The position numbers were made by a program, and so were the translations under genes. Positions 1-64,000 of a stretch of 64,000 nucleotides of DNA are shown here, piece by piece (the stretch's first letter is position 1; each line of letters opens with the position of its first letter). The notes beneath the pieces are model-generated. The model saw only the letters and a list, made by a program, of their open reading frames with translations. It was not told where the DNA came from and ran no database searches. The stretch is from Euglena gracilis (Eukaryota): the NCBI GenBank assembly GCA_039621445.1, contig CP154954.1, forward strand, positions 2,170,001 to 2,234,000, given 5' to 3'.

Positions 1-3000
1 CGTTTTTTGGCCATTTTCAGGTCAAAAAGTCGAAAAATTAGGCCAAAAATTGTCTTTTTGGGCAGAAGTGCATCAAGAATCCAAAAAAAATCGTTGCAAA
101 ATATTATAACAAAAAAGCGCCGAAGGAAAAAAAAATAACCTCTGTGTGGTTCCTGGGTGCCTAGCCAGGCTCAGGAGGGGGGTCTACCCGTTTAGGGTAT
201 GTTAAACCCTGGGCTTAAAATGATACAACTTAATTTGTCATTTTGTAATTCCTTACAACATCATTTATCATATTTATTTTTTTCATGAAAAGAAACCAAA
301 ATGCATGCAAAAAAGCAGGAAAATTAGGAAGAAGCTAAATAAAAAAGCCTCGTATCCTTTTTGGCACACATTTGATTTACATTGTACGAGTTATCAATTA
401 CATCGAAGACCATGTTTATAGTTTCTAGGTCTAAAGGAAAACAAACCATTTTCTTCATGTTGGTTTTGGCATCACGAAAACCCCCTCAAATGCAGAAAAA
501 AAATGGGAACCGGCCGGGGTGAGGATATTGTGGAAGGAAACCGGAATTCTTCTTTGGACACAAAGCCAGAGAATGTATCAGTCCAGCACCATATGTAAGG
601 ATAAAACACTTAATTTTTTTTCGGTTGTTTTCTCTCGTTTTCTCTCATTATGATTTCCATCACCAATTTGTTCTGAAATTTCAGCAAAGCTTGAAAGACC
701 AAAGAAAATCAGACCAAAAACGAAATACATCAATTTGGGTCTCTCTGTATTTGGTAATCAAAACAGGAATTCTGGTTAGTTGCAATTTTTACTAATATTT
801 GGCATTTTCAATGGGGGGATGTGGGGGTGGGTCCACAGCATTCCCGCATTTTTTGATTATCACGACTCCCACGGTTTACTGAAAAAGAAACCAGGAAACA
901 GTTTATGGGAGGGATGGGGGGGGGTCGCTGAGCTCTTATCCTTTTATGGGTGAGAGCGAACCTTTCCACTGCGGAAAAGGGGGGTCGTCCCCCCCCCCCC
1001 CGGGTCGGGGCCACCAGGAGAACCGGCAAATTATCACCATGACCCGGGTCCCGAATTTTTTTTCCAGTTGCGAGCGACTGGATCTCAGTTTCCGAATCAC
1101 CTCCGTTTGACCTGCAACTCCCTGCCAGGCCTGAGTTATTCACTGGGTAGGACTGGCCCGCCCCCCCTTCCGACTCTGCCATTTCGCTGGGGTCCAAAAT
1201 ATCTCAGAAAACGTACAATTTTTCCAGAAATGTCGGTCTGACGAAATGCACCCCCGGAGGCCCTCTATCACCGCCCCATAATCACCGTTTTGGCTGCCGA
1301 GACGCCTGGCCCGTGTTCCGGCGCGCTTTTGCAACTCAGAACGGGCATTTTGCAGTGTTTTTTTTGGGCTGTTTCTGGGTCAAAAAAAATCGATTTTTTT
1401 TCAAATATCTCGACAATGAAGTAAAATAAAAGAATGTCCGGAGAGCAAAAATGAAGCCTTTGGAACGCTGTACCCAACCATGGTTTTCTTTTCCCTCGAC
1501 TCTTCGTGTAGCCCGAGTTACGGCCATTTTTTGGCCCATTTTGGCCCATTTTTGGGCCATTTTGGGCTGTTTTTTGGGGGGGTCAAAAAAACCACGTTGA
1601 GACCTAAATTGAGGCCCTTACGAGCCCTTACGATGCTCTATCTAATTGTGTTTTGATTTCCCCGCAACTCCCCGCCTGGCCCAAAATATGGCCAATTTAT
1701 GGCCCAAAACAGCGCGGCATGGCTGTTTTCGGAATCACGGAGAAACTATGAAGGAAAATGAGGTGGGAACAGGGTTGTAGTGTTTTGGCTGATCTGACAC
1801 TGGGGCTTTGCTGTAGGCAGTTCGCCGCTGTTGGTGGGGGGTTCTTTCCCGGTATCTGCGTTCTTGTTGTTCCATTTGCTATTGACCCAAATTATTTGAT
1901 TGAGTTTTTCACTTTTTGCCTGGTGTCGAACCCGCCTTGTCTTGGGTCAAAAAATAAATTTAAAGTTTCTCAAAATTGGTGGGGAATCAAAGTAAATGTC
2001 ATGAGACCCAAATTGAATCCTTTAAATTGCTTCGTTTAACAGTATTTTGATTTCCCCGCAACTCCCCGCCTACCCTGAGTTACGGCTACTTTTTGGCCAA
2101 TTTTGGGCCATTTTGTACAGTTTTGGCTTGTTTTGATTTTGCTGTTTTTTTGGCCATATCAACACGTGTATATCAGTCGTATCCTTTTTGGCACAAATTT
2201 GATTTACATTGTACGAGTTGTCAATTACATCGAAGACCATGTTTATAGTTTCTAGGTCTAAAGGAAAACAAACCATTTTCTTCACGTTGGTTTTGGCATC
2301 ACGAAAACCCCCTCAAATGCAGAGAAAATTGCGGCCCGGGAACCGGCCGGGGTGAGGATATTGTGGAAGGAAACCGGAATTCTTCTTTGGACACAAAGCC
2401 AGAGAATGTATCAGTCCAGCACCATATGTAAGGATAAAACACTTAATATTTTTTTTGGTTGTTTTCTCTCGTTTTCTCTCATTATGATTTCCATCACCAA
2501 TTTGTTCTGAAATTCAGCAAAGCTTGAAAGACCAAAGAAAATCAGACCAAAAACGAAATACATCAATTTGGGTCTCTCTGTATTTGGTAATCAAAACAGG
2601 AATTCTGGTTAGTTGCGATTTTTACTAATATTTGGCATTTTCAATGGGGGGATGTGGGGGTGGGTCCACAGCATTCCCGCATTTTTTGATTATCACGACT
2701 CCCACGGTTTACTGAAAAAGAAACCAGGAAACGGTTTATGGGAGGTATGGGGGGGGTCGCTGAGCTCTTATCCTTTTATGTGTAAGAGCGAACCTTTCCA
2801 CTGCGGAAAAGGGGGGTCGTCCCCCCCCCGGGTCGGGGCCACCAGGAGAACCGGCAAATTATCACCATGACCCGGGTCCCGAATTTTTTTTCCAGTTGCG
2901 AGCGACTGGATCTCAGTTTCCGAATCACCTCCGTTTGACCTGCAACTCCCTGCCAGGCCTGAGTTATTCACTGGGTAGGACTGGCCCGCCCCCTCTTCCG

Positions 3001-4729
3001 ACTCTGCCATTTCACTGGGGTCCAAAATATCTCAGAAAACGTACAATTTTTCCAGAAATGTCGGTCTGACGAAATGCACCCCCGGAGGCCCTCTATCACC
3101 GCCCCATAATCACCGTTTTGGCTGCCGACACGCCTGGCCCGTGTTCCGGCGCGCTTTTGCAACTCAGAACGGGCATTTTGCAGTGTTTTCTTTGGGCTGT
3201 TTCTGGGTCAAAAAAAATCGATTTTTTTCAAATATCTCGACAATGAAGTAAAATAAAAGAATGTCCGGAGAGCAAAAATGAAGCCTTTGGAACGCTGTAC
3301 CCAACCATGGTTTTCTTTTCCCTCGACTCTTCGTGTAGCCCGAGTTACGGCCATTTTTTGGCCCATTTTGGCCCATTTTTGGGCCATTTTGGGCTGTTTT
3401 TTGGGGGGTCAAAAAACCACGTTGAGACCTAAATTGAGGCCCTTACGAGCCCTTACGATGCTCTATCTAATTGTGTTTTGATTTCCCCGCAACTCCCCGC
3501 CTGGCCCAAAATATGGCCAATTTATGGCCCAAAACAGCGCGGCATGGCTGTTTTCGGAATCACGGAGAAACTATGAAGGAAAATGGGGTGGGAACAGGGT
3601 TGTAGTGTCTTGGCTGATCTGACACTGGGGCTTTGCTGTAGGCAGTTCGCCGCTGTTGGTGGGGGGTTCTTTCCCGGTATCTGCGTTCTTGTTGTTCCAT
3701 TTGCTATTGACCCAAATTATTTGATTGAGTTTTTCACTTTTTGCCTGGTGTCGAACCCGCCTTGTCTTGGGTCAAAAAATAAATTTAAAGTTTCTCAAAA
3801 TTGGTGGGGAATCAAAGTAAATGTCATGAGACCCAAATTGAAGCCTTTAAATTGCTTCGTTTAACAGTATTTTGATTTCCCCGCAACTCCCCGCCTACCC
3901 TGAGTTACGGCTACTTTTTGGCCAATTTTGGGCCATTTTGTACAGTGTTGGCTTGTTTTGACTTTGCCGTTTTTTTTTTTTTGGCCATTTTCAGGTCAAA
4001 AAGTCGAAAAATTAGGCCAAAAATTGCCTTTTTGGGCAGAAGTGCATCAAGAATCCAAAAAAATCGTTGTAAAATATTATAACAAAAAAGTGCCGAAGGA
4101 CAAAAAATAACCTCTGTGTGGTTCCTGGGTGCCTAGCCAGGCTCAGGAGGGGGGTCTACCCGTTTAGGGTATGTTAAACCCTGGGCTTAAAATGATACAA
4201 CTTAATTTGTCATTTTGTAATTCCTTACAACATCATTTATCATATTTATTTTTTTCATGAAAAGAAACCAAAAGGCATGCAAAAAAGCAGGAAAATTAGG
4301 AAGAAGCTAAATAAAAAAGCCTCGTATCCTTTTTGGCACACATTTGATTTACATTGTACGAGTTGTCAATTACATCGAAGACCATGTTTATAGTTTCTAG
4401 GTCTAAAGGAAAACAAACCATTTTCTTCACGTTGGTTTTGGCATCACGAAAACCCCCTCAAATGCAGAGAAAATTGCGGCCTGGGAACCGGCCGGGGTGA
4501 GGATATTGTGGAAGGAAACCGGAATTCTTCTTTGGACACAAAGCCAGAGAATGTATCAGTCCAGCACCATATGTAAGGATAAAACATTTAATATTTTTTT
4601 TGGTTGTTTTCTCTCGTTTTCTCTCATTATGATTTCCATCACCAATTTGTTCTGAAATTTCAGCAAAGCTTGAAAGACCAAAGAAAATCAGACCAAAAAC
4701 GAAATACATCAATTTGGGTCTCTCTGTAT
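1..4729. repeat. Tandem repeat, ~2.3 units; core period ~1828 bp, with an extra ~350 bp block at some junctions
   Basis: 351-~2140 is near-identical to 2178-~3965 (ORF-track pairs 1140..1334/2968..3162 and 1758..2039/3583..3864). Block 1-350 recurs at ~3968-4323 but is absent at the ~2140-2178 junction. The array stops abruptly at ...ctctgtat (4729). Confidence 0.95.
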
Positions 4730-4756
4730 CCGTGAATTTCCTGTTTCCGGAAAAGG

Positions 4757-5327
4757 TCAAAAGCCACATTCCATTCTGCACCGGAGCAATATTTGGGCAG
4801 TTGTGGCAGCAGATTTTTTCTCCATATCATAGTTCCGGAGATCTTCCAGGGCCTCGACAGAAGCCAAATCCGAGTGCTCAACCCCCAAGTTAAGCCCTCT
4901 GCAATCTAACTGAACGCATGCTACAATGTAGATCTTCCCTTGCATACCTAACAAAATGTTTGTGGTCACATGCCCAGAACTGTCAATTCATCAATTTCTA
5001 TCCACACCCGAATGTGAAAATAAAAAAACGTAGAGGAGGGGAAAAAACAACCTTTTGGCCTTGAATTTTTTTCTTGATTGCCCCTAAATGGGTTGCCAAA
5101 ACCCTGCCAGTGGACCGATATAGCGATTGACCCTTCTGGATGCAGCCTGGGCGAAAGGTGGAAAGTCATTCTGAATAAACAAAAACCTACACGTCCTCAA
5201 TTTGGGTGTATTTCTGGAGAACACCTCTGTTGCTTTTGTTGTCCAATTTTGTGACCGGGAGACCAGAATGGAGGAAAGCGGCCACAAAATCATCTGTTAT
5301 TGTCTGAATGAGGTTTTGCTTGATTGT
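4757..5327 (-). pseudogene. Degenerate intron-containing hAT-family (CGGBP-like) transposase fragment
   Basis: Manual minus-strand splicing. Exon 5327-~5195 reads TIKQNLIQTITDDFVAAFLHSGLPVTKLDNKSNRGVLQKYTQIE. Exon 5146-5052 reads GCIQKGQSLYRSTGRVLATHLGAIKKKIQGQK. Exon 5007-~4757 reads VWIEIDELT/SSGHVTTNILLGMQGKIYIVACVQLD. This resembles the hAT/CGGBP dimerization region followed by the first catalytic-Asp strand (W.x.IDE.TD..G....N.L.G). Two splice sites are mutated and there is one frameshift. Confidence 0.7.
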
Positions 5328-5435
5328 CTGTTTGGAAAGGCAGAGAACGTGCAAAACATCCCATCAAAATGCATCTGCACAAGCAAAGCACATTCAAAAA
5401 AAACACAAAAAAATTTTCCGAACCCTCCGCCTCAT

Positions 5436-5522
5436 CCGTGAATTTCCGTGATTTTCCGTGATTTCCGTGAAAATGGCCTTCCGTCCATTTCCGTGATCCT
5501 CCGTGAATTTCCGTGAATTTCC
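5436..5522. repeat. TCCGTGA(A)TTT minisatellite (~10 bp units)
   Basis: About 8 imperfect copies of tccgtgaattt; a single copy also sits at 4729-4741. Confidence 0.85.
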
Positions 5523-5576
5523 TTTTCAGGATGATGTGTGAGGATCCGTGGACAAAGGCATGAGGGGGATAGGTTC

Positions 5577-5729
5577 CACACACACAAGCGCGCACGCGAG
5601 CACACACACACGCGCGCCTGCGCGTGCGCGCGCACACACGCGCGCGCACGCATGCACGCACGCACACACACACACGCGCGCGCGCGCACGCACGCACGCA
5701 CGCACGCACTCACGCACGCACGCACGCAT

Positions 5730-5772
<43 letters not shown>

Positions 5773-5796
5773 TGCACGACGCACACGCGAACACAC
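5577..5796. repeat. (CACG)n/(CA)n/(CG)n compound microsatellite at the start of a putative intron
   Basis: Direct reading. It generates the spurious RAC/HAR ORFs. Confidence 0.97.
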
Positions 5797-6276
5797 CGAT
5801 GGGGGCACAAAGGAGCGGTGCCAGATCCAGGCCTCAGGATACGAACTGTTGTTCTGGGCGGCGTCGCCCTCCGGCCCCGTGTACCCCTCCCATTGCACGT
5901 CATACATCCACTGCAGGGGGAGACGGTGTGCAGTGGCGCTCCCATCCACTCGCCGCATCAAAGTTTGCGGAACAGCGTGGCAGAGGATTTGGTGCCCCAA
6001 CCCTTTCACATCGAGCTGAGCCCAACGCAGTTTCCCAACCACGGGGAAGGTTGAAGATGCTTGGCTGTCTCCTGTGATGGGGAAGAGACAACACAGGGGA
6101 CCACCAAACAGAAGCTTGTGGCGAGGGGACTCCTCGGCAACATCGTTGAATTGCAACACCGGTCGTGCAACAGACCTGGCTGCCCTCCTGCCGCGTGGAG
6201 TCGCGCAGGATGGTGACGGGTACCAGCGCCCCTCCCAGTGGGCGAACATGTCCTGGTCGGCCATTGTCAGGGCCAT
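5797..6276 (-). pseudogene. Two-exon Tudor/chromo-barrel-like domain coding segment (1-nt frameshift)
   Basis: Exon 6276-6176 reads MALTMADQDMFAHWEGRWYP/VTILRDSTRQEGSQ (frameshift at the GGG run 6218-6220). Canonical intron CAG|GTCTGT...CCCCCTGCAG| at 6175-5911. Exon 5910-5797 (114 nt, phase 0/0) reads WMYDVQWEGYTGPEGDAAQNNSSYPEAWIWHRSFVPPS, followed by a GT donor. Aromatic pattern F.A.W..RWYP...Y.V.W.GY is typical of Tudor/chromo barrels. Confidence 0.6.
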
Positions 6277-6591
6277 TTGGGAAAAGCCGTGTGGGAGGGT
6301 CGGGGAATTCAATGAGAGGGGAGGGGGTTAAGGACGCCCCTCTCCCCCTGTGCAAAAGATTTTCCGGCACGAAGCAGCAAAAAACTGTTGGGTGGCTGAA
6401 AACAAGCCCCCAAAAAAACACGTTTCACACACCTTTTTAAAAAACCGGCAAAAAAAATGCACAAAAACTTTTTTCCCCTCCCCCATTCGACGAGGGGGAT
6501 CTGGGACCTCCTGGAACCAAAAGTTTTCTCTCTGGCGCTTCGTTCAGGATTCAGGGGTGGTCTGACCTCCCTGTGCAAAATCAACTCTCAC

Positions 6592-6642
6592 ATAATACAG
6601 TGAATACAATAATACAATAATACAATAATACAATAATACAAT
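6592..6642. repeat. (AATACAAT)n microsatellite
   Basis: Direct reading. Confidence 0.9.
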
Positions 6643-8411
6643 AAGAAGGTCGGACCCCGGAGGACTGGCCCATCCCCCACACAGCACCCACCGGGGCGCC
6701 GGGGTACTGTGCCGCCCCGTTCAGCCCTGGCCACCGTGTACAGCGGCTCGGGCCCGCAGGGCGGCGCGATGTACTGCGGCGGTGGGGGAGGCTCCGGCAC
6801 GTCCCGCAGCCGCGGCGAGCGTCGGCGCAGGCCCCGGTCGTTTGGGTTGGGGCCCTGAAGCGATGTCTGCCACTGCTGGCAGTCGAGGCCAGCGAGATCT
6901 CGTCGAGAAAACTGCATTTGGGAAAGACGCGCAACGGGTCCGTGGGATCCATGTGGAAGAAATGGAAAGAAAACCCTCTCTCTCCCCCCCAACGCAATTC
7001 ATCCACTGCCCTGGGTGGGGTTCCCCTGTCTAACGATCTGTCCAACACATTTTAATTCCTCCCGGAACCCCTCTCACCCCTTAGAAGGTACTGGCATGTG
7101 GGAGAATTTGGAGGAAAAAAAGGCCGTACGAGTCGCACCAAAAATGGGCAGCGGACGGGGGTCCTGGACCCGAGAAATGAGGATCCAAACACCTTGATTG
7201 GTGGTCAGCCCATTTTCAACCCGTCACTGCACATGACCCTTGGGGGGGGGGGGGCATGCCCGTGTGAGGTTAAAACAAAGCCTGGTGTCACCGTTCTTGC
7301 CGTCCAGTTCTTGTTTCATTTCCATGAAATTGTGCGACCCATTTAAAACTCATGGCAGAGAAGAATTTGTCCCTCATCAGAAAAACATTGGCAATCATTT
7401 AGGAACGATGGAGAGCCATCTGGATCACTTCGATCCAATGCTCGGGGGGGGAAAAAAACTGTTGCGGAGCACTCTACCCTGGAGAGGGAGTTGGGTCCTG
7501 TCCGCCTGGAAAAAAAAAGTGTGGCTCAGGACACAACAGGTGCCCAGATACACAAAGCCTCTGCCCGATGGGAAGGCGGTTAAAAAAAGCATCCAGGGAG
7601 GGAAAACACATGGCACTTGGTCCCTGCGCGGTCTGGCTGAAACGGCAGGAAGCTCTTGCCGCGCTTCTTCGGGGGGGCCGGCGGATCGTTGGCAGCAGCC
7701 ATTGGGACCCACGTCCCATTTGAGGGGTGAAGGCTTTGTGGTTTTCCAGTTGTGGTCTGCCAGTGGTTCACACCCCGCTTGATGCAGGATGTGAATGCCA
7801 AGCGGTGTTGGTTTGCAGCCAGCCATGGAATCCTTGCACCAACCCCCCCCCCGTATTATGTGTGTGAGTGCATCACCAAATATTGCGCGTGCATCACGGA
7901 ATCCTGTGGGAATTTCTTGTCCTTTCAGGAGCTGGTGAGCGCCGCCATGCAGGTTCTGATGCTGTGCTGCCACTCTAACCCCCCCCCCTGATAAGTGCGA
8001 AGTGCCCTAATAAGTGCGCACCCCCAAAGGAGAAACCGCCGTCACATTACACACAATCCTCGGAACTGTCCTTCTCAGACCAAATACTTCCATCATCCAA
8101 GCCCAAATTTGACAGATAATCACTTGACTCATTGCTTGACATCACAAAAGAAAGGGAAGAACTGGAAAAGCATAGAGGAGAATTAAATATTTTGTGCTTT
8201 GTCCTAATAATTGCGCAGTGCCCTAATAAATGCGCACCCCTTGGGGTCCGAAACTACGTCCTTAAAATGTGCACGCCCATGCACTTTGGGGGGGTACACC
8301 AAAAAAAACCAAGCTTTGAGAGTTTCTTGATGGCTTGAACCACCCTCAGATGTATGTGTACAGGCCATGTGCAAGGTGGAGCTCATTCGCGTATCTGGTC
8401 AGCACCCCCAA

Positions 8412-8721
8412 CAGGCTGTTTTTTACCAACCCCGGGGGGGGGGAGGGGGGGTCCGGAGTGCCTGTGAGTGCCTGCCCAGGCAGGCACTACCCCCCCGGGG
8501 GGGGTCGGATTTCGGCCTGTGCCCGGGCACATTCCTTTGAAAATAGGCCATTTTTGGCTCCCCGGCGCCTTCGGCGCCGGGGTTGTGCTAGGGCACTTTT
8601 GGCCGTGTGCCCTACCCCCCCCCCGGGGGGGGGGGGGGATTTGGAGTGCCTTGGGGTGCCTGCCCACTGCCGACCCCCCCCCCCCCGGGGTGGGGTCGGC
8701 ACCCGACTAAAATACAGCCTG
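8412..8721. mobile_element. hAT-like MITE, CAGGCTGT...ACAGCCTG, 8-bp TSD
   Basis: TIR caggctgtttttt / aaaatacagcctg; flanks acccccaa (8404-8411) and tcccccaa (8722-8729). Confidence 0.8.
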
Positions 8722-10476
8722 TCCCCCAATCCGATCAAGCAAAAAATCCAAAAAAAAATAAAACTCCCCAAATTAAACAATTATTCCCCCTGACGGCACG
8801 AAGTGCCGAAGCAGTGGTGAAATTCCCTGGAAATTTTACCAAAAGGCCAAAAATGATGCAAATTCAATAATGGGGACATTCAAAGGCCAAAAAAAAAAAA
8901 TGCAAAACATCCATGTACACCAATAAACACATGGCGTGAAATGCCGAAGGAAAGTATTTGATGTTCTGGGGAATCCCAAAAATGATGTCTTTTTCAGTCA
9001 AGGGAGAAATAACATAAAAATAACATCCCCCCCGAAAAACTGCATCCCCTGGAGGCTTCCAGTAATGGACCCAAAAGCAAATGTCTTATTTGGGGGGGGG
9101 GATCAACCTTGGGTCAATTCTTTGCATATCCATATCCCAATGTCTCCCTGAAAAAGAAGCCTCTGGATATCGTTTTGGATCAGTTGCTGAAAACATGAGG
9201 GGATTTGTTTATTTTTAATGTTTTTCGGAGAGTCAGAGAAGTTCGGTCCAATTTTTGCCCCCCCACCTGAGTTTGAACCGGACTGGAAAAATTGATGTTG
9301 CAGAGAAGCCCTAGACAGTTAACCTATAAATCTGGACAAGTACGGCGGGAGGCATAAAAAAAACATGGGAAACCACCCCGATATTCCCATAATGTATTCC
9401 CGTGATTTTTGTCCAGTGCACCTTTTCCCCGCCCTTTGGCCGGACCAACTGAACGAGATTAGGCAAAAATGAGTTGAAAAGGGCCTCCGTATCACATTTG
9501 ACATTTGGTCAAAATAATGATTTTTTTTTGCATATGCAGTGCAGACAAAAAATATTCAAAAATAATAATAATACAGGGGAAAAAATAAGATAAATTTTTG
9601 ATTTCGAAGAAAAATTTGGGAAATTCAACGCTTCAGGGGAAAATGGTGGGAGTTTTTTTCAGTTGCAATGAAGCTTCTTTGACAAAAATCAACTCGGAAT
9701 TTCAAAAAAAGTCAAATGGACTGCTGGCGGTGTTTTTTGATTTTCATATAAATTAAGCCCAAGAATTGATAACCCTGTCTTTTTGTATACAAAATTTGAT
9801 TGCCCTGAGAGTGGCTCACACCAACCTCTTTAAAACAAAAAATGCTTCCACAAGACCATTTCATTTACGTTGAGCAGACTCCCTAAATTTTGTTGGTGGC
9901 TTGCAGGAATAGAATGACTTATTTGCTACTCCTTCTCCTCCCCCAGAGTCCCCTTGGCTTAAAGGATGGTCAGGGCAATAAACCTCTGCGGTCTGAGTAT
10001 TGGGATATCTAATAAAAACCGGTCATTTTCAGGAGGCTTTATTCTGGAGGGCAGGACGTTCAGAGCTTTGAACAGCTGCTGTTTTTGTTTTCATTTTGCT
10101 GGAGAATCACAATGGCACCTTCTTCAGAACCGCAATGGCACCTTCATTAGGGTAGAAAGGGACTGGGCACATGGCGTGGGCACATGCATCTGCAAAGAGG
10201 GACACTCCGTCTAGTAGGGTATCTCAAGCCATCTCTCAAAGCTTGGGAAATTTACATGTGTAGAGTGGCAGCACAGAATCAGATCCTTCAGAGCGGCGCT
10301 CACCAGCTTCCCCCCTGTACCATGATCAAACCGTTGCATGAGATGGGGGTCCTATGTGGTTGGGCAAGAACAAAAATACAAAATTTTTCCAGAGTGAAGA
10401 CTTTATTAACCGGCTTGGGTGAAATTTTTACTTCGAGTCCTTCTTCACTTCCCTTTTTTCATTAGAAAACATACTA

Positions 10477-10776
10477 CCCGCCCCCCCCCCTTGTCGTACA
10501 ACCGGGTTCCTGCGACTGGGGGGGGGGGGTCGTAACACCCCCATAACCTGCAACCTGCGACCGGGGGGTGATTGTAAATGAAGGGGCGCTCGTAGGTGAG
10601 GTGGTGTTGAAATTTTCGCAACCTGCAACCTGCGACCGGGGGAATGGTCATAACACCCCCATGACCTGCAACCTGCGACCGGGGGGTGGTCGTAACACCC
10701 CCATGACCTGCAACCTGCGACCGGGGGGGGGGGTGATCGTAAATGAGGGGTGGTTGTACGACAAGGGGGGGCCGGG
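10477..10776. mobile_element. TA-flanked MITE with internal ACCTGCAACCTGCGACC repeats (copy 1)
   Basis: TA-cccgcccc...ttgtcgtacaacc / ggttgtacgacaaggggggg...cggg-TA; second copy at 42192-42452. Confidence 0.85.
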
Positions 10777-10868
10777 TATGTGCCGTAGCAACAAATGGTG
10801 CACGGGTTGGTTGCGCATCCTGGATGCACTCAGGGGCTGGGTTGGGCCCAGCCGAGAGGTCGAGCTGG

Positions 10869-10981
10869 CTTGAGCTGGGGCCTGTGGCACGAAATTGGGT
10901 AAATGATTCTGGGACAGCGGAGAACTTGAGCTGGGGCCTGTGGCACGAAATTGGGTAAATGATTCTGGGACAGCGGAGAAC
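10869..10981. repeat. Perfect 56-bp tandem duplication
   Basis: cttgagctggggcctgtggcacgaaattgggtaaatgattctgggacagcggagaa occurs twice, starting at 10869 and 10925. Confidence 0.95.
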
Positions 10982-13118
10982 GATGGCAGCCTTGAAATTG
11001 GAGCATGTGGGGCGAGGCAATGCAAACTGGGTGATCTTTCTCAGCAGTGGACTCAAATAAGGGGGTCCAACTCAGCCGGCTGAGTTCAGATAAAAAAAAT
11101 TGGCAAACATCCACAAAAAGGATTTACATTGTGACGAAGAGACCCCCCCCAAGTTGGGCAGGGGTCGATCGGCTGGCCAGAAACAGGTGCCAGGCATCGG
11201 GAAAGAGGTCCGGTGGGCGCGTTCCAGCTGGCTGCCGGGCTGGACTGTATGGAACCAAGAAAGGGCACCCAAAACCGAGAAATGAAAAAATCCAGTTGGT
11301 TGTTTTTTCCCAGAAAATTTCCTTTGGGAAATCCCCCATATTGTCAAAAACAATCCTAAAACCCAGCTGTGTCAAAACGTCCAGGGTCCTGGTACAGAAA
11401 ACGACCATTTCTCAGTTTCAGTTGAAAAACTCTAACGGGAGTTTTTGGAGAAAATGTGATGATCAAATTGCAAATTTGAACAGAAATAAATTTCCTGCCT
11501 GCTTTTTGTTCATTTCCCATCCATCCCCACCCCAAAGGTGCATACCTTTTGACGAGGACCTCTTCACCATACAGCTTTTACCGAGCCTGGGAGTCACGCC
11601 TCTGTTGGAAAACCAGTCTGTCACTGCCCCCCACCCCCCCCCCCCCCCCAGGATCGGCAACTCTGGAATCCAAGGAGAAAACTAATCACAAATGTGGAGA
11701 AAAAGCCACATAATTCCGTCAGCTTCGGTGCCGGGTCATTGCAGTGGTTTTTTGCCAACCCCCCCCCCCCTGGGGGGAGGGGTTTAGAAGACAAAAACCA
11801 GTCACCCATGGGGGGGGGGGGTGTCGGCCAGTGACTAAGCGACTAATTTGTGGAATTATCCTTGCTACTCAGTGAAGCTTCCATGAGAAGGCAACTGTTT
11901 CCCAAAGCAAGCTTGCAGTCACCACACCTTCTGGTCTTTCGGCTACATTCCCATCAGGAACAGAAACAGGTTCACTATCGAAAGGGTTTGAAGTGGTTGT
12001 CCCCACATCCTCGCACAAAGCCATACGAGTCAGTCATTGAGGCTGACAACCATAAGTTGAAACACAATTGAATCTGCAAAAATAAAAAAACAAACCTGTC
12101 CGTTGAAGTGGCCTGATTAAGAGCTACAGTGATTCATCTAAACTGAAGAAACCGCCATTCCTGTAAATAACCACCTGCAGACTGCCTTCTTGGCCTGCCG
12201 TCAGCCCAAGACATTATTGACGAGAACGCTTGAAGGGCCCCCCAATTGACCCCCAGCCGGAGCCCAGAGGGGTTCCGTTTGGGGGGGGGGGGGATGGTGC
12301 ATGCCGTTTGCGGTCTGTTTTGAGGTAATGAAATATGAAAAAGCCGCAAACAAGCCTCCAGACGTCCATTTTTGGACAATTTGGGGAAGATTAAATGTCT
12401 TTTTTCAAAAAAAAATCTCAAAAATAAAACAAAAAGGCACAGCATTTTCTCCAAAAAAGCATGTTCTTTGCATTTTTGGGGGCTTTGGAATCCATTCGAA
12501 AAGATTTTCTCCTTTCAGTAATTCACCCTGTTTTCTTGTTCTGTGGTTTTTGGAAGGATACATGGACATCTGACTGCACGGGGCAGTCCAATGAGACTTA
12601 TCCCCCGCCCAATATTCACTTGGCCAGCAGCCCTTCACCAGTCCCTAAGGGGGGGTGTACTCCCATTTCGGAGGTCAACTTTTTACTGCATTTTGGAAAT
12701 TTTGGAAATTTTGCGTTTTATGCATTTTGGAAAGATCAGTTCTATCCAGCCAAATAAAAAAAAGCCAAAACAGGCCATTTTGAAGGTTTTCAAAAGTTGG
12801 CTTTTTGATCCATGTCCATCGGCCGGCAATCAGGGTGATAATATAGGGGGAGATGGTACGTTTCTTTAACTCTGTTTTTATGCCTTTGGAACTGGACTAC
12901 CAGAAAAAGGCGGGGTGGAGGACACTGTGGAACCTTCCCACAAGGGACCCCACAATGACCTTTAAAGACTTCCTGCAGAACTGCAGAACTGCAGAACTGC
13001 ATTTGAAAGATGGGCATAAGCCAAACACAAGCAACAAGAAAAAATACCACAGCAATGATCATTCCGAAACTTTCTCAAAAATGTGGAAATAAGGTGGGAA
13101 AATGATTCTTCGGGAATA

Positions 13119-13543
13119 TAAACCCCCCTCCCAAATATAAAGCCCCCCCCGGCTTTATATTTGGACGGGATTTCAAGACCCTCAGGGGGGGCTTTATATT
13201 TGGGGGGGGGGGCTTTATACTTGGGGGGAGATCAAACTTTTTCGGGTGGCCTTTATGACCTTCGGCGGCCTTCAATTGTGGCCAAATACCAAATATATGC
13301 CAAATTTTTGTTGTGCACCTTCTATTTTTCGCAGAAATTTGCAATTATTATCCAAAATGGAGGATCAATGTCGAAAAAAAAGGTGTATCCACCCAAAATG
13401 TTTCAACTTTTTCCTGAATGACACCATCATCTGGCTCCCTCATCATGGGGGGGCTTTATATTTGGGCGGCAAAACCAAACCCCCTGGGGGGGGGGCTTTA
13501 TATTTGGGGGGGGGGGGGGCTTTATATTTGGAGGGGAGGTTTA
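13119..13543. mobile_element. TA-flanked MITE with GGGGCTTTATATTTGG subterminal repeats
   Basis: TIR taaacccccctcccaaatataaagccccccc / gggggggctttatatttggaggggaggttta. Confidence 0.8.
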
Positions 13544-14807
13544 CAGTCAAAGCAAATGAAAATCATGCCGAAAATTTGGTGGAAAAAATGAGGATTAAAC
13601 CCCCCTCACTTATAAACCCCCCGGGGTTTATACAATCCGGTTTGGTTGGTCGGCTGAAGGGGGGGTTATAGGTGGGGGGGGTTACAGGTCCCGGAATTGT
13701 TGGTGAAAATCTGACCCCTCAAAATGACCCCGCTCCCAGCCAGACTGGGGAACCTCTGGGGGGGGGGGGGTGCAGTGGAAATGAAAAAAATCCCCAGATC
13801 GACGAAGCCAGGATAGACCAGGAAAAAAATTGGCGCAACCCAAAAATTGTCGAAAAGGAATGATCAGAAAAGGTCAAAATGATGTTTTTTTTGTGGGGTT
13901 TTCTAGACTTTTCCCTGGAAAAAAAAAGCCTGAAAAATCCCCACCCAGCTGGATTTTGGCAAGGTGCCAGTTTTTGGGATCAGCCAGGTCTAGCCCAGCA
14001 GCTGGTAGGACGATGCCTGCCCCGCCCCCAGCACCCACTGAGGGAATTCAGCTTGCATATTTTTCCAACCAGCACATTTTTCCACCTGGCTACTCCCCCT
14101 CCTCTTTCTGGGAATCCTTAAAAAAGGAAATTCCTGGTGGGAGGAAGCAACGTGGATAAAAAAAAGCAAAATCGATGTCAAAAAAGCACGATTTTTATAA
14201 TTTTGCTTTTTATTGGCCAAAAAAAGTCAAAGATTACAAAAAGGGAGGAAAGCTAGGTCCAAAATGAGGAGTTTTTCGAATTCGAAAACATTTTCCAGCA
14301 GAAAGAAAAAAATCGCTGGGAAACGCAAAAAAAGGTGAGAAAAAACAAAAAAAACTGCATATTTTTCAGAAATAAAAAATACACAAAAAAATCAAGAAAA
14401 AAACACCCCCATGTCCCACCCAGCAGTGTAATGCATCAACCTTCTATTGCAAAAAACTTGGAGGAGAAAAACTCAAAATTGGCAACTGTGCAGGTCTTCG
14501 TCTACATACGAAAGAACAGAAAACCAGCCCACACACGCACGCACGCACGCATGCCGCACACATGCACAGCACAACACACGAACTTACACACGCACACATG
14601 TGGCAAAAGATGACACCATCAGTGCAGAACCTTTGATCGGTTGGATTCTTTAATTGGTTTCTTTCCTGTAGGGGTCATCTCTAAGATAGCGTGGAAGATA
14701 CCAGGGGTGTCTTCCACTACCAGCGGTAAAAAAGAGAAAAGACACCGTGGAGAAAGAGATAAGAAATAGTTGGTGATTTCCCGTTACTTCGTCTCCCATA
14801 TCCGGAC

Positions 14808-15242
14808 CAGGCTTTTGCTTAAGGACCCCCGGGGGGGGGGGGTACTGGCTAGCCAATTGGCTAGACACTGGAAAAAATGGACTAGCTAGACCCCCTCCCC
14901 CCCCGGGGGGGGGTCCAGGGGTCCCCCCAACTGGAAAAAAAATTTCCTCCGGCGCTGCGCGCTGAGGTGGAAATGAGGATTTTAATAGGTTTTGGGCTGA
15001 TTTTGTTCGAAAAAATTCCCAAAAAATGGCCAAAAACGGGCATTTTTGGACATTTTTGGGGCCCAAAAAAGTTCCGGCGCTTCGCGCCGGTCACTGGAAA
15101 AAAAAATTCCACTAGCTAGCCCTGCTAGCAGACCCCCCCCCAGGGGGGGGGTCTGCTAGCAATCCCACTAGCCAAATTTGGACTAGCTGCAGTCCAGCCC
15201 CCCCCCCCCAGGGGGTACTGCAATCCCTTAAGCAAAAGCCTG
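14808..15242. mobile_element. hAT-like MITE family A, 17-bp TIR CAGGCTTTTGCTTAAGG, 8-bp TSD
   Basis: Perfect TSD atccggac at 14800-14807 and 15243-15250; internal CTAGCTAG motifs. Second copy at 48183-48546; fragments near 44480-44560 and 47080-47430. Confidence 0.93.
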
Positions 15243-15511
15243 ATCCGGACTGCATCCTGTGGCCTCAACCCACGTTCCAAACGCTTGGGCGGTAGAAGTC
15301 ATCCTGTGGGAAAAAGTAAATGTCAGCCAAAAAAAATATAAAACCAGTAAAAAAGATTAGCGGAGCAAAACACTTGAGAATGATTTTGAAAGTGCCAGGA
15401 GCAAGTTCATAAAATGAAGAGGGATAAAACCTATGTGGCACTAAGGTGCCAAGCTGGTATGTAACAAAGCAGGTACTCCAAGCGTTGCGGGGTCAGCCAA
15501 AGGTCAGAAGA

Positions 15512-16479
15512 AACTTGTGAAGTTAGCCATAAATGAAAGGTGGAAATACTCATAGTGAACCTATTTAAAGGTATCCCAAAATACAATTTGAAAATTCCGT
15601 GAAAACTAATCTCAGACGAAATACTCCTGGAAACAACGGACAATAAAAGATAGGTATGGACGAGGGGCTGTGTTGACACAAAACTATATCTGCCCCATCT
15701 CCAGCACTCTCCTCGAAGGGGGGACAACATTTTTATGACCTCCAATAATAGAAGTTGGGCAAGGGAACTCAAAACTTAACACAAAAACGAAAAGGGGGAA
15801 GAGGGTTATGTTGGTGCGATACCCCCAAAAAAGAGATTTCATTGAGTGAGCTTGCTTAACAATGGAATGCAAAAGCGCTGTGAAGACACGCGATATGCCC
15901 AGGGATTGATGGGAAGCCTTGGGAGGGGGGGGGTTGGCCCCCCTTCCCGACACGGAGGGCCCCCATCCCTTCTATTTCGAAAATGACATGGGCCCGGAAA
16001 ATTTTCGGTTTCGCGGACTGGCAAAGGGCAAAAAAATGTACGGAAATCGCTGATTTTCTTTGAAAATAAATCCAAAAAGGCTCATTGTTTGAACATTTTT
16101 TGTGGAAATATGGAAATCACTAAAACATCAAAAAAAAATGGGAAAATGCTCAAAAGTGAGGGAAAAGGGCGTTCATTTTCCGGTGCAAAGGGCCGGAAGA
16201 AAACTTTTCGCTATTTTTGGAACCTGCCGAAGAGGGGGGGTCCGGACACCCCCTCCCAACATCGAGGATGGGGGGGTCTGGACTCCCACCTACCACCTTA
16301 CCTTAACTTGTGAAGTTAGCCATAAATGAAAGGTGGAAATACTCATAGTGAACCTATTTAAAGGTATCCCAAAATACAATTTGAAAATTCCGTGAAAACT
16401 AATCTCAGACGAAATACTCCTGGAAACAACGGACAATAAAAGATAGGTATGGACGAGGGGCTGTGTTGACACAAAACTA
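15512..16479. repeat. 175-bp direct repeat (15512-15686 and 16305-16479) bracketing ~620 bp
   Basis: aacttgtgaagttagcc...tgttgacacaaaacta is identical in both copies; ORFs 15431..15772 and 16290..16634 share the peptide. Confidence 0.93.
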
Positions 16480-16511
16480 CCATGCTCCTTGTGTCGAACC
16501 CTGACCCCCAA

Positions 16512-16737
16512 CAGGCTTCTTTTTAAGACCCCCAGGGGGGGAGGGGGGGTCCCCCCACCCATCCAGGGTGGCGCCGGACCCCCCCCCCGGGGGGGGGGGG
16601 GGGGACCCCCCAAAAACGGGCCCGTTAAAGGCAATTTTCAGAAAATTTTGGCGCTTCGCGCCGAAAAGGTATACCCGGCGCCTCTGGCGTGGGACCCCCC
16701 ACCCGGGGGGGTCTTCTGAGTTAAAAAAAGAAGCCTG
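16512..16737. mobile_element. hAT-like MITE family B, TIR CAGGCTTCTTTTT, 8-bp TSD
   Basis: Perfect TSD acccccaa at 16504-16511 and 16738-16745. Duplicated at 56230-56455; relative at 54583-54762. Confidence 0.92.
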
Positions 16738-19700
16738 ACCCCCAACGCCGATCCACAATACCATCTGCACCACGTTCCACAAGATGCCAATGCATGGTTT
16801 CGTGTATTACTCGCATTTCTCCCGTGTGAGTGGGTCTGGGTGTGGGCGTGGGACAGGCCAGCAGTCAGCAACTGTCTGGAGCGCCACGCCGGGCTGATAT
16901 ACCGGTTGAGGGGCTGCAGCTCCCCATTCTGCAGGAAGGCCTCCCGCAGCTCCGGGGGGATCGCCTTCGGTGGGCGCGGCGGTGGGGCCACGGGACAGGG
17001 CGGGGCGGACCGGATGACACCTTCGGTGGGGGCTTCCCAGGTGGTGGGGTGGCCTGGTGGTCGGACCGCCCGGCCGAGGGACAGGGGGGGGGTTGACCCC
17101 ACCCACCTGCCACCCACAGGGTTTCAGGGGCCCCCGCACAGCCCTGCCGGGAGGGGAAGGGGGTTGAGAAAGTCGGGCAACTCCATGCATTGATTCCCAA
17201 ACAGATCCACAAGGGAGACCAGGTGGTCCAGATGCGTCCCAAAAAACCCCTTCCATGTTCCAGCACAGATGATCCAACAGACCGGGGGTGAATGGGTTTT
17301 AGCAATCCCCAAACTTCTTAAAAAATAAACGAGCCAATTCGTGACCCAAAAATGACACCACCCCGAAACAAACCAAACTCCAAATCCCAAAATATAACCC
17401 AATTCATGCTTTAGACCCAATTATCCAAAAAAAAATGGCAAAATTGCCAAATTCGCAGTTTGAGGGCTTTTTAAAAAAAATCCAGTTGCAAACCTTTTGT
17501 TTAGGTTAGGCAATGAAGGTTGGCCTCCGAAACCCCCCCCCCCGAAACGGTCGATCCAGGTCAAAACAACCCAGACGATCCAGTTCCTCGGGGGGAGGGG
17601 GTCTCGACCACCCGTTTGTTTACCCTCCAAGGATGAACGTCCACACTAGATAATCCCTGCTAGGGTCCGGGGGACTGCGCTGGTACCTGAAACCCTCGCC
17701 AAATCCCACAGAAAAAAAAAGTGCAACAAAATGTTCAAAAATCCTTCCACGGTAGGATTTTGGGCAATTGTTGCCCCGTTTCTCCGCGAGCTGCTGGCCC
17801 GATTGGCAATTTTTTCGCCTGGTTGGAAGAGCAAACAGACTCCCACCAAAAGAGCCCTGAACTTCTTGGAATTTCTGGATGTCCACTGATTCTTTCGGTG
17901 CTTGCAAAAGGCAGTTCAGTGAGTGTAGACAGCCTTTGGTGGGGTCAGTGTGAAAAGCAAAAATAAATGAAATGAACAGAAAGCCGTTCACAAAAAAATG
18001 TCAGTGAAGACAAGAATATGAAACTGTCCAGCTGCTTCACGTTTCCCCCAAGCAGCTCCGACCTCCTTCTCGAGTGATCTCAACCCCGGGCGGGGCCCCA
18101 ATTAGACAGGCCTAGCCCAGGGCTCCAAATTCAAAAAGGCAAAATGCATTTTTCGACTGTTTGGTTTTTTTTTGGGTGGGCAATGCTCGAAGGATGCAAG
18201 AAACCAATTTTTCTCCCATGTCCACCTGTATGAGCTGAGAACTTTCGGGTTTTTTTGCCCATTCTTTTGGCAGACCTTTTCAATTTATTTTAAGAGAAAG
18301 TCGAATGCCCTGGATCAGAAAAAATTCCACGTTCAGGATGACCCTGCTTCAGGGGGGGGGGAGGGCTGTTATCTGATTCTTTTTGCAGGCCCACCAGAGC
18401 GTGGCGTATGGAGAGGCTGCTATTAAAATGCTGTTTTCAAACGGTTTGAAAATTTTTTTCGCCCATGTCCCAAACATATCCAGGGCCATGGTGCAGCTGT
18501 TTCAGGTCACCACAGGTTTCTTTTTGCCCCGCCGAGAAATTATTCAGCATTTCAGCACAACAGGTATGAGCCAAAACAAATACAATCAGCACATCAAGAG
18601 TTTCCTCTCAAGTGGGCTGTTGGGTGGGCATCTCAAAATTGGAGAATAAACCCAAAATTTTCAACAATGCATCTCAGATCAAGGCTTAATTCAGGTCCTG
18701 AGGGCTGAATTTCAACCCCTGAAATGTCGTGGCAATAAGGCACACGTGGTCTAAAATGCAAAACGTTTTCAAATTGAGATCTCAAAAAAGGCTCAGAAAA
18801 GACATAAACAAAGAAGAATGAAATATTCTGAAAAAAAAGCAAACCAGAAAACCCCATGAAAAAAAGCAGAGAAAAGCAACTAGCCTTTTTGCAGGATTTT
18901 TGGCATTCCGGTTTGTTTTCATTGGCAACAAGGAAATTCAAATAACCCCGCCCCCCCCACCCAAACAAGGCCCAGGTCTTATTCTGGGTCTGTTGCTGGA
19001 CACTTCCAGGGGGGGGGTCTTATTTTTCTGGGGGTCTTTTTTTCAGATTTTTTTTGACCAATCTGGGCGCGAAAAAATTATCGGTTTTTAAGTTCCAAAA
19101 GCACCAAAAAATTTTCCTTCGGCGCTTAACGCCATGTGTAATCAGTGCAATTTGACATTTGCCATGTTTTTTTTTGACTCAAAAATCCCCAAAAAATTGA
19201 AATTACATCATTTTTGCATTTGAAATTGGGGGTTTGGTAATTTTCAGAGAAAACCTTACCGTCTCCGGCGTTTCGTGCTGTCAGGGGAGATGCTATTTTG
19301 GAGTCGTATTTTTGGATTTTTGCTCAACCAGCCCAGGAGGGTCTTGGGGGTCTTATTATTTTGGGGGTCCTGTTAGCGAGTCAATTGGATTTCCAGGACT
19401 AGGGGAGCCCAGGTAGAGGGGGGGGGGGGCTGGGATCCCCCCTGTTCACTGATGTTGACTTTCCGGAGAGGGGGGGGAGGGGGGGGTCCGGCGCCGAAGG
19501 CGCCGATTTTTTTTGAAAAATTGCCTTAATCGGTGTGCGCCCGTCGTTCCGGTTTTTGGTTTTTTCCCCGAAGTGAACAAGTACGGCCAGGTACACGGGG
19601 GGGGGGGGGGTCTCAGGACTCCCTGTTCACTTCCGAAGTGAACTGAACAAGGGGAGGCGGGGGGGTTCCGGGGTCCCGAAGTGGACTACCTGGCCTCCAA

Positions 19701-21089
19701 GGGGTTCAACCCCCTCCCAAAGGGGGAGACACAACCCCATCAGCTTTCTGCGAACGGGTCTGCCACGGGTGGACGGCATCTTGCAGAATGGCTGCACAAT
19801 GGAACCTCTTGTGCAGCAGCGGGAAGAACTCCCCCGGTTCCTTGCTCACTATGCTGCCGACCCACGATGGCCCTGAACAGCCCGTCGAGTGTTTCACGGA
19901 GAGTACTGGTGCCCATCGATGGGCATGACCACCAGTCATCGTTGGCTGTTTTTAACCTGCCTGAGTTCAACCTTCTTTCCTCCTTTTTGAAAGTCCACTT
20001 TGGAGTGATTTTGTCCACATCGCCTGCAGTCCTGAAAAATAATTAACCACCCCCCCCACTTTATTTGAGCACACCCACGGGCCAAAGGACCCCCCAAATG
20101 CTCAAATAAGGAGGGGGGTCAAATAAGGGGGGGGGGTCAAAAATTTCTTTAGAAATTGGGCAAAAAAATTTCGGTGCCTTCGGCGCATGAAAAAAAATTT
20201 TCCCCGGACCCAAATGCTCAATTAAGGGGGGGGGCCGAATAAAGGGGGGGGGGTATGCCCCCACACCAAAATGATGACGTCTCCAAAAAGCTTGACTTTG
20301 CATTTTTTTTGATATTTTTTCTGATTGTGTTGTTTGCTATTTGTTTCATTCACTCCTCATATTGCTCTTTTCTTGCAAAATGCTCAGCACCATTGAAAAC
20401 CAGGTGGGTGAGGTAGCAGACGTTGAGGTTCGGCACTCCCCCAACGCAACGGAAATATGGAGCTGGGGCATAAAAAAATTTGAACGGGCATTGGCATTGG
20501 AGAGCATTAAGGAAGGAATGCGCAACAAATGCGCGAAAGGCGCCAGGACATCAACACTCCGAGAAAATCCGACAATTAACAATGCTAGAAAAGCATGGAG
20601 GAGGAACATATCCTGCAAAAAAATTAAAAAAAAACACGGCGACTCTCTCGGGGGGGGGGCGTGGGTGTCTGGTGGATGAATTTTTTTGGTCCCAAATGAG
20701 GGTTTTTGCAACATTTCTGGCCCAACGGGCCAAACATTAAAAAAAACTGCCACATTTGCAAAACTCCAAAACTTCCTTCAAAAATCAAATTTTCAATTTT
20801 GGATGAATTTGGGGAAAATCACCAATTCTGAAAAAAATTGTGAACATGCTCTTTTGTCATTTTACCATTTGTCATTATCTTATTTTTGCGGTTCTTTGTG
20901 TTTTTTTTTGCCCTTTGGTGACTTTTAAAAAATAGCAATAATCAAAATTCAGGCGTTTTCGGCGGCATAAGAGTGACCTTCAGCAAAAATATTTTACACC
21001 ATAACTTTGGCGGTTGGCCTGACATGGCGTGGCGATGGGGTAAAATGGCATGGTGAGGGGTTGGTGGGGGGGGGGGTTGTGTGCCGACC

Positions 21090-22957
21090 CAGGGTTGCAT
21101 ATAGGTATAGGTATAGGTATAGGTATAGGTATAGGTATAGCTATATAGGTATAGGTTTGGGAAAAGACCTACTGGAGGGATGAAAATACCGCGCAGCATT
21201 AATTACCGATTGGATTAATTCCGCTCCTGGGCGAGTTTCTGTAACTGGCGATCTGGGCATTTTTCTGGCACGGCGGCCGGAATTAGGATCAGGCAAAAAT
21301 TAATCTGGATCGTGGAGTACGTTTTTTCTGTCTCACAGACGCCTGACGATCAGGCGCTTTATTAAAGAGCGGTATTAATCCTTTCGGTATTACTACCGAG
21401 CGGTATTTTAATCCCCCCGGTATACCTATATGTCGACAACCTATACCTATACCTATACCCATATGTCACGTATATGTCTCCAAAAAATCCCTACCCCATC
21501 TCAAAACCTTCGCACACATAAATGTGATCGGATCGGATCATCGACTGATTCTTGTGTCAGAAGTGCCAAAACAGCGAGACAAAATCGGCAGAAAGATGGT
21601 GAAAATAAAAATGGCAAATTCAGCCAATTCTTGGGCAACAGGTGGTTTGCTTTGCCAATACAAAATTGGGTGGTAAAAATAACATCGTCACAAAAGGGGT
21701 TCATTCTGAGAGTGTGATCTTGGGGTGCAAGTCCGTTCTCCATTGAAATTCCGGCGTAAAAGAGAGTTTGGACTTTTTTTTGCAAACAGGATTTGCACCC
21801 CAAATACAAATTCAGCTGGCTTCGAAAACTCAGATTCACAACACGTTTGGCCTCGGTCAAACGATCAGAAGGCCACAAGGAAACATCTCGATTGTATGCA
21901 TCTGCACTCTTTGGTTTTTTCAAACTACCACCCCACCAACGCCCTGAAAACCCCCTAGGGGGTGTCATTTATGGGGGGGTGTCACTTGGGGGTGTTGGGG
22001 TCGCGGGGGGGGGTCGCGGGGGGGAAATGGGTTTTGCGGCAGGTCACGTGTGACTTGTGTGACATCATCGTATCCTCTAAGTTAAGATCCCAATTAGGAA
22101 TTTGCGTGCCATTTGGGCCCCGCGACCCCCCCGCGACCCCCCCCGCGACCCCCCCGCGACCCCACCCTGAGCCCGATTCGGCTTTCCAAAAAGGACAAAA
22201 AATTGCATTAATTAGGAATTTGCCACTCAATTAGGAATCAAAAACATGAAAAATTGGCCCCAAATTCCTAATTGGACCTATTTTTGGAGGAACACCCCCC
22301 TATGTGGGGTCCCCAAAAAAGCAAGGCAAACCCCTTGGGCAGGTCATCGTCTGAAAAAAATTCCAACCTGGGAAGGAGTAGTGTCACTTATGGGGGGGGG
22401 GGTGTTTTCCGGGTGGTCACTTTTCTTTTTGCAAATGCATACTCCAAACCGGCGATGCAACAGGAAAGGGATTGCATGGTCAAAGAGGTGCTGAACATCT
22501 CCCTCCTTTTTGTTACGCGGCCTTTCTTTTGGGTCTGACACGGGCATTTTTTGAGATATAAGTGGGCGTATGGGTGAATTTGCCGTGGGAAAATGGGCTG
22601 AAAAAAATTATATTGACTTTTCCAACATTTTTTACCATGAAAATTGCCGTCCCAACCCGAAAAATTGGCCAAAAAAAGCGACTTTTTATTCACATTTTTC
22701 GGCTTGGAGGAAGACAAAGTTTCTTCGGAATGGAAGACATGAAGCTTCAAAGAAGGTTGGGTGATAAAGCATCAAATAAAAACACGGGCAAACAATTCCT
22801 TGCAAGGTCGTTCATATTTCCCCCCAAAAAATGTTTTTGGTCACGACATATAGGGGATATAGGAGATAGACATATAGGAGATATAGGAGGTGGAAAAACC
22901 TGTACCTATACCTATACCTATATCTCCTATATCCCTATATTCCTATGTGCAACCCTG
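21090..22957. mobile_element. 1.87-kb non-autonomous TIR element, CAGGGTTGCA..., 7-bp TSD, TATAGG/CCTATA subterminal arrays, nested MITE(s)
   Basis: TIR cagggttgcatatagg / cctatgtgcaaccctg; gccgacc on both flanks. (TATAGG)n at 21100-21155 and (CCTATA)n at ~21440 and ~22905. TA-flanked MITE nested at 21172-21420. Copy at 60810-62677. Confidence 0.85.
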
Positions 22958-23249
22958 GCCGACCCTCCAGAAATAAAACAGAACAGGCATCTCCAAAATA
23001 AATAAAATTTTTGTCACCATTATGAAACATTTGTGATTTTCAGTTCTTGTGGTGAACGCCAAAAGCTCTTTGAAAATCAAACGGGGAGCATTCTCCAATT
23101 CATTCGAACCTGCTGTCATTTTGGGCTCTTTTCCCAAAAAGGGAACTTATGTTTTATGTCCGTCGGTTTGTGAAGGATCACCATAAATATTTGGTAGTGG
23201 ATAATGGTTTTTTGACATGCAATATTTTTTGATTTTGCGATATTTGCGA

Positions 23250-23426
23250 TACCCCCCCCTTTATTGTCCCACCGACCTGCCCCCGGGAGGCCCGACCGGA
23301 CAATAAAGGGGGGGGGACAATAAAGGGGTACCAAAGGAATTTCATTGGCCGGGCCAAAAAAACCCCCCGTCGGCCGGGGCCCAGGGACAATAAAGGGGGG
23401 GGGACAATAAAGGGGGGGGGGTGGTA
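23250..23426. mobile_element. TA-flanked MITE family D (GGACAATAAAGGGG repeats)
   Basis: tacccccccctttattgtcc ... ggacaataaagggggggggg(t)ggta. Near-identical copies at 26751-26926 and 62970-63145; diverged copy at 36958-37117. Confidence 0.9.
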
Positions 23427-23603
23427 TTGTGCGACATCCAATCTCTAACCTTGCCCACTGGGAGGTTTTCAGGATGCCGCTGCTGCTTCGCGGATCCCGG
23501 TTGGACTCCTCGCCAGATTTACTATTGGAGGCTAGGCGTGCCGCTCGGGGGGGGGGGGGGGGAGGTCCGCCCCCTGCAGCCGCTCGCCCCCCCCCCCTCG
23601 CCC

Positions 23604-24391
23604 CCCCCGTCAGTGCCCCATTTTGGGCCGCCAACTCATTGACTTTGGGTCAAAACCGGGTCAAAAAAGTCGAAAAAATCGCAAATTTTTTTTGCCCGAA
23701 ACGCTGTTTTTTGGCCTCCCGAACCCAGAAAACCCGTTTTTGAGCCAAAAATGAGCGATTTTTGACCCCTTGGCCTCCCGTTTCGGGCACAAAACCCTTG
23801 CATTTCAGTCCAAAGAGCTCCACGGAGTGGCCGGGCCGGGCCAGGCCAGGCCGCCGGGCTGCTGGGCCGGGCCGCCGGGCCGCTGGCCGGGCCAGGCCGG
23901 GCCGCCAGCCGGGCCGGGCCGGGCCGGGGCGCCGGTCCGCCGGGCCGCCGGCCGGGCCGGGCCGCTGGGGCCGCCGAGCCGGGCCAGGCCGGGTCGCCGA
24001 GCCGGGGTGGTCTCCCAAAGAGCTCAGCTCTACGTCGCACGCTGGTTGAAGGGCCCGGTAGCCAAACGGGTAAGGAGGGTGTTTGGCCGGGGACCCCAGA
24101 GGGCCACTTGGGGGTGGTGTCGTTCAGGGGAAGGGGTAATACCGTTGTGGGAGGCACAGCTTCACCCAGACCGTGCCCCGGGCCCAGGGAAACGTCTCTT
24201 TTGGCCCTTGCCACAAGGGTCCTGGCCATTTAGGTCATTTAGGGAGCAACAGAGGCTAGGGTTTTCCGGGTCCGGGAGACCAAAAAACATCGTTTCGGGC
24301 AAAAAAAATTTTCGGTTTTTTTCGACTTTTTCGGCCCGGTTTTGACCAAAAGTCAATGGGTTGGCAGCCCAAAACGGGGCGCTGGCGGGGC
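23604..24391. mobile_element. Foldback-like structure: ~135-bp imperfect inverted arms around a (GGCCG)n-rich core
   Basis: 23604-23740 (gccccattttgggccgccaactcattgactttgggtcaaaaccggg...gaaaaccc) is the imperfect reverse complement of 24258-24391. Core 23829-24005 is almost pure GGCCG/GGGCC. Confidence 0.75.
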
Positions 24392-25239
24392 GAAAAAATT
24401 CATTTTTGGCTCGAAAACACTTTTTTCGGGTCCGGGAGGTCAAAAACATGGTTTTGGGCCAAAATTTTTGAGCTCCGCGGAGGTGGAGCGAGTTTTTTCA
24501 ACCCTTTCATTTGTGTACGGAAACCTACGAGGGCGCCTGAGCGTGCAAAAAGCAGGCAAATTGGCGTTTATCTTCCGCTCCCTAAGGTGCACGCCTCCAA
24601 TGCTCTGGGTGAAAGCGATTCTGACTCAGACTGATCCGCTCTTTTCATGCCTTGGTCCTTGCGCAGGGGGGGGGAAGGAAATTAAAAACAAAAAAAAAAC
24701 AATTTTTTTGAAAAGAACGGCGGGGGGCGGCAAAGGTAAAAAAAGCCGGGGGTTTTCAAAAAAACGGGGTTTTTTCGGAAAAAACGTGTTTTAAAACGAT
24801 CGGTTAGAAAACGAGCGCCATCCCTGGCCGGCGGCGGAGTTAAAAAAAAAGTGGCAAATTTTCCGCACCGGGTTCCGAGGTAAAGGTTTTCATGTCCTTG
24901 AATAGGGTTTCAAAAGTCGTCTGCTCTGTCCGCGACGTGTGCCTTTACATTTGCGTCTCACACTGCCCTTAACGCCCAGTACGTATGTGATTTTGTTTTT
25001 CTTTTTGTGACTCGGGGCGACGCCCGGGTGGGGGGGCCAGGCGGGGGGGGGGGGGGACGGCCTGGGGGGGAAAGTAAGGGTAGGCACTAAAGGGGAGGAG
25101 GCCCCAGCCACTCCCAGCCGTGGCTAGCCGTGGCTGGTGGCTGGGAGAAAAGAGGAGGAGGAGGTCAGGCTGGTGGCTAGAGAAAAAAGGAGGAGGAGGA
25201 GGTCTGGTCGGTATCTGGCTGGCCGTGGGGACCCCAGCT

Positions 25240-25700
25240 CCGTAGCATGGCCCAGTTCCCACGCGGGTCGAGCTTGCGCACCATGTTTTGCGCGCCGATT
25301 GCAATCGATTCAGCCGCGTTGGGGAGGCTGACGCCGGCCTGCAGCGGGGCGAGTTTGGCGACTGCGAAGGAGTGCTTTCCCCACGAGGCGGCGAAGGGTC
25401 TCCCCGGCTGCGATGGGGTGGACACCGTCATCCTTTTTCCGGAGAGGTGTGAGGTTGGCAGAGCACCACCAGGCAGATGCTCTTGGGGCAGTGCACCGGT
25501 GATCCAGGCTTGGGTGAGCTTGGGGGGGCTTGCAGGGCGGAAACAAGACCGCCACTGCAAACGCCGAGACGTGCTGGAAGCCAGTGCTCATCTCCGACCC
25601 GGGAGAGGTGCCGCCATCATCAAACTGGAAAACGTGACGGACAGCCAAAAAGGCCACCCATGCCTGCCGGACCGACAAGGCCCCGCCTCCGGAATGGGCA
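25240..25700 (-). mobile_element. CRE/SLACS-like non-LTR retrotransposon RT fragment (frameshifted)
   Basis: Peptides WWCSANLTPLRKKDDGVHPIAAGETLRRLVGKALL and VAKLAPLQAGVSLPNAAESIAIGAQNMVRKLDPRGNWAML (early RT motifs: K..G.RPIA.GE.LRRL, Q.GV). Confidence 0.85.
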
Positions 25701-25789
25701 TCTGTGATGGACGTGGGAGGTAGGCGTGTCGCGGTTCGGAGTTCCGTCATCAGTGTTACGTATTGGCCGTGTCTGAATAGTTGGATCCG

Positions 25790-27399
25790 CCAGATCCTTC
25801 GCAGGTTGGTTGGGAAAGCGCTGCTTCACACTGGGGCTGCCAAAGACCAGGTTGCACGGCTTAGCCCCCTGCAGACCGGGGTCGGGGTCTCTAACGCCTC
25901 TGAGTCCATTGCCATTACGGCACAAAACATGGTGAGGAAGTTGGACCCAAGGGGCAACTTGGCGGTTCTCCAAGTAGATCTGAAGAACACGTTCAACACC
26001 CTCGACCACACTGTCCTGCTCCAAGAGGCGCAGACGCGCACACCCGCACTTTTCAACTACCTGCGGTTCGCATATGGCCAACCCGCGCATTTGTTCAGTG
26101 AGGGGCGAGTGCTATCATCCACAAGGGGCACGCACCAAGGCTGTCCCCTGGGGCCCATTGGCTTTGCGGTCGGGTTTGCACACTATAGCCGAGACAATCA
26201 GCCAACAGGCAGAGTTACTTTGGTCCTCGTGATCCCTGCTGCTTGCCAGGGTGCAGCCCGCACCGCGGCTCTGTGTCGATACTAAACCCCCCCCAAATAA
26301 TACCCCCCCCGGGGTATTACTTTTTCGCCCGAAGTCCCGGCCCGAGGGGGGGGGGTATTATTTGGGGGGGTTATTTTTCCAAAATTTTCGAAATTTTCCG
26401 AAGTCCCGTAAAACCCAAAATAGCACCCAAAACCGCCCTTTGGGGTCATTTTTTGCACTTTCTTGTGAAATTTACCATTTTTGGAGGTCAGATGAGCCAG
26501 AAAAATCCATTTTTTCCATAATTTGTTGTCAGAAATTGTGATTTTTACCTACATTTTCAGGTCAAAAATCCGGGCCTTCGGCCCGAAACCAGGGGGGGGG
26601 GGTATTATTTCGGCGGCCGAAGTCGGACCCCAAGGGGGGGTATTATTTGGGGGGGGGGGGTGTTATTTGGGGGGGGTATTATTTGGGGGGGTTTACCATG
26701 CCCCCCCATATAAGACCCCCCCCCGGGATTTTGGCTCCCGAGGGGGGTCTTACCCCCCTCCTTTATTGTCCCACCGACCTGCCCCCGGGAGGCCCGACCG
26801 GACAATAAAGGGGGGGGGACAATAAAGGGGTACCAAAGGAATTTCATTGGCCGGGCCAAAAAAACCCCCCGTCGGCCGGGGCCCAGGGACAATAAAGGGG
26901 GGGGACAATAAAGGGGGGGGGTGGTATATGGGGGGGGGCATGGTACACCCATGGACACAAAAAGGTTGCATGCCCAGCTTACGCGGCAACCCCGGTTGAT
27001 AGACTCTGCCAGCAGCCTGCCAACAACCTCGCCTCCGCACTGGGATCCCAACACCCCGAGAGCCAACAATTGCTCACCCCTGCCTCCTTCGCTTCCGCCT
27101 CTGGAAACGACACGTCACAGCGGTGGTGGCAGACCCAGCTATCACGTGCCACGGTGGACGGCCTGCTAAACCGAACCTTGCCAAGAGACCAGGCCCGCCT
27201 GATGGAACAGGCCCATGGTGTCGGTCACGGATGACCCCACGAGGCCCTCCACACGACGATTGACGCGGCAGACTACCGCCCTGGGCTGAAATGGTGGCTG
27301 GGACTGCCCCTGGCAGACTCAACCGGCACGTGCGCAGGATGCCAGAGCGTCACTGATGTCCACGGTGACCACAAGATGTGCTGCATCCAGAATAACTTT
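25790..27399 (+). mobile_element. CRE-like non-LTR retrotransposon, 5' part (RT to CCHC), internally deleted and interrupted by MITEs
   Basis: ILRRLVGKALL...PLQTGVG...VDLKNTFNTL...YGQPAHL...SSTRGTHQGCPLGPIGF (YxDD region missing). After the MITE block 26283-26945: WWQTQL...RDQARL...DYRPGLKWWLGLPL...CAGCQSVTDVHGDHKMCCIQNNF. Confidence 0.9.
26283..26945. mobile_element. Three stacked or nested TA-flanked MITEs
   Basis: 26283-26695 (taaaccccccccaaataa / ttatttgggggggttta); 26694-26945 (taccatgccccccc / gggggggcatggta); family D 26751-26926 inserted at a TA inside the latter. Confidence 0.85.
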
Positions 27400-30300
27400 C
27401 TTAGACGGCGCTACAGGGTATGATGGTTTTTTGAAAAAAATCTGCGGTTCCCAAGCCCGTTTCATGCTTTCTGGCCGCGCACTGGCTGTGAAGGGGAGAC
27501 GCCGATCCAGGAAAGGGGCAAGACCGCGCAGTATTCAGAGGCATTCGGGCCCGATTCCCCGGTTTTTCACCTCCCCCTGGTGCCCACCAGGCCGATGCAC
27601 CCCGCAGGGCAAACGTTGAAAATGAGGCAAATTTACGTCCCCCGTGGGGTTATGCTCTGTGTAGTGCACAGGTGGGCCAAGACACAAGGTCAGGGCCGCA
27701 CCGGCAGTTGGGAATGTCAGGCACCATGTGGCACCGACCTCCACCAAGACAATAGGGGCTTTGTATAGAATGAGGGGTGGTTGGAGGGCGGAAAAACAGC
27801 GTTTTCAAGCCGACCTGCGGGACCGGGGATGGACGCCCAATTTGAAAGGAAAAATCTTGCACTGGGAAAAAAGCCCTTCCAGGGGGTGAAAAAATGCCGA
27901 AAATGGCTCCCCTCCCCGATGCAATTTATGCAGTTGGACAGCACACTTTGGGAACCACGGTTCCCAAACGAGACAGCCGATGCGTTGAGCAGGCTTGGGG
28001 ACAGTGTTCACTGCCCTCCGGGGCAGAAGCTGGGGGAAACACAGCCTGGTTGAAGCAGCAGCATGGGATGCTTTCTCCCCCCAGGCAAAACAATGCAAGA
28101 TCTGGTTGGAAGAACGGTGGACCAAGACCTCCTTGTTCTTTGCCAGGGTCTCTCTGAGGTGATGCTTTCAGCGGGGTTTCAAACCAGCCTTTTGATTTCC
28201 TGCCCTCTGGATTATCCCACATGGAACCATGCGTCACCAATTCTAAAAATGCCCTTTTCAGGAATGGCACAAAGAGCACTTGAAGGGGCATGTTGTGCGA
28301 AGAGTGCTTGTCGTGAAATGAAATGAACGAATTTCGGCAAAGATCCCTGTGCAACATCTTTTCATGGGAGGAAAATAAAATGTCCATTGGTAACCCATAA
28401 GAACTGGGAAGAATGAGGAACCAAACACCGATCCCATGAAGAACTTTTCAGCAGCAAGGCTAAGGGGAATGCACTCTGGAAAAGAGATTCGGAAGTTAAA
28501 TTGGGATAGCAGTGATGCTGCTTCTGTTTCAACTTGCAAAAACAGGGTGGATGGTGGAAAGACACTGGCGTGGGATGGAGAACAGTGGTCCTATGGTCTG
28601 GGTATTTCCTCGTGGGCCGCTTCCACTTCTCAATCCACTGTCTACAACCTTCCTTGTTGCCCTGCACATATGAATGTGAATGGGAGCCTCCTGCCCCAAT
28701 TGCAATGGCAGAAGCACATGTAGAGAGGTGCATTGCTCCCGCGGTGATGAGTTTTGTCCATCACTAGACAACCATCACAGATTGATCCAACGGATCCTCC
28801 GAGCTTCCCAGCACGCCATGGTGCACAAAACAAGCGTCAAACATAAGGCGATCCCAATAAAACTGGCGGCCTCCCACATGAGCAGATTCATCTACTTGCC
28901 ACCCGAATCCCTTGGAAGCCCTTGACTTTCGGCTGAAAGCCAAAGAGCAAGAATTTGTAATGTATCAAATGGTCAGGCTGAGCAACAACACAAATAATAT
29001 CTCAGCCCCAACCTTCACCACCAAAAAAAAATGCAAAATATCCCGCAGAAATCTTTGAGATTCTGGATTTCAAACGAGAGATCTTTATTTGATGAACACA
29101 TTGAAAATCATTGGAGAAAAGTGGTCCATTTTTAATGGACAAAAAGGAAAATTCAAATTTGGGAACCGTGGTTCCTATTTTTTTTGTTTGACAAGAATGG
29201 TCCAGATTGTGTCAGGAGCCCATGCTCCCTTAGAAAGGAAAAGGGGGGAAAGAGGAAATTGTTTGAACCTTAAGAAGGCAGAATGGCAAAAAAAAAAAAG
29301 CTTGAGAAGAAGGGGGTAGGGTCACAGGGGGGCATGGGGGGGTCAAGGGGGGAGAAATGGGGGTTCGCAGCAGCTTTGCAGAATTGTCAAAAAGGACAAA
29401 AAAAATGCTGGAAATTTGCTTTAGACTTGGTGTTTCCTCAACTTCTGGGGTCCCGAATCCGGGTCATTGCGGGTCGGGTCACGGGTTCACAGGGCAGGGG
29501 GGTTACGGGGACGACACCACCAAAAGGCTTGCAGCACCCGGAAAAGTGGAGGCCTTGGTGCGCTTAGTTGTGGAGTGTCCCATGAGGTTTGCATGAAGTG
29601 AGATTCAAAGGCGCGTGGTCTTACCCTAAGCGCCTTTGTTTGGGCCCTTGCAGTCTTCAAATGTGGTCTGTACATTTTTGTTTGGACTCCAGGAGATGAA
29701 CGGCTGTATGTGCTTTTTTGTCTTTTGATGAGTCAAACGAGATTTGCCTGTTGTCAACTTGTAATCCTAGTTTTGATTTGGGGTACAACTGGCCATAGAC
29801 CTTGGAGAATTTAGCAAAATCTTTTTTTGGGGGGGTCTGGGGCCAAAAAAAAACACGAGAAGAAATATATTGCCTAACAAAGGCAACCATTTTAAGTCCT
29901 ACCAGCATCCATGATGCCACACCTTGGATACTGGACAGCAACATGAAATGTTGATTGGAGCAAAATCAGCAAAGCCACAACTGCACAGGTGCGCAATGGG
30001 GAAGAGGCTTCAAACCAAACCAACCACGGTGGATGGCCCACGCCAGGGAAAATGAATGTTGTCACCCCTCACTGTGATAGCAAAATTGGTACTGTAATAA
30101 AAACTGTTCTTTTCTCTTTATGGACACAATGGTCCCAAACCGTGATGGAATGTCAAAAATTAAGACCACGGTCCTCAAAGACTGATGAGAGAAACGTTGG
30201 TGTGTGTCCAGCATGCAACTTTTGTTTTGAGTCCTGGGGCTCACACGGTCTGACTCTTTGATGACGGGATTGTTCGCTAGTGGCCGAGAGAAAATCATGG

Positions 30301-32916
30301 CTAAAGCTTCTGTACAATGAATACAATTGAGGGAAAAAATCTTCCAAATTGAGAAATTCTGGGATGCCCAGAATTTCTCTGCAAATTTGAATGACAAAAT
30401 GATTTGATGGATGGATTGGAAAATGAGCAATGGAAAAAAATCACCTTCGTTCAAATTTGTTGAGAAATCTGCTTTCTTCGGGGGGAAGACAAGGCTCTTG
30501 TCCAAATACAAATAAGTCATCACACCACATGCTTCAGAGGACACTTCGAGGATAATAACTGGCTTGTTCAAAAAAATATGCACTTTTGAAAAAACGACTT
30601 GAGTTTTGTCATCCAAACTGCACTTTGTTAATTCCTGGGTACCAGCCAAAAATCAAATTTTTGTTCAATTGTCATGCAGACTTTGGCAGACGTGTTCCCA
30701 TCTTTTTCTTGCCTATTGACATGCACATTCGTTCACATGGCGTACATCACATTAACACCCATGGAACGCACAGCCCACCAAAAATAGCACAAACTGCCTG
30801 TTCCTTGAGGTCATGACTTTCTATGTGCAATGTTCCACGTTCCCTTGTTTGATGACTTTCCAGAGTGCATACTCCGCTCCATCATGCTCTTGCGAGTGCA
30901 ACAATGCCGAGGGCCACATTTGAGTTGAACGATCAAGGGCTTTAACACTGCATGTGGCAAAGGGCGATGTCTTAGCTAAAATGGCTCAGCTAAAATGTTA
31001 CCAATAAAATGGAGTCCCGCGCTTTCCTTCTCCCGTGTTTCAGAGGAGTTTTCAAGCCATTCAACATCGCTTGTTTGCAAACTTAATACACAAAATAACA
31101 GACTTATGTCTGTTTCACCAAGGCACCACATTTCTTTGCCACGGTGGGACAAATATATTTTTGAAACAAAAAATAGTGAATTGATCCCGCAACCATTGAG
31201 CAACCCAAAAGGTGATGTGCAAAAGGACTATTTATGAGTGAACGCCTTGGGTTCACGTTTGTTAATCCCATCCTGACCAACACGGGTGCACAATGACATC
31301 TGATTGGGGGGGGGGTGGAACGACCAAAATACAAAAGCCCTCGCCCCCCCCCTGAGGTGGCCAGAGTTTTAAGAAAGACAATGGCGAAAAGGATTAAAGA
31401 AAATTGAGGTTAGAATATTTCCTGGAGTCAGTTTTGGGTTGGCCACCCTCTGGGATGCAGCTTCCAAACGACGCACATGCATGGTTGCAATTGGGTCCGA
31501 TAAATCACCCACACGGGGACAGCAAGCATACTGATGGCTGGAAGCAGTTTTCCTTCTGAATATACGGCCCAAAGCAAGGTTCTTTGGAAGTGGTTTCTTG
31601 GTTTAACATTGCACAACTGACATTTCACGGCAATAAACTTTGGCGGATGTGTGTCTTGGGTGCTTGCGTCACTGTGCGTCCCAACGCCTCCCTATCGTGG
31701 AAAACCATTGTATTTTGAGGTTTCTTGGTGTGAAAAATGCCACCCTTGGCAAGCAATGGGATAACCGAACTAAAAATGTGGCTGGATCACGCCTCTAATC
31801 CTAACCCAGTTGTTCCTACCGCAGCTAGCACCACAACCTAATTTCAGCACTCCCAAAAGCCGACCGTCGAACTTCACAATCCCTAACAGCATAAAAAAAA
31901 ATTCATTTGGTGCTTTGCAAATGGCGACTTTCCGGTTCACCCTTAATGCAAATCCTGAAGATGCGAGAGGGGAAACAGTTGCAGGCCTTGGGGTTGCAAT
32001 GACCTTCTATCACATGCACTTCTCATGTGTGTGATGTACCACTGTGCCAATGAAAACAACAAAAAAAGGTGCTTCATCCGATGGCACCCCCCCCAAAAAG
32101 CAGAAAATGAGGAAATCAAAAGGCAGTGCAAAAAAAAAATGGGAACCGTGGTTCCCAAAACTTCCCAACCATTGCCCCGATTATTCAAAGGCCAAACAGG
32201 AAATGTGACCTTCGCAAAACATTGGAAATGGGGCTATATCAAGATCATTTGCAATTCAAGGCTTGTCGCTTTCCATTGCTACACCCATTTCTTCTAAGCA
32301 CCCCCCATGACATGAAGTAGAACACCAGTACCTTGACTGCCGGATCGATCAAACAATTTGGGAACCGTGGTTCCTAAATTTCAAAGATGACCCCCACCCT
32401 GCAAACAGGGGCTTGCAAAACGGATGGGGGGAACAAAAGGTGCGTGCTGCCAAAAAAAAACAATTCTTCATTTTGAAGCAGTGTGGCAACTTGGACTTCA
32501 CTTGTTGACACCCACGGAGGGAATGAAGACACACATCAACTTTGACGCCCACCCCTACAACTTTGGCTCATTGACCCCAACCTGTCCGAGGCCCCGACCA
32601 ATTTCAAAAAAGGGGGGGTTCAGACATCCAAAAAGTCTTTTGAAAAAAAGTTCAGGGGGGGAAGGAAAGCGTGTTTTACCCCCCCTCCACGAAAATGACG
32701 TTGGGCAGCGTAGGGACCCACACTCAAACCAGGGCCACAGTGGCACCGCCGCAAAACCCACACACAGCGGGAACACCCAGCCAGCGCACAGCACCGGCCC
32801 TGGGTGAGCCATGAAAGCACGTTGCGCAGAGCCGAGGCCCCACGCCAACGCCTCGAAAAAGTGGTCATTTTTTGGGAACCGCTGATTTTCGATCATACCC
32901 TGTAGCGCCGTCTAAG
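27400..32916. mobile_element. 5517-bp TIR DNA transposon, superfamily unassigned; 5-bp TSD ACTTT
   Basis: cttagacggcgctacagggtatgat (27400-27424) is the exact reverse complement of 32892-32916. acttt at 27395-27399 and 32917-32921. Removal rejoins the CRE reading frame. Confidence 0.92.
28540..29110 (-). pseudogene. Decayed cargo frame, possibly 2OG-Fe(II)/AlkB-like dioxygenase
   Basis: One frame reads ...ISAGYFAFFFGGEGWG*DIICVVAQPDHLIHYKFLLFGFQPKVKGFQGFGWQVDESAHVGGRQFYWDRLMFDACFVHHGVLGSSEDPLDQSVMVV**WTKL... The HxD motif is not intact, so the assignment is tentative. Confidence 0.3.
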
Positions 32917-33260
32917 ACTTTGCCAACAGACACACCGCCGTCTAGGACGCTTTATTCAACCTCTTGCCCACAAACGGCCAAAGTGTTCAGCGCGAGGTTC
33001 CGGTACCCAATCAGCCACATACCTCTCTACGGCCCGCCGACCTGCTGCTGGCCACATGGCAGGATGGCAAGCCTACAGCAGTGGACATCACCGTTGCGCA
33101 CAGGTGGCAAGCAGCGGAGAGGAGTGCCTCCAGGGAGCGTTGGAGAACCTTCCTGAAACGACGTGAGCAAGCTAAGCACACCAAGTACGACATCCCGTGT
33201 CGGAACGGTGGGTGGTCGTTCGCGACGCTGGCCATGGGCACGTGGGGAGGCCTGGACCCT
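32917..33260 (+). mobile_element. CRE-like retrotransposon, 3' part (restriction-like endonuclease domain)
   Basis: NF-ANRHTAV*DALFNLL...VQREVPVP...LRPADLLLATWQDGKPTAVDITVAH...REQAKHTKYDIPC...FATLAMGTWGG (RH, E, RPAD..D, K..KY motifs). Confidence 0.9.
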
Positions 33261-33382
33261 CCCATCCTGATCCACCAACCCTCAATTAAACGATAGTCAG
33301 CCGAGCCGGGGGCTGCAATCAGGTGGGCCTCGTCTTTTCTTGCGTTTAAAAACACACAAAGCATTTTTCGCAGACCTGCTTG

Positions 33383-33690
33383 TGCCACCTGTGGCCCAAA
33401 ACTGGCCACCAGTCGTTGCCCAAAACTGGCCACCATGTGTGGCCCAAAACTGGTCACCATCTGTGGCACAAACCTGGCCACCATATGTGGCACAAAACTG
33501 GCCACCATCTGTGGCACAAAACTGGCCACCGCATTTGGCCCAAAACTGACCAGCATCTGTGGCCCAAAACTGGCCACACATTGGGCCTGAAACTGGCCCC
33601 TACATCTGGCCCAAAACTGGCCACCATCTGTGGCACAAATTTGGCCACCACCCGTGGCCCAAAATTGACCACTGCCTGTGACACAAAATT
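33383..33690. repeat. 22-bp minisatellite TGTGGCCCAAAACTGGCCACCA
   Basis: About 13 imperfect units; a related degenerate array lies at 36489-36686. Confidence 0.92.
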
Positions 33691-33826
33691 GTTCAGCACT
33701 GTTTTTTTTTGGACAAGGACATTTGTTGAACAGCAGAAAAAGAAGGCAACAAACAAAAACAAGTCTCATACCAATTGAAGCGTGCTGACTTAATAAACAT
33801 TCTCCAGGTAACATGACTTCAGGTGA

Positions 33827-34225
33827 TACCATGCCCCCCCCTTTACTGTCCCCCCCCCCCTCACTGTTCCCACTGGGGGGACGGGAACAGTACAGTGTCA
33901 TAGCACTTTTTGTAAAGGATTCTTTGAACACAAGGCAAAAAAGGAGATTTTTGGTTGGTTTTAGGTGCTTTCCATCCGACCAAAATCCAACCTAATGCCA
34001 AAATGGATGTTGTGGAGGTGCAATTTTCAAGCATGTAAACCAAAAAAGCTTCATTTTGCCATTTTAGGTGGCCTTTTGGGTCTAACTTGGTTGGTTGGTT
34101 CATGGCCCATGGGAACAGTAAGGGGGGGGAGCTCGTCCCCCCCCTTGCTGTTCCCCCCCCCTTACTGTTCCCATGGACCCAAAAGGGGGCCACGGGATGG
34201 GAACAGTAAGGGGGGGGGCATGGTA
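33827..34225. mobile_element. TA-flanked MITE, TIR TACCATGCCCCCCC..TTACTGT
   Basis: taccatgcccccccctttactgtcc / ggaacagtaagggggggggcatggta. Same termini as the 26694-26945 element. Confidence 0.85.
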
Positions 34226-34404
34226 AATATACTGGTCGTTGAAGTCCTTCAGCAGCACACCACAGCAGACACCAACCTTGACTTCAACTCAAAATTGTCC
34301 ACTTAAAACCAGAAATCCAATCTTGTCCTTTCATGTTACTTCTCGTACATATACCGTCCGTCCAGTCGGTGGCCACCTGTCATTCCTGTCATTCCTGTCC
34401 ATCC

Positions 34405-35780
34405 TATCGGACGTTGCTACGGCTGACCGTGCCCTGACCGGACTTCACCACGGCCTAGGTCAACTGGGCTGCTCTTTGAACTTCGCCAAGACCACGCCCT
34501 GGGCCCTGGGACACGGCACATGCCTTCCCTCCCCGAGGATTCCGTACTGCGGCGGGCATCCGTCATCCCAACCATATATACACCAGATTCCGGCGTCTCG
34601 GTCCTGGGTGTCCCAATTCACCACCCGGCTTCCCGTGGCTTTGTTCGTCAGCAGTTAGACAGCTGCATCTCCAAGAATGAACAGGCCTGCACCTTGCTGG
34701 GCTCTGTACGCGACCCGCAAGTACAGCTGTCCTTGCTTCTTTTCTGCCTCGACGCTTGCAAGTTCAGCTCACTGCTTCGCAGCGCTCACTGCGTGCCGTT
34801 CACTGACCTCCTGTCCCGTGCGGACAGCTGTCTCCGGTCCACCTTCCAACAGATCCTGGATTGCTCGGTATCATACACACAATGGGCCCAGGCTTCCCTT
34901 CCCCTACGCCAGGGCGGATTCGGCATACGGTTATCCATCGACAGCGTGCTACCTGCCCGTCCGAGTGCCCTGTTGTCATGGATTACCTGTGCACCATCCT
35001 CCTTGGGTTTGGGCAACATCTCACGGGCCCCGATTGATGGACTGCCCGAATTTCTGTCCGGTCTACAGATACGACTGGGTGACGCCTTTGAACCAGTGCG
35101 GAAATGGATCGGGGAGAGTTCCTTAAGTCCCGAGGACACTTCCCACCATGACCAAGCTTGGTGGAGTGAACAGCTCCGCCAGGCCGCACGTCCGGCATTC
35201 CTGTCTGCCCTAAATGACCGGGACCGTGTCCGCTTTGAGCATCAAAGTAATTCTATCTGCTCAAGCTGGATCGGTGCCCGCCCATCCAAGGCTGCAGGGT
35301 TTGCCGTCGACGGCGCGTCTTTCCGCCTCATGATGAAGACTGCCTATCATCCCCCTCAGCCTGGCCGGTTCCCCCGGCCCCCTCGGCTGCGGGTCGTTGA
35401 TCCTTTTGGGGACCACGCTCTGTGCTGCCACAAGAATAAATTGTGGGAACGCCACCACAGAGTACAGCACTTCCTTTGGTCCCAGCTACAGGCACGGGGT
35501 ACTCCGCACGCCTTGGAAATCTCGGTGGCCGCCGATCAAAAGAGGGGCGCGGACATCTTCCTTCCCCATTGGTCCGGCGCTGCGTCCTGGGCCATCGATG
35601 TGGGCATCAACCACCCCTCTCCGCCCAGTGCCAGTTGGAGCCTCCCCGCCTCGTGGGAATTACTTCGCAGCAGAGCACTTAGGAAGACTACCAAATACGG
35701 AGGCCGCTGCCAAACCCGAGGTGCGCGATTCTCCCCCATGATCCTTAGTGTATGGGGTTCCTTCGGGGGAGAGAGCCAAC
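34405..35780 (+). mobile_element. 5'-truncated CRE-like non-LTR retrotransposon (RT thumb, linker, partial CCHC, RLE)
   Basis: GCSLNFAKT, GVSVLGVPI, QASLPLRQGGFGI, DPFGDHALCC, RHHRVQ, KRGADIFLPHW..AIDVGINHP, RKTTKY, FSPMILSVWG in ORF 34520..35881 and the preceding frame. Confidence 0.92.
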
Positions 35781-36064
35781 GTGTACCGGGGGTAGCCAAA
35801 AGTCGTCTGGCATTAAAGGCCGACCGGCTTTTACCCGTGCGGTTTTATGTTGCCCCCTTGCCCTCCACCCGTCGGGCTTAATCCCGCCCCCCTCCCCGGA
35901 GGGGTACGACCGGTTTTATTCCGACCCTGCTATACTCCGCACCCAGCCCTTGCGGTAAAAAAGTGAATCAGTGAAAGTGAGTCGAGGCACGCAAGTGCTC
36001 ACCGTTCACCGAGGCCGTGGGCCGGGCTTTACCGACGCCTCTCGCGGTCTCCCCCGCCAGGCGA

Positions 36065-36390
36065 CTAAAATTTTCGACTCACGGGGGCTGAAGATCAAGA
36101 TTTTCGGACCCGGGGGGGGGGGGCTGAAAATCAAAATTTTCAGTCCCACAGGGGGGGGGCTGAAAATTGAGATTTTAACTCTCACGGGGGGGCTCAAAAA
36201 ATTTTGAGTCTCGGGGGGGGGGCTGAAAATTAAAATTGTCAGTCTCACGGGGGGGGGGGTGAAAATTGAAAATTTCAGTCCCACGGGGGGGGTGAAAATT
36301 TAAATTATCAGTGTCACGGGGGGGGGGGCAGAAAATTAAATTCTTCAGTCTCACAGGGGGGGGGGGCAGAAAATTGAAATTTTCAGTCTC
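36065..36390. repeat. ~29-bp minisatellite GGGGGGGCTGAAAATTAAAATTTTCAGTCTCAC
   Basis: About 10 imperfect units with variable G-run length. Confidence 0.9.
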
Positions 36391-36957
36391 AAAAAAAAAA
36401 TGAAAAAATAAAAGCACAGGGGGGGGGAGGGCTGAAAATTACCTGTGGGACAAAAAAAGGCACCGCTGGCACCAAACCGATTCCAAGAAGTGGCACAAAA
36501 CTGGCCAAAATATGTGGCCCCAAAACTGGCCCCTGATGCAGCACCAAACTGGCCCCAAAATGTGGCCCCCTCAGATGTGGTACCAAACTGGTGCAAAAAT
36601 GTGGCTCAAAAACTAGCCCCAAGATGTGGCACGAAACTGGCCAAAGATGTGGTTCCAAACTGGCCCCAAAACTGACCACAAGATGTGAATGTGAATCAAA
36701 AAAACTGTAAAGCAAATCACCAGATCACCATTACTGCAAACAAAATGGACAGACAAACAAAAACCTTCGAGTTTCAAGGCACAGCAACAGGAATCAGAAA
36801 ACATAAACGACGGCCATTCCCAAGAAAAGGGAGCAGCCCGTTCTCCACTTCACCGCTCTTCTCTCTGCACATCGCACATCGCATGCATCTATTTGGGGCA
36901 GTTTTGGGCGACTTTGGCCCAAATGGGCCGCCGGTCAAAAATGGTAGATTCCACACT

Positions 36958-37117
36958 TACCCCCCCCCCCCTTATTGTCCCACCGACCTCCCCCCGGGAG
37001 GCCCGACCGGACAAGATGGGGGGGACAATATGGGGGTACCAAAGGAATTTCATTGGCCGAGCCAAAAAAAACCCCCCGTCGGCCGGGGCCGAGGGACAAT
37101 ATTGGGGGGGGGGGGTA
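36958..37117. mobile_element. MITE family D, diverged copy
   Basis: Same internal sequence as 23250-23426, TA-flanked. Confidence 0.85.
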
Positions 37118-38646
37118 TGAAGCCATGTTACCCATCAGTTGAAAGCTCTTGTCAATGGCTTTCGACAGATGGCCACGGGATTCGGCCATTATGCACGCAG
37201 CTGAAAATTAGCGATCGTGCATTCCAAATTTGACCACTATGCCCAGCATAGCCAAGAAAAAAGCATTTTTTTGGGCAAAAATGGCCCAAAAAATGGCCAA
37301 AAATGGCCACTTTTTGGACCCGAAAAAGGGCCGTGTGCCGCCCGCCGGCCGCCCTCGGCCCCCCCCCCCCCTTGCCCCCCCCCCCCCGCGGCCGCTCGCC
37401 CCCCCCCTCAGCCCCCCCCACCGTTTCTCCTTTGGTCATACCCGGAGAGGGTGAAATTAGGATTAGTCGGTTAAGTCAAGTCAGTTGAAAGGGGACACTC
37501 TCAATTGGGCAGATGAAAAAAATGATAATGTTTTTTTATCAAATTGAATGAAATTTTATCAAATTTTCACAAGCGTCAAACATTGAATAAGATCGGCACT
37601 TCGGCTCCCGTTTTTGGGCCGAAAGCCATCTGAGCACCGTCGGAGGTCCCGTTGTCTACCAACCTGGCAAATTTCCCTTGAAAATGGCCATTATTTGGGC
37701 CTCCGGCGCCGGGGGCTTCGCTACAGCGCCACCCAACCTGACCCCCTCCCCCCGGGGGTCGAACCTACCCCTACCCCTGTCTGCCCACAGTACCAGTGCG
37801 AACTTCTTAAGAAAAGAAGCCTGCTTTTAGTTGAAAAGTGGCTTCAAGTTGAAATACAGGAATCATCCCCTTTCAAAAGATCTTCCAGTTACTTGCTCCC
37901 ACTCATCTAAGAACAAATCTGCACAGGCATACTTTGGCATTTTGAGCATCTTGGTTGCCATCCATTCATCAGTCACCCCTAGACATTAGAACAGGAAAAA
38001 CGGGGGGTGCACTATGGCAGGATTGACGGTACCCCCCCTCCAGAACCACGTTTGCAGCCGCCAGGTCATAACGGCCAAGCCCAGAATGTTCAACCGAGGA
38101 GAACGTGACCACAAAATCGACGGGATTCCAGCGGTTCTCCCCTGCAGGGCACCAAATGGCTGGAAGCCTTGTGTCGAATGAGTCTGATACCCCCCCCCCC
38201 TTCCAGGGAAGCACCGATAGGCGCCGTGCAAGTAATGCAACTTTGGGAAAATACCGAAAATTTGTTGCTTCGCGACAGTTTCAGGCAGTCAATTCTCTCT
38301 CAATTAGACACTTTTGGCTGTCATTTTGCTTCAAAAATGGTGGAATTCAGGCAAAAATGGGCAAAGTTGTGTTGGGAAACATACACTCTTTTTGTCTCGG
38401 TGTTTGCTGAGCTGCCAGATAAAAACAGAGTCAGATGAGTTCTCTAACATTGAAACACAGGTTTCGTTCAAAAATATAAAACACAAAAACAAGAAAAACC
38501 GGGGGGGGGGGCATATTTGGGGGGTTACATCCCCTGGGTCATGTGATGCATCACATTATATTTTTTAGACATTAATATTTTTATATATTTATACATTTCG
38601 GCAGGGTCTCAAGACCCTCAAGGGGTTTTACATTGGGGAGGGGTTA

Positions 38647-38956
38647 CAGCGTCACCCTGATCAATTTGCCCCCTTGGGCAGCCAAAATTCCTGAAATTTG
38701 AGGGGGGAATACTCGGTGGTTTTTGGGGTTGAAGGCGGATTTTGGACTGATTCCACTCTCCCACAGACATGACCATTTGGGCAAAGAATGACAGCTTATT
38801 CTTTGTGCCCGCCACCAAGCACACACCACTGGTGCTCCCAATTTTGGGGGGGATTATTCAACTGTTTTTTTTGGAATGTGTTAAGACTTCAAAAATTGGC
38901 CGAAAATAGGGGGGGGTAATTATTCGGGGGGGGGGGAGGAGATCGGGGTGACGCTG
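38647..38956. mobile_element. Tc1/mariner-type MITE, TA|CAGCGTCACCC...GGGTGACGCTG|TA
   Basis: TIR cagcgtcaccctgatc / gatcggggtgacgctg with TA on both sides. Confidence 0.85.
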
Positions 38957-39874
38957 TACATTTGGGCCAGAAAAACAAATTCCCGCAACCGGTCCAACCA
39001 GGGGACAGTCGTTAAGCCAACCCATGTTGTCTCTGACCAGTTTCTTGGGGCATCATTGTGCTGCTTTTTTATGCCAGATTTTAATCCAGTTCACAATGTG
39101 GAAAGGTGGCGTCGAACGCTTTCCCCCCTTCCACACCACGGAGCAAAGCCACAAGTGCCCACAACGTGTTGGTGTTTCCCAGTGAGATACCTGGCAGACA
39201 TCTTTTTGAGCGCCTTTGAGCAGACACAGCTGAAATTTGGGAGCTCACACGAAAATGTGGGGTTCTGTGCCCCCCCCCCCCAGCCCCCAGCACCCCCGCC
39301 AGCTCCCGGCCCACCTGATGGATTTGATTGTTAGGTGTCTGGCCATTTCCTTTGATTCCCCATCATTTCGAACATTTTGAACAAATGGTTGGTCCCCCCT
39401 CCAAGTACCACTCTTCACTTTCTGCTATGCATGATCCCCGCCCGAGGGGGGTGATGTATTATATGGGGGATTATTACTCTTTCAAAATTTCGAGTTTAAA
39501 AAATTTCATTAAACCCAAAATAACACCCAAAACCACTTTTTCACATAAATTGGCATATTTGGAGGCCAGATGGTCCACAAAAACATATTTTTTTGGTCAT
39601 TGCTGTGAATTCTAATTTTGAACTGCATTTTTTTCCAGGCGAAAATCAAGGTCGGCGGTCCAAAGTTTGGGGGGAGGTATTATTGTTTGGGTGAAGTCGG
39701 ACTCCAAGGGGGGATATTATTTGTGGGGAGAGTTCACACCCAGGGCTGTCCACCATCCACATCTTTAAGGGTTTTCCAGGTTTTGATCAATGCTGAGCTC
39801 TTCGATGAAATTGGAAACAATTGGAGAAAATCTGCCCAGGGGCTCAGCAAACCTGGGCGACCCCCCTTTTAGTA

Positions 39875-40012
39875 CATTAGAGTGATTAGTCGGTCGACTA
39901 GTCGACCGACTAGCCAGTTCCCCCCACCGACTAGTCGGTCGACTAGTAGTCGGTAAACTAGTCGACCGACTAGTCGGTCGACTAGCCAGTACCCCCCCCC
40001 CCCCCACTCTAA
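39875..40012. repeat. Palindromic GACTAGTC/GTCGAC array, probable MITE; relative at 41470-41637
   Basis: Repeated ccgactagtcggtcgactag; ends cattagagtg / cactctaag. Confidence 0.7.
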
Positions 40013-40864
40013 GTCGGGGGGCCCCCCACCATGCCCTCCCGTATTTTCGGTAGCGCCAATTGTTAGGCCGAGATAAGGTTTTTTTCCTTCAGCATTGAAG
40101 AGTGCACGGTGATGTGGTGGGTGGGCAGGGTCGACTCCCCACCAGGCTTTGCCGCACAGCCCTGACAGCACCCCCAAGTCCCCGCAACCCCACACTCACA
40201 TCCCGCACTCCCGCCTTAATGTGCAATGTATTTTGCATACATATTTTAATTTGTGTGCAAATTTTCTGGCATCATTTTTTTGATTTATTAGGCTTTTGGC
40301 CGCCCCAAACCCCCCCAGAAACAAAAACAATCAACCTTCTCTGCACAATGTGCGGTGCAGTGTCTTTTTTGTGTGCCAGATTTTTTTTAATTTTTGTCTT
40401 ATTTTGTTTTTGTCCTGTTTTTGTAGATATGGTGCGTGATGTGTGATGTTGGCAGCAAATTATACTCCTCAGCTCTGACAGATCCATCAATCTCCAGCCC
40501 CCCCCCCCTGCACGCACACCGTCACCCCACAAACGCCCCCCACACTCCCCATACCCCCACCCCCCACCTGTTGTTGTTGGGGCAGAGTATCAGGTAACCC
40601 AAAATCAGGATTCCAAGTTTTCTGGGGCCTGCAGGATCCAGAGGGTCTATGGGACGGGGGCTCGTGGGCAGTTGAGCAACAAAAGGAATTCGCTTCCAAA
40701 ACGGTTCGGCAACACAAGGGGTTTTGTTATTTTGGGGCCCTGGGACACTTGAGCAACAAAAATAATGTTTATGGTGCACCTTTTTCGCTGTTTGAAATAT
40801 GTTCTACGAAGTTTTAGGCCAAACAAGGCAAATCAGTATTGGGGGGGGGGCTTAAAAAGTCGGT

Positions 40865-41406
40865 GTCCCAGGGCCCCAAAATAACAAAACCCCCTGTGTT
40901 GCCGAACTGTTTTGGAAGAGAGTCCCTTTTGTTGCTCAACTGTCCCAGGAAGCCAATCCCTTTTGTTGCTCAACTGTCCCAGGGCCCCAAAATAACAAAA
41001 CCCCCTGTGTTGCCGAGCCGTTTTGGAAGCGAGTCCCTTTTGTTGCTCAACTGTCCCAGGGCCCCAAAATAACAAAATCCCTTCTGTTGCCGACCCGCTT
41101 TGGAAGCGAATTCCTTTTGTTGCTCAACTGTCCCAGGGCCCCAAAATAACAAAATCCCTTCTGTTGCCGACCCGCTTTGGAAGCGAATCCCTTTTGTTGC
41201 TCAACTGTCCCAAGGCCCCAAAATAACAAAATCCCTTGTGTTGCCGAACCGTTTTGGAAGCGAATTCCTTCTGTTGCTCAACTGTCCCAAGGCCCCAAAA
41301 TAACAAAACCCCCTGTGTTGCCGAACCGTTTTGGAAGCCAATCCCTTTTGTTGCTCAACTGTCCCAGGGCCCCAAAATAACAAAATCCCTTGTGTTGCCG
41401 AACCGT
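40865..41406. repeat. 77-bp tandem minisatellite (~7 units) with one inverted unit at 40668-40762
   Basis: Unit tgtcccagggccccaaaataacaaaa(c/t)ccc.tgtgttgccgaaccgttttggaagcgaatcccttttgttgctcaac; ORF-track starts are spaced by 77 nt. Confidence 0.95.
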
Positions 41407-42191
41407 CAAACAAGTCAAATCAATGTTGGGGGGGGGGGCTTAAAAGGTCGGTGACCCCCCCTTTCTCTACCGACTAGTCCACCGACTAGCCAGTTGCTCC
41501 CAGAGCCAGTACCCCGCCCCCCCCCCCCCTTGTACCGATTAGTCCACCGACTAGTCGGTCGACTAGTCGGTAGACCAACTGGCTAGTCGACCGACTAGTC
41601 GGTCGACTAGCCAGAACCCCCCCCCCCCAGTCTAATGTTTGGGGCCCTGGCGGGGTGGGGCCCGGACTTTCCCACCACCAGGGTGAGGGTTGGGGGGGGG
41701 GTCGACCCATGTTGCTTCGGGGAGTCCTCCCAGGTGCTGTGGGGCTCTTTGCCGTGCCGCCCTGGATTAGCTTCATTTGGGCTGCGTCAACAGGGCTCAT
41801 GGTGGTGATGCGCGGATGGTCCAAGCCAGATCCCTGCATCGAAGGAACTAACCAAAAGGGAAAAAAGGAGAGCAAAAAAAGCAACATTGCACCATCCAGT
41901 TCGACTCGGGTAGGGGACCTGGCACCCATTCACCAACCCACCCGGCTGGAACTACAGCCCAGGGAGACCAACTTTTGGGGTCATTTTGGGGTTTCAAAAT
42001 TTTGGCACCTTGCACCAAAAAAACATGGGTCAAATCGCCTGAATTGGAAGCCTCAACCACCCCGAAAAGTTTACACCCATCTTTAGTTAAGATAACCCTG
42101 CAAAAGCCATGGCTCAATTGTTCAAAACCTATCTTCCCCCAATGTCCAAGAAGAGGTCCCATGGGAGTCCCATAATCCGAATGTGTTTGTA

Positions 42192-42452
42192 CCCGCCCTC
42201 CCCCCTTGTCGTTTGACTGGGTTCCTGCAACCTGTGACCAGGAGGGGTGGTCGTGACACCCCCATAACCTGCAACCTGCGACCAGGGGGGTGGTCATAAA
42301 TGAGGTGGCGGTCGTAGGTAAGGTGGTGTTAAATTTTTCGCAACCTGCAACCTGCGACAGGGGGGGTCATAACACCCCCATGACCTGCAACCTGTGACCG
42401 GGGGGTGGTCGTAAATGAGGGGTGGCCGTACGACAAGGGGGGGGGGGGCGGG
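42192..42452. mobile_element. TA-flanked MITE, copy 2 of 10477-10776
   Basis: Same TIR and ACCTGCAACCTGCGACC repeats. Confidence 0.85.
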
Positions 42453-43104
42453 TACAAGACAGCTGTTGAGCTGAACACTTGCAAGTTGAGCAAAGCGGAG
42501 GGAATGGATGGCAGGGAGCTGCATCTGCTCAATGGTGCCGTATTCGGTCACGAGGAAAGCCGGACACAGTGCGAGCAAACCTCCAAAAAAGAAATGAAAT
42601 GCACCGGCACACAGGCTAAAAAAAGTTCTCTGGCAGGACTGTTGTCGCGGGTGCAAAAAGCCAGCTTGAAATATATCAGGGCAAACGTATCAAAACTGTC
42701 ACCTGGGACCTGTCACTGATTTACCTGCTCCATATACACCACACTCTTCAGAAATGAGGTCATTTCAACAATCCGCCAAATCAAAGCTGCTCAAAAGAAA
42801 CAACACCAAAACAAAATCACAAATTTTATGTCACACAAAATCCAAGGAGACTGCATCACCTTGTGGTGTCGTTGGGTGCCCCACCCACCCCCCCTAAGTC
42901 TCCCAGTACATGAGCTGAAGCAAAGTGCCCATCCAGGGTGCCATCAGGTTGGGGGGGGCTGCAATCAGCCCGCTCTTATGTTGTCCAGTTGAAATTGTAG
43001 TGTGTCTACGGCTGTGGTCACAGTACAAAAAAATCACACAGGCTTGCTAAAAAAATGTTTTTGACCTCAGCCCAACAAAACTGTGAAATTGTCCACTGGA
43101 GGTG

Positions 43105-43275
43105 TAGTGGGTGGATGGAAGAGATGCAAATACTGGAGTCGATGTAGTGGATGCAGATGTTGGAGTCGATGCAGTGGATGGACTGGATGCAGATACTGGA
43201 GTCGACGTAGTGGATGTGGATACTGGAGTGGATGGAGTGGATGGAATGGATGCTTGATGCAGCCATTCCAGGATC
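43105..43275 (+). repeat. GATGCAGAT(A/G)CTGGA-type degenerate repeat
   Basis: Related to the arrays at 49540-49710 (+) and 50885-51060 (-). Confidence 0.75.
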
Positions 43276-45779
43276 TGCATCCTGGCTATAAATTTAACCA
43301 AAATGCCCCACAAAAACCAAAAAATAAATAAGATAAAATGGGTGCAAAGAGATAAAATGACTTAAAAATGGTTTCAAATGACCTCAAATGGCCTCCAAAA
43401 TGCTTACAATGTCTGCAAAGATGGCGAAAAATGACCCAAAGCCACCGAAATGGCATACAATGGCCTAAAGTTGGTCATATTAACCCAAATTAGTCCAGAA
43501 TTTACTCAAATTATCACAAAATTGCCCAAATTGTTAAAAAATGATCCAAAAAAATGGCCAAAATGGGTGTGACATCAGAGATTTGAGGGAAATGATTGCT
43601 CATTAATCCCAAATATGGGTTGACTTCTTAAAAGCGTGCAAAAATGCCAGCATCGCCCTGCATCGCCCTGCATCGCCCGGCATCGCCCTGCATCGCCCCA
43701 CATCTCTGGTCTCTAAAAATCCAGCATCGCCCAGCATCCCTCAGCATCGCCCAACATCGTCCAGCATCATCAGAGGCCCCTGGACACCAAAGACAAAATC
43801 CAAGGACAAAACTGTAGGGGGTCCTGCTGAATGCTAAAACTACCTGCAAGAGCCTCAGTGATTTTTATAAAAAAATAATCTTGGAGGAATTCAGGAAAGA
43901 GTGGCAGCCTTAAACCACTGAGACCCTGGGGCAAGGTCCACTTTCTTAAACACAAGCCGATGGGGTTTTGGCGGCATACTTGGGTGTTTTCTGTTACTTT
44001 TAGGTGCAGGGCCAAGGTTACTGCTATCGTTCTGAAGAGGATCAGGCTTGTGTTTAAGCCAAAATTAGGAGTGACGTAGGAGGGAGTGGTGTAGCAGCCA
44101 ACAGTCACTCGAGCAGTCCAAATTCCTTAAAAATTGTGCTGGTGACGAACCGACAGCCCGCTGGGGGCTGATCCACAAGGAGCACGAGGGAATTCACGTG
44201 TTTGGCCAGGTACTGACCCTCGGCACCCTGGCCGGTGGCCCGCCGAGTTCGGTTTTTTGGACTGTGAGGGCATTGGCTAGGGGGAGGTCATTCTTGGATG
44301 ATTTTTGGCACGTTGCATCTGAACCTGGTGGGCCACCCACCGGGGGTACCATAGGTGGCGTTTTTTTAAAAATTTTATTAAAAATTTTATTTCTCCAAAA
44401 ATGTTTTTTGGCAAAAAATGTTTCTTAACTTCGTTTTAAACAAGCTGCCAGGTTTTCTACAACCCTGCCAGGCCATTGCTTGAAGACCCGGGGGGGGGGG
44501 GTCCACTGGCTAGCCATTTTGCTACACACTGGAGAAAAATGGACCAGCTAGACCCCCGGGACATTAATGACGAACGCCTGTGCTGCCTCCCGTTAGCGGG
44601 AAGACAATGGTAAATTCTTTGCCAAATTATTTGGCTGCCTGCAAATTTGGAATCCTGACTTTTGGGTTATCTGAGCCTCTGCAAGGCTCGGCAAAGGCTC
44701 GTTACCTGGAGCCTCCGCAGAGCTTCCTTGTTGGTATCTGATTTTGTGCACAGGCCACATCTAGCACAGCGATGAATCACAATTCATAAAGCCGCACCAG
44801 ACAGCTCACCGATTTCTTTTCATTTTCATTTTCATTTTTCACCCAGGTTAAGCCAAAATCTGGGCTGAATTTCGGCCGAAACTAGGCTTCTTCTTCAGCC
44901 TAAATTTGGGCCGAACGGCCTGAATCCTAACGTTAACCTTGTTTCCCACCCTAAACCTATCTGTGACAAATAAACCAACCCTAACCCCCCAGACATTTGA
45001 GCAACCGTTGCTTAAATTTGAATTTCAGTCGATCCGCTCAAGGGGTTACTTAAATTTGGGGGTTGCTCACAATACCAGAGGGTTAAATTCGGACCAAACA
45101 GCCAACAGAAAAAAAAATGTCTCTCCTTGTTCAAGTAAAGCGAGGAGGTGCCTTTTCCAGAGCGAAAATGCATACAACAACATGACAAAGCCCCAAAAAC
45201 GGTACAGACTCGACCAGTTTGATTATTTTCCCTAAAATCAGGCCATTATTATTTGTTTAAGCTTGCTTCGTTTTCACCATTTCACCTCAATTTCAGGGGT
45301 TGCTTAATTTTGAATTGTCATTTGTCCCTGGGGGTGACTTGAATTTGGAGGGGTTGCAAATTTGGGGGGGGGACCCTTATTCCTGGAGTAGGCACGCTGT
45401 ACTGCACTTTGTAAGGGTTACCTCCCGAGGAGAAATGAAAACCCAGGCGAATTTGTTTCAGGTCCCTCTTGTTAAAAACTTTGGGGTTTCGACCCCCCAA
45501 GTCATTCTTCCTGGGATTCCCGGAGGGGGGGGCGGCCAATACTTTGAGGCTGAAGAGTGTTTCTGCATAGATGGGAGTTTTGAGAGGTTGTGAGGCAGTG
45601 AAAACTCTGCATAAGCAAAGTCACACAACCCAATGCACAAATGCGGATGGGAGCCACGGCTCAAAGGACTCGCTGCAGTCTGGCATGCCTCGAGCTAGCG
45701 TCACAATCTCGGAGGCGCCGATGGGATTGGGGGTGGCCGAGTCATGTGCTGCTTTTTTGGCATTGGCATCGCCCTCGGC

Positions 45780-46133
45780 CAGGGTTTGATAATATTGTGG
45801 ATCGGACCCCCCCCCCCTGCGGTCAAGGGGGGAGCTGGGGGGGACAGCTCCCCACCTAAACAGTGGCATGGCCAATAGACCATTTCCGGCCGAAAAGTAC
45901 CCCCCCAAAAACGTCCCAAAATGCACTTTGGGCACTTTTGGGGCAAAAATTTGTCAAAATTGCCAAAATTTTCGGCGTAGAGCGGGAAAAAAAAATCACC
46001 CTTTTTGGGGGAATGATCCTGGGTTCCCAAAGGGTTGGTCCAGACCTCCTTGGCAGGTGGGGGGGGTCGGGGGGGGGGGGTTGGGGGATATGCCAACTCT
46101 AAATCTGTCACGCCCTCCTTTTATCAAACCCTG
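45780..46133. mobile_element. hAT-like MITE, TIR CAGGGTTTGATAA, 8-bp TSD
   Basis: Perfect TSD ccctcggc at 45772-45779 and 46134-46141; internal relative near 47530-47760. Confidence 0.92.
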
Positions 46134-48182
46134 CCCTCGGCGGCCCCAACTCCCAGCAGCATCACCTCCACCCATGGGGTAACAGCAGAGCCTCGCCAGA
46201 CGAAACCTCCTAAGGCCCCCGCAAAATAAGACCTCAGGTTTCGAAGGAAAAACAAAAAATAGTCTTAATTAATAAAAATCAGAAATAATTATTAATAACC
46301 TTAAATTACGAAAATGACCAAAATTTAGCCGATGTGTATGTACAGTGTGAATATCATTTTGACTTTGACACATTTTCATGTGCTAAACTTTTAACATTAT
46401 CTTTTTGTGCAGTGAAAAATTCCTGTCTTTTGATCCATATCGAGACCCTTCCGCAGAAGACTTTTTTGGCCCTTGGAATTTTCAGCAACCAACCCAAAGA
46501 ATAAACGAAGGGCCTGGAATAGACCCAAGACCCAGTATTTATAGTATTATAGTATTTATAGTAGTATAGTATTTTTTTGGGGGGGGGGCGGGATGAACCT
46601 GACTCAGACAATTTTAGTGCCAGGATATGTATCACCTTCCAACTGGTACCCACCGCTAATGTGGTACAGCAAAACACGATGCAATGCCAACTGCAATGTC
46701 CAACATTTGAAATGATTGACATAGAAGCGCCTACCCCCTGGAGAGGTTCGGGAACCCATTTTTTGGGGTCATTTTGTACTCAAAATTTTTAATTTAATTC
46801 ACTGCATAAAAAGCATCTGTGTTTTTGCTGGTGTTTTGGGTTGGTGTTGATTTGGTTTTTCTGCTTGGTACTGTGGTTATTGAGGGCACACAAATGCAAC
46901 GGCAATGTCTCGGATGTTCTTTGCGTGCATTCTTTGGTGAAAATGGGTTTGCCATATTCACAAGCACAAAACTCCGCAAATCTAGGACCATAGGTGGCGT
47001 TCTTTTAATTTTTTTTAAAAAACATTTATTGTTAAATAATGTTTGTTTAAACTTCGTTTTAAACAAGCTGTGTCTTGGACAGGCTGGTAAAAGAGGACTA
47101 GCTGGACTGGACCCCCCCCCCCCGCGCCGAGGTGGAAATAAGGTTTTTAATGGGGTTTTTTTGCTGATTTTGTTCCAAAAAAATCCGAACAATGGCCAAA
47201 AATGGGTCATTTTTTGAGGGAGGGAGGGGGACGGGTCGGGCCCATGCAGGCCTTTGTTTGAAGGTTCGCAGCACCCCCGGGGGGTGGGGCTGGACTGCAG
47301 CTGGTCCAAATTTGGCCAGTGGGAATTCTAGTGGACCCCCGGGGGGGTGTAGCTAGCAGGGTTGGCTGGTGGAAAAAAATTTCCAGAGACCGGCGCGAAG
47401 TGTGAATAAAAATTTGGCACCCCCAAGTCAGCTTTGAGTCGGCAACCCAGATGATTTCCCTTCAAAAATGGCCATCTTCACCGGGGGGTGTGCCAGGCTT
47501 CGAAGGCAGGTGGGGTGGGTCGGGCCACTCCGGTCCAGCAGGGGGGGGGGGGGTGAGGGGGACCCCCCCCATCTAAACAGTGGCAGGGTCTGGGTGATCG
47601 AAAAATTTTGACCCCCCAAAATGGCAAAAAAATGCCATTTTGGGGCACTTTTTTTGGGCAAGGATTTGTCAAAAATGCAAAAAAGATTCGGCAAAGCGCT
47701 GGAAGGAAAATTTTGACCTTTTGGAGGGGGTCCCGGGCATCCTCTAGGTAGGTCCGGACCAAAGATTCACTTAGTGACCCCCCCCCCTGTGTGCACTGTG
47801 GCTGTTTGTTTGGTGCCTTTTATCCCTTCTTCTGGCCTGGCACTGTTTTTTTTTTTTTGCCTCTGGCCCTTTTTGTCCGTGTACGTGAGGGTGGCCGGAG
47901 CCTGGCGGGACTTACCTTGTTGACTGCGCCGGTCACCAAGCGCCCACCAGGCACATACGCCACTCAATTAATGACCCCCCGGGGGGCACTTTTTCCTGGG
48001 CGGAAACCCACCCACCACTTTAAACACTGAAAAATACCTGGTTGATTGAAACCTACAAAACTCAGCAAGAGGGTCGAGGAAATACACACAACACGGCCCC
48101 TCAAAAAAATACATATACAAGCAGAAAAAAGATCGGGGGAAAACAGGAAAAAAAAACAAAATTCTGCTCGTCTGGTTGCAAC

Positions 48183-48546
48183 CAGGCTTTTGCTTAAGGA
48201 CCCCGGGGGGGGGGGGTACTGGCTAGCCAATCGGCTAGACACTGGAAAAAGTAGACTAGCTAGGGGGGGTCCGGCGCGCAGCGCCGGAGGAAAAATGAGG
48301 TTTTTAACAGGTTTTTTGGCTGATTTTGTTCCAAAAATTTCCAAAAAATGGCCAAAAACGGGCAATTTTGGCCATTTTTGGGGGTCCCAAAAAATTTTCG
48401 GCGCTTCGTGCCGGTCACTGGAAAAAAATAGCTAGCCCTGCTAGCAGACCACCCCCCCTGGGGGGGTCTGCTAGAAAACCCACTAGCCAAATTTGGACTA
48501 GCTGCAATCCAGCCCCCCCGGGGGGGGTACTGTAAGCAAAAGCCTG
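48183..48546. mobile_element. MITE family A, copy 2
   Basis: caggcttttgctta / taagcaaaagcctg; TSD gttgcaac / gttgcgac. Confidence 0.9.
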
Positions 48547-48750
48547 GTTGCGACTCAAAAACCCACTTTTCACTCCAAAAAATTAACAATCTCAAAAAAA
48601 AATGCCTGAGGGGTCTTGTGGAGCACTTTCAAACGCTTTCTGACTTGGATTTGCCCAAACAATAATCTTACGGACCTGACTTCGGAATTTTGCAAAAATG
48701 GATGCTGTTCTTGATAATGATGATATTTTGAAAATGGACACAACTCGGTG

Positions 48751-48789
48751 CAAACAACAACAACAACAACAACAACAAAAACAACAACA

Positions 48790-48820
<31 letters not shown>

Positions 48821-48894
48821 CAACAACGACGACGACGACGACCACGACGTGACGGCGGCGGCGGCGGCGGCGACGACAACTACGACGGCAACAA

Positions 48895-48957
<63 letters not shown>

Positions 48958-48958
48958 A
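48751..48958. repeat. Compound trinucleotide microsatellite CAA-CAG-CAA-CGA-CGG-CGA-CAA
   Basis: Direct reading. Confidence 0.97.
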
Positions 48959-49539
48959 TCAACCAAAAACCCTGATCAAAGAAATTCAGAAATATCCTGC
49001 TCCACCTTTGAAGACCTTTTTTTTTTTTGAAATGATGTGCAATCATTTTTTTTGTTGAATTGTAACTCTGCAACTTACAACTTAACTTAACACACAATAA
49101 AATCATCAAATGAGCCACTCGGAGACGTTTCTGGAAGAAAAGATTATTTCAGTTCCAAGAATTCCCGGGGGGGGGGGGGCAGCAAACTGAGAGAGTTAAT
49201 AATCATACGATCTTCCAGTCGTATCTGTGATGCTGGTATTGAATATCCATAACAACAGCTTGGCAGCGCCTCTGGGTGCGGGAGCCCAAAACCAAACCCC
49301 GCTTCCCAATGATTCGATCCTTGTACTTGCGCAACGGGGAAGGGCCGCTCGCAATGACGCCAATCAACTGGTGGCCTGGAGTGCCCAATTTGGCAAATCA
49401 TTTCGAAGTTAAAAAATACGGACTGCATCTAGGTGCATCCAGGACCTGGCTTCAAAAAATGGATTCATTAATTTGAATAACTATCACCCACAAAAGAAGG
49501 CTTGCAAAATGGTTGCAGAAGCTCTCCCATCGACCGGAC

Positions 49540-49710
49540 AAAATGTAGATGCGGGACAAGATGCAGATGCTGGAAAAGGTGCATCAGATGCAGATACTGG
49601 ACAAGATTCAGATTCTTCACAAGATGCAGGTGCTGGTCGAGATGCACACACTGATATTGGACAAGATGCAATGGATGCAGATACTGGAGAAGATGCAGAT
49701 GCTGGATTGG
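49540..49710 (+). repeat. 18-bp GATGCAGATGCTGGACAA repeat; inverted relative at 50885-51060
   Basis: Reads GQDADA repeats in one frame (ORF 49473..49718). Confidence 0.8.
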
Positions 49711-49822
49711 CCAAATGAAATAAGGGATCAAGGGAGATGCTTGTGGCCAATGGTCTGAAATTGGCTTTGGCTGACCAATGGTCTTAAAGGGGCCAAAGCA
49801 GTCAATCAGCAGTCAAATCGAA

Positions 49823-50067
49823 AGCATATGGGGGTTGGTACACCCCCCCCCTCTCTGAGGGCCTCGCCACGCCATTTACCCCCCCCTCCCCCCCCCCCTA
49901 GCCGGACCCCCTCGCCACGCCACCCAACACATTTTTCATTGTGCAACCATGGTACACCCCCCCCCCATCCGAGACCCCCTCGCCACGCCATTTTCCGGCC
50001 ATTTCCCCCCCCCCCCCCCCCCCCTATTCGGACCCCCTCGCCACGGCGTACCAACCCCCCATATCTG
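49823..50067. mobile_element. Probable MITE with CCTCGCCACG internal repeats
   Basis: atatgggggttggtac / gtaccaaccccccatat inverted termini; TSD not clear. Confidence 0.6.
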
Positions 50068-51153
50068 GCAGTAGCCGCAAGCCAAAGGCGGCCAAAGGTG
50101 GGTTAAATTGGGCGAGGTAGCCAAAAGTGGCCAAAAGTGGCCAAGAGGGCCAAAAGTTGTTCAAGTGGGTAAATGACCAAATGTGAATAAAAGTGGATGA
50201 AGTGTATGCAGATGCTGTATTGGATGCTCTGGAGGCAGGTATCTGAGTGAATGTGGGTACAAGAGGTACACCTCTAAGGGCTTCAAAGGTGATGCTGGGT
50301 GATGCTGGGCTCAAGGGCATGGGTGACCAGAGGTGCTTGGACGCAACCGCCCACGTGCCGCCGGTTGCAATGAAAAAAGGTCAGGGCAGTTTCACCCATT
50401 GAAAATTTGATCAAGAACTCAAATCAGAAGAACCAAATCAGCAAGTTTTGCAAAACTCAATTTTAATACAAAAATTTGAGCTGGGTAGCCCATTTGCAAC
50501 CCATTTCAGTAGTTTTTTTGGGGGGGGATTAGCAAAGGTCCACCAAAAATGGAAAATTGATGGAGTCTGCAACAACATTCCTCAAAGCAATTTTTTTAAA
50601 AAAATATCCAAAATGCAGTGATTTATGTCTTGCCCATATTTGGGTTCCAGTTGTTTTATCTGAAGCTGATCTTTATTTCAGGGGTGGGGGGTAGATGCAA
50701 AGGTGGCCTCAAAGGATGCCTCAACATATGTACTCAATGGCCAAACGTTCTCATTGGCACCAAAAAGTTAAATATAGCTTAAAATGCAGGAAAAATATGC
50801 CCTTCGACTGCGACGGAACGGGCCGCGTTAGTGAGCTCCAGATTCACACAACGCAGCTGGGTTGTCATTAAATTCAACGATGGTAGCATCTGCGTCTTGT
50901 CCTGCATCTGCATCTTGTCCAGTGGCTGCATGTTGTCAAGTGTCTGCATCCACTGCATCTTGTCCAGCATCTGCATCTTGTCCAGCATCTGCATCTTGTC
51001 CAGGATCTGCACCTTGCACAGCACCTTGTCCAGCATAACCTTATCCAATATTTGCGTCTTGCCTAACGTCTTCACACATTGGCTCCCAACCGAGCCAAAA
51101 CAACCACAAAAGCCCAAATGATCACAAAAAAACCCAAAATTGACCACAAAAAG

Positions 51154-51596
51154 CAGGGGGGGGGGAATGCGCTCACCCGGCCTCGGAAAAAATGCGCAAA
51201 AATGCGCATTTTTGGGAAAAAAATGCGCAAAAATGTGCAAAATCCGAGGAAAAATGCGTAAAAATCACGAAAATGCAAAAATTACCCAAAAACGTGCAAA
51301 AATGGCACCAAATTTGAAGAAATTATGTAGAATAATGAGGAAAATGTACGTTTCAAAAAAGTCAAAAATTTCATATTTTTGCAAAAAATTGCAAAAATGG
51401 TCAAAAAAATGCGAAAATTTTGGAAAATCACAAAAAAATGTGCCAAAAAGCTAAAAAATGTGCCGAAAAAAACGAAAAAAATGCGCAAAAAAATGCGAAA
51501 AAATGCGCAAAAATGCGCTTTTTTGGAAAATTTAAAAAAATGCGCAAAAAATGCGCAAAAATGCGAAAAAATGCGAAACGCATTTCCCCCCCCCTG
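51154..51596. mobile_element. MITE CAGGGGGGG..AATGCG with AAAATGCG subterminal repeats, 7-bp TSD
   Basis: cagggggggggg-aatgcg / cgcattt-ccccccccctg; caaaaag on both flanks. Confidence 0.85.
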
Positions 51597-51959
51597 CAAA
51601 AAGCAACAAAGGGCAACAAAAAAAAGACCTAAAATGGCTAGAAATAACCCAAAATTGCCCAAAACGCCAACAATGACCCCAAAAGGTTGTGAAAAATGAC
51701 CCAAAATTACCAAAAAGGCGCAAAATGGCCAAAATGCCATAAATATGCTTATGTTGACCCAAATTAGCCTAATATTTGCCAAGGTCAGTGACAAATAGCC
51801 CCCAAATTAGTAAAGGTTGATCCAAAATGGACAAAATGGGTGAAAAACTAGAGATTTGTGGGAAAATTTGTGGGAAATGGGTTCAATTCTTCAAAAAAAA
51901 ATACAAAAAAATGCCAGCATCGCCCAGCATCATCAGAGGTGCTTGGTTACGTCCTACAG

Positions 51960-52178
51960 CAGGGGTTTTTTTAAAGACTGGGGGGGGTCCCGGGGAACGG
52001 ACCCACAAAAAATGGCCGAAAATCGCGAAAAGTGCTAAAAATAGCATTTCTCGGCGCCTGTGGCGCCGAAAAGTATATCCCACCCCCCTCTGGGGGGACC
52101 CCCCCCCGGGGGGGGGGGGCTCGGCCGGACCCACCCACCTTACCCCCCCCCGGGGTCCACGACTAAAAAAAACCCCTG
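51960..52178. mobile_element. MITE CAGGGGTTTTTTT, 7-bp TSD
   Basis: caggggttttttt / aaaaaaacccctg; cctacag on both flanks. Confidence 0.85.
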
Positions 52179-53760
52179 CCTACAGCCTATGTTGCGTCCG
52201 ACAGCAATGATCAATGGGTGTTTCTTTGGCCGCTCTGGTTTTTTCACGCCAAAATTTGGATTTCACATCAGAGTTAGGCGCTTCTCCTGCTCATGGAGAC
52301 TTGCATTCCCTCGAACTTAAAGCTCTCGTGTGTCTTTCAATCCAACCATTTCAAAAGAAATACACTTTTGGGGGGTTTGGTGTTTGTTTTTCTGCAAACG
52401 CCCAGGGTTTAAAACACGTCTGAAGCCAAAAAATATTTAGGCAATGTATTATTCTCTTCAAACTTATCTTCTCTTTTCAAGCAAATCTTCTCAAACAACC
52501 ATGATGCTTGTATTAAGGTGTTGAACAAGCAAATCTGCGAAACCCCATGTTTTGATGTTTGTTTCAGCACGACTCCACGACTTGTAGCAGATGGCTGGAG
52601 GGTGTAACCCCCGTAACACTATGAATCCTATATTTGCGGCGAAGCCAACAATAATGCAAGCAACCAAAGACAGGACTAATACCTTCCCTAATGTCAGCAT
52701 GGGTGCGCTCATGGCGGACCGGCGCGGCCGGTGCCAACACCAACCACAATGCAAATAGAAAGCCCCCCAGGTTCTCTTCCAAAAACGACAGCCCCCCTCC
52801 CCAATCCTGTCTCCACACTTTGATAAGAAATACAGTGGGGATTGACAAAAACTTTGAAATATCCCCCGTTGGCCGTTGGGGTTGTTTGGGTGTCGTTTTT
52901 TTATACAGCAACACAAAAAATGCTGGCGCTTGCTATGCATTGACAGCCGGTTCAATGTTCAATGCTCGAGCAGGAGTGTTCATCCTTCATGCCCATTGTT
53001 GCTGAGATAGCCCCCCAAACCCCGCAAATAAGACCTCGGGTCTTCTTTTTCGGTGCTGTTTTAGGGGGCTTTATTTTTCGCGAGGGGTCTATCCTATGTG
53101 ACCATTCCACCAATGTGACCACAACAACCCTGTGGTCTTCTTCTGGGTAGAAAAGCAAAGCAATACAAAACAACACAACAACGGCTCTTGGCATGGCGTA
53201 CAGGTCGCACCCTTCAGCGCCATAACCGGAGAAAGACTTGCGTTTGCACTTGGGCGGGTCGCGATGGATCTTGGCATACAACTGCAACATCAGGCAGCCC
53301 CCAGTGCAGTCCACAGGGGTTGTTGCTTCATAGCTAGGAATCGGGCTGGCTGCAAATTATGATGGCAAGCAGCCCCCCCACCCCCAGGAGGGCTGTACCT
53401 GAGCAAAGCTGCAGAAGCCTGAATTGCAACTGCCAAGAAAACGCCAAGCAAAAAAATATTTTTCAGGGAAACGGTGTGTCCAACACCCAACCCCCCAAAA
53501 CCCCATTTTGGACCATTATGACCATAGATTATGACCCTCAAGAGGCCAGCTGGGCTTATGTCGGGGGAGCTGGATTTGGGCAATTTTACCAATTTTTGGG
53601 CACCATCTTGGTCCAGCCCGGGATCGAGTAGGATCCCCCCCCCCCCCCCCGAACCCCCCCCCCATGGGTCCAGCCAGCAGTTTTTTCCAGCCAGCTAGCA
53701 GGTTCTCCCCCCAGGGGGCTCTTCAGCCTCAGGAGGAAAGCTCTGCTTAACGCACAATGA

Positions 53761-54310
53761 GTTAAGACTAACAAAGAAACACGTCTGTGGGCAAATGCTG
53801 GTGTTGAAGAACTATGCATTCCACCTGCCATTTAAGAACTACGCATTCTGGTCTTTGCAAGATGATTCACTGAAGTTATGAACACAACTAACACAAACAG
53901 GGCAGCCTCACATCAGATCCCAGGGCTGTGGTATGATGGGGGGGGTTGTCATCGCTTGCATGGGTTCCAGGAATCCCCAAACTCACCGGTCCAGAAGCGG
54001 AGTCAATAAAACTGGGGTGAGGATTACAATTTTGGGCCTGGAAAACGACGTGAATCAATTTCTTATCACCATGCCAAAGGCACTATTGATGCAAGATTAG
54101 CTCTTGGGGATTCATTTCTTGGTTTCAAAAATGTCTATGATATGGTTTGACTTGGGAAAAAGAAAATATCTTCGAAATCGATTTCTGAATGGCCACAACA
54201 ATATTGCACCGTATTTCTCCACCAAATAAAAATCATTTGGCAAGATTCAGACACTTCTGAATCCACTCAATTTCTTGAGGAAAAATTGACTGCTTTGTTT
54301 ATAAATGTGG
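53761..54310 (+). pseudogene. Decayed coding frame of unknown product
   Basis: About 180 codons in one frame with four stops (TAA, TGA, TAA, TGA), each explicable as CAA/CGA C-to-T; protein-like composition (VKTNKETRLWANAGVEELCIPP...SYHHAKGTIDARLALGDSFLGFKNVYDMV). Confidence 0.35.
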
Positions 54311-54582
54311 GGTTTTTGGGCCTGTTTGACGATTTTTTTGGGGGGGCTGTTCACAAGCCGCCTTTGTAAACACAGCCTTAGATGAACCACTGTGTTTCAA
54401 AACTCAAGCTTTGGCATGCCAAAGGCTGTGTTTAACCCTTTGACCAAAAACATACTGCCATAAACCTTAGAAATTCCCTGTCCCCAATGACCTGTGATTC
54501 TCCACAATTTCCTTGAAGGCCTCCGATATCAATTTCCCCCTCTGCAAAAAAAAAAAAATTGATTTTGCTAATGTCACCTGAT

Positions 54583-54762
54583 CAGGCTTCTTTTCAAGAC
54601 TCCCCGGGCGGGGGGGGGGTCCCTCCACTCACCCAGCCCAATGCGGGACCACCCTGGGGGGGGGACCCAAAAACGGGCCGTCTGAGGGCATTCCCAAAGT
54701 TTTTGGCGCGTCCGGCCCAGACCCACCCCCCCCCACCTTCTTCTGACTTAAAAAGAAGCCTG
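54583..54762. mobile_element. MITE related to family B, 8-bp TSD
   Basis: caggcttctttt / aaaagaagcctg; flanks cacctgat / cacctgag. Confidence 0.85.
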
Positions 54763-56196
54763 CACCTGAGTTGCTGCATTGTTCCCAGAAAAGTTCAAGG
54801 AGAATTATGATGGCTTGCAGTTTTTTCGGGTGAATATCTGCGGGCTGAATGCCACACACTCAAGTTGCCTGACAACTTCACCACAGATCTCTTGAGGCAC
54901 CCCCTGGGGTTGCTACAGCCAACTGTGACTCCAGCCCAGCGGGTCGTTGAAGTTATCCAAAAAATTTGAGGTGGAAGCTCTCGAAGCCCTTCAAAATGGC
55001 AAAGTTTTGACCAATTATGACCCCCTGTTCATAATCTTTCTGCAACATGGGAAACTTTTTTCTATCCAGCTGGGCTGGTCAAACTTTATTTACGTCCAAC
55101 CCCCAGGGGGTCCGGTCCGCAGCCCAGCAGGAAGCTCCTGGCCGGAAAAAAATGCTGGGTGGCTAACCCCCCTCCTGGAGTTTAGGGTGCCCTCCGGCTT
55201 AAGAAGCTCCCTGATTTGGGAGGTTGCGGAAGATTGCAGAGTATTGCGAAAAGTTGCGGAAAATTTTGAGAAATTGCACAAAATGGAGAAAAGTGTGGTT
55301 AATTGAGAAATCAACATCCCCCTCGCAGCAGTTGTATCTTTGCTTTCACTCGACCATCCCCTCCCTTGCCACATTTGTTTGGTAGATGCAAAGCCTTCTC
55401 CTGCAGAAAGCACTTTTCACAATCCGTAACTTTCCCCATTCCGTTCGCGTGAACGTAGACTCTTGGCGAGTCATCAGCTCAACGTAGGTCTCATCCACCC
55501 AACTGCTCGACCGCATTCAGGGGGAAAAACCTTCAAAAAAAATTGCCAAACAGAAAATTCTTGCACTCTGCTGCCACAAATCCCCGGAGGCTTGCCTGGG
55601 CGAAATATTCCACTTGGTGACTGCTGTGGTGACAACGTTGTTGGCGGCTGGCGTCAGCTCCTCGTGCAACCCGTCAACATTGTCCCCCTTGCTAAAACCC
55701 CCTTGATGGAACTGCAAGAGTAACTCCCCCCCCCATCACTGACCCCCCGGGGTTAGTGGGATCTGGTTTGCTTGGTTGGTCGAAAGGGAGGGGGTTGGAG
55801 GTGGGGGGTTTTAAGTGGTCATCGTTGGGCACAGTGATGGTGGATCCATGGGATAATGGATTGTTGGGCAAAAAAAAACGACAAAAGAATTGAACAAAAT
55901 TTGGTTTCAGGGACAAATCAATTGCAAGAAGCGGATTTTTTTGCAGGCAAACCAATTCCCAGCAAACAAAAAACACAAAAAGAACAAGAAAAAATCAAAC
56001 AAAACACAAACTTTGCCAAAATTGAAAAAAATAATTCCCTGTTTCGTTCCCCAAAGATGGGGGGTGAACTTTGGGCCCATCCAACCACATCAGATCACTA
56101 CAAAATGCCATGTTACCCGTATCTTTAACCCCCAAGGGTTCGATATAAGGGCAGGGGGGTGTCCAGCCCCCCTCCAGTCAAGGAGGGGGAGGGGTG

Positions 56197-59100
56197 ACCA
56201 TGCTCCTTGTGTCGAACCCTGACCCCCAACAGGCTTCTTTTTAAGACCCCCAGGGGGGGAGGGGGGGTCCCCCCACCCATCCAGGGTGGCGCCGGACCCC
56301 CCCCCCGGGGGGGGGGGCGGGGACCCCCCAAAATCGGGCCCGTTAAAGGCAATTTTCAGAAAATTTTGGCGCTTCGCGCCGAAAAGGTATACCCGGCGCC
56401 TCTGGCGTGGGACCCCCCACCCGGGGGGGTCTTCTGAGTTAAAAAAAGAAGCCTGACCCCCAACGCCGATCCACAATACCATCTGCACCACGTTCCACAA
56501 GATGCCAATGCATGGTTTCGTGTATTACTCGCATTTCTCCCGTGTGAGTGGGTCTGGGTGTGGGCGTGGGACAGGCCAGCAGTCAGCAACTGTCTGGAGC
56601 GCCACGCCGGGCTGATATACCGGTTGAGGGGCTGCAGCTCCCCATTCTGCAGGAAGGCCTCCCGCAGCTCCGGGGGGATCGCCTTCGGTGGGCGCGGCGG
56701 TGGGGCCACGGGACAGGGCGGGGCGGACCGGATGACACCTTCGGTGGGGGCTTCCCAGGTGGTGGGGTGGCCTGGTGGTCGGACCGCCCGGCCGAGGGAC
56801 AGGGGGGGGGTTGACCCCACCCACCTGCCACCCACAGGGTTTCAGGGGCCCCCGCACAGCCCTGCCGGGAGGGGAAGGGGGTTGAGAAAGTCGGGCAACT
56901 CCATGCATTGATTCCCAAACAGATCCACAAGGGAGACCAGGTGGTCCAGATGCGTCCCAAAAAACCCCTTCCATGTTCCAGCACAGATGATCCAACAGAC
57001 CGGGGGGGGGGGAGGTCTGGGACACCCCAAACTTCTTAAAAAATAAACGAGCCAATTCGTGACCCAAAAATGACACCACCCCGAAACAAACCAAACTCCA
57101 AATCCCAAAATATAACCCAATTCATGCTTTAGACCCAATTATCCAAAAAAAAATGGCAAAATTGCCAAATTCGCAGTTTGAGGGCTTTTTAAAAAAAATC
57201 CAGTTGCAAACCTTTTGTTTAGGTTAGGCAATGAAGGTTGGCCTCCGAAACCCCCCCCCCGAAACGGTCGATCCAGGTCAAAACAACCCAGACGATCCAG
57301 TTCCTCGGGGGGAGGGGGTCTCGACCACCCGTTTGTTTACCCTCCAAGGATGAACGTCCACACTAGATAATCCCTGCTAGGGTCCGGGGGACTGCGCTGG
57401 TACCTGAAACCCTCGCCAAATCCCACAGAAAAAAAAAGTGCAACAAAATGTTCAAAAATCCTTCCACGGTAGGATTTTGGGCAATTGTTGCCCCGTTTCT
57501 CCGCGAGCTGCTGGCCCGATTGGCAATTTTTTCGCCTGGTTGGAAGAGCAAACAGACTCCCACCAAAAGAGCCCTGAACTTCTTGGAATTTCTGGATGTC
57601 CACTGATTCTTTCGGTGCTTGCAAAAGGCAGTTCAGTGAGTGTAGACAGCCTTTGGTGGGGTCAGTGTGAAAAGCAAAAATAAATGAAATGAACAGAAAG
57701 CCGTTCACAAAAAAATGTCAGTGAAGACAAGAATATGAAACTGTCCAGCTGCTTCACGTTTCCCCCAAGCAGCTCCGACCTCCTTCTCGAGTGATCTCAA
57801 CCCCGGGCGGGGCCCCAATTAGACAGGCCTAGCCCAGGGCTCCAAATTCAAAAAGGCAAAATGCATTTTTCGACTGTTTGGTTTTTTTTTGGGTGGGCAA
57901 TGCTCGAAGGATGCAAGAAACCAATTTTTCTCCCATGTCCACCTGTATGAGCTGAGAACTTTCGGGTTTTTTTGCCCATTCTTTTGGCAGACCTTTTCAA
58001 TTTATTTTAAGAGAAAGTCGAATGCCCTGGATCAGAAAAAATTCCACGTTCAGGATGACCCTGCTTCAGGGGGGGGGGAGGGCTGTTATCTGATTCTTTT
58101 TGCAGGCCCACCAGAGCGTGGCGTATGGAGAGGCTGCTATTAAAATGCTGTTTTCAAACGGTTTGAAAATTTTTTTCGCCCATGTCCCAAACATATCCAG
58201 GGCCATGGTGCAGCTGTTTCAGGTCACCACAGGTTTCTTTTTGCCCCGCCGAGAAATTATTCAGCATTTCAGCACAACAGGTATGAGCCAAAACAAATAC
58301 AATCAGCACATCAAGAGTTTCCTCTCAAGTGGGCTGTTGGGTGGGCATCTCAAAATTGGAGAATAAACCCAAAATTTTCAACAATGCATCTCAGATCAAG
58401 GCTTAATTCAGGTCCTGAGGGCTGAATTTCAACCCCTGAAATGTCGTGGCAATAAGGCACACGTGGTCTAAAATGCAAAACGTTTTCAAATTGAGATCTC
58501 AAAAAAGGCTCAGAAAAGACATAAACAAAGAAGAATGAAATATTCTGAAAAAAAAGCAAACCAGAAAACCCCATGAAAAAAAGCAGAGAAAAGCAACTAG
58601 CCTTTTTGCAGGATTTTTGGCATTCCGGTTTGTTTTCATTGGCAACAAGGAAATTCAAATAACCCCGCCCCCCCCACCCAAACAAGGCCCAGGTCTTATT
58701 CTGGGTCTGTTGCTGGACACTTCCAGGGGGGGGGTCTTATTTTTCTGGGGGTCTTTTTTTCAGATTTTTTTTGACCAATCTGGGCGCGAAAAAATTATCG
58801 GTTTTTAAGTTCCAAAAGCACCAAAAAATTTTCCTTCGGCGCTTAACGCCATGTGTAATCAGTGCAATTTGACATTTGCCATGTTTTTTTTTGACTCAAA
58901 AATCCCCAAAAAATTGAAATTACATCATTTTTGCATTTGAAATTGGGGGTTTGGTAATTTTCAGAGAAAACCTTACCGTCTCCGGCGTTTCGTGCTGTCA
59001 GGGGAGATGCTATTTTGGAGTCGTATTTTTGGATTTTTGCTCAACCAGCCCAGGAGGGTCTTGGGGGTCTTATTATTTTGGGGGTCCTGTTAGCGAGTCA

Positions 59101-62100
59101 ATTGGATTTCCAGGACTAGGGGAGCCCAGGTAGAGGGGGGGGGGGGGCTGGGATCCCCCCTGTTCACTGATGTTGACTTTCCGGAGAGGGGGGGGGGGGG
59201 GGGGGCCGGCGCCGAAGGCGCCGATTTTTTTTGAAAAATTGCCTTAATCGGTGTGCGCCCGTCGTTCCGGTTTTTGGTTTTTTCCCCGAAGTGAACAAGT
59301 ACGGCCAGGTACACGGGGGGGGGGGGGGGTCTCAGGACTCCCTGTTCACTTCCGAAGTGAACTGAACAAGGGGAGGCGGGGGGGTTCCGGGGTCCCGAAG
59401 TGGACTACCTGGCCTCCAAGGGGTTCAACCCCCTCCCAAAGGGGGAGACACAACCCCATCAGCTTTCTGCGAACGGGTCTGCCACGGGTGGACGGCATCT
59501 TGCAGAATGGCTGCACAATGGAACCTCTTGTGCAGCAGCGGGAAGAACTCCCCCGGTTCCTTGCTCACTATGCTGCCGACCCACGATGGCCCTGAACAGC
59601 CCGTCGAGTGTTTCACGGAGAGTACTGGTGCCCATCGATGGGCATGACCACCAGTCATCGTTGGCTGTTTTTAACCTGCCTGAGTTCAACCTTCTTTCCT
59701 CCTTTTTGAAAGTCCACTTTGGAGTGATTTTGTCCACATCGCCTGCAGTCCTGAAAAATAATTAACCACCCCCCCCACTTTATTTGAGCACACCCACGGG
59801 CCAAAGGACCCCCCAAATGCTCAAATAAGGAGGGGGGTCAAATAAGGGGGGGGGGTCAAAAATTTCTTTAGAAATTGGGCAAAAAAATTTCGGTGCCTTC
59901 GGCGCATGAAAAAAAATTTTCCCCGGACCCAAATGCTCAATTAAGGGGGGGGGCCGAATAAAGGGGGGGGGGTATGCCCCCACACCAAAATGATGACGTC
60001 TCCAAAAAGCTTGACTTTGCATTTTTTTTGATATTTTTTCTGATTGTGTTGTTTGCTATTTGTTTCATTCACTCCTCATATTGCTCTTTTCTTGCAAAAT
60101 GCTCAGCACCATTGAAAACCAGGTGGGTGAGGTAGCAGACGTTGAGGTTCGGCACTCCCCCAACGCAACGGAAATATGGAGCTGGGGCATAAAAAAATTT
60201 GAACGGGCATTGGCATTGGAGAGCATTAAGGAAGGAATGCGCAACAAATGCGCGAAAGGCGCCAGGACATCAACACTCCGAGAAAATCCGACAATTAACA
60301 ATGCTAGAAAAGCATGGAGGAGGAACATATCCTGCAAAAAAATTAAAAAAAAACACACGGCGACTCTCTCGGGGGGGGGGCGTGGGTGTCTGGTGGATGA
60401 ATTTTTTTGGTCCCAAATGAGGGTTTTTGCAACATTTCTGGCCCAACGGGCCAAACATTAAAAAAAACTGCCACATTTGCAAAACTCCAAAACTTCCTTC
60501 AAAAATCAAATTTTCAATTTTGGATGAATTTGGGGAAAATCACCAATTCTGAAAAAAATTGTGAACATGCTCTTTTGTCATTTTACCATTTGTCATTATC
60601 TTATTTTTGCGGTTCTTTGTGTTTTTTTTGCCCTTTGGTGACTTTTAAAAAATAGCAATAATCAAAATTCAGGCGTTTTCGGCGGCATAAGAGTGACCTT
60701 CAGCAAAAATATTTTACACCATAACTTTGGCGGTTGGCCTGACATGGCGTGGCGATGGGGTAAAATGGCATGGTGAGGGGTTGGTGGGGGGGGGGGTTGT
60801 GTGCCGACCCAGGGTTGCATATAGGTATAGGTATAGGTATAGGTATAGGTATAGGTATAGCTATATAGGTATAGGTTTGGGAAAAGACCTACTGGAGGGA
60901 TGAAAATACCGCGCAGCATTAATTACCGATTGGATTAATTCCGCTCCTGGGCGAGTTTCTGTAACTGGCGATCTGGGCATTTTTCTGGCACGGCGGCCGG
61001 AATTAGGATCAGGCAAAAATTAATCTGGATCGTGGAGTACGTTTTTTTTGTCTCACAGACGCCTGACGATCAGGCGCTTTATTAAAGAGCGGTATTAATC
61101 CTTTCGGTATTACTACCGAGCGGTATTTTAATCCCCCCGGTATACCTATATGTCGACAACCTATACCTATACCTATACCCATATGTCACGTATATGTCTC
61201 CAAAAAATCCCTACCCCATCTCAAAACCTTCGCACACATAAATGTGATCGGATCGGATCATCGACTGATTCTTGTGTCAGAAGTGCCAAAACAGCGAGAC
61301 AAAATCGGCAGAAAGATGGTGAAAATAAAAATGGCAAATTCAGCCAATTCTTGGGCAACAGGTGGTTTGCTTTGCCAATACAAAATTGGGTGGTAAAAAT
61401 AACATCGTCACAAAAGGGGTTCATTCTGAGAGTGTGATCTTGGGGTGCAAGTCCGTTCTCCATTGAAATTCCGGCGTAAAAGAGAGTTTGGACTTTTTTT
61501 TGCAAACAGGATTTGCACCCCAAATACAAATTCAGCTGGCTTCGAAAACTCAGATTCACAACACGTTTGGCCTCGGTCAAACGATCAGAAGGCCACAAGG
61601 AAACATCTCGATTGTATGCATCTGCACTCTTTGGTTTTTTCAAACTACCACCCCACCAACGCCCTGAAAACCCCCTAGGGGGTGTCATTTATGGGGGGGT
61701 GTCACTTGGGGGTGTTGGGGTCGCGGGGGGGGGTCGCGGGGGGGAAATGGGTTTTGCGGCAGGTCACGTGTGACTTGTGTGACATCATCGTATCCTCTAA
61801 GTTAAGATCCCAATTAGGAATTTGCGTGCCATTTGGGCCCCGCGACCCCCCCGCGACCCCCCCCGCGACCCCCCCGCGACCCCACCCTGAGCCCGATTCG
61901 GCTTTCCAAAAAGGACAAAAAATTGCATTAATTAGGAATTTGCCACTCAATTAGGAATCAAAAACATGAAAAATTGGCCCCAAATTCCTAATTGGACCTA
62001 TTTTTGGAGGAACACCCCCCTATGTGGGGTCCCCAAAAAAGCAAGGCAAACCCCTTGGGCAGGTCATCGTCTGAAAAAAATTCCAACCTGGGAAGGAGTA

Positions 62101-64000
62101 GTGTCACTTATGGGGGGGGGGTGTTTTCCAGGGTGGTCACTTTTCTTTTTGCAAATGCATACTCCAAAGCGGCGATGCAACAGGAAAGGGATTGCATGGT
62201 CAAAGAGGTGCTGAACATCTCCCTCCTTTTTGTTACGCGGCCTTTCTTTTGGGTCTGACACGGGCATTTTTTGAGATATAAGTGGGCGTATGGGTGAATT
62301 TGCCGTGGGAAAATGGGCTGAAAAAAATTATATTGACTTTTCCAACATTTTTTACCATGAAAATTGCCGTCCCAACCCGAAAAATTGGCCAAAAAAAGCG
62401 ACTTTTTATTCACATTTTTCGGCTTGGAGGAAGACAAAGTTTCTTCGGAATGGAAGACATGAAGCTTCAAAGAAGGTTGGGTGATAAAGCATCAAATAAA
62501 AACACGGGCAAACAATTCCTTGCAAGGTCGTTCATATTTCCCCCCAAAAAATGTTTTTGGTCACGACATATAGGGGATATAGGAGATAGACATATAGGAG
62601 ATATAGGAGGTGGAAAAACCTGTACCTATACCTATACCTATATCTCCTATATCCCTATATTCCTATGTGCAACCCTGGCCGACCCTCCAGAAATAAAACA
62701 GAACAGGCATCTCCAAAATAAATAAAATTTTTGTCACCATTATGAAACATTTGTGATTTTCAGTTCTTGTGGTGAACGCCAAAAGCTCTTTGAAAATCAA
62801 ACGGGGAGCATTCTCCAATTCATTCGAACCTGCTGTCATTTTGGGCTCTTTTCCCAAAAAGGGAACTTATGTTTTATGTCCGTCGGTTTGTGAAGGATCA
62901 CCATAAATATTTGGTAGTGGATAATGGTTTTTTGACATGCAATATTTTTTGATTTTGCGATATTTGCGATACCCCCCCCTTTATTGTCCCACCGACCTGC
63001 CCCCGGGAGGCCCGACCGGACAATAAAGGGGGGGGGACAATAAAGGGGTACCAAAGGAATTTCATTGGCCGGGCCAAAAAAACCCCCCGTCGGCCGGGGC
63101 CCAGGGACAATAAAGGGGGGGGGACAATAAAGGGGGGGGGTGGTATTGTGCGACATCCAATCTCTAACCTTGCCCACTGGGAGGTTTTCAGGATGCCGCT
63201 GCTGCTTCGCGGATCCCGGTTCGACTCCTCGCCAGATTTACTATTGGAGGCTAGGCGTGCCGCTCGGGGGGCAGGGGGGGAGGTCCGCCCCCTGCAGCCG
63301 CTCGCCCCCCCCCCTCGACCCCCCCGTCAGTGCCCCATTTTGGGCCGCCAACTCATTGACTTTGGGTCAAAACCGGGTCAAAAAAGTCGAAAAAATCGCA
63401 AATTTTTTTTGCCCGAAACGCTGTTTTTTGGCCTCCCGAACCCAGAAAACCCGTTTTTGAGCCAAAAATGAGCGATTTTTGACCCCTTGGCCTCCCGTTT
63501 CGGGCACAAAACCCTTGCATTTCAGTCCAAAGAGCTCCACGGAGTGGCCGGGCCGGGCCAGGCCAGGCCGCCGGGCTGCTGGGCCGGGCGGCCGGGCCGC
63601 TGGCCGGGCCAGGCCGGGCCGCCAGCCGGGCCGGGCCGGGCCGGGGCGCCGGTCCGCCGGGCCGCCGGCCGGGCCGGGCCGCTGGGGCCGCCGAGCCGGG
63701 CCAGGCCGGGTCGCCGAGCCGGGGTGGTCTCCCAAAGAGCTCAGCTCTACGTCGCACGCTGGTTGAAGGGCCCGGTAGCCAAACGGGTAAGGAGGGTGTT
63801 TGGCCGGGGACCCCAGAGGGCCACTTGGGGGTGGTGTCGTTCAGGGGAAGGGGTAATACCGTTGTGGGAGGCACAGCTTCACCCAGACCGTGCCCCGGGC
63901 CCAGGGAAACGTCTCTTTTGGCCCTTGCCACAAGGGTCCTGGCCATTTAGGTCATTTAGGGAGCAACAGAGGCTAGGGTTTTCCGGGTCCGGGAGACCAA
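56197..64000 (+). repeat. Segmental duplication, copy 2 (runs off the window end)
   Basis: Matches 16479-24283, including MITEs at 56230-56455, 60810-62677 and 62970-63145. Confidence 0.97.

Follow-up and report, generated by a model that had tools for sequence, protein, structure and literature searches.

A 5.5-kb insertion with terminal inverted repeats in a Euglena gracilis retroelement, a probable non-autonomous DNA transposon

Introduction

The window, the whole 64-kb stretch of Euglena gracilis DNA analysed here, contains a retroelement whose coding frame is broken by 5.5 kb of unrelated sequence. A first-pass annotation read this sequence as a DNA transposon with unusual CTTAG termini, possibly cargo-carrying and of an undescribed family. 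The locus thus raises the question of whether the insertion is a transposon at all and, if so, of what kind and by which type of transposase it would have been mobilised.

An insertion in a retroelement

The host can be followed on both sides of the insertion, and the relevant features are as follows.

25638..26282, plus strand: host ORF that weakly matches a reverse transcriptase (RVT_1, E 1.2e-5, 25.6 bits, under the 29.6-bit Pfam cutoff)
26938..27399, plus strand: host region upstream of the insertion that encodes part of the C-terminus, with GDHKMCCIQNNF at its end (from the frame alignment)
27395..27399, no strand: left ACTTT direct repeat, the apparent target-site duplication (read directly; five-letter overlap at the paralogous empty-site joint)
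27400..32916, no strand: inserted element, 5,517 bp, 47% G+C, without recognisable coding capacity
32917..32921, no strand: right ACTTT direct repeat (read directly and from the empty-site joint)
32922..33254, plus strand: same-frame continuation of the host past the insertion (ANRHTAV..., with the RPADLLL...AVDITVAH region)

Deleting positions 27400-32921 (5,522 bp) in silico yields a single host retroelement frame across the junction. The paralogous ORF P0001 (34427-35878) then aligns over 269 amino acids in one frame (E 2e-14), with GDHKMCCIQNNFANRHTAV opposite GDHALCCHKNKLWERHHRV at the junction itself. A conserved region, GDHxxCC ... RPADLL ... (A)xD(I/V), is common to the host and to P0001, P0002 and P0003. 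The host C-terminus has a Cys/His plus PD..D-like region, the latter of which may be a nuclease (restriction-like endonuclease). A reverse transcriptase followed by such a region would fit the non-LTR retroelements with this type of nuclease, and the first-pass annotation had named the host as one of them, a CRE element, which on these features is a possible assignment. A comparison of P0001 with solved structures gave no matches.

The joint expected of an empty site (27394>32917) is present in contigs of three out of three DNA sequencing runs, in two contigs of X1, one of X2 and three of X16. These contigs skip 5,522 bases, with five letters that fit both sides. As they are ~90% identical to the window, they do not represent the allelic site but paralogues, other members of the host retroelement family whose site is empty. 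The claims that the element is nested in a retrotransposon and that its removal restores the host frame are both borne out, by the weak RVT_1 match that points to a reverse transcriptase in the host, by the restored alignment and by the paralogous empty sites.

The insertion, bounded by terminal inverted repeats (TIRs) and an apparent 5-bp duplication, is confirmed as genuine. The first-pass annotation had described an exact ACTTT repeat and a 5-bp target-site duplication. The repeat stands, on both sides and in the five-letter overlap of the empty sites. The length is less firm: because T27399 is complementary to A32917, the letters of this one copy also fit termini that lie one base further out or in, with a duplication of 3 bp (CTT) or 4 bp. 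One right-end relative aligns through A32917, which would fit either a 26-nt repeat or a one-in-four coincidence. A TA duplication of the Tc1/mariner type, with the TIR starting from GACGG, was considered and rejected: it predicts an empty site 10 bp longer, whereas the observed skip is 5,522 bp, and the host frame is kept solely by a 5,522-bp removal.

Two-box ends

Each end of the element is made up of an outer repeat and an inner box.

27400..27424, plus strand: left outer TIR, 25 nt, beginning CTTAGACGG
27425..27436, plus strand: left spacer, 12 nt, from outer to inner box
27437..27454, plus strand: left inner box AAAATCTGCGGTTCCCAA, which includes the half-site GGTTCCCAA
32872..32889, minus strand: right inner box (reverse complement AAAATCAGCGGTTCCCAA), 2 nt from the outer repeat
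32892..32916, minus strand: right outer TIR, 25 nt

The outer repeats are complementary at 25/25 positions, or over 26 nt if T27399 and A32917 are counted. A search of the window for the outer 25-mer with up to three mismatches returned two sites only, the TIRs themselves, and none of 100 shuffled sequences gave any match. The inner boxes form an imperfect inverted repeat, complementary at 17/18 positions, with the consensus AAAATC(T/A)GCGGTTCCCAA and one box per end. Thus the perfect 25-bp TIRs and their imperfect inward extension were both correctly described from the start. The spacer between outer and inner boxes measures 12 nt at the left end and 2 nt at the right end, placing the left inner box 10 bp further in. 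Past ~55 nt the inverted repeat of the two ends does not extend, and when the two 700-nt ends were aligned globally, their score was no higher than that of shuffles.

Internal palindromes

The half-site GGTTCCCAA is also a component of four internal palindromes.

27948..27967, no strand: palindrome TTGGGAACC-AC-GGTTCCCAA, 548 bp in from the left end
29159..29178, no strand: palindrome copy, two mismatches to the pattern
32139..32158, no strand: palindrome copy, one mismatch
32358..32377, no strand: palindrome copy, one mismatch, 539 bp in from the right end

All four matches to the palindrome in the window lie within the element, with 0.06 expected. The exact 9-mers GGTTCCCAA and TTGGGAACC occur eight times combined on the plus strand of the window, seven of these within the element. 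A site near 46022, where AAAAAAATC lies close to GGTTCCCAA, was inspected and is not an element end. The palindrome as a 22-mer had no matches in viral contigs. In metagenome contigs it was found at 11 loci, each with one site and no further similarity to the element; these are taken to be unrelated to it and are probably bacterial operator-like sites.

A multi-copy family

Each of the 20 depth bins within or overlapping the element was covered in each of three DNA runs. Summed word depths, which are not copy numbers, were ~5,900-14,600 in X1, ~3,000-9,400 in X2 and ~250-3,500 in X16, and single positions such as 27539 and 27616 were covered by 11-24 distinct contigs. Since all parts of the element are represented by numerous different contigs of high depth in three independent DNA runs, with many variants of its sequence over the full 5.5 kb, it belongs to a multi-copy family. 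Contigs of 16 DNA runs share 21-31% of the element's 31-mers, from which a divergence of ~4-5% may be inferred.

One 710-nt contig (record 3 of X1, identical to record 19 of X2) matches positions 32657-32917 at ~82% and then continues into unlike sequence; as it leaves the similarity past 32917, it represents a relative with a different right flank. The contig joints and loose ends used here are the best supported, with 4,938 further loose ends and 325 further joints beside them, and large internal deletion variants or nested insertions may exist inside the 5.5 kb.

No further copy was found in the 64-kb window, either by blastn or by a TIR search allowing three mismatches. A 20-mer of the TIR had no match among metagenome contigs, nor a 21-mer among prokaryote genome contigs. 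A full-text literature search with the terminal 12-mer and the palindrome core, which did not extend to Repbase or Dfam, returned only an unrelated primer match.

Relationship to known superfamilies

The CTTAG termini had not been recognised in the first-pass annotation. Compared with the signatures described in two papers, they fit neither the CAC of Transib, nor the third-base G of hAT (PMC1131882), nor the TG..CA of integrase-like ends (PMC10045372). There is some room, albeit limited, for the superfamily being an undescribed one, or else a Transib/RAG-like branch so deeply divergent that the CAC rule has been lost. The element would then be a non-autonomous member that combines CTTAG termini, 5-bp duplications and two-box ends, the spacers of which differ by one helical turn, with a transposase that would also bind the palindromes.

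A related reading, which we think unlikely, derives the element from a divergent lineage of Transib/RAG-like transposons, of which it would be a non-autonomous member with a 5-bp duplication, two-part ends (a terminal block, a spacer and an A-rich nonamer), unequal spacers as in 12/23 signals, and CTT replacing CAC. The sections of PMC1131882 that deal with Transib set it apart from other superfamilies by its 5-bp duplications and give its TIR consensus as CACAATG, a 23-bp spacer and then AAAAAAATC. The likeness to the present element lies in the apparent 5-bp duplication (a single copy, which 3-4 bp also fits), in the two-part ends with an inner box 10 bp deeper on the left than on the right, and in an exact AAAAAAATC at left-end positions 35-43. 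The last is opened by the final three A's of the left spacer and continues into the inner box (27434-27442). The right end has GAAAATC at positions 27-33 and matches AAAAAAATC at 6/9 over positions 25-33.

Several observations speak against this placement. Every Transib family is described as having kept CAC, without which RAG and ProtoRAG do not cleave (PMC1131882, PMC8289069), whereas the termini here begin CTTAGAC, their first three bases being CTT. By Transib counting the spacers are 27 and 17 nt, versus 23 and 12. AAAAAAATC is frequent, matching 25 times over the two strands of the window; the probability of one copy falling within ~30 bp of either end is ~0.01, and it was sought post hoc, after the consensus had been read. 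GC-rich targets are preferred by Transib and RAG, according to PMC1131882, whereas the single target here, ACTTT, is AT-rich. Finally, a RAG1-like domain was detected neither in the element nor in 20 window ORFs of at least 150 aa and 99 of at least 110 aa.

Duplications in hAT elements are usually 8 bp, and some hAT lineages make ones of less than 8 bp. A non-autonomous hAT element from a lineage that makes short (5-bp) duplications would share with the present one its short (25-nt) inverted repeats and a sub-terminal motif repeated near both ends. The legend to Figure S7 of PMC1131882 states that the third base of the hAT 5' terminus is always G, whereas the third terminal base here is T. 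The 5-bp duplication is a further difference, and neither a hAT transposase nor a hAT dimerisation domain was found by Pfam in the 71 ORFs or six frames of the element. A hAT origin thus seems improbable.

Ginger2 itself ends in TG..CA. Within the range of 4 or 5 bp that PMC10045372 gives as characteristic of Ginger2, the duplication of the present element would fit that group (Ginger2/TDD); its ends are CT..AG instead, and the same paper gives TG..CA, TGT..ACA or TA..TA for the ends of integrase-like transposons. No rve integrase domain was found by Pfam in the 71 ORFs and six frames of the element.

Coding capacity and RNA

The first-pass annotation had seen several kb of decayed minus-strand coding-like sequence in the interior, and had suggested a cargo. 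If the element were autonomous but decayed, or carried a cargo, with genes too novel, intron-rich or broken to be recognised, its length of 5.5 kb would be in keeping, as autonomous elements reach this size. One minus-strand frame holds both of the longest ORFs (196 and 173 aa), and a few RNA reads map to 29878-30154 and 31540-31816.

The statistics of the sequence point the other way. A longest ORF of at least 196 aa arose in 35% of first-order Markov simulations (n=500), and a longest ORF of at least 173 aa in the second-best frame had P = 0.24 in 500 simulations. Stop codons number 54-71 per frame over the six frames, with no strand bias. Pfam found no family in the 71 ORFs of at least 50 aa, and none at E<=1 in the six read-through frames with stops set to X; PHROG found none in the 10 of these ORFs that reach 109 aa. 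The longest ORF had no homologue among 1,835,955,588 proteins. The recognition score in a protein atlas, 889, lies within the range of shuffled sequences and far under the 2300 reached by 91 of 100 real families. With ORF lengths at chance level, stop density equal in all six frames and all domain searches empty, neither the decayed coding sequence nor the cargo finds support. The inferred divergence of ~4-5%, moreover, is too small for domains to have been erased. We therefore consider a decayed autonomous element or cargo carrier very unlikely.

Nor did RNA-directed searches add a gene. At the gathering threshold Rfam gave no matches over the window, and no tRNA was found. A separate Rfam miRNA match in the element is at chance level (E 0.98). 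Among the sequencing runs found to share 31-mers with the element no RNA run was listed. The RNA run X21, of which ~5% was read, had almost no reads on the element, a figure with no firm bearing on expression.

A partner transposase was also sought nearby. Upstream of 56197 there are 116 other ORFs that reach 110 aa; in 99 of them no Pfam family was found at E<=1e-4, and the remainder were already part of an earlier Pfam scan of 20 window ORFs of at least 150 aa. As the searches for a transposase were negative, the element is taken to be a non-autonomous member of its family.

That there is no transposon here, and the inverted repeat arose by chance, through misassembly or with DNA captured when a break was repaired, would suit the single copy in the window but is hardly credible. 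Paralogous empty sites in three data sets independently define an insertion of 5,522 bp, the exact edges of which coincide with the 25/25 repeats, and the whole 5.5 kb is multi-copy in these data sets.

A probable large non-autonomous transposon

The element is, in our judgement, probably a single representative of an abundant family of class II TIR transposons, large (5.5 kb), non-autonomous and of the cut-and-paste type. It resembles such transposons in its inverted-repeat ends, short flanking duplication and precise empty site, and also in its many copies, lack of a transposase gene and repeated sub-terminal motifs. It differs from a MITE in being far larger, at 5.5 kb.

As a member of such a family, it would have landed in an older retroelement of non-LTR type, within the part that putatively codes for the endonuclease. 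Both boxes at each end would be recognised by a transposase whose gene lies elsewhere in the genome, and the 12-nt and 2-nt spacers, which differ by about one helical turn, could make the two ends distinguishable. That transposase would cut the target with a 5-bp stagger, the repair of which would yield the ACTTT duplication. The four TTGGGAACC-RY-GGTTCCCAA palindromes contain the same half-site as the inner boxes and, on this resemblance, are probably additional binding sites of the same protein. The two boxes per end and the palindromes are thus putative transposase binding sites. In P elements, too, the ends consist of an outer repeat and an inner binding site at unequal distances, differing by about one helical turn. 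The likeness is one of end layout only, as P elements have 8-bp duplications and other termini.

Significance

The element defines a cleanly delimited and apparently new repeat family, which aids the annotation of a very repeat-rich eukaryotic genome and is useful for dating nested insertions. Its two-box ends with unequal spacers, together with the repeated palindrome, offer concrete candidate binding sites that can be tested. The significance would be larger if the partner transposase proved to be unrelated to known superfamilies, or to be a RAG/Transib relative that cleaves non-CAC ends. In the latter case, the family would bear on the evolution of end recognition in the lineage behind V(D)J recombination.

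Precise insertion into a host retroelement

The element lies inside a host retroelement carried on the plus strand, and a neighbouring, distantly related retroelement copy provides a comparator for the host reading frame. The main features are:

25638-26282, plus strand: host ORF weakly matching reverse transcriptase (RVT_1, E 1.2e-5, under the Pfam cutoff)
26277-26930: G-run-rich short repeat block, extremely abundant, nested in the host retroelement
27400-32916: the element, with terminal inverted repeats (TIRs)
34427-35878: P0001, the 484-aa ORF of the neighbouring retroelement copy

Both ends of the element are perfect 25-nt inverted repeats, CTTAGACGGCGCTACAGGGTATGAT, as the first-pass annotation had described. 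At up to three mismatches this 25-mer matches nowhere in the 64-kb window but at the two element ends, and 100 shuffled sequences gave no match at all. ACTTT is found at 27395-27399 and again at 32917-32921, giving the apparent 5-bp duplication that had been proposed. As T27399 is complementary to A32917, a 26-nt repeat flanked by a 3-bp (CTT) duplication fits as well, and so does an asymmetric reading with a 4-bp duplication. All three readings predict an identical empty site.

When 27400-32921 was deleted by script and the product compared with P0001 by tblastn, a single one-frame alignment of 269 aa was obtained (E 2e-14), running from 26938, through the junction, to about 33254. Across the restored junction, GDHKMCCIQNNFANRHTAV is aligned opposite GDHALCCHKNKLWERHHRV. 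Thus, the earlier argument that removal of the element restores the host frame is correct.

Independent support comes from empty sites in three public DNA runs of the same organism. Among the best-supported matches, the joint of 27394 to 32917 is present in at least two contigs of run X1, at least one of X2 and at least three of X16. The joint skips 5,522 bases, with five letters compatible with either side. At about 90% identity to the window (in one record, 11 of 135 and 14 of 106 nt differ), these contigs represent empty sites in paralogous copies of the host retroelement rather than the allelic site. A Tc1/mariner-like reading, with a TA target and a repeat starting from GACGG, is excluded: under it the empty site would be 10 bp longer and the frame would shift.

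A multi-copy family

The element is a member of a multi-copy family. All 20 depth bins within or overlapping it are covered in each of X1, X2 and X16, and word depth is fairly even over its 5.5 kb in all three runs. Summed word depths over the element are about 5,900-14,600 in X1, 3,000-9,400 in X2 and 250-3,500 in X16; these sums are not copy numbers, the comparison having no single-copy baseline.

Contig comparisons point the same way, the results being the best-supported matches, with 4,938 loose ends and 325 joints outside them. At the element positions listed, 11-24 different contigs cover a single position, and at these positions (e.g. 27539 and 27616) all contigs differ in base from the window copy, which therefore carries private changes, mostly transitions, that set it apart from most of the family. 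Each of 16 DNA runs shares 21-31% of the element's sampled 31-mers, from which the divergence of the window copy from the common variants may be estimated, rather than measured, at about 4-5%. A 710-nt contig, recovered in both X1 (record 3) and X2 (record 19), is about 82% identical to the window over 32657-32917 and unlike it beyond, and so represents a relative with another flank. The family also has internal length variants, since some public contigs lack 126 bp at 30754-30881, with 24 other letters in their place, and some lack 213 bp at 32338-32552. The TIR-bounded insertion is confirmed, with added strength from its empty sites and its many copies.

The interior of the element

The first-pass annotation had described decayed, coding-like sequence on the minus strand of the interior and had suggested that the element carries cargo. 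Searches against Pfam with 71 stop-to-stop element ORFs of at least 50 aa (E<=0.1) gave no family beyond isolated chance-level matches, and the six complete element frames, with stops read as X, gave none at E<=1. Nothing in PHROGs matched the 10 element ORFs of at least 109 aa. The longest ORF is:

30065-30652, minus strand: 196 aa

This ORF has no relative among 1,835,955,588 representative proteins, and its protein-atlas recognition score of 889 is typical for random sequence. When the element was simulated 500 times under a first-order Markov model, the mean length of the longest ORF was 188 aa, and 35% of the simulations reached 196 aa. Stops number 54-71 per frame over the six frames, with no strand bias. 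As the searches are negative, ORF lengths are at chance level and stops show no strand bias, neither decayed coding sequence nor cargo is supported, and the coding and cargo interpretation is rejected. At the divergence estimated for the window copy, a transposase domain known to Pfam would be expected to stay visible.

Two-box ends and internal palindromes

Two boxes make up each end, the outer one of 25 nt and, further in, one of 18 nt, AAAATC(T/A)GCGGTTCCCAA. The inner boxes (27437-27454 and 32872-32889) form an imperfect inverted pair, complementary at 17 of 18 positions. At the left end 12 nt (27425-36) separate the two boxes, against 2 nt (32890-91) at the right end; the spacers differ by 10 bp, or about one helical turn. 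Part of the inner box is the half-site GGTTCCCAA, which also occurs head to head around a 2-nt centre as the palindrome TTGGGAACC-RY-GGTTCCCAA:

27948, 29159, 32139 and 32358: four palindromes, all inside the element

There are no others in the window, where 0.06 matches are expected by chance, the outermost pair being 548 and 539 bp away from the element ends. The surroundings of the four are unlike each other; hence the repeated unit is the motif itself. We infer that the mobilising protein may bind at both inner boxes and palindromes. The former could serve in end recognition, their unequal spacing distinguishing left from right, whilst the internal palindromes may act as auxiliary sites.

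Separately, a 22-nt palindrome, TTTGGGAACC-AT-GGTTCCCAAA, was noted in two unrelated metagenome contigs (L008, 4001-4065; L010, 1450-1514), in each about 20 nt from a second, similar one (GGGAACAATTGTTCCC). The pair looks like the paired operator of a bacterial regulator, unrelated to the element.

Comparison with transposon superfamilies

According to PMC1131882, Transib is set apart from other superfamilies by its 5-bp duplications, its repeat is given as CACAATG, a 23-bp spacer and AAAAAAATC, and 12/23-like asymmetric ends are described in some families. The layout of the element ends bears a real resemblance to this: AAAAAAATC is found unchanged at positions 35-43 of the left end, and GAAAATC at positions 27-33 of the right. 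AAAAAAATC is frequent in the window (25 matches, both strands), and the probability of one near an end by chance, about 0.01, is post hoc, the motif having been sought after the consensus was read. The decisive feature fails, however. CAC is described in PMC1131882 and PMC8289069 as kept in all Transib families and essential to RAG and ProtoRAG cleavage, whereas the element's termini start with CTT. Its one target is also AT-rich, in contrast to the GC preference that PMC1131882 reports.

The third terminal base of hAT elements is always G (PMC1131882, Figure S7 legend), whereas here it is T. Ginger2 duplications are 4-5 bp and integrase-like groups end in TG..CA, TGT..ACA or TA..TA, as described in PMC10045372; the element ends in CT..AG. 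Neither the element nor the scanned window ORFs (20 of the 53 of at least 150 aa and 99 of the 116 of at least 110 aa upstream of 56197, together all 116 listed there) yielded a transposase domain of any kind. Repbase sorts non-autonomous elements by duplication length and by alignment of terminal positions 1-11 (PMC4455052). The element is classified no further than as a non-autonomous class II TIR transposon.

The host retroelement and its surroundings

The C-terminal region of the host has a Cys/His motif and an RPADLL...(A)xD(I/V) motif, and is common to P0001 and two unnamed database proteins, one with RVT_1. Such a layout occurs in retroelements with a restriction-like endonuclease. The protein-atlas clusters nearest to P0001 are eukaryotic, most often from Cnidaria and Porifera.

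The repeat block nested in the host probably consists of one or more extremely abundant MITE-like families. It contains motifs such as GGGGGGGTATTATTTGGGG and palindromic C-run/G-run pairs, and its summed word depth in X1 reaches 1.9 million. The sole bin with substantial RNA depth is 26277-26553 (16.3 and 12.7), the next two being lower.

Outside the host retroelement and the element the window is repeat-rich, and no recognisable host gene was found there. The following were also observed:

3-4729: unit of about 1.8 kb in tandem duplication, 97-99% identity (pairs 350-2151/2177-3976 and 3-750/3977-4729)
16479-24283 and 56197-64000: segmental duplication of 7.8 kb, 99.6% identity, the second copy passing the window end
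23250-23427, 26751-26927, 36963-37112 and 62970-63146: four copies of a repeat of about 178 bp, 90-99% identity, one within the host's nested repeat block
33014-33991, minus strand: 326-aa open frame with no Pfam family, running antisense to the host's 3' part and overlying a short tandem repeat (33386-33702)
40657-41406: tandem array, period about 77 bp, with an inverted arm at 40657-40950

On present evidence, and with superfamilies compared by their published descriptions, the element represents a probably new, abundant family of large non-autonomous DNA transposons with unusual ends. The importance of the family is modest, unless its transposase proves to be novel.
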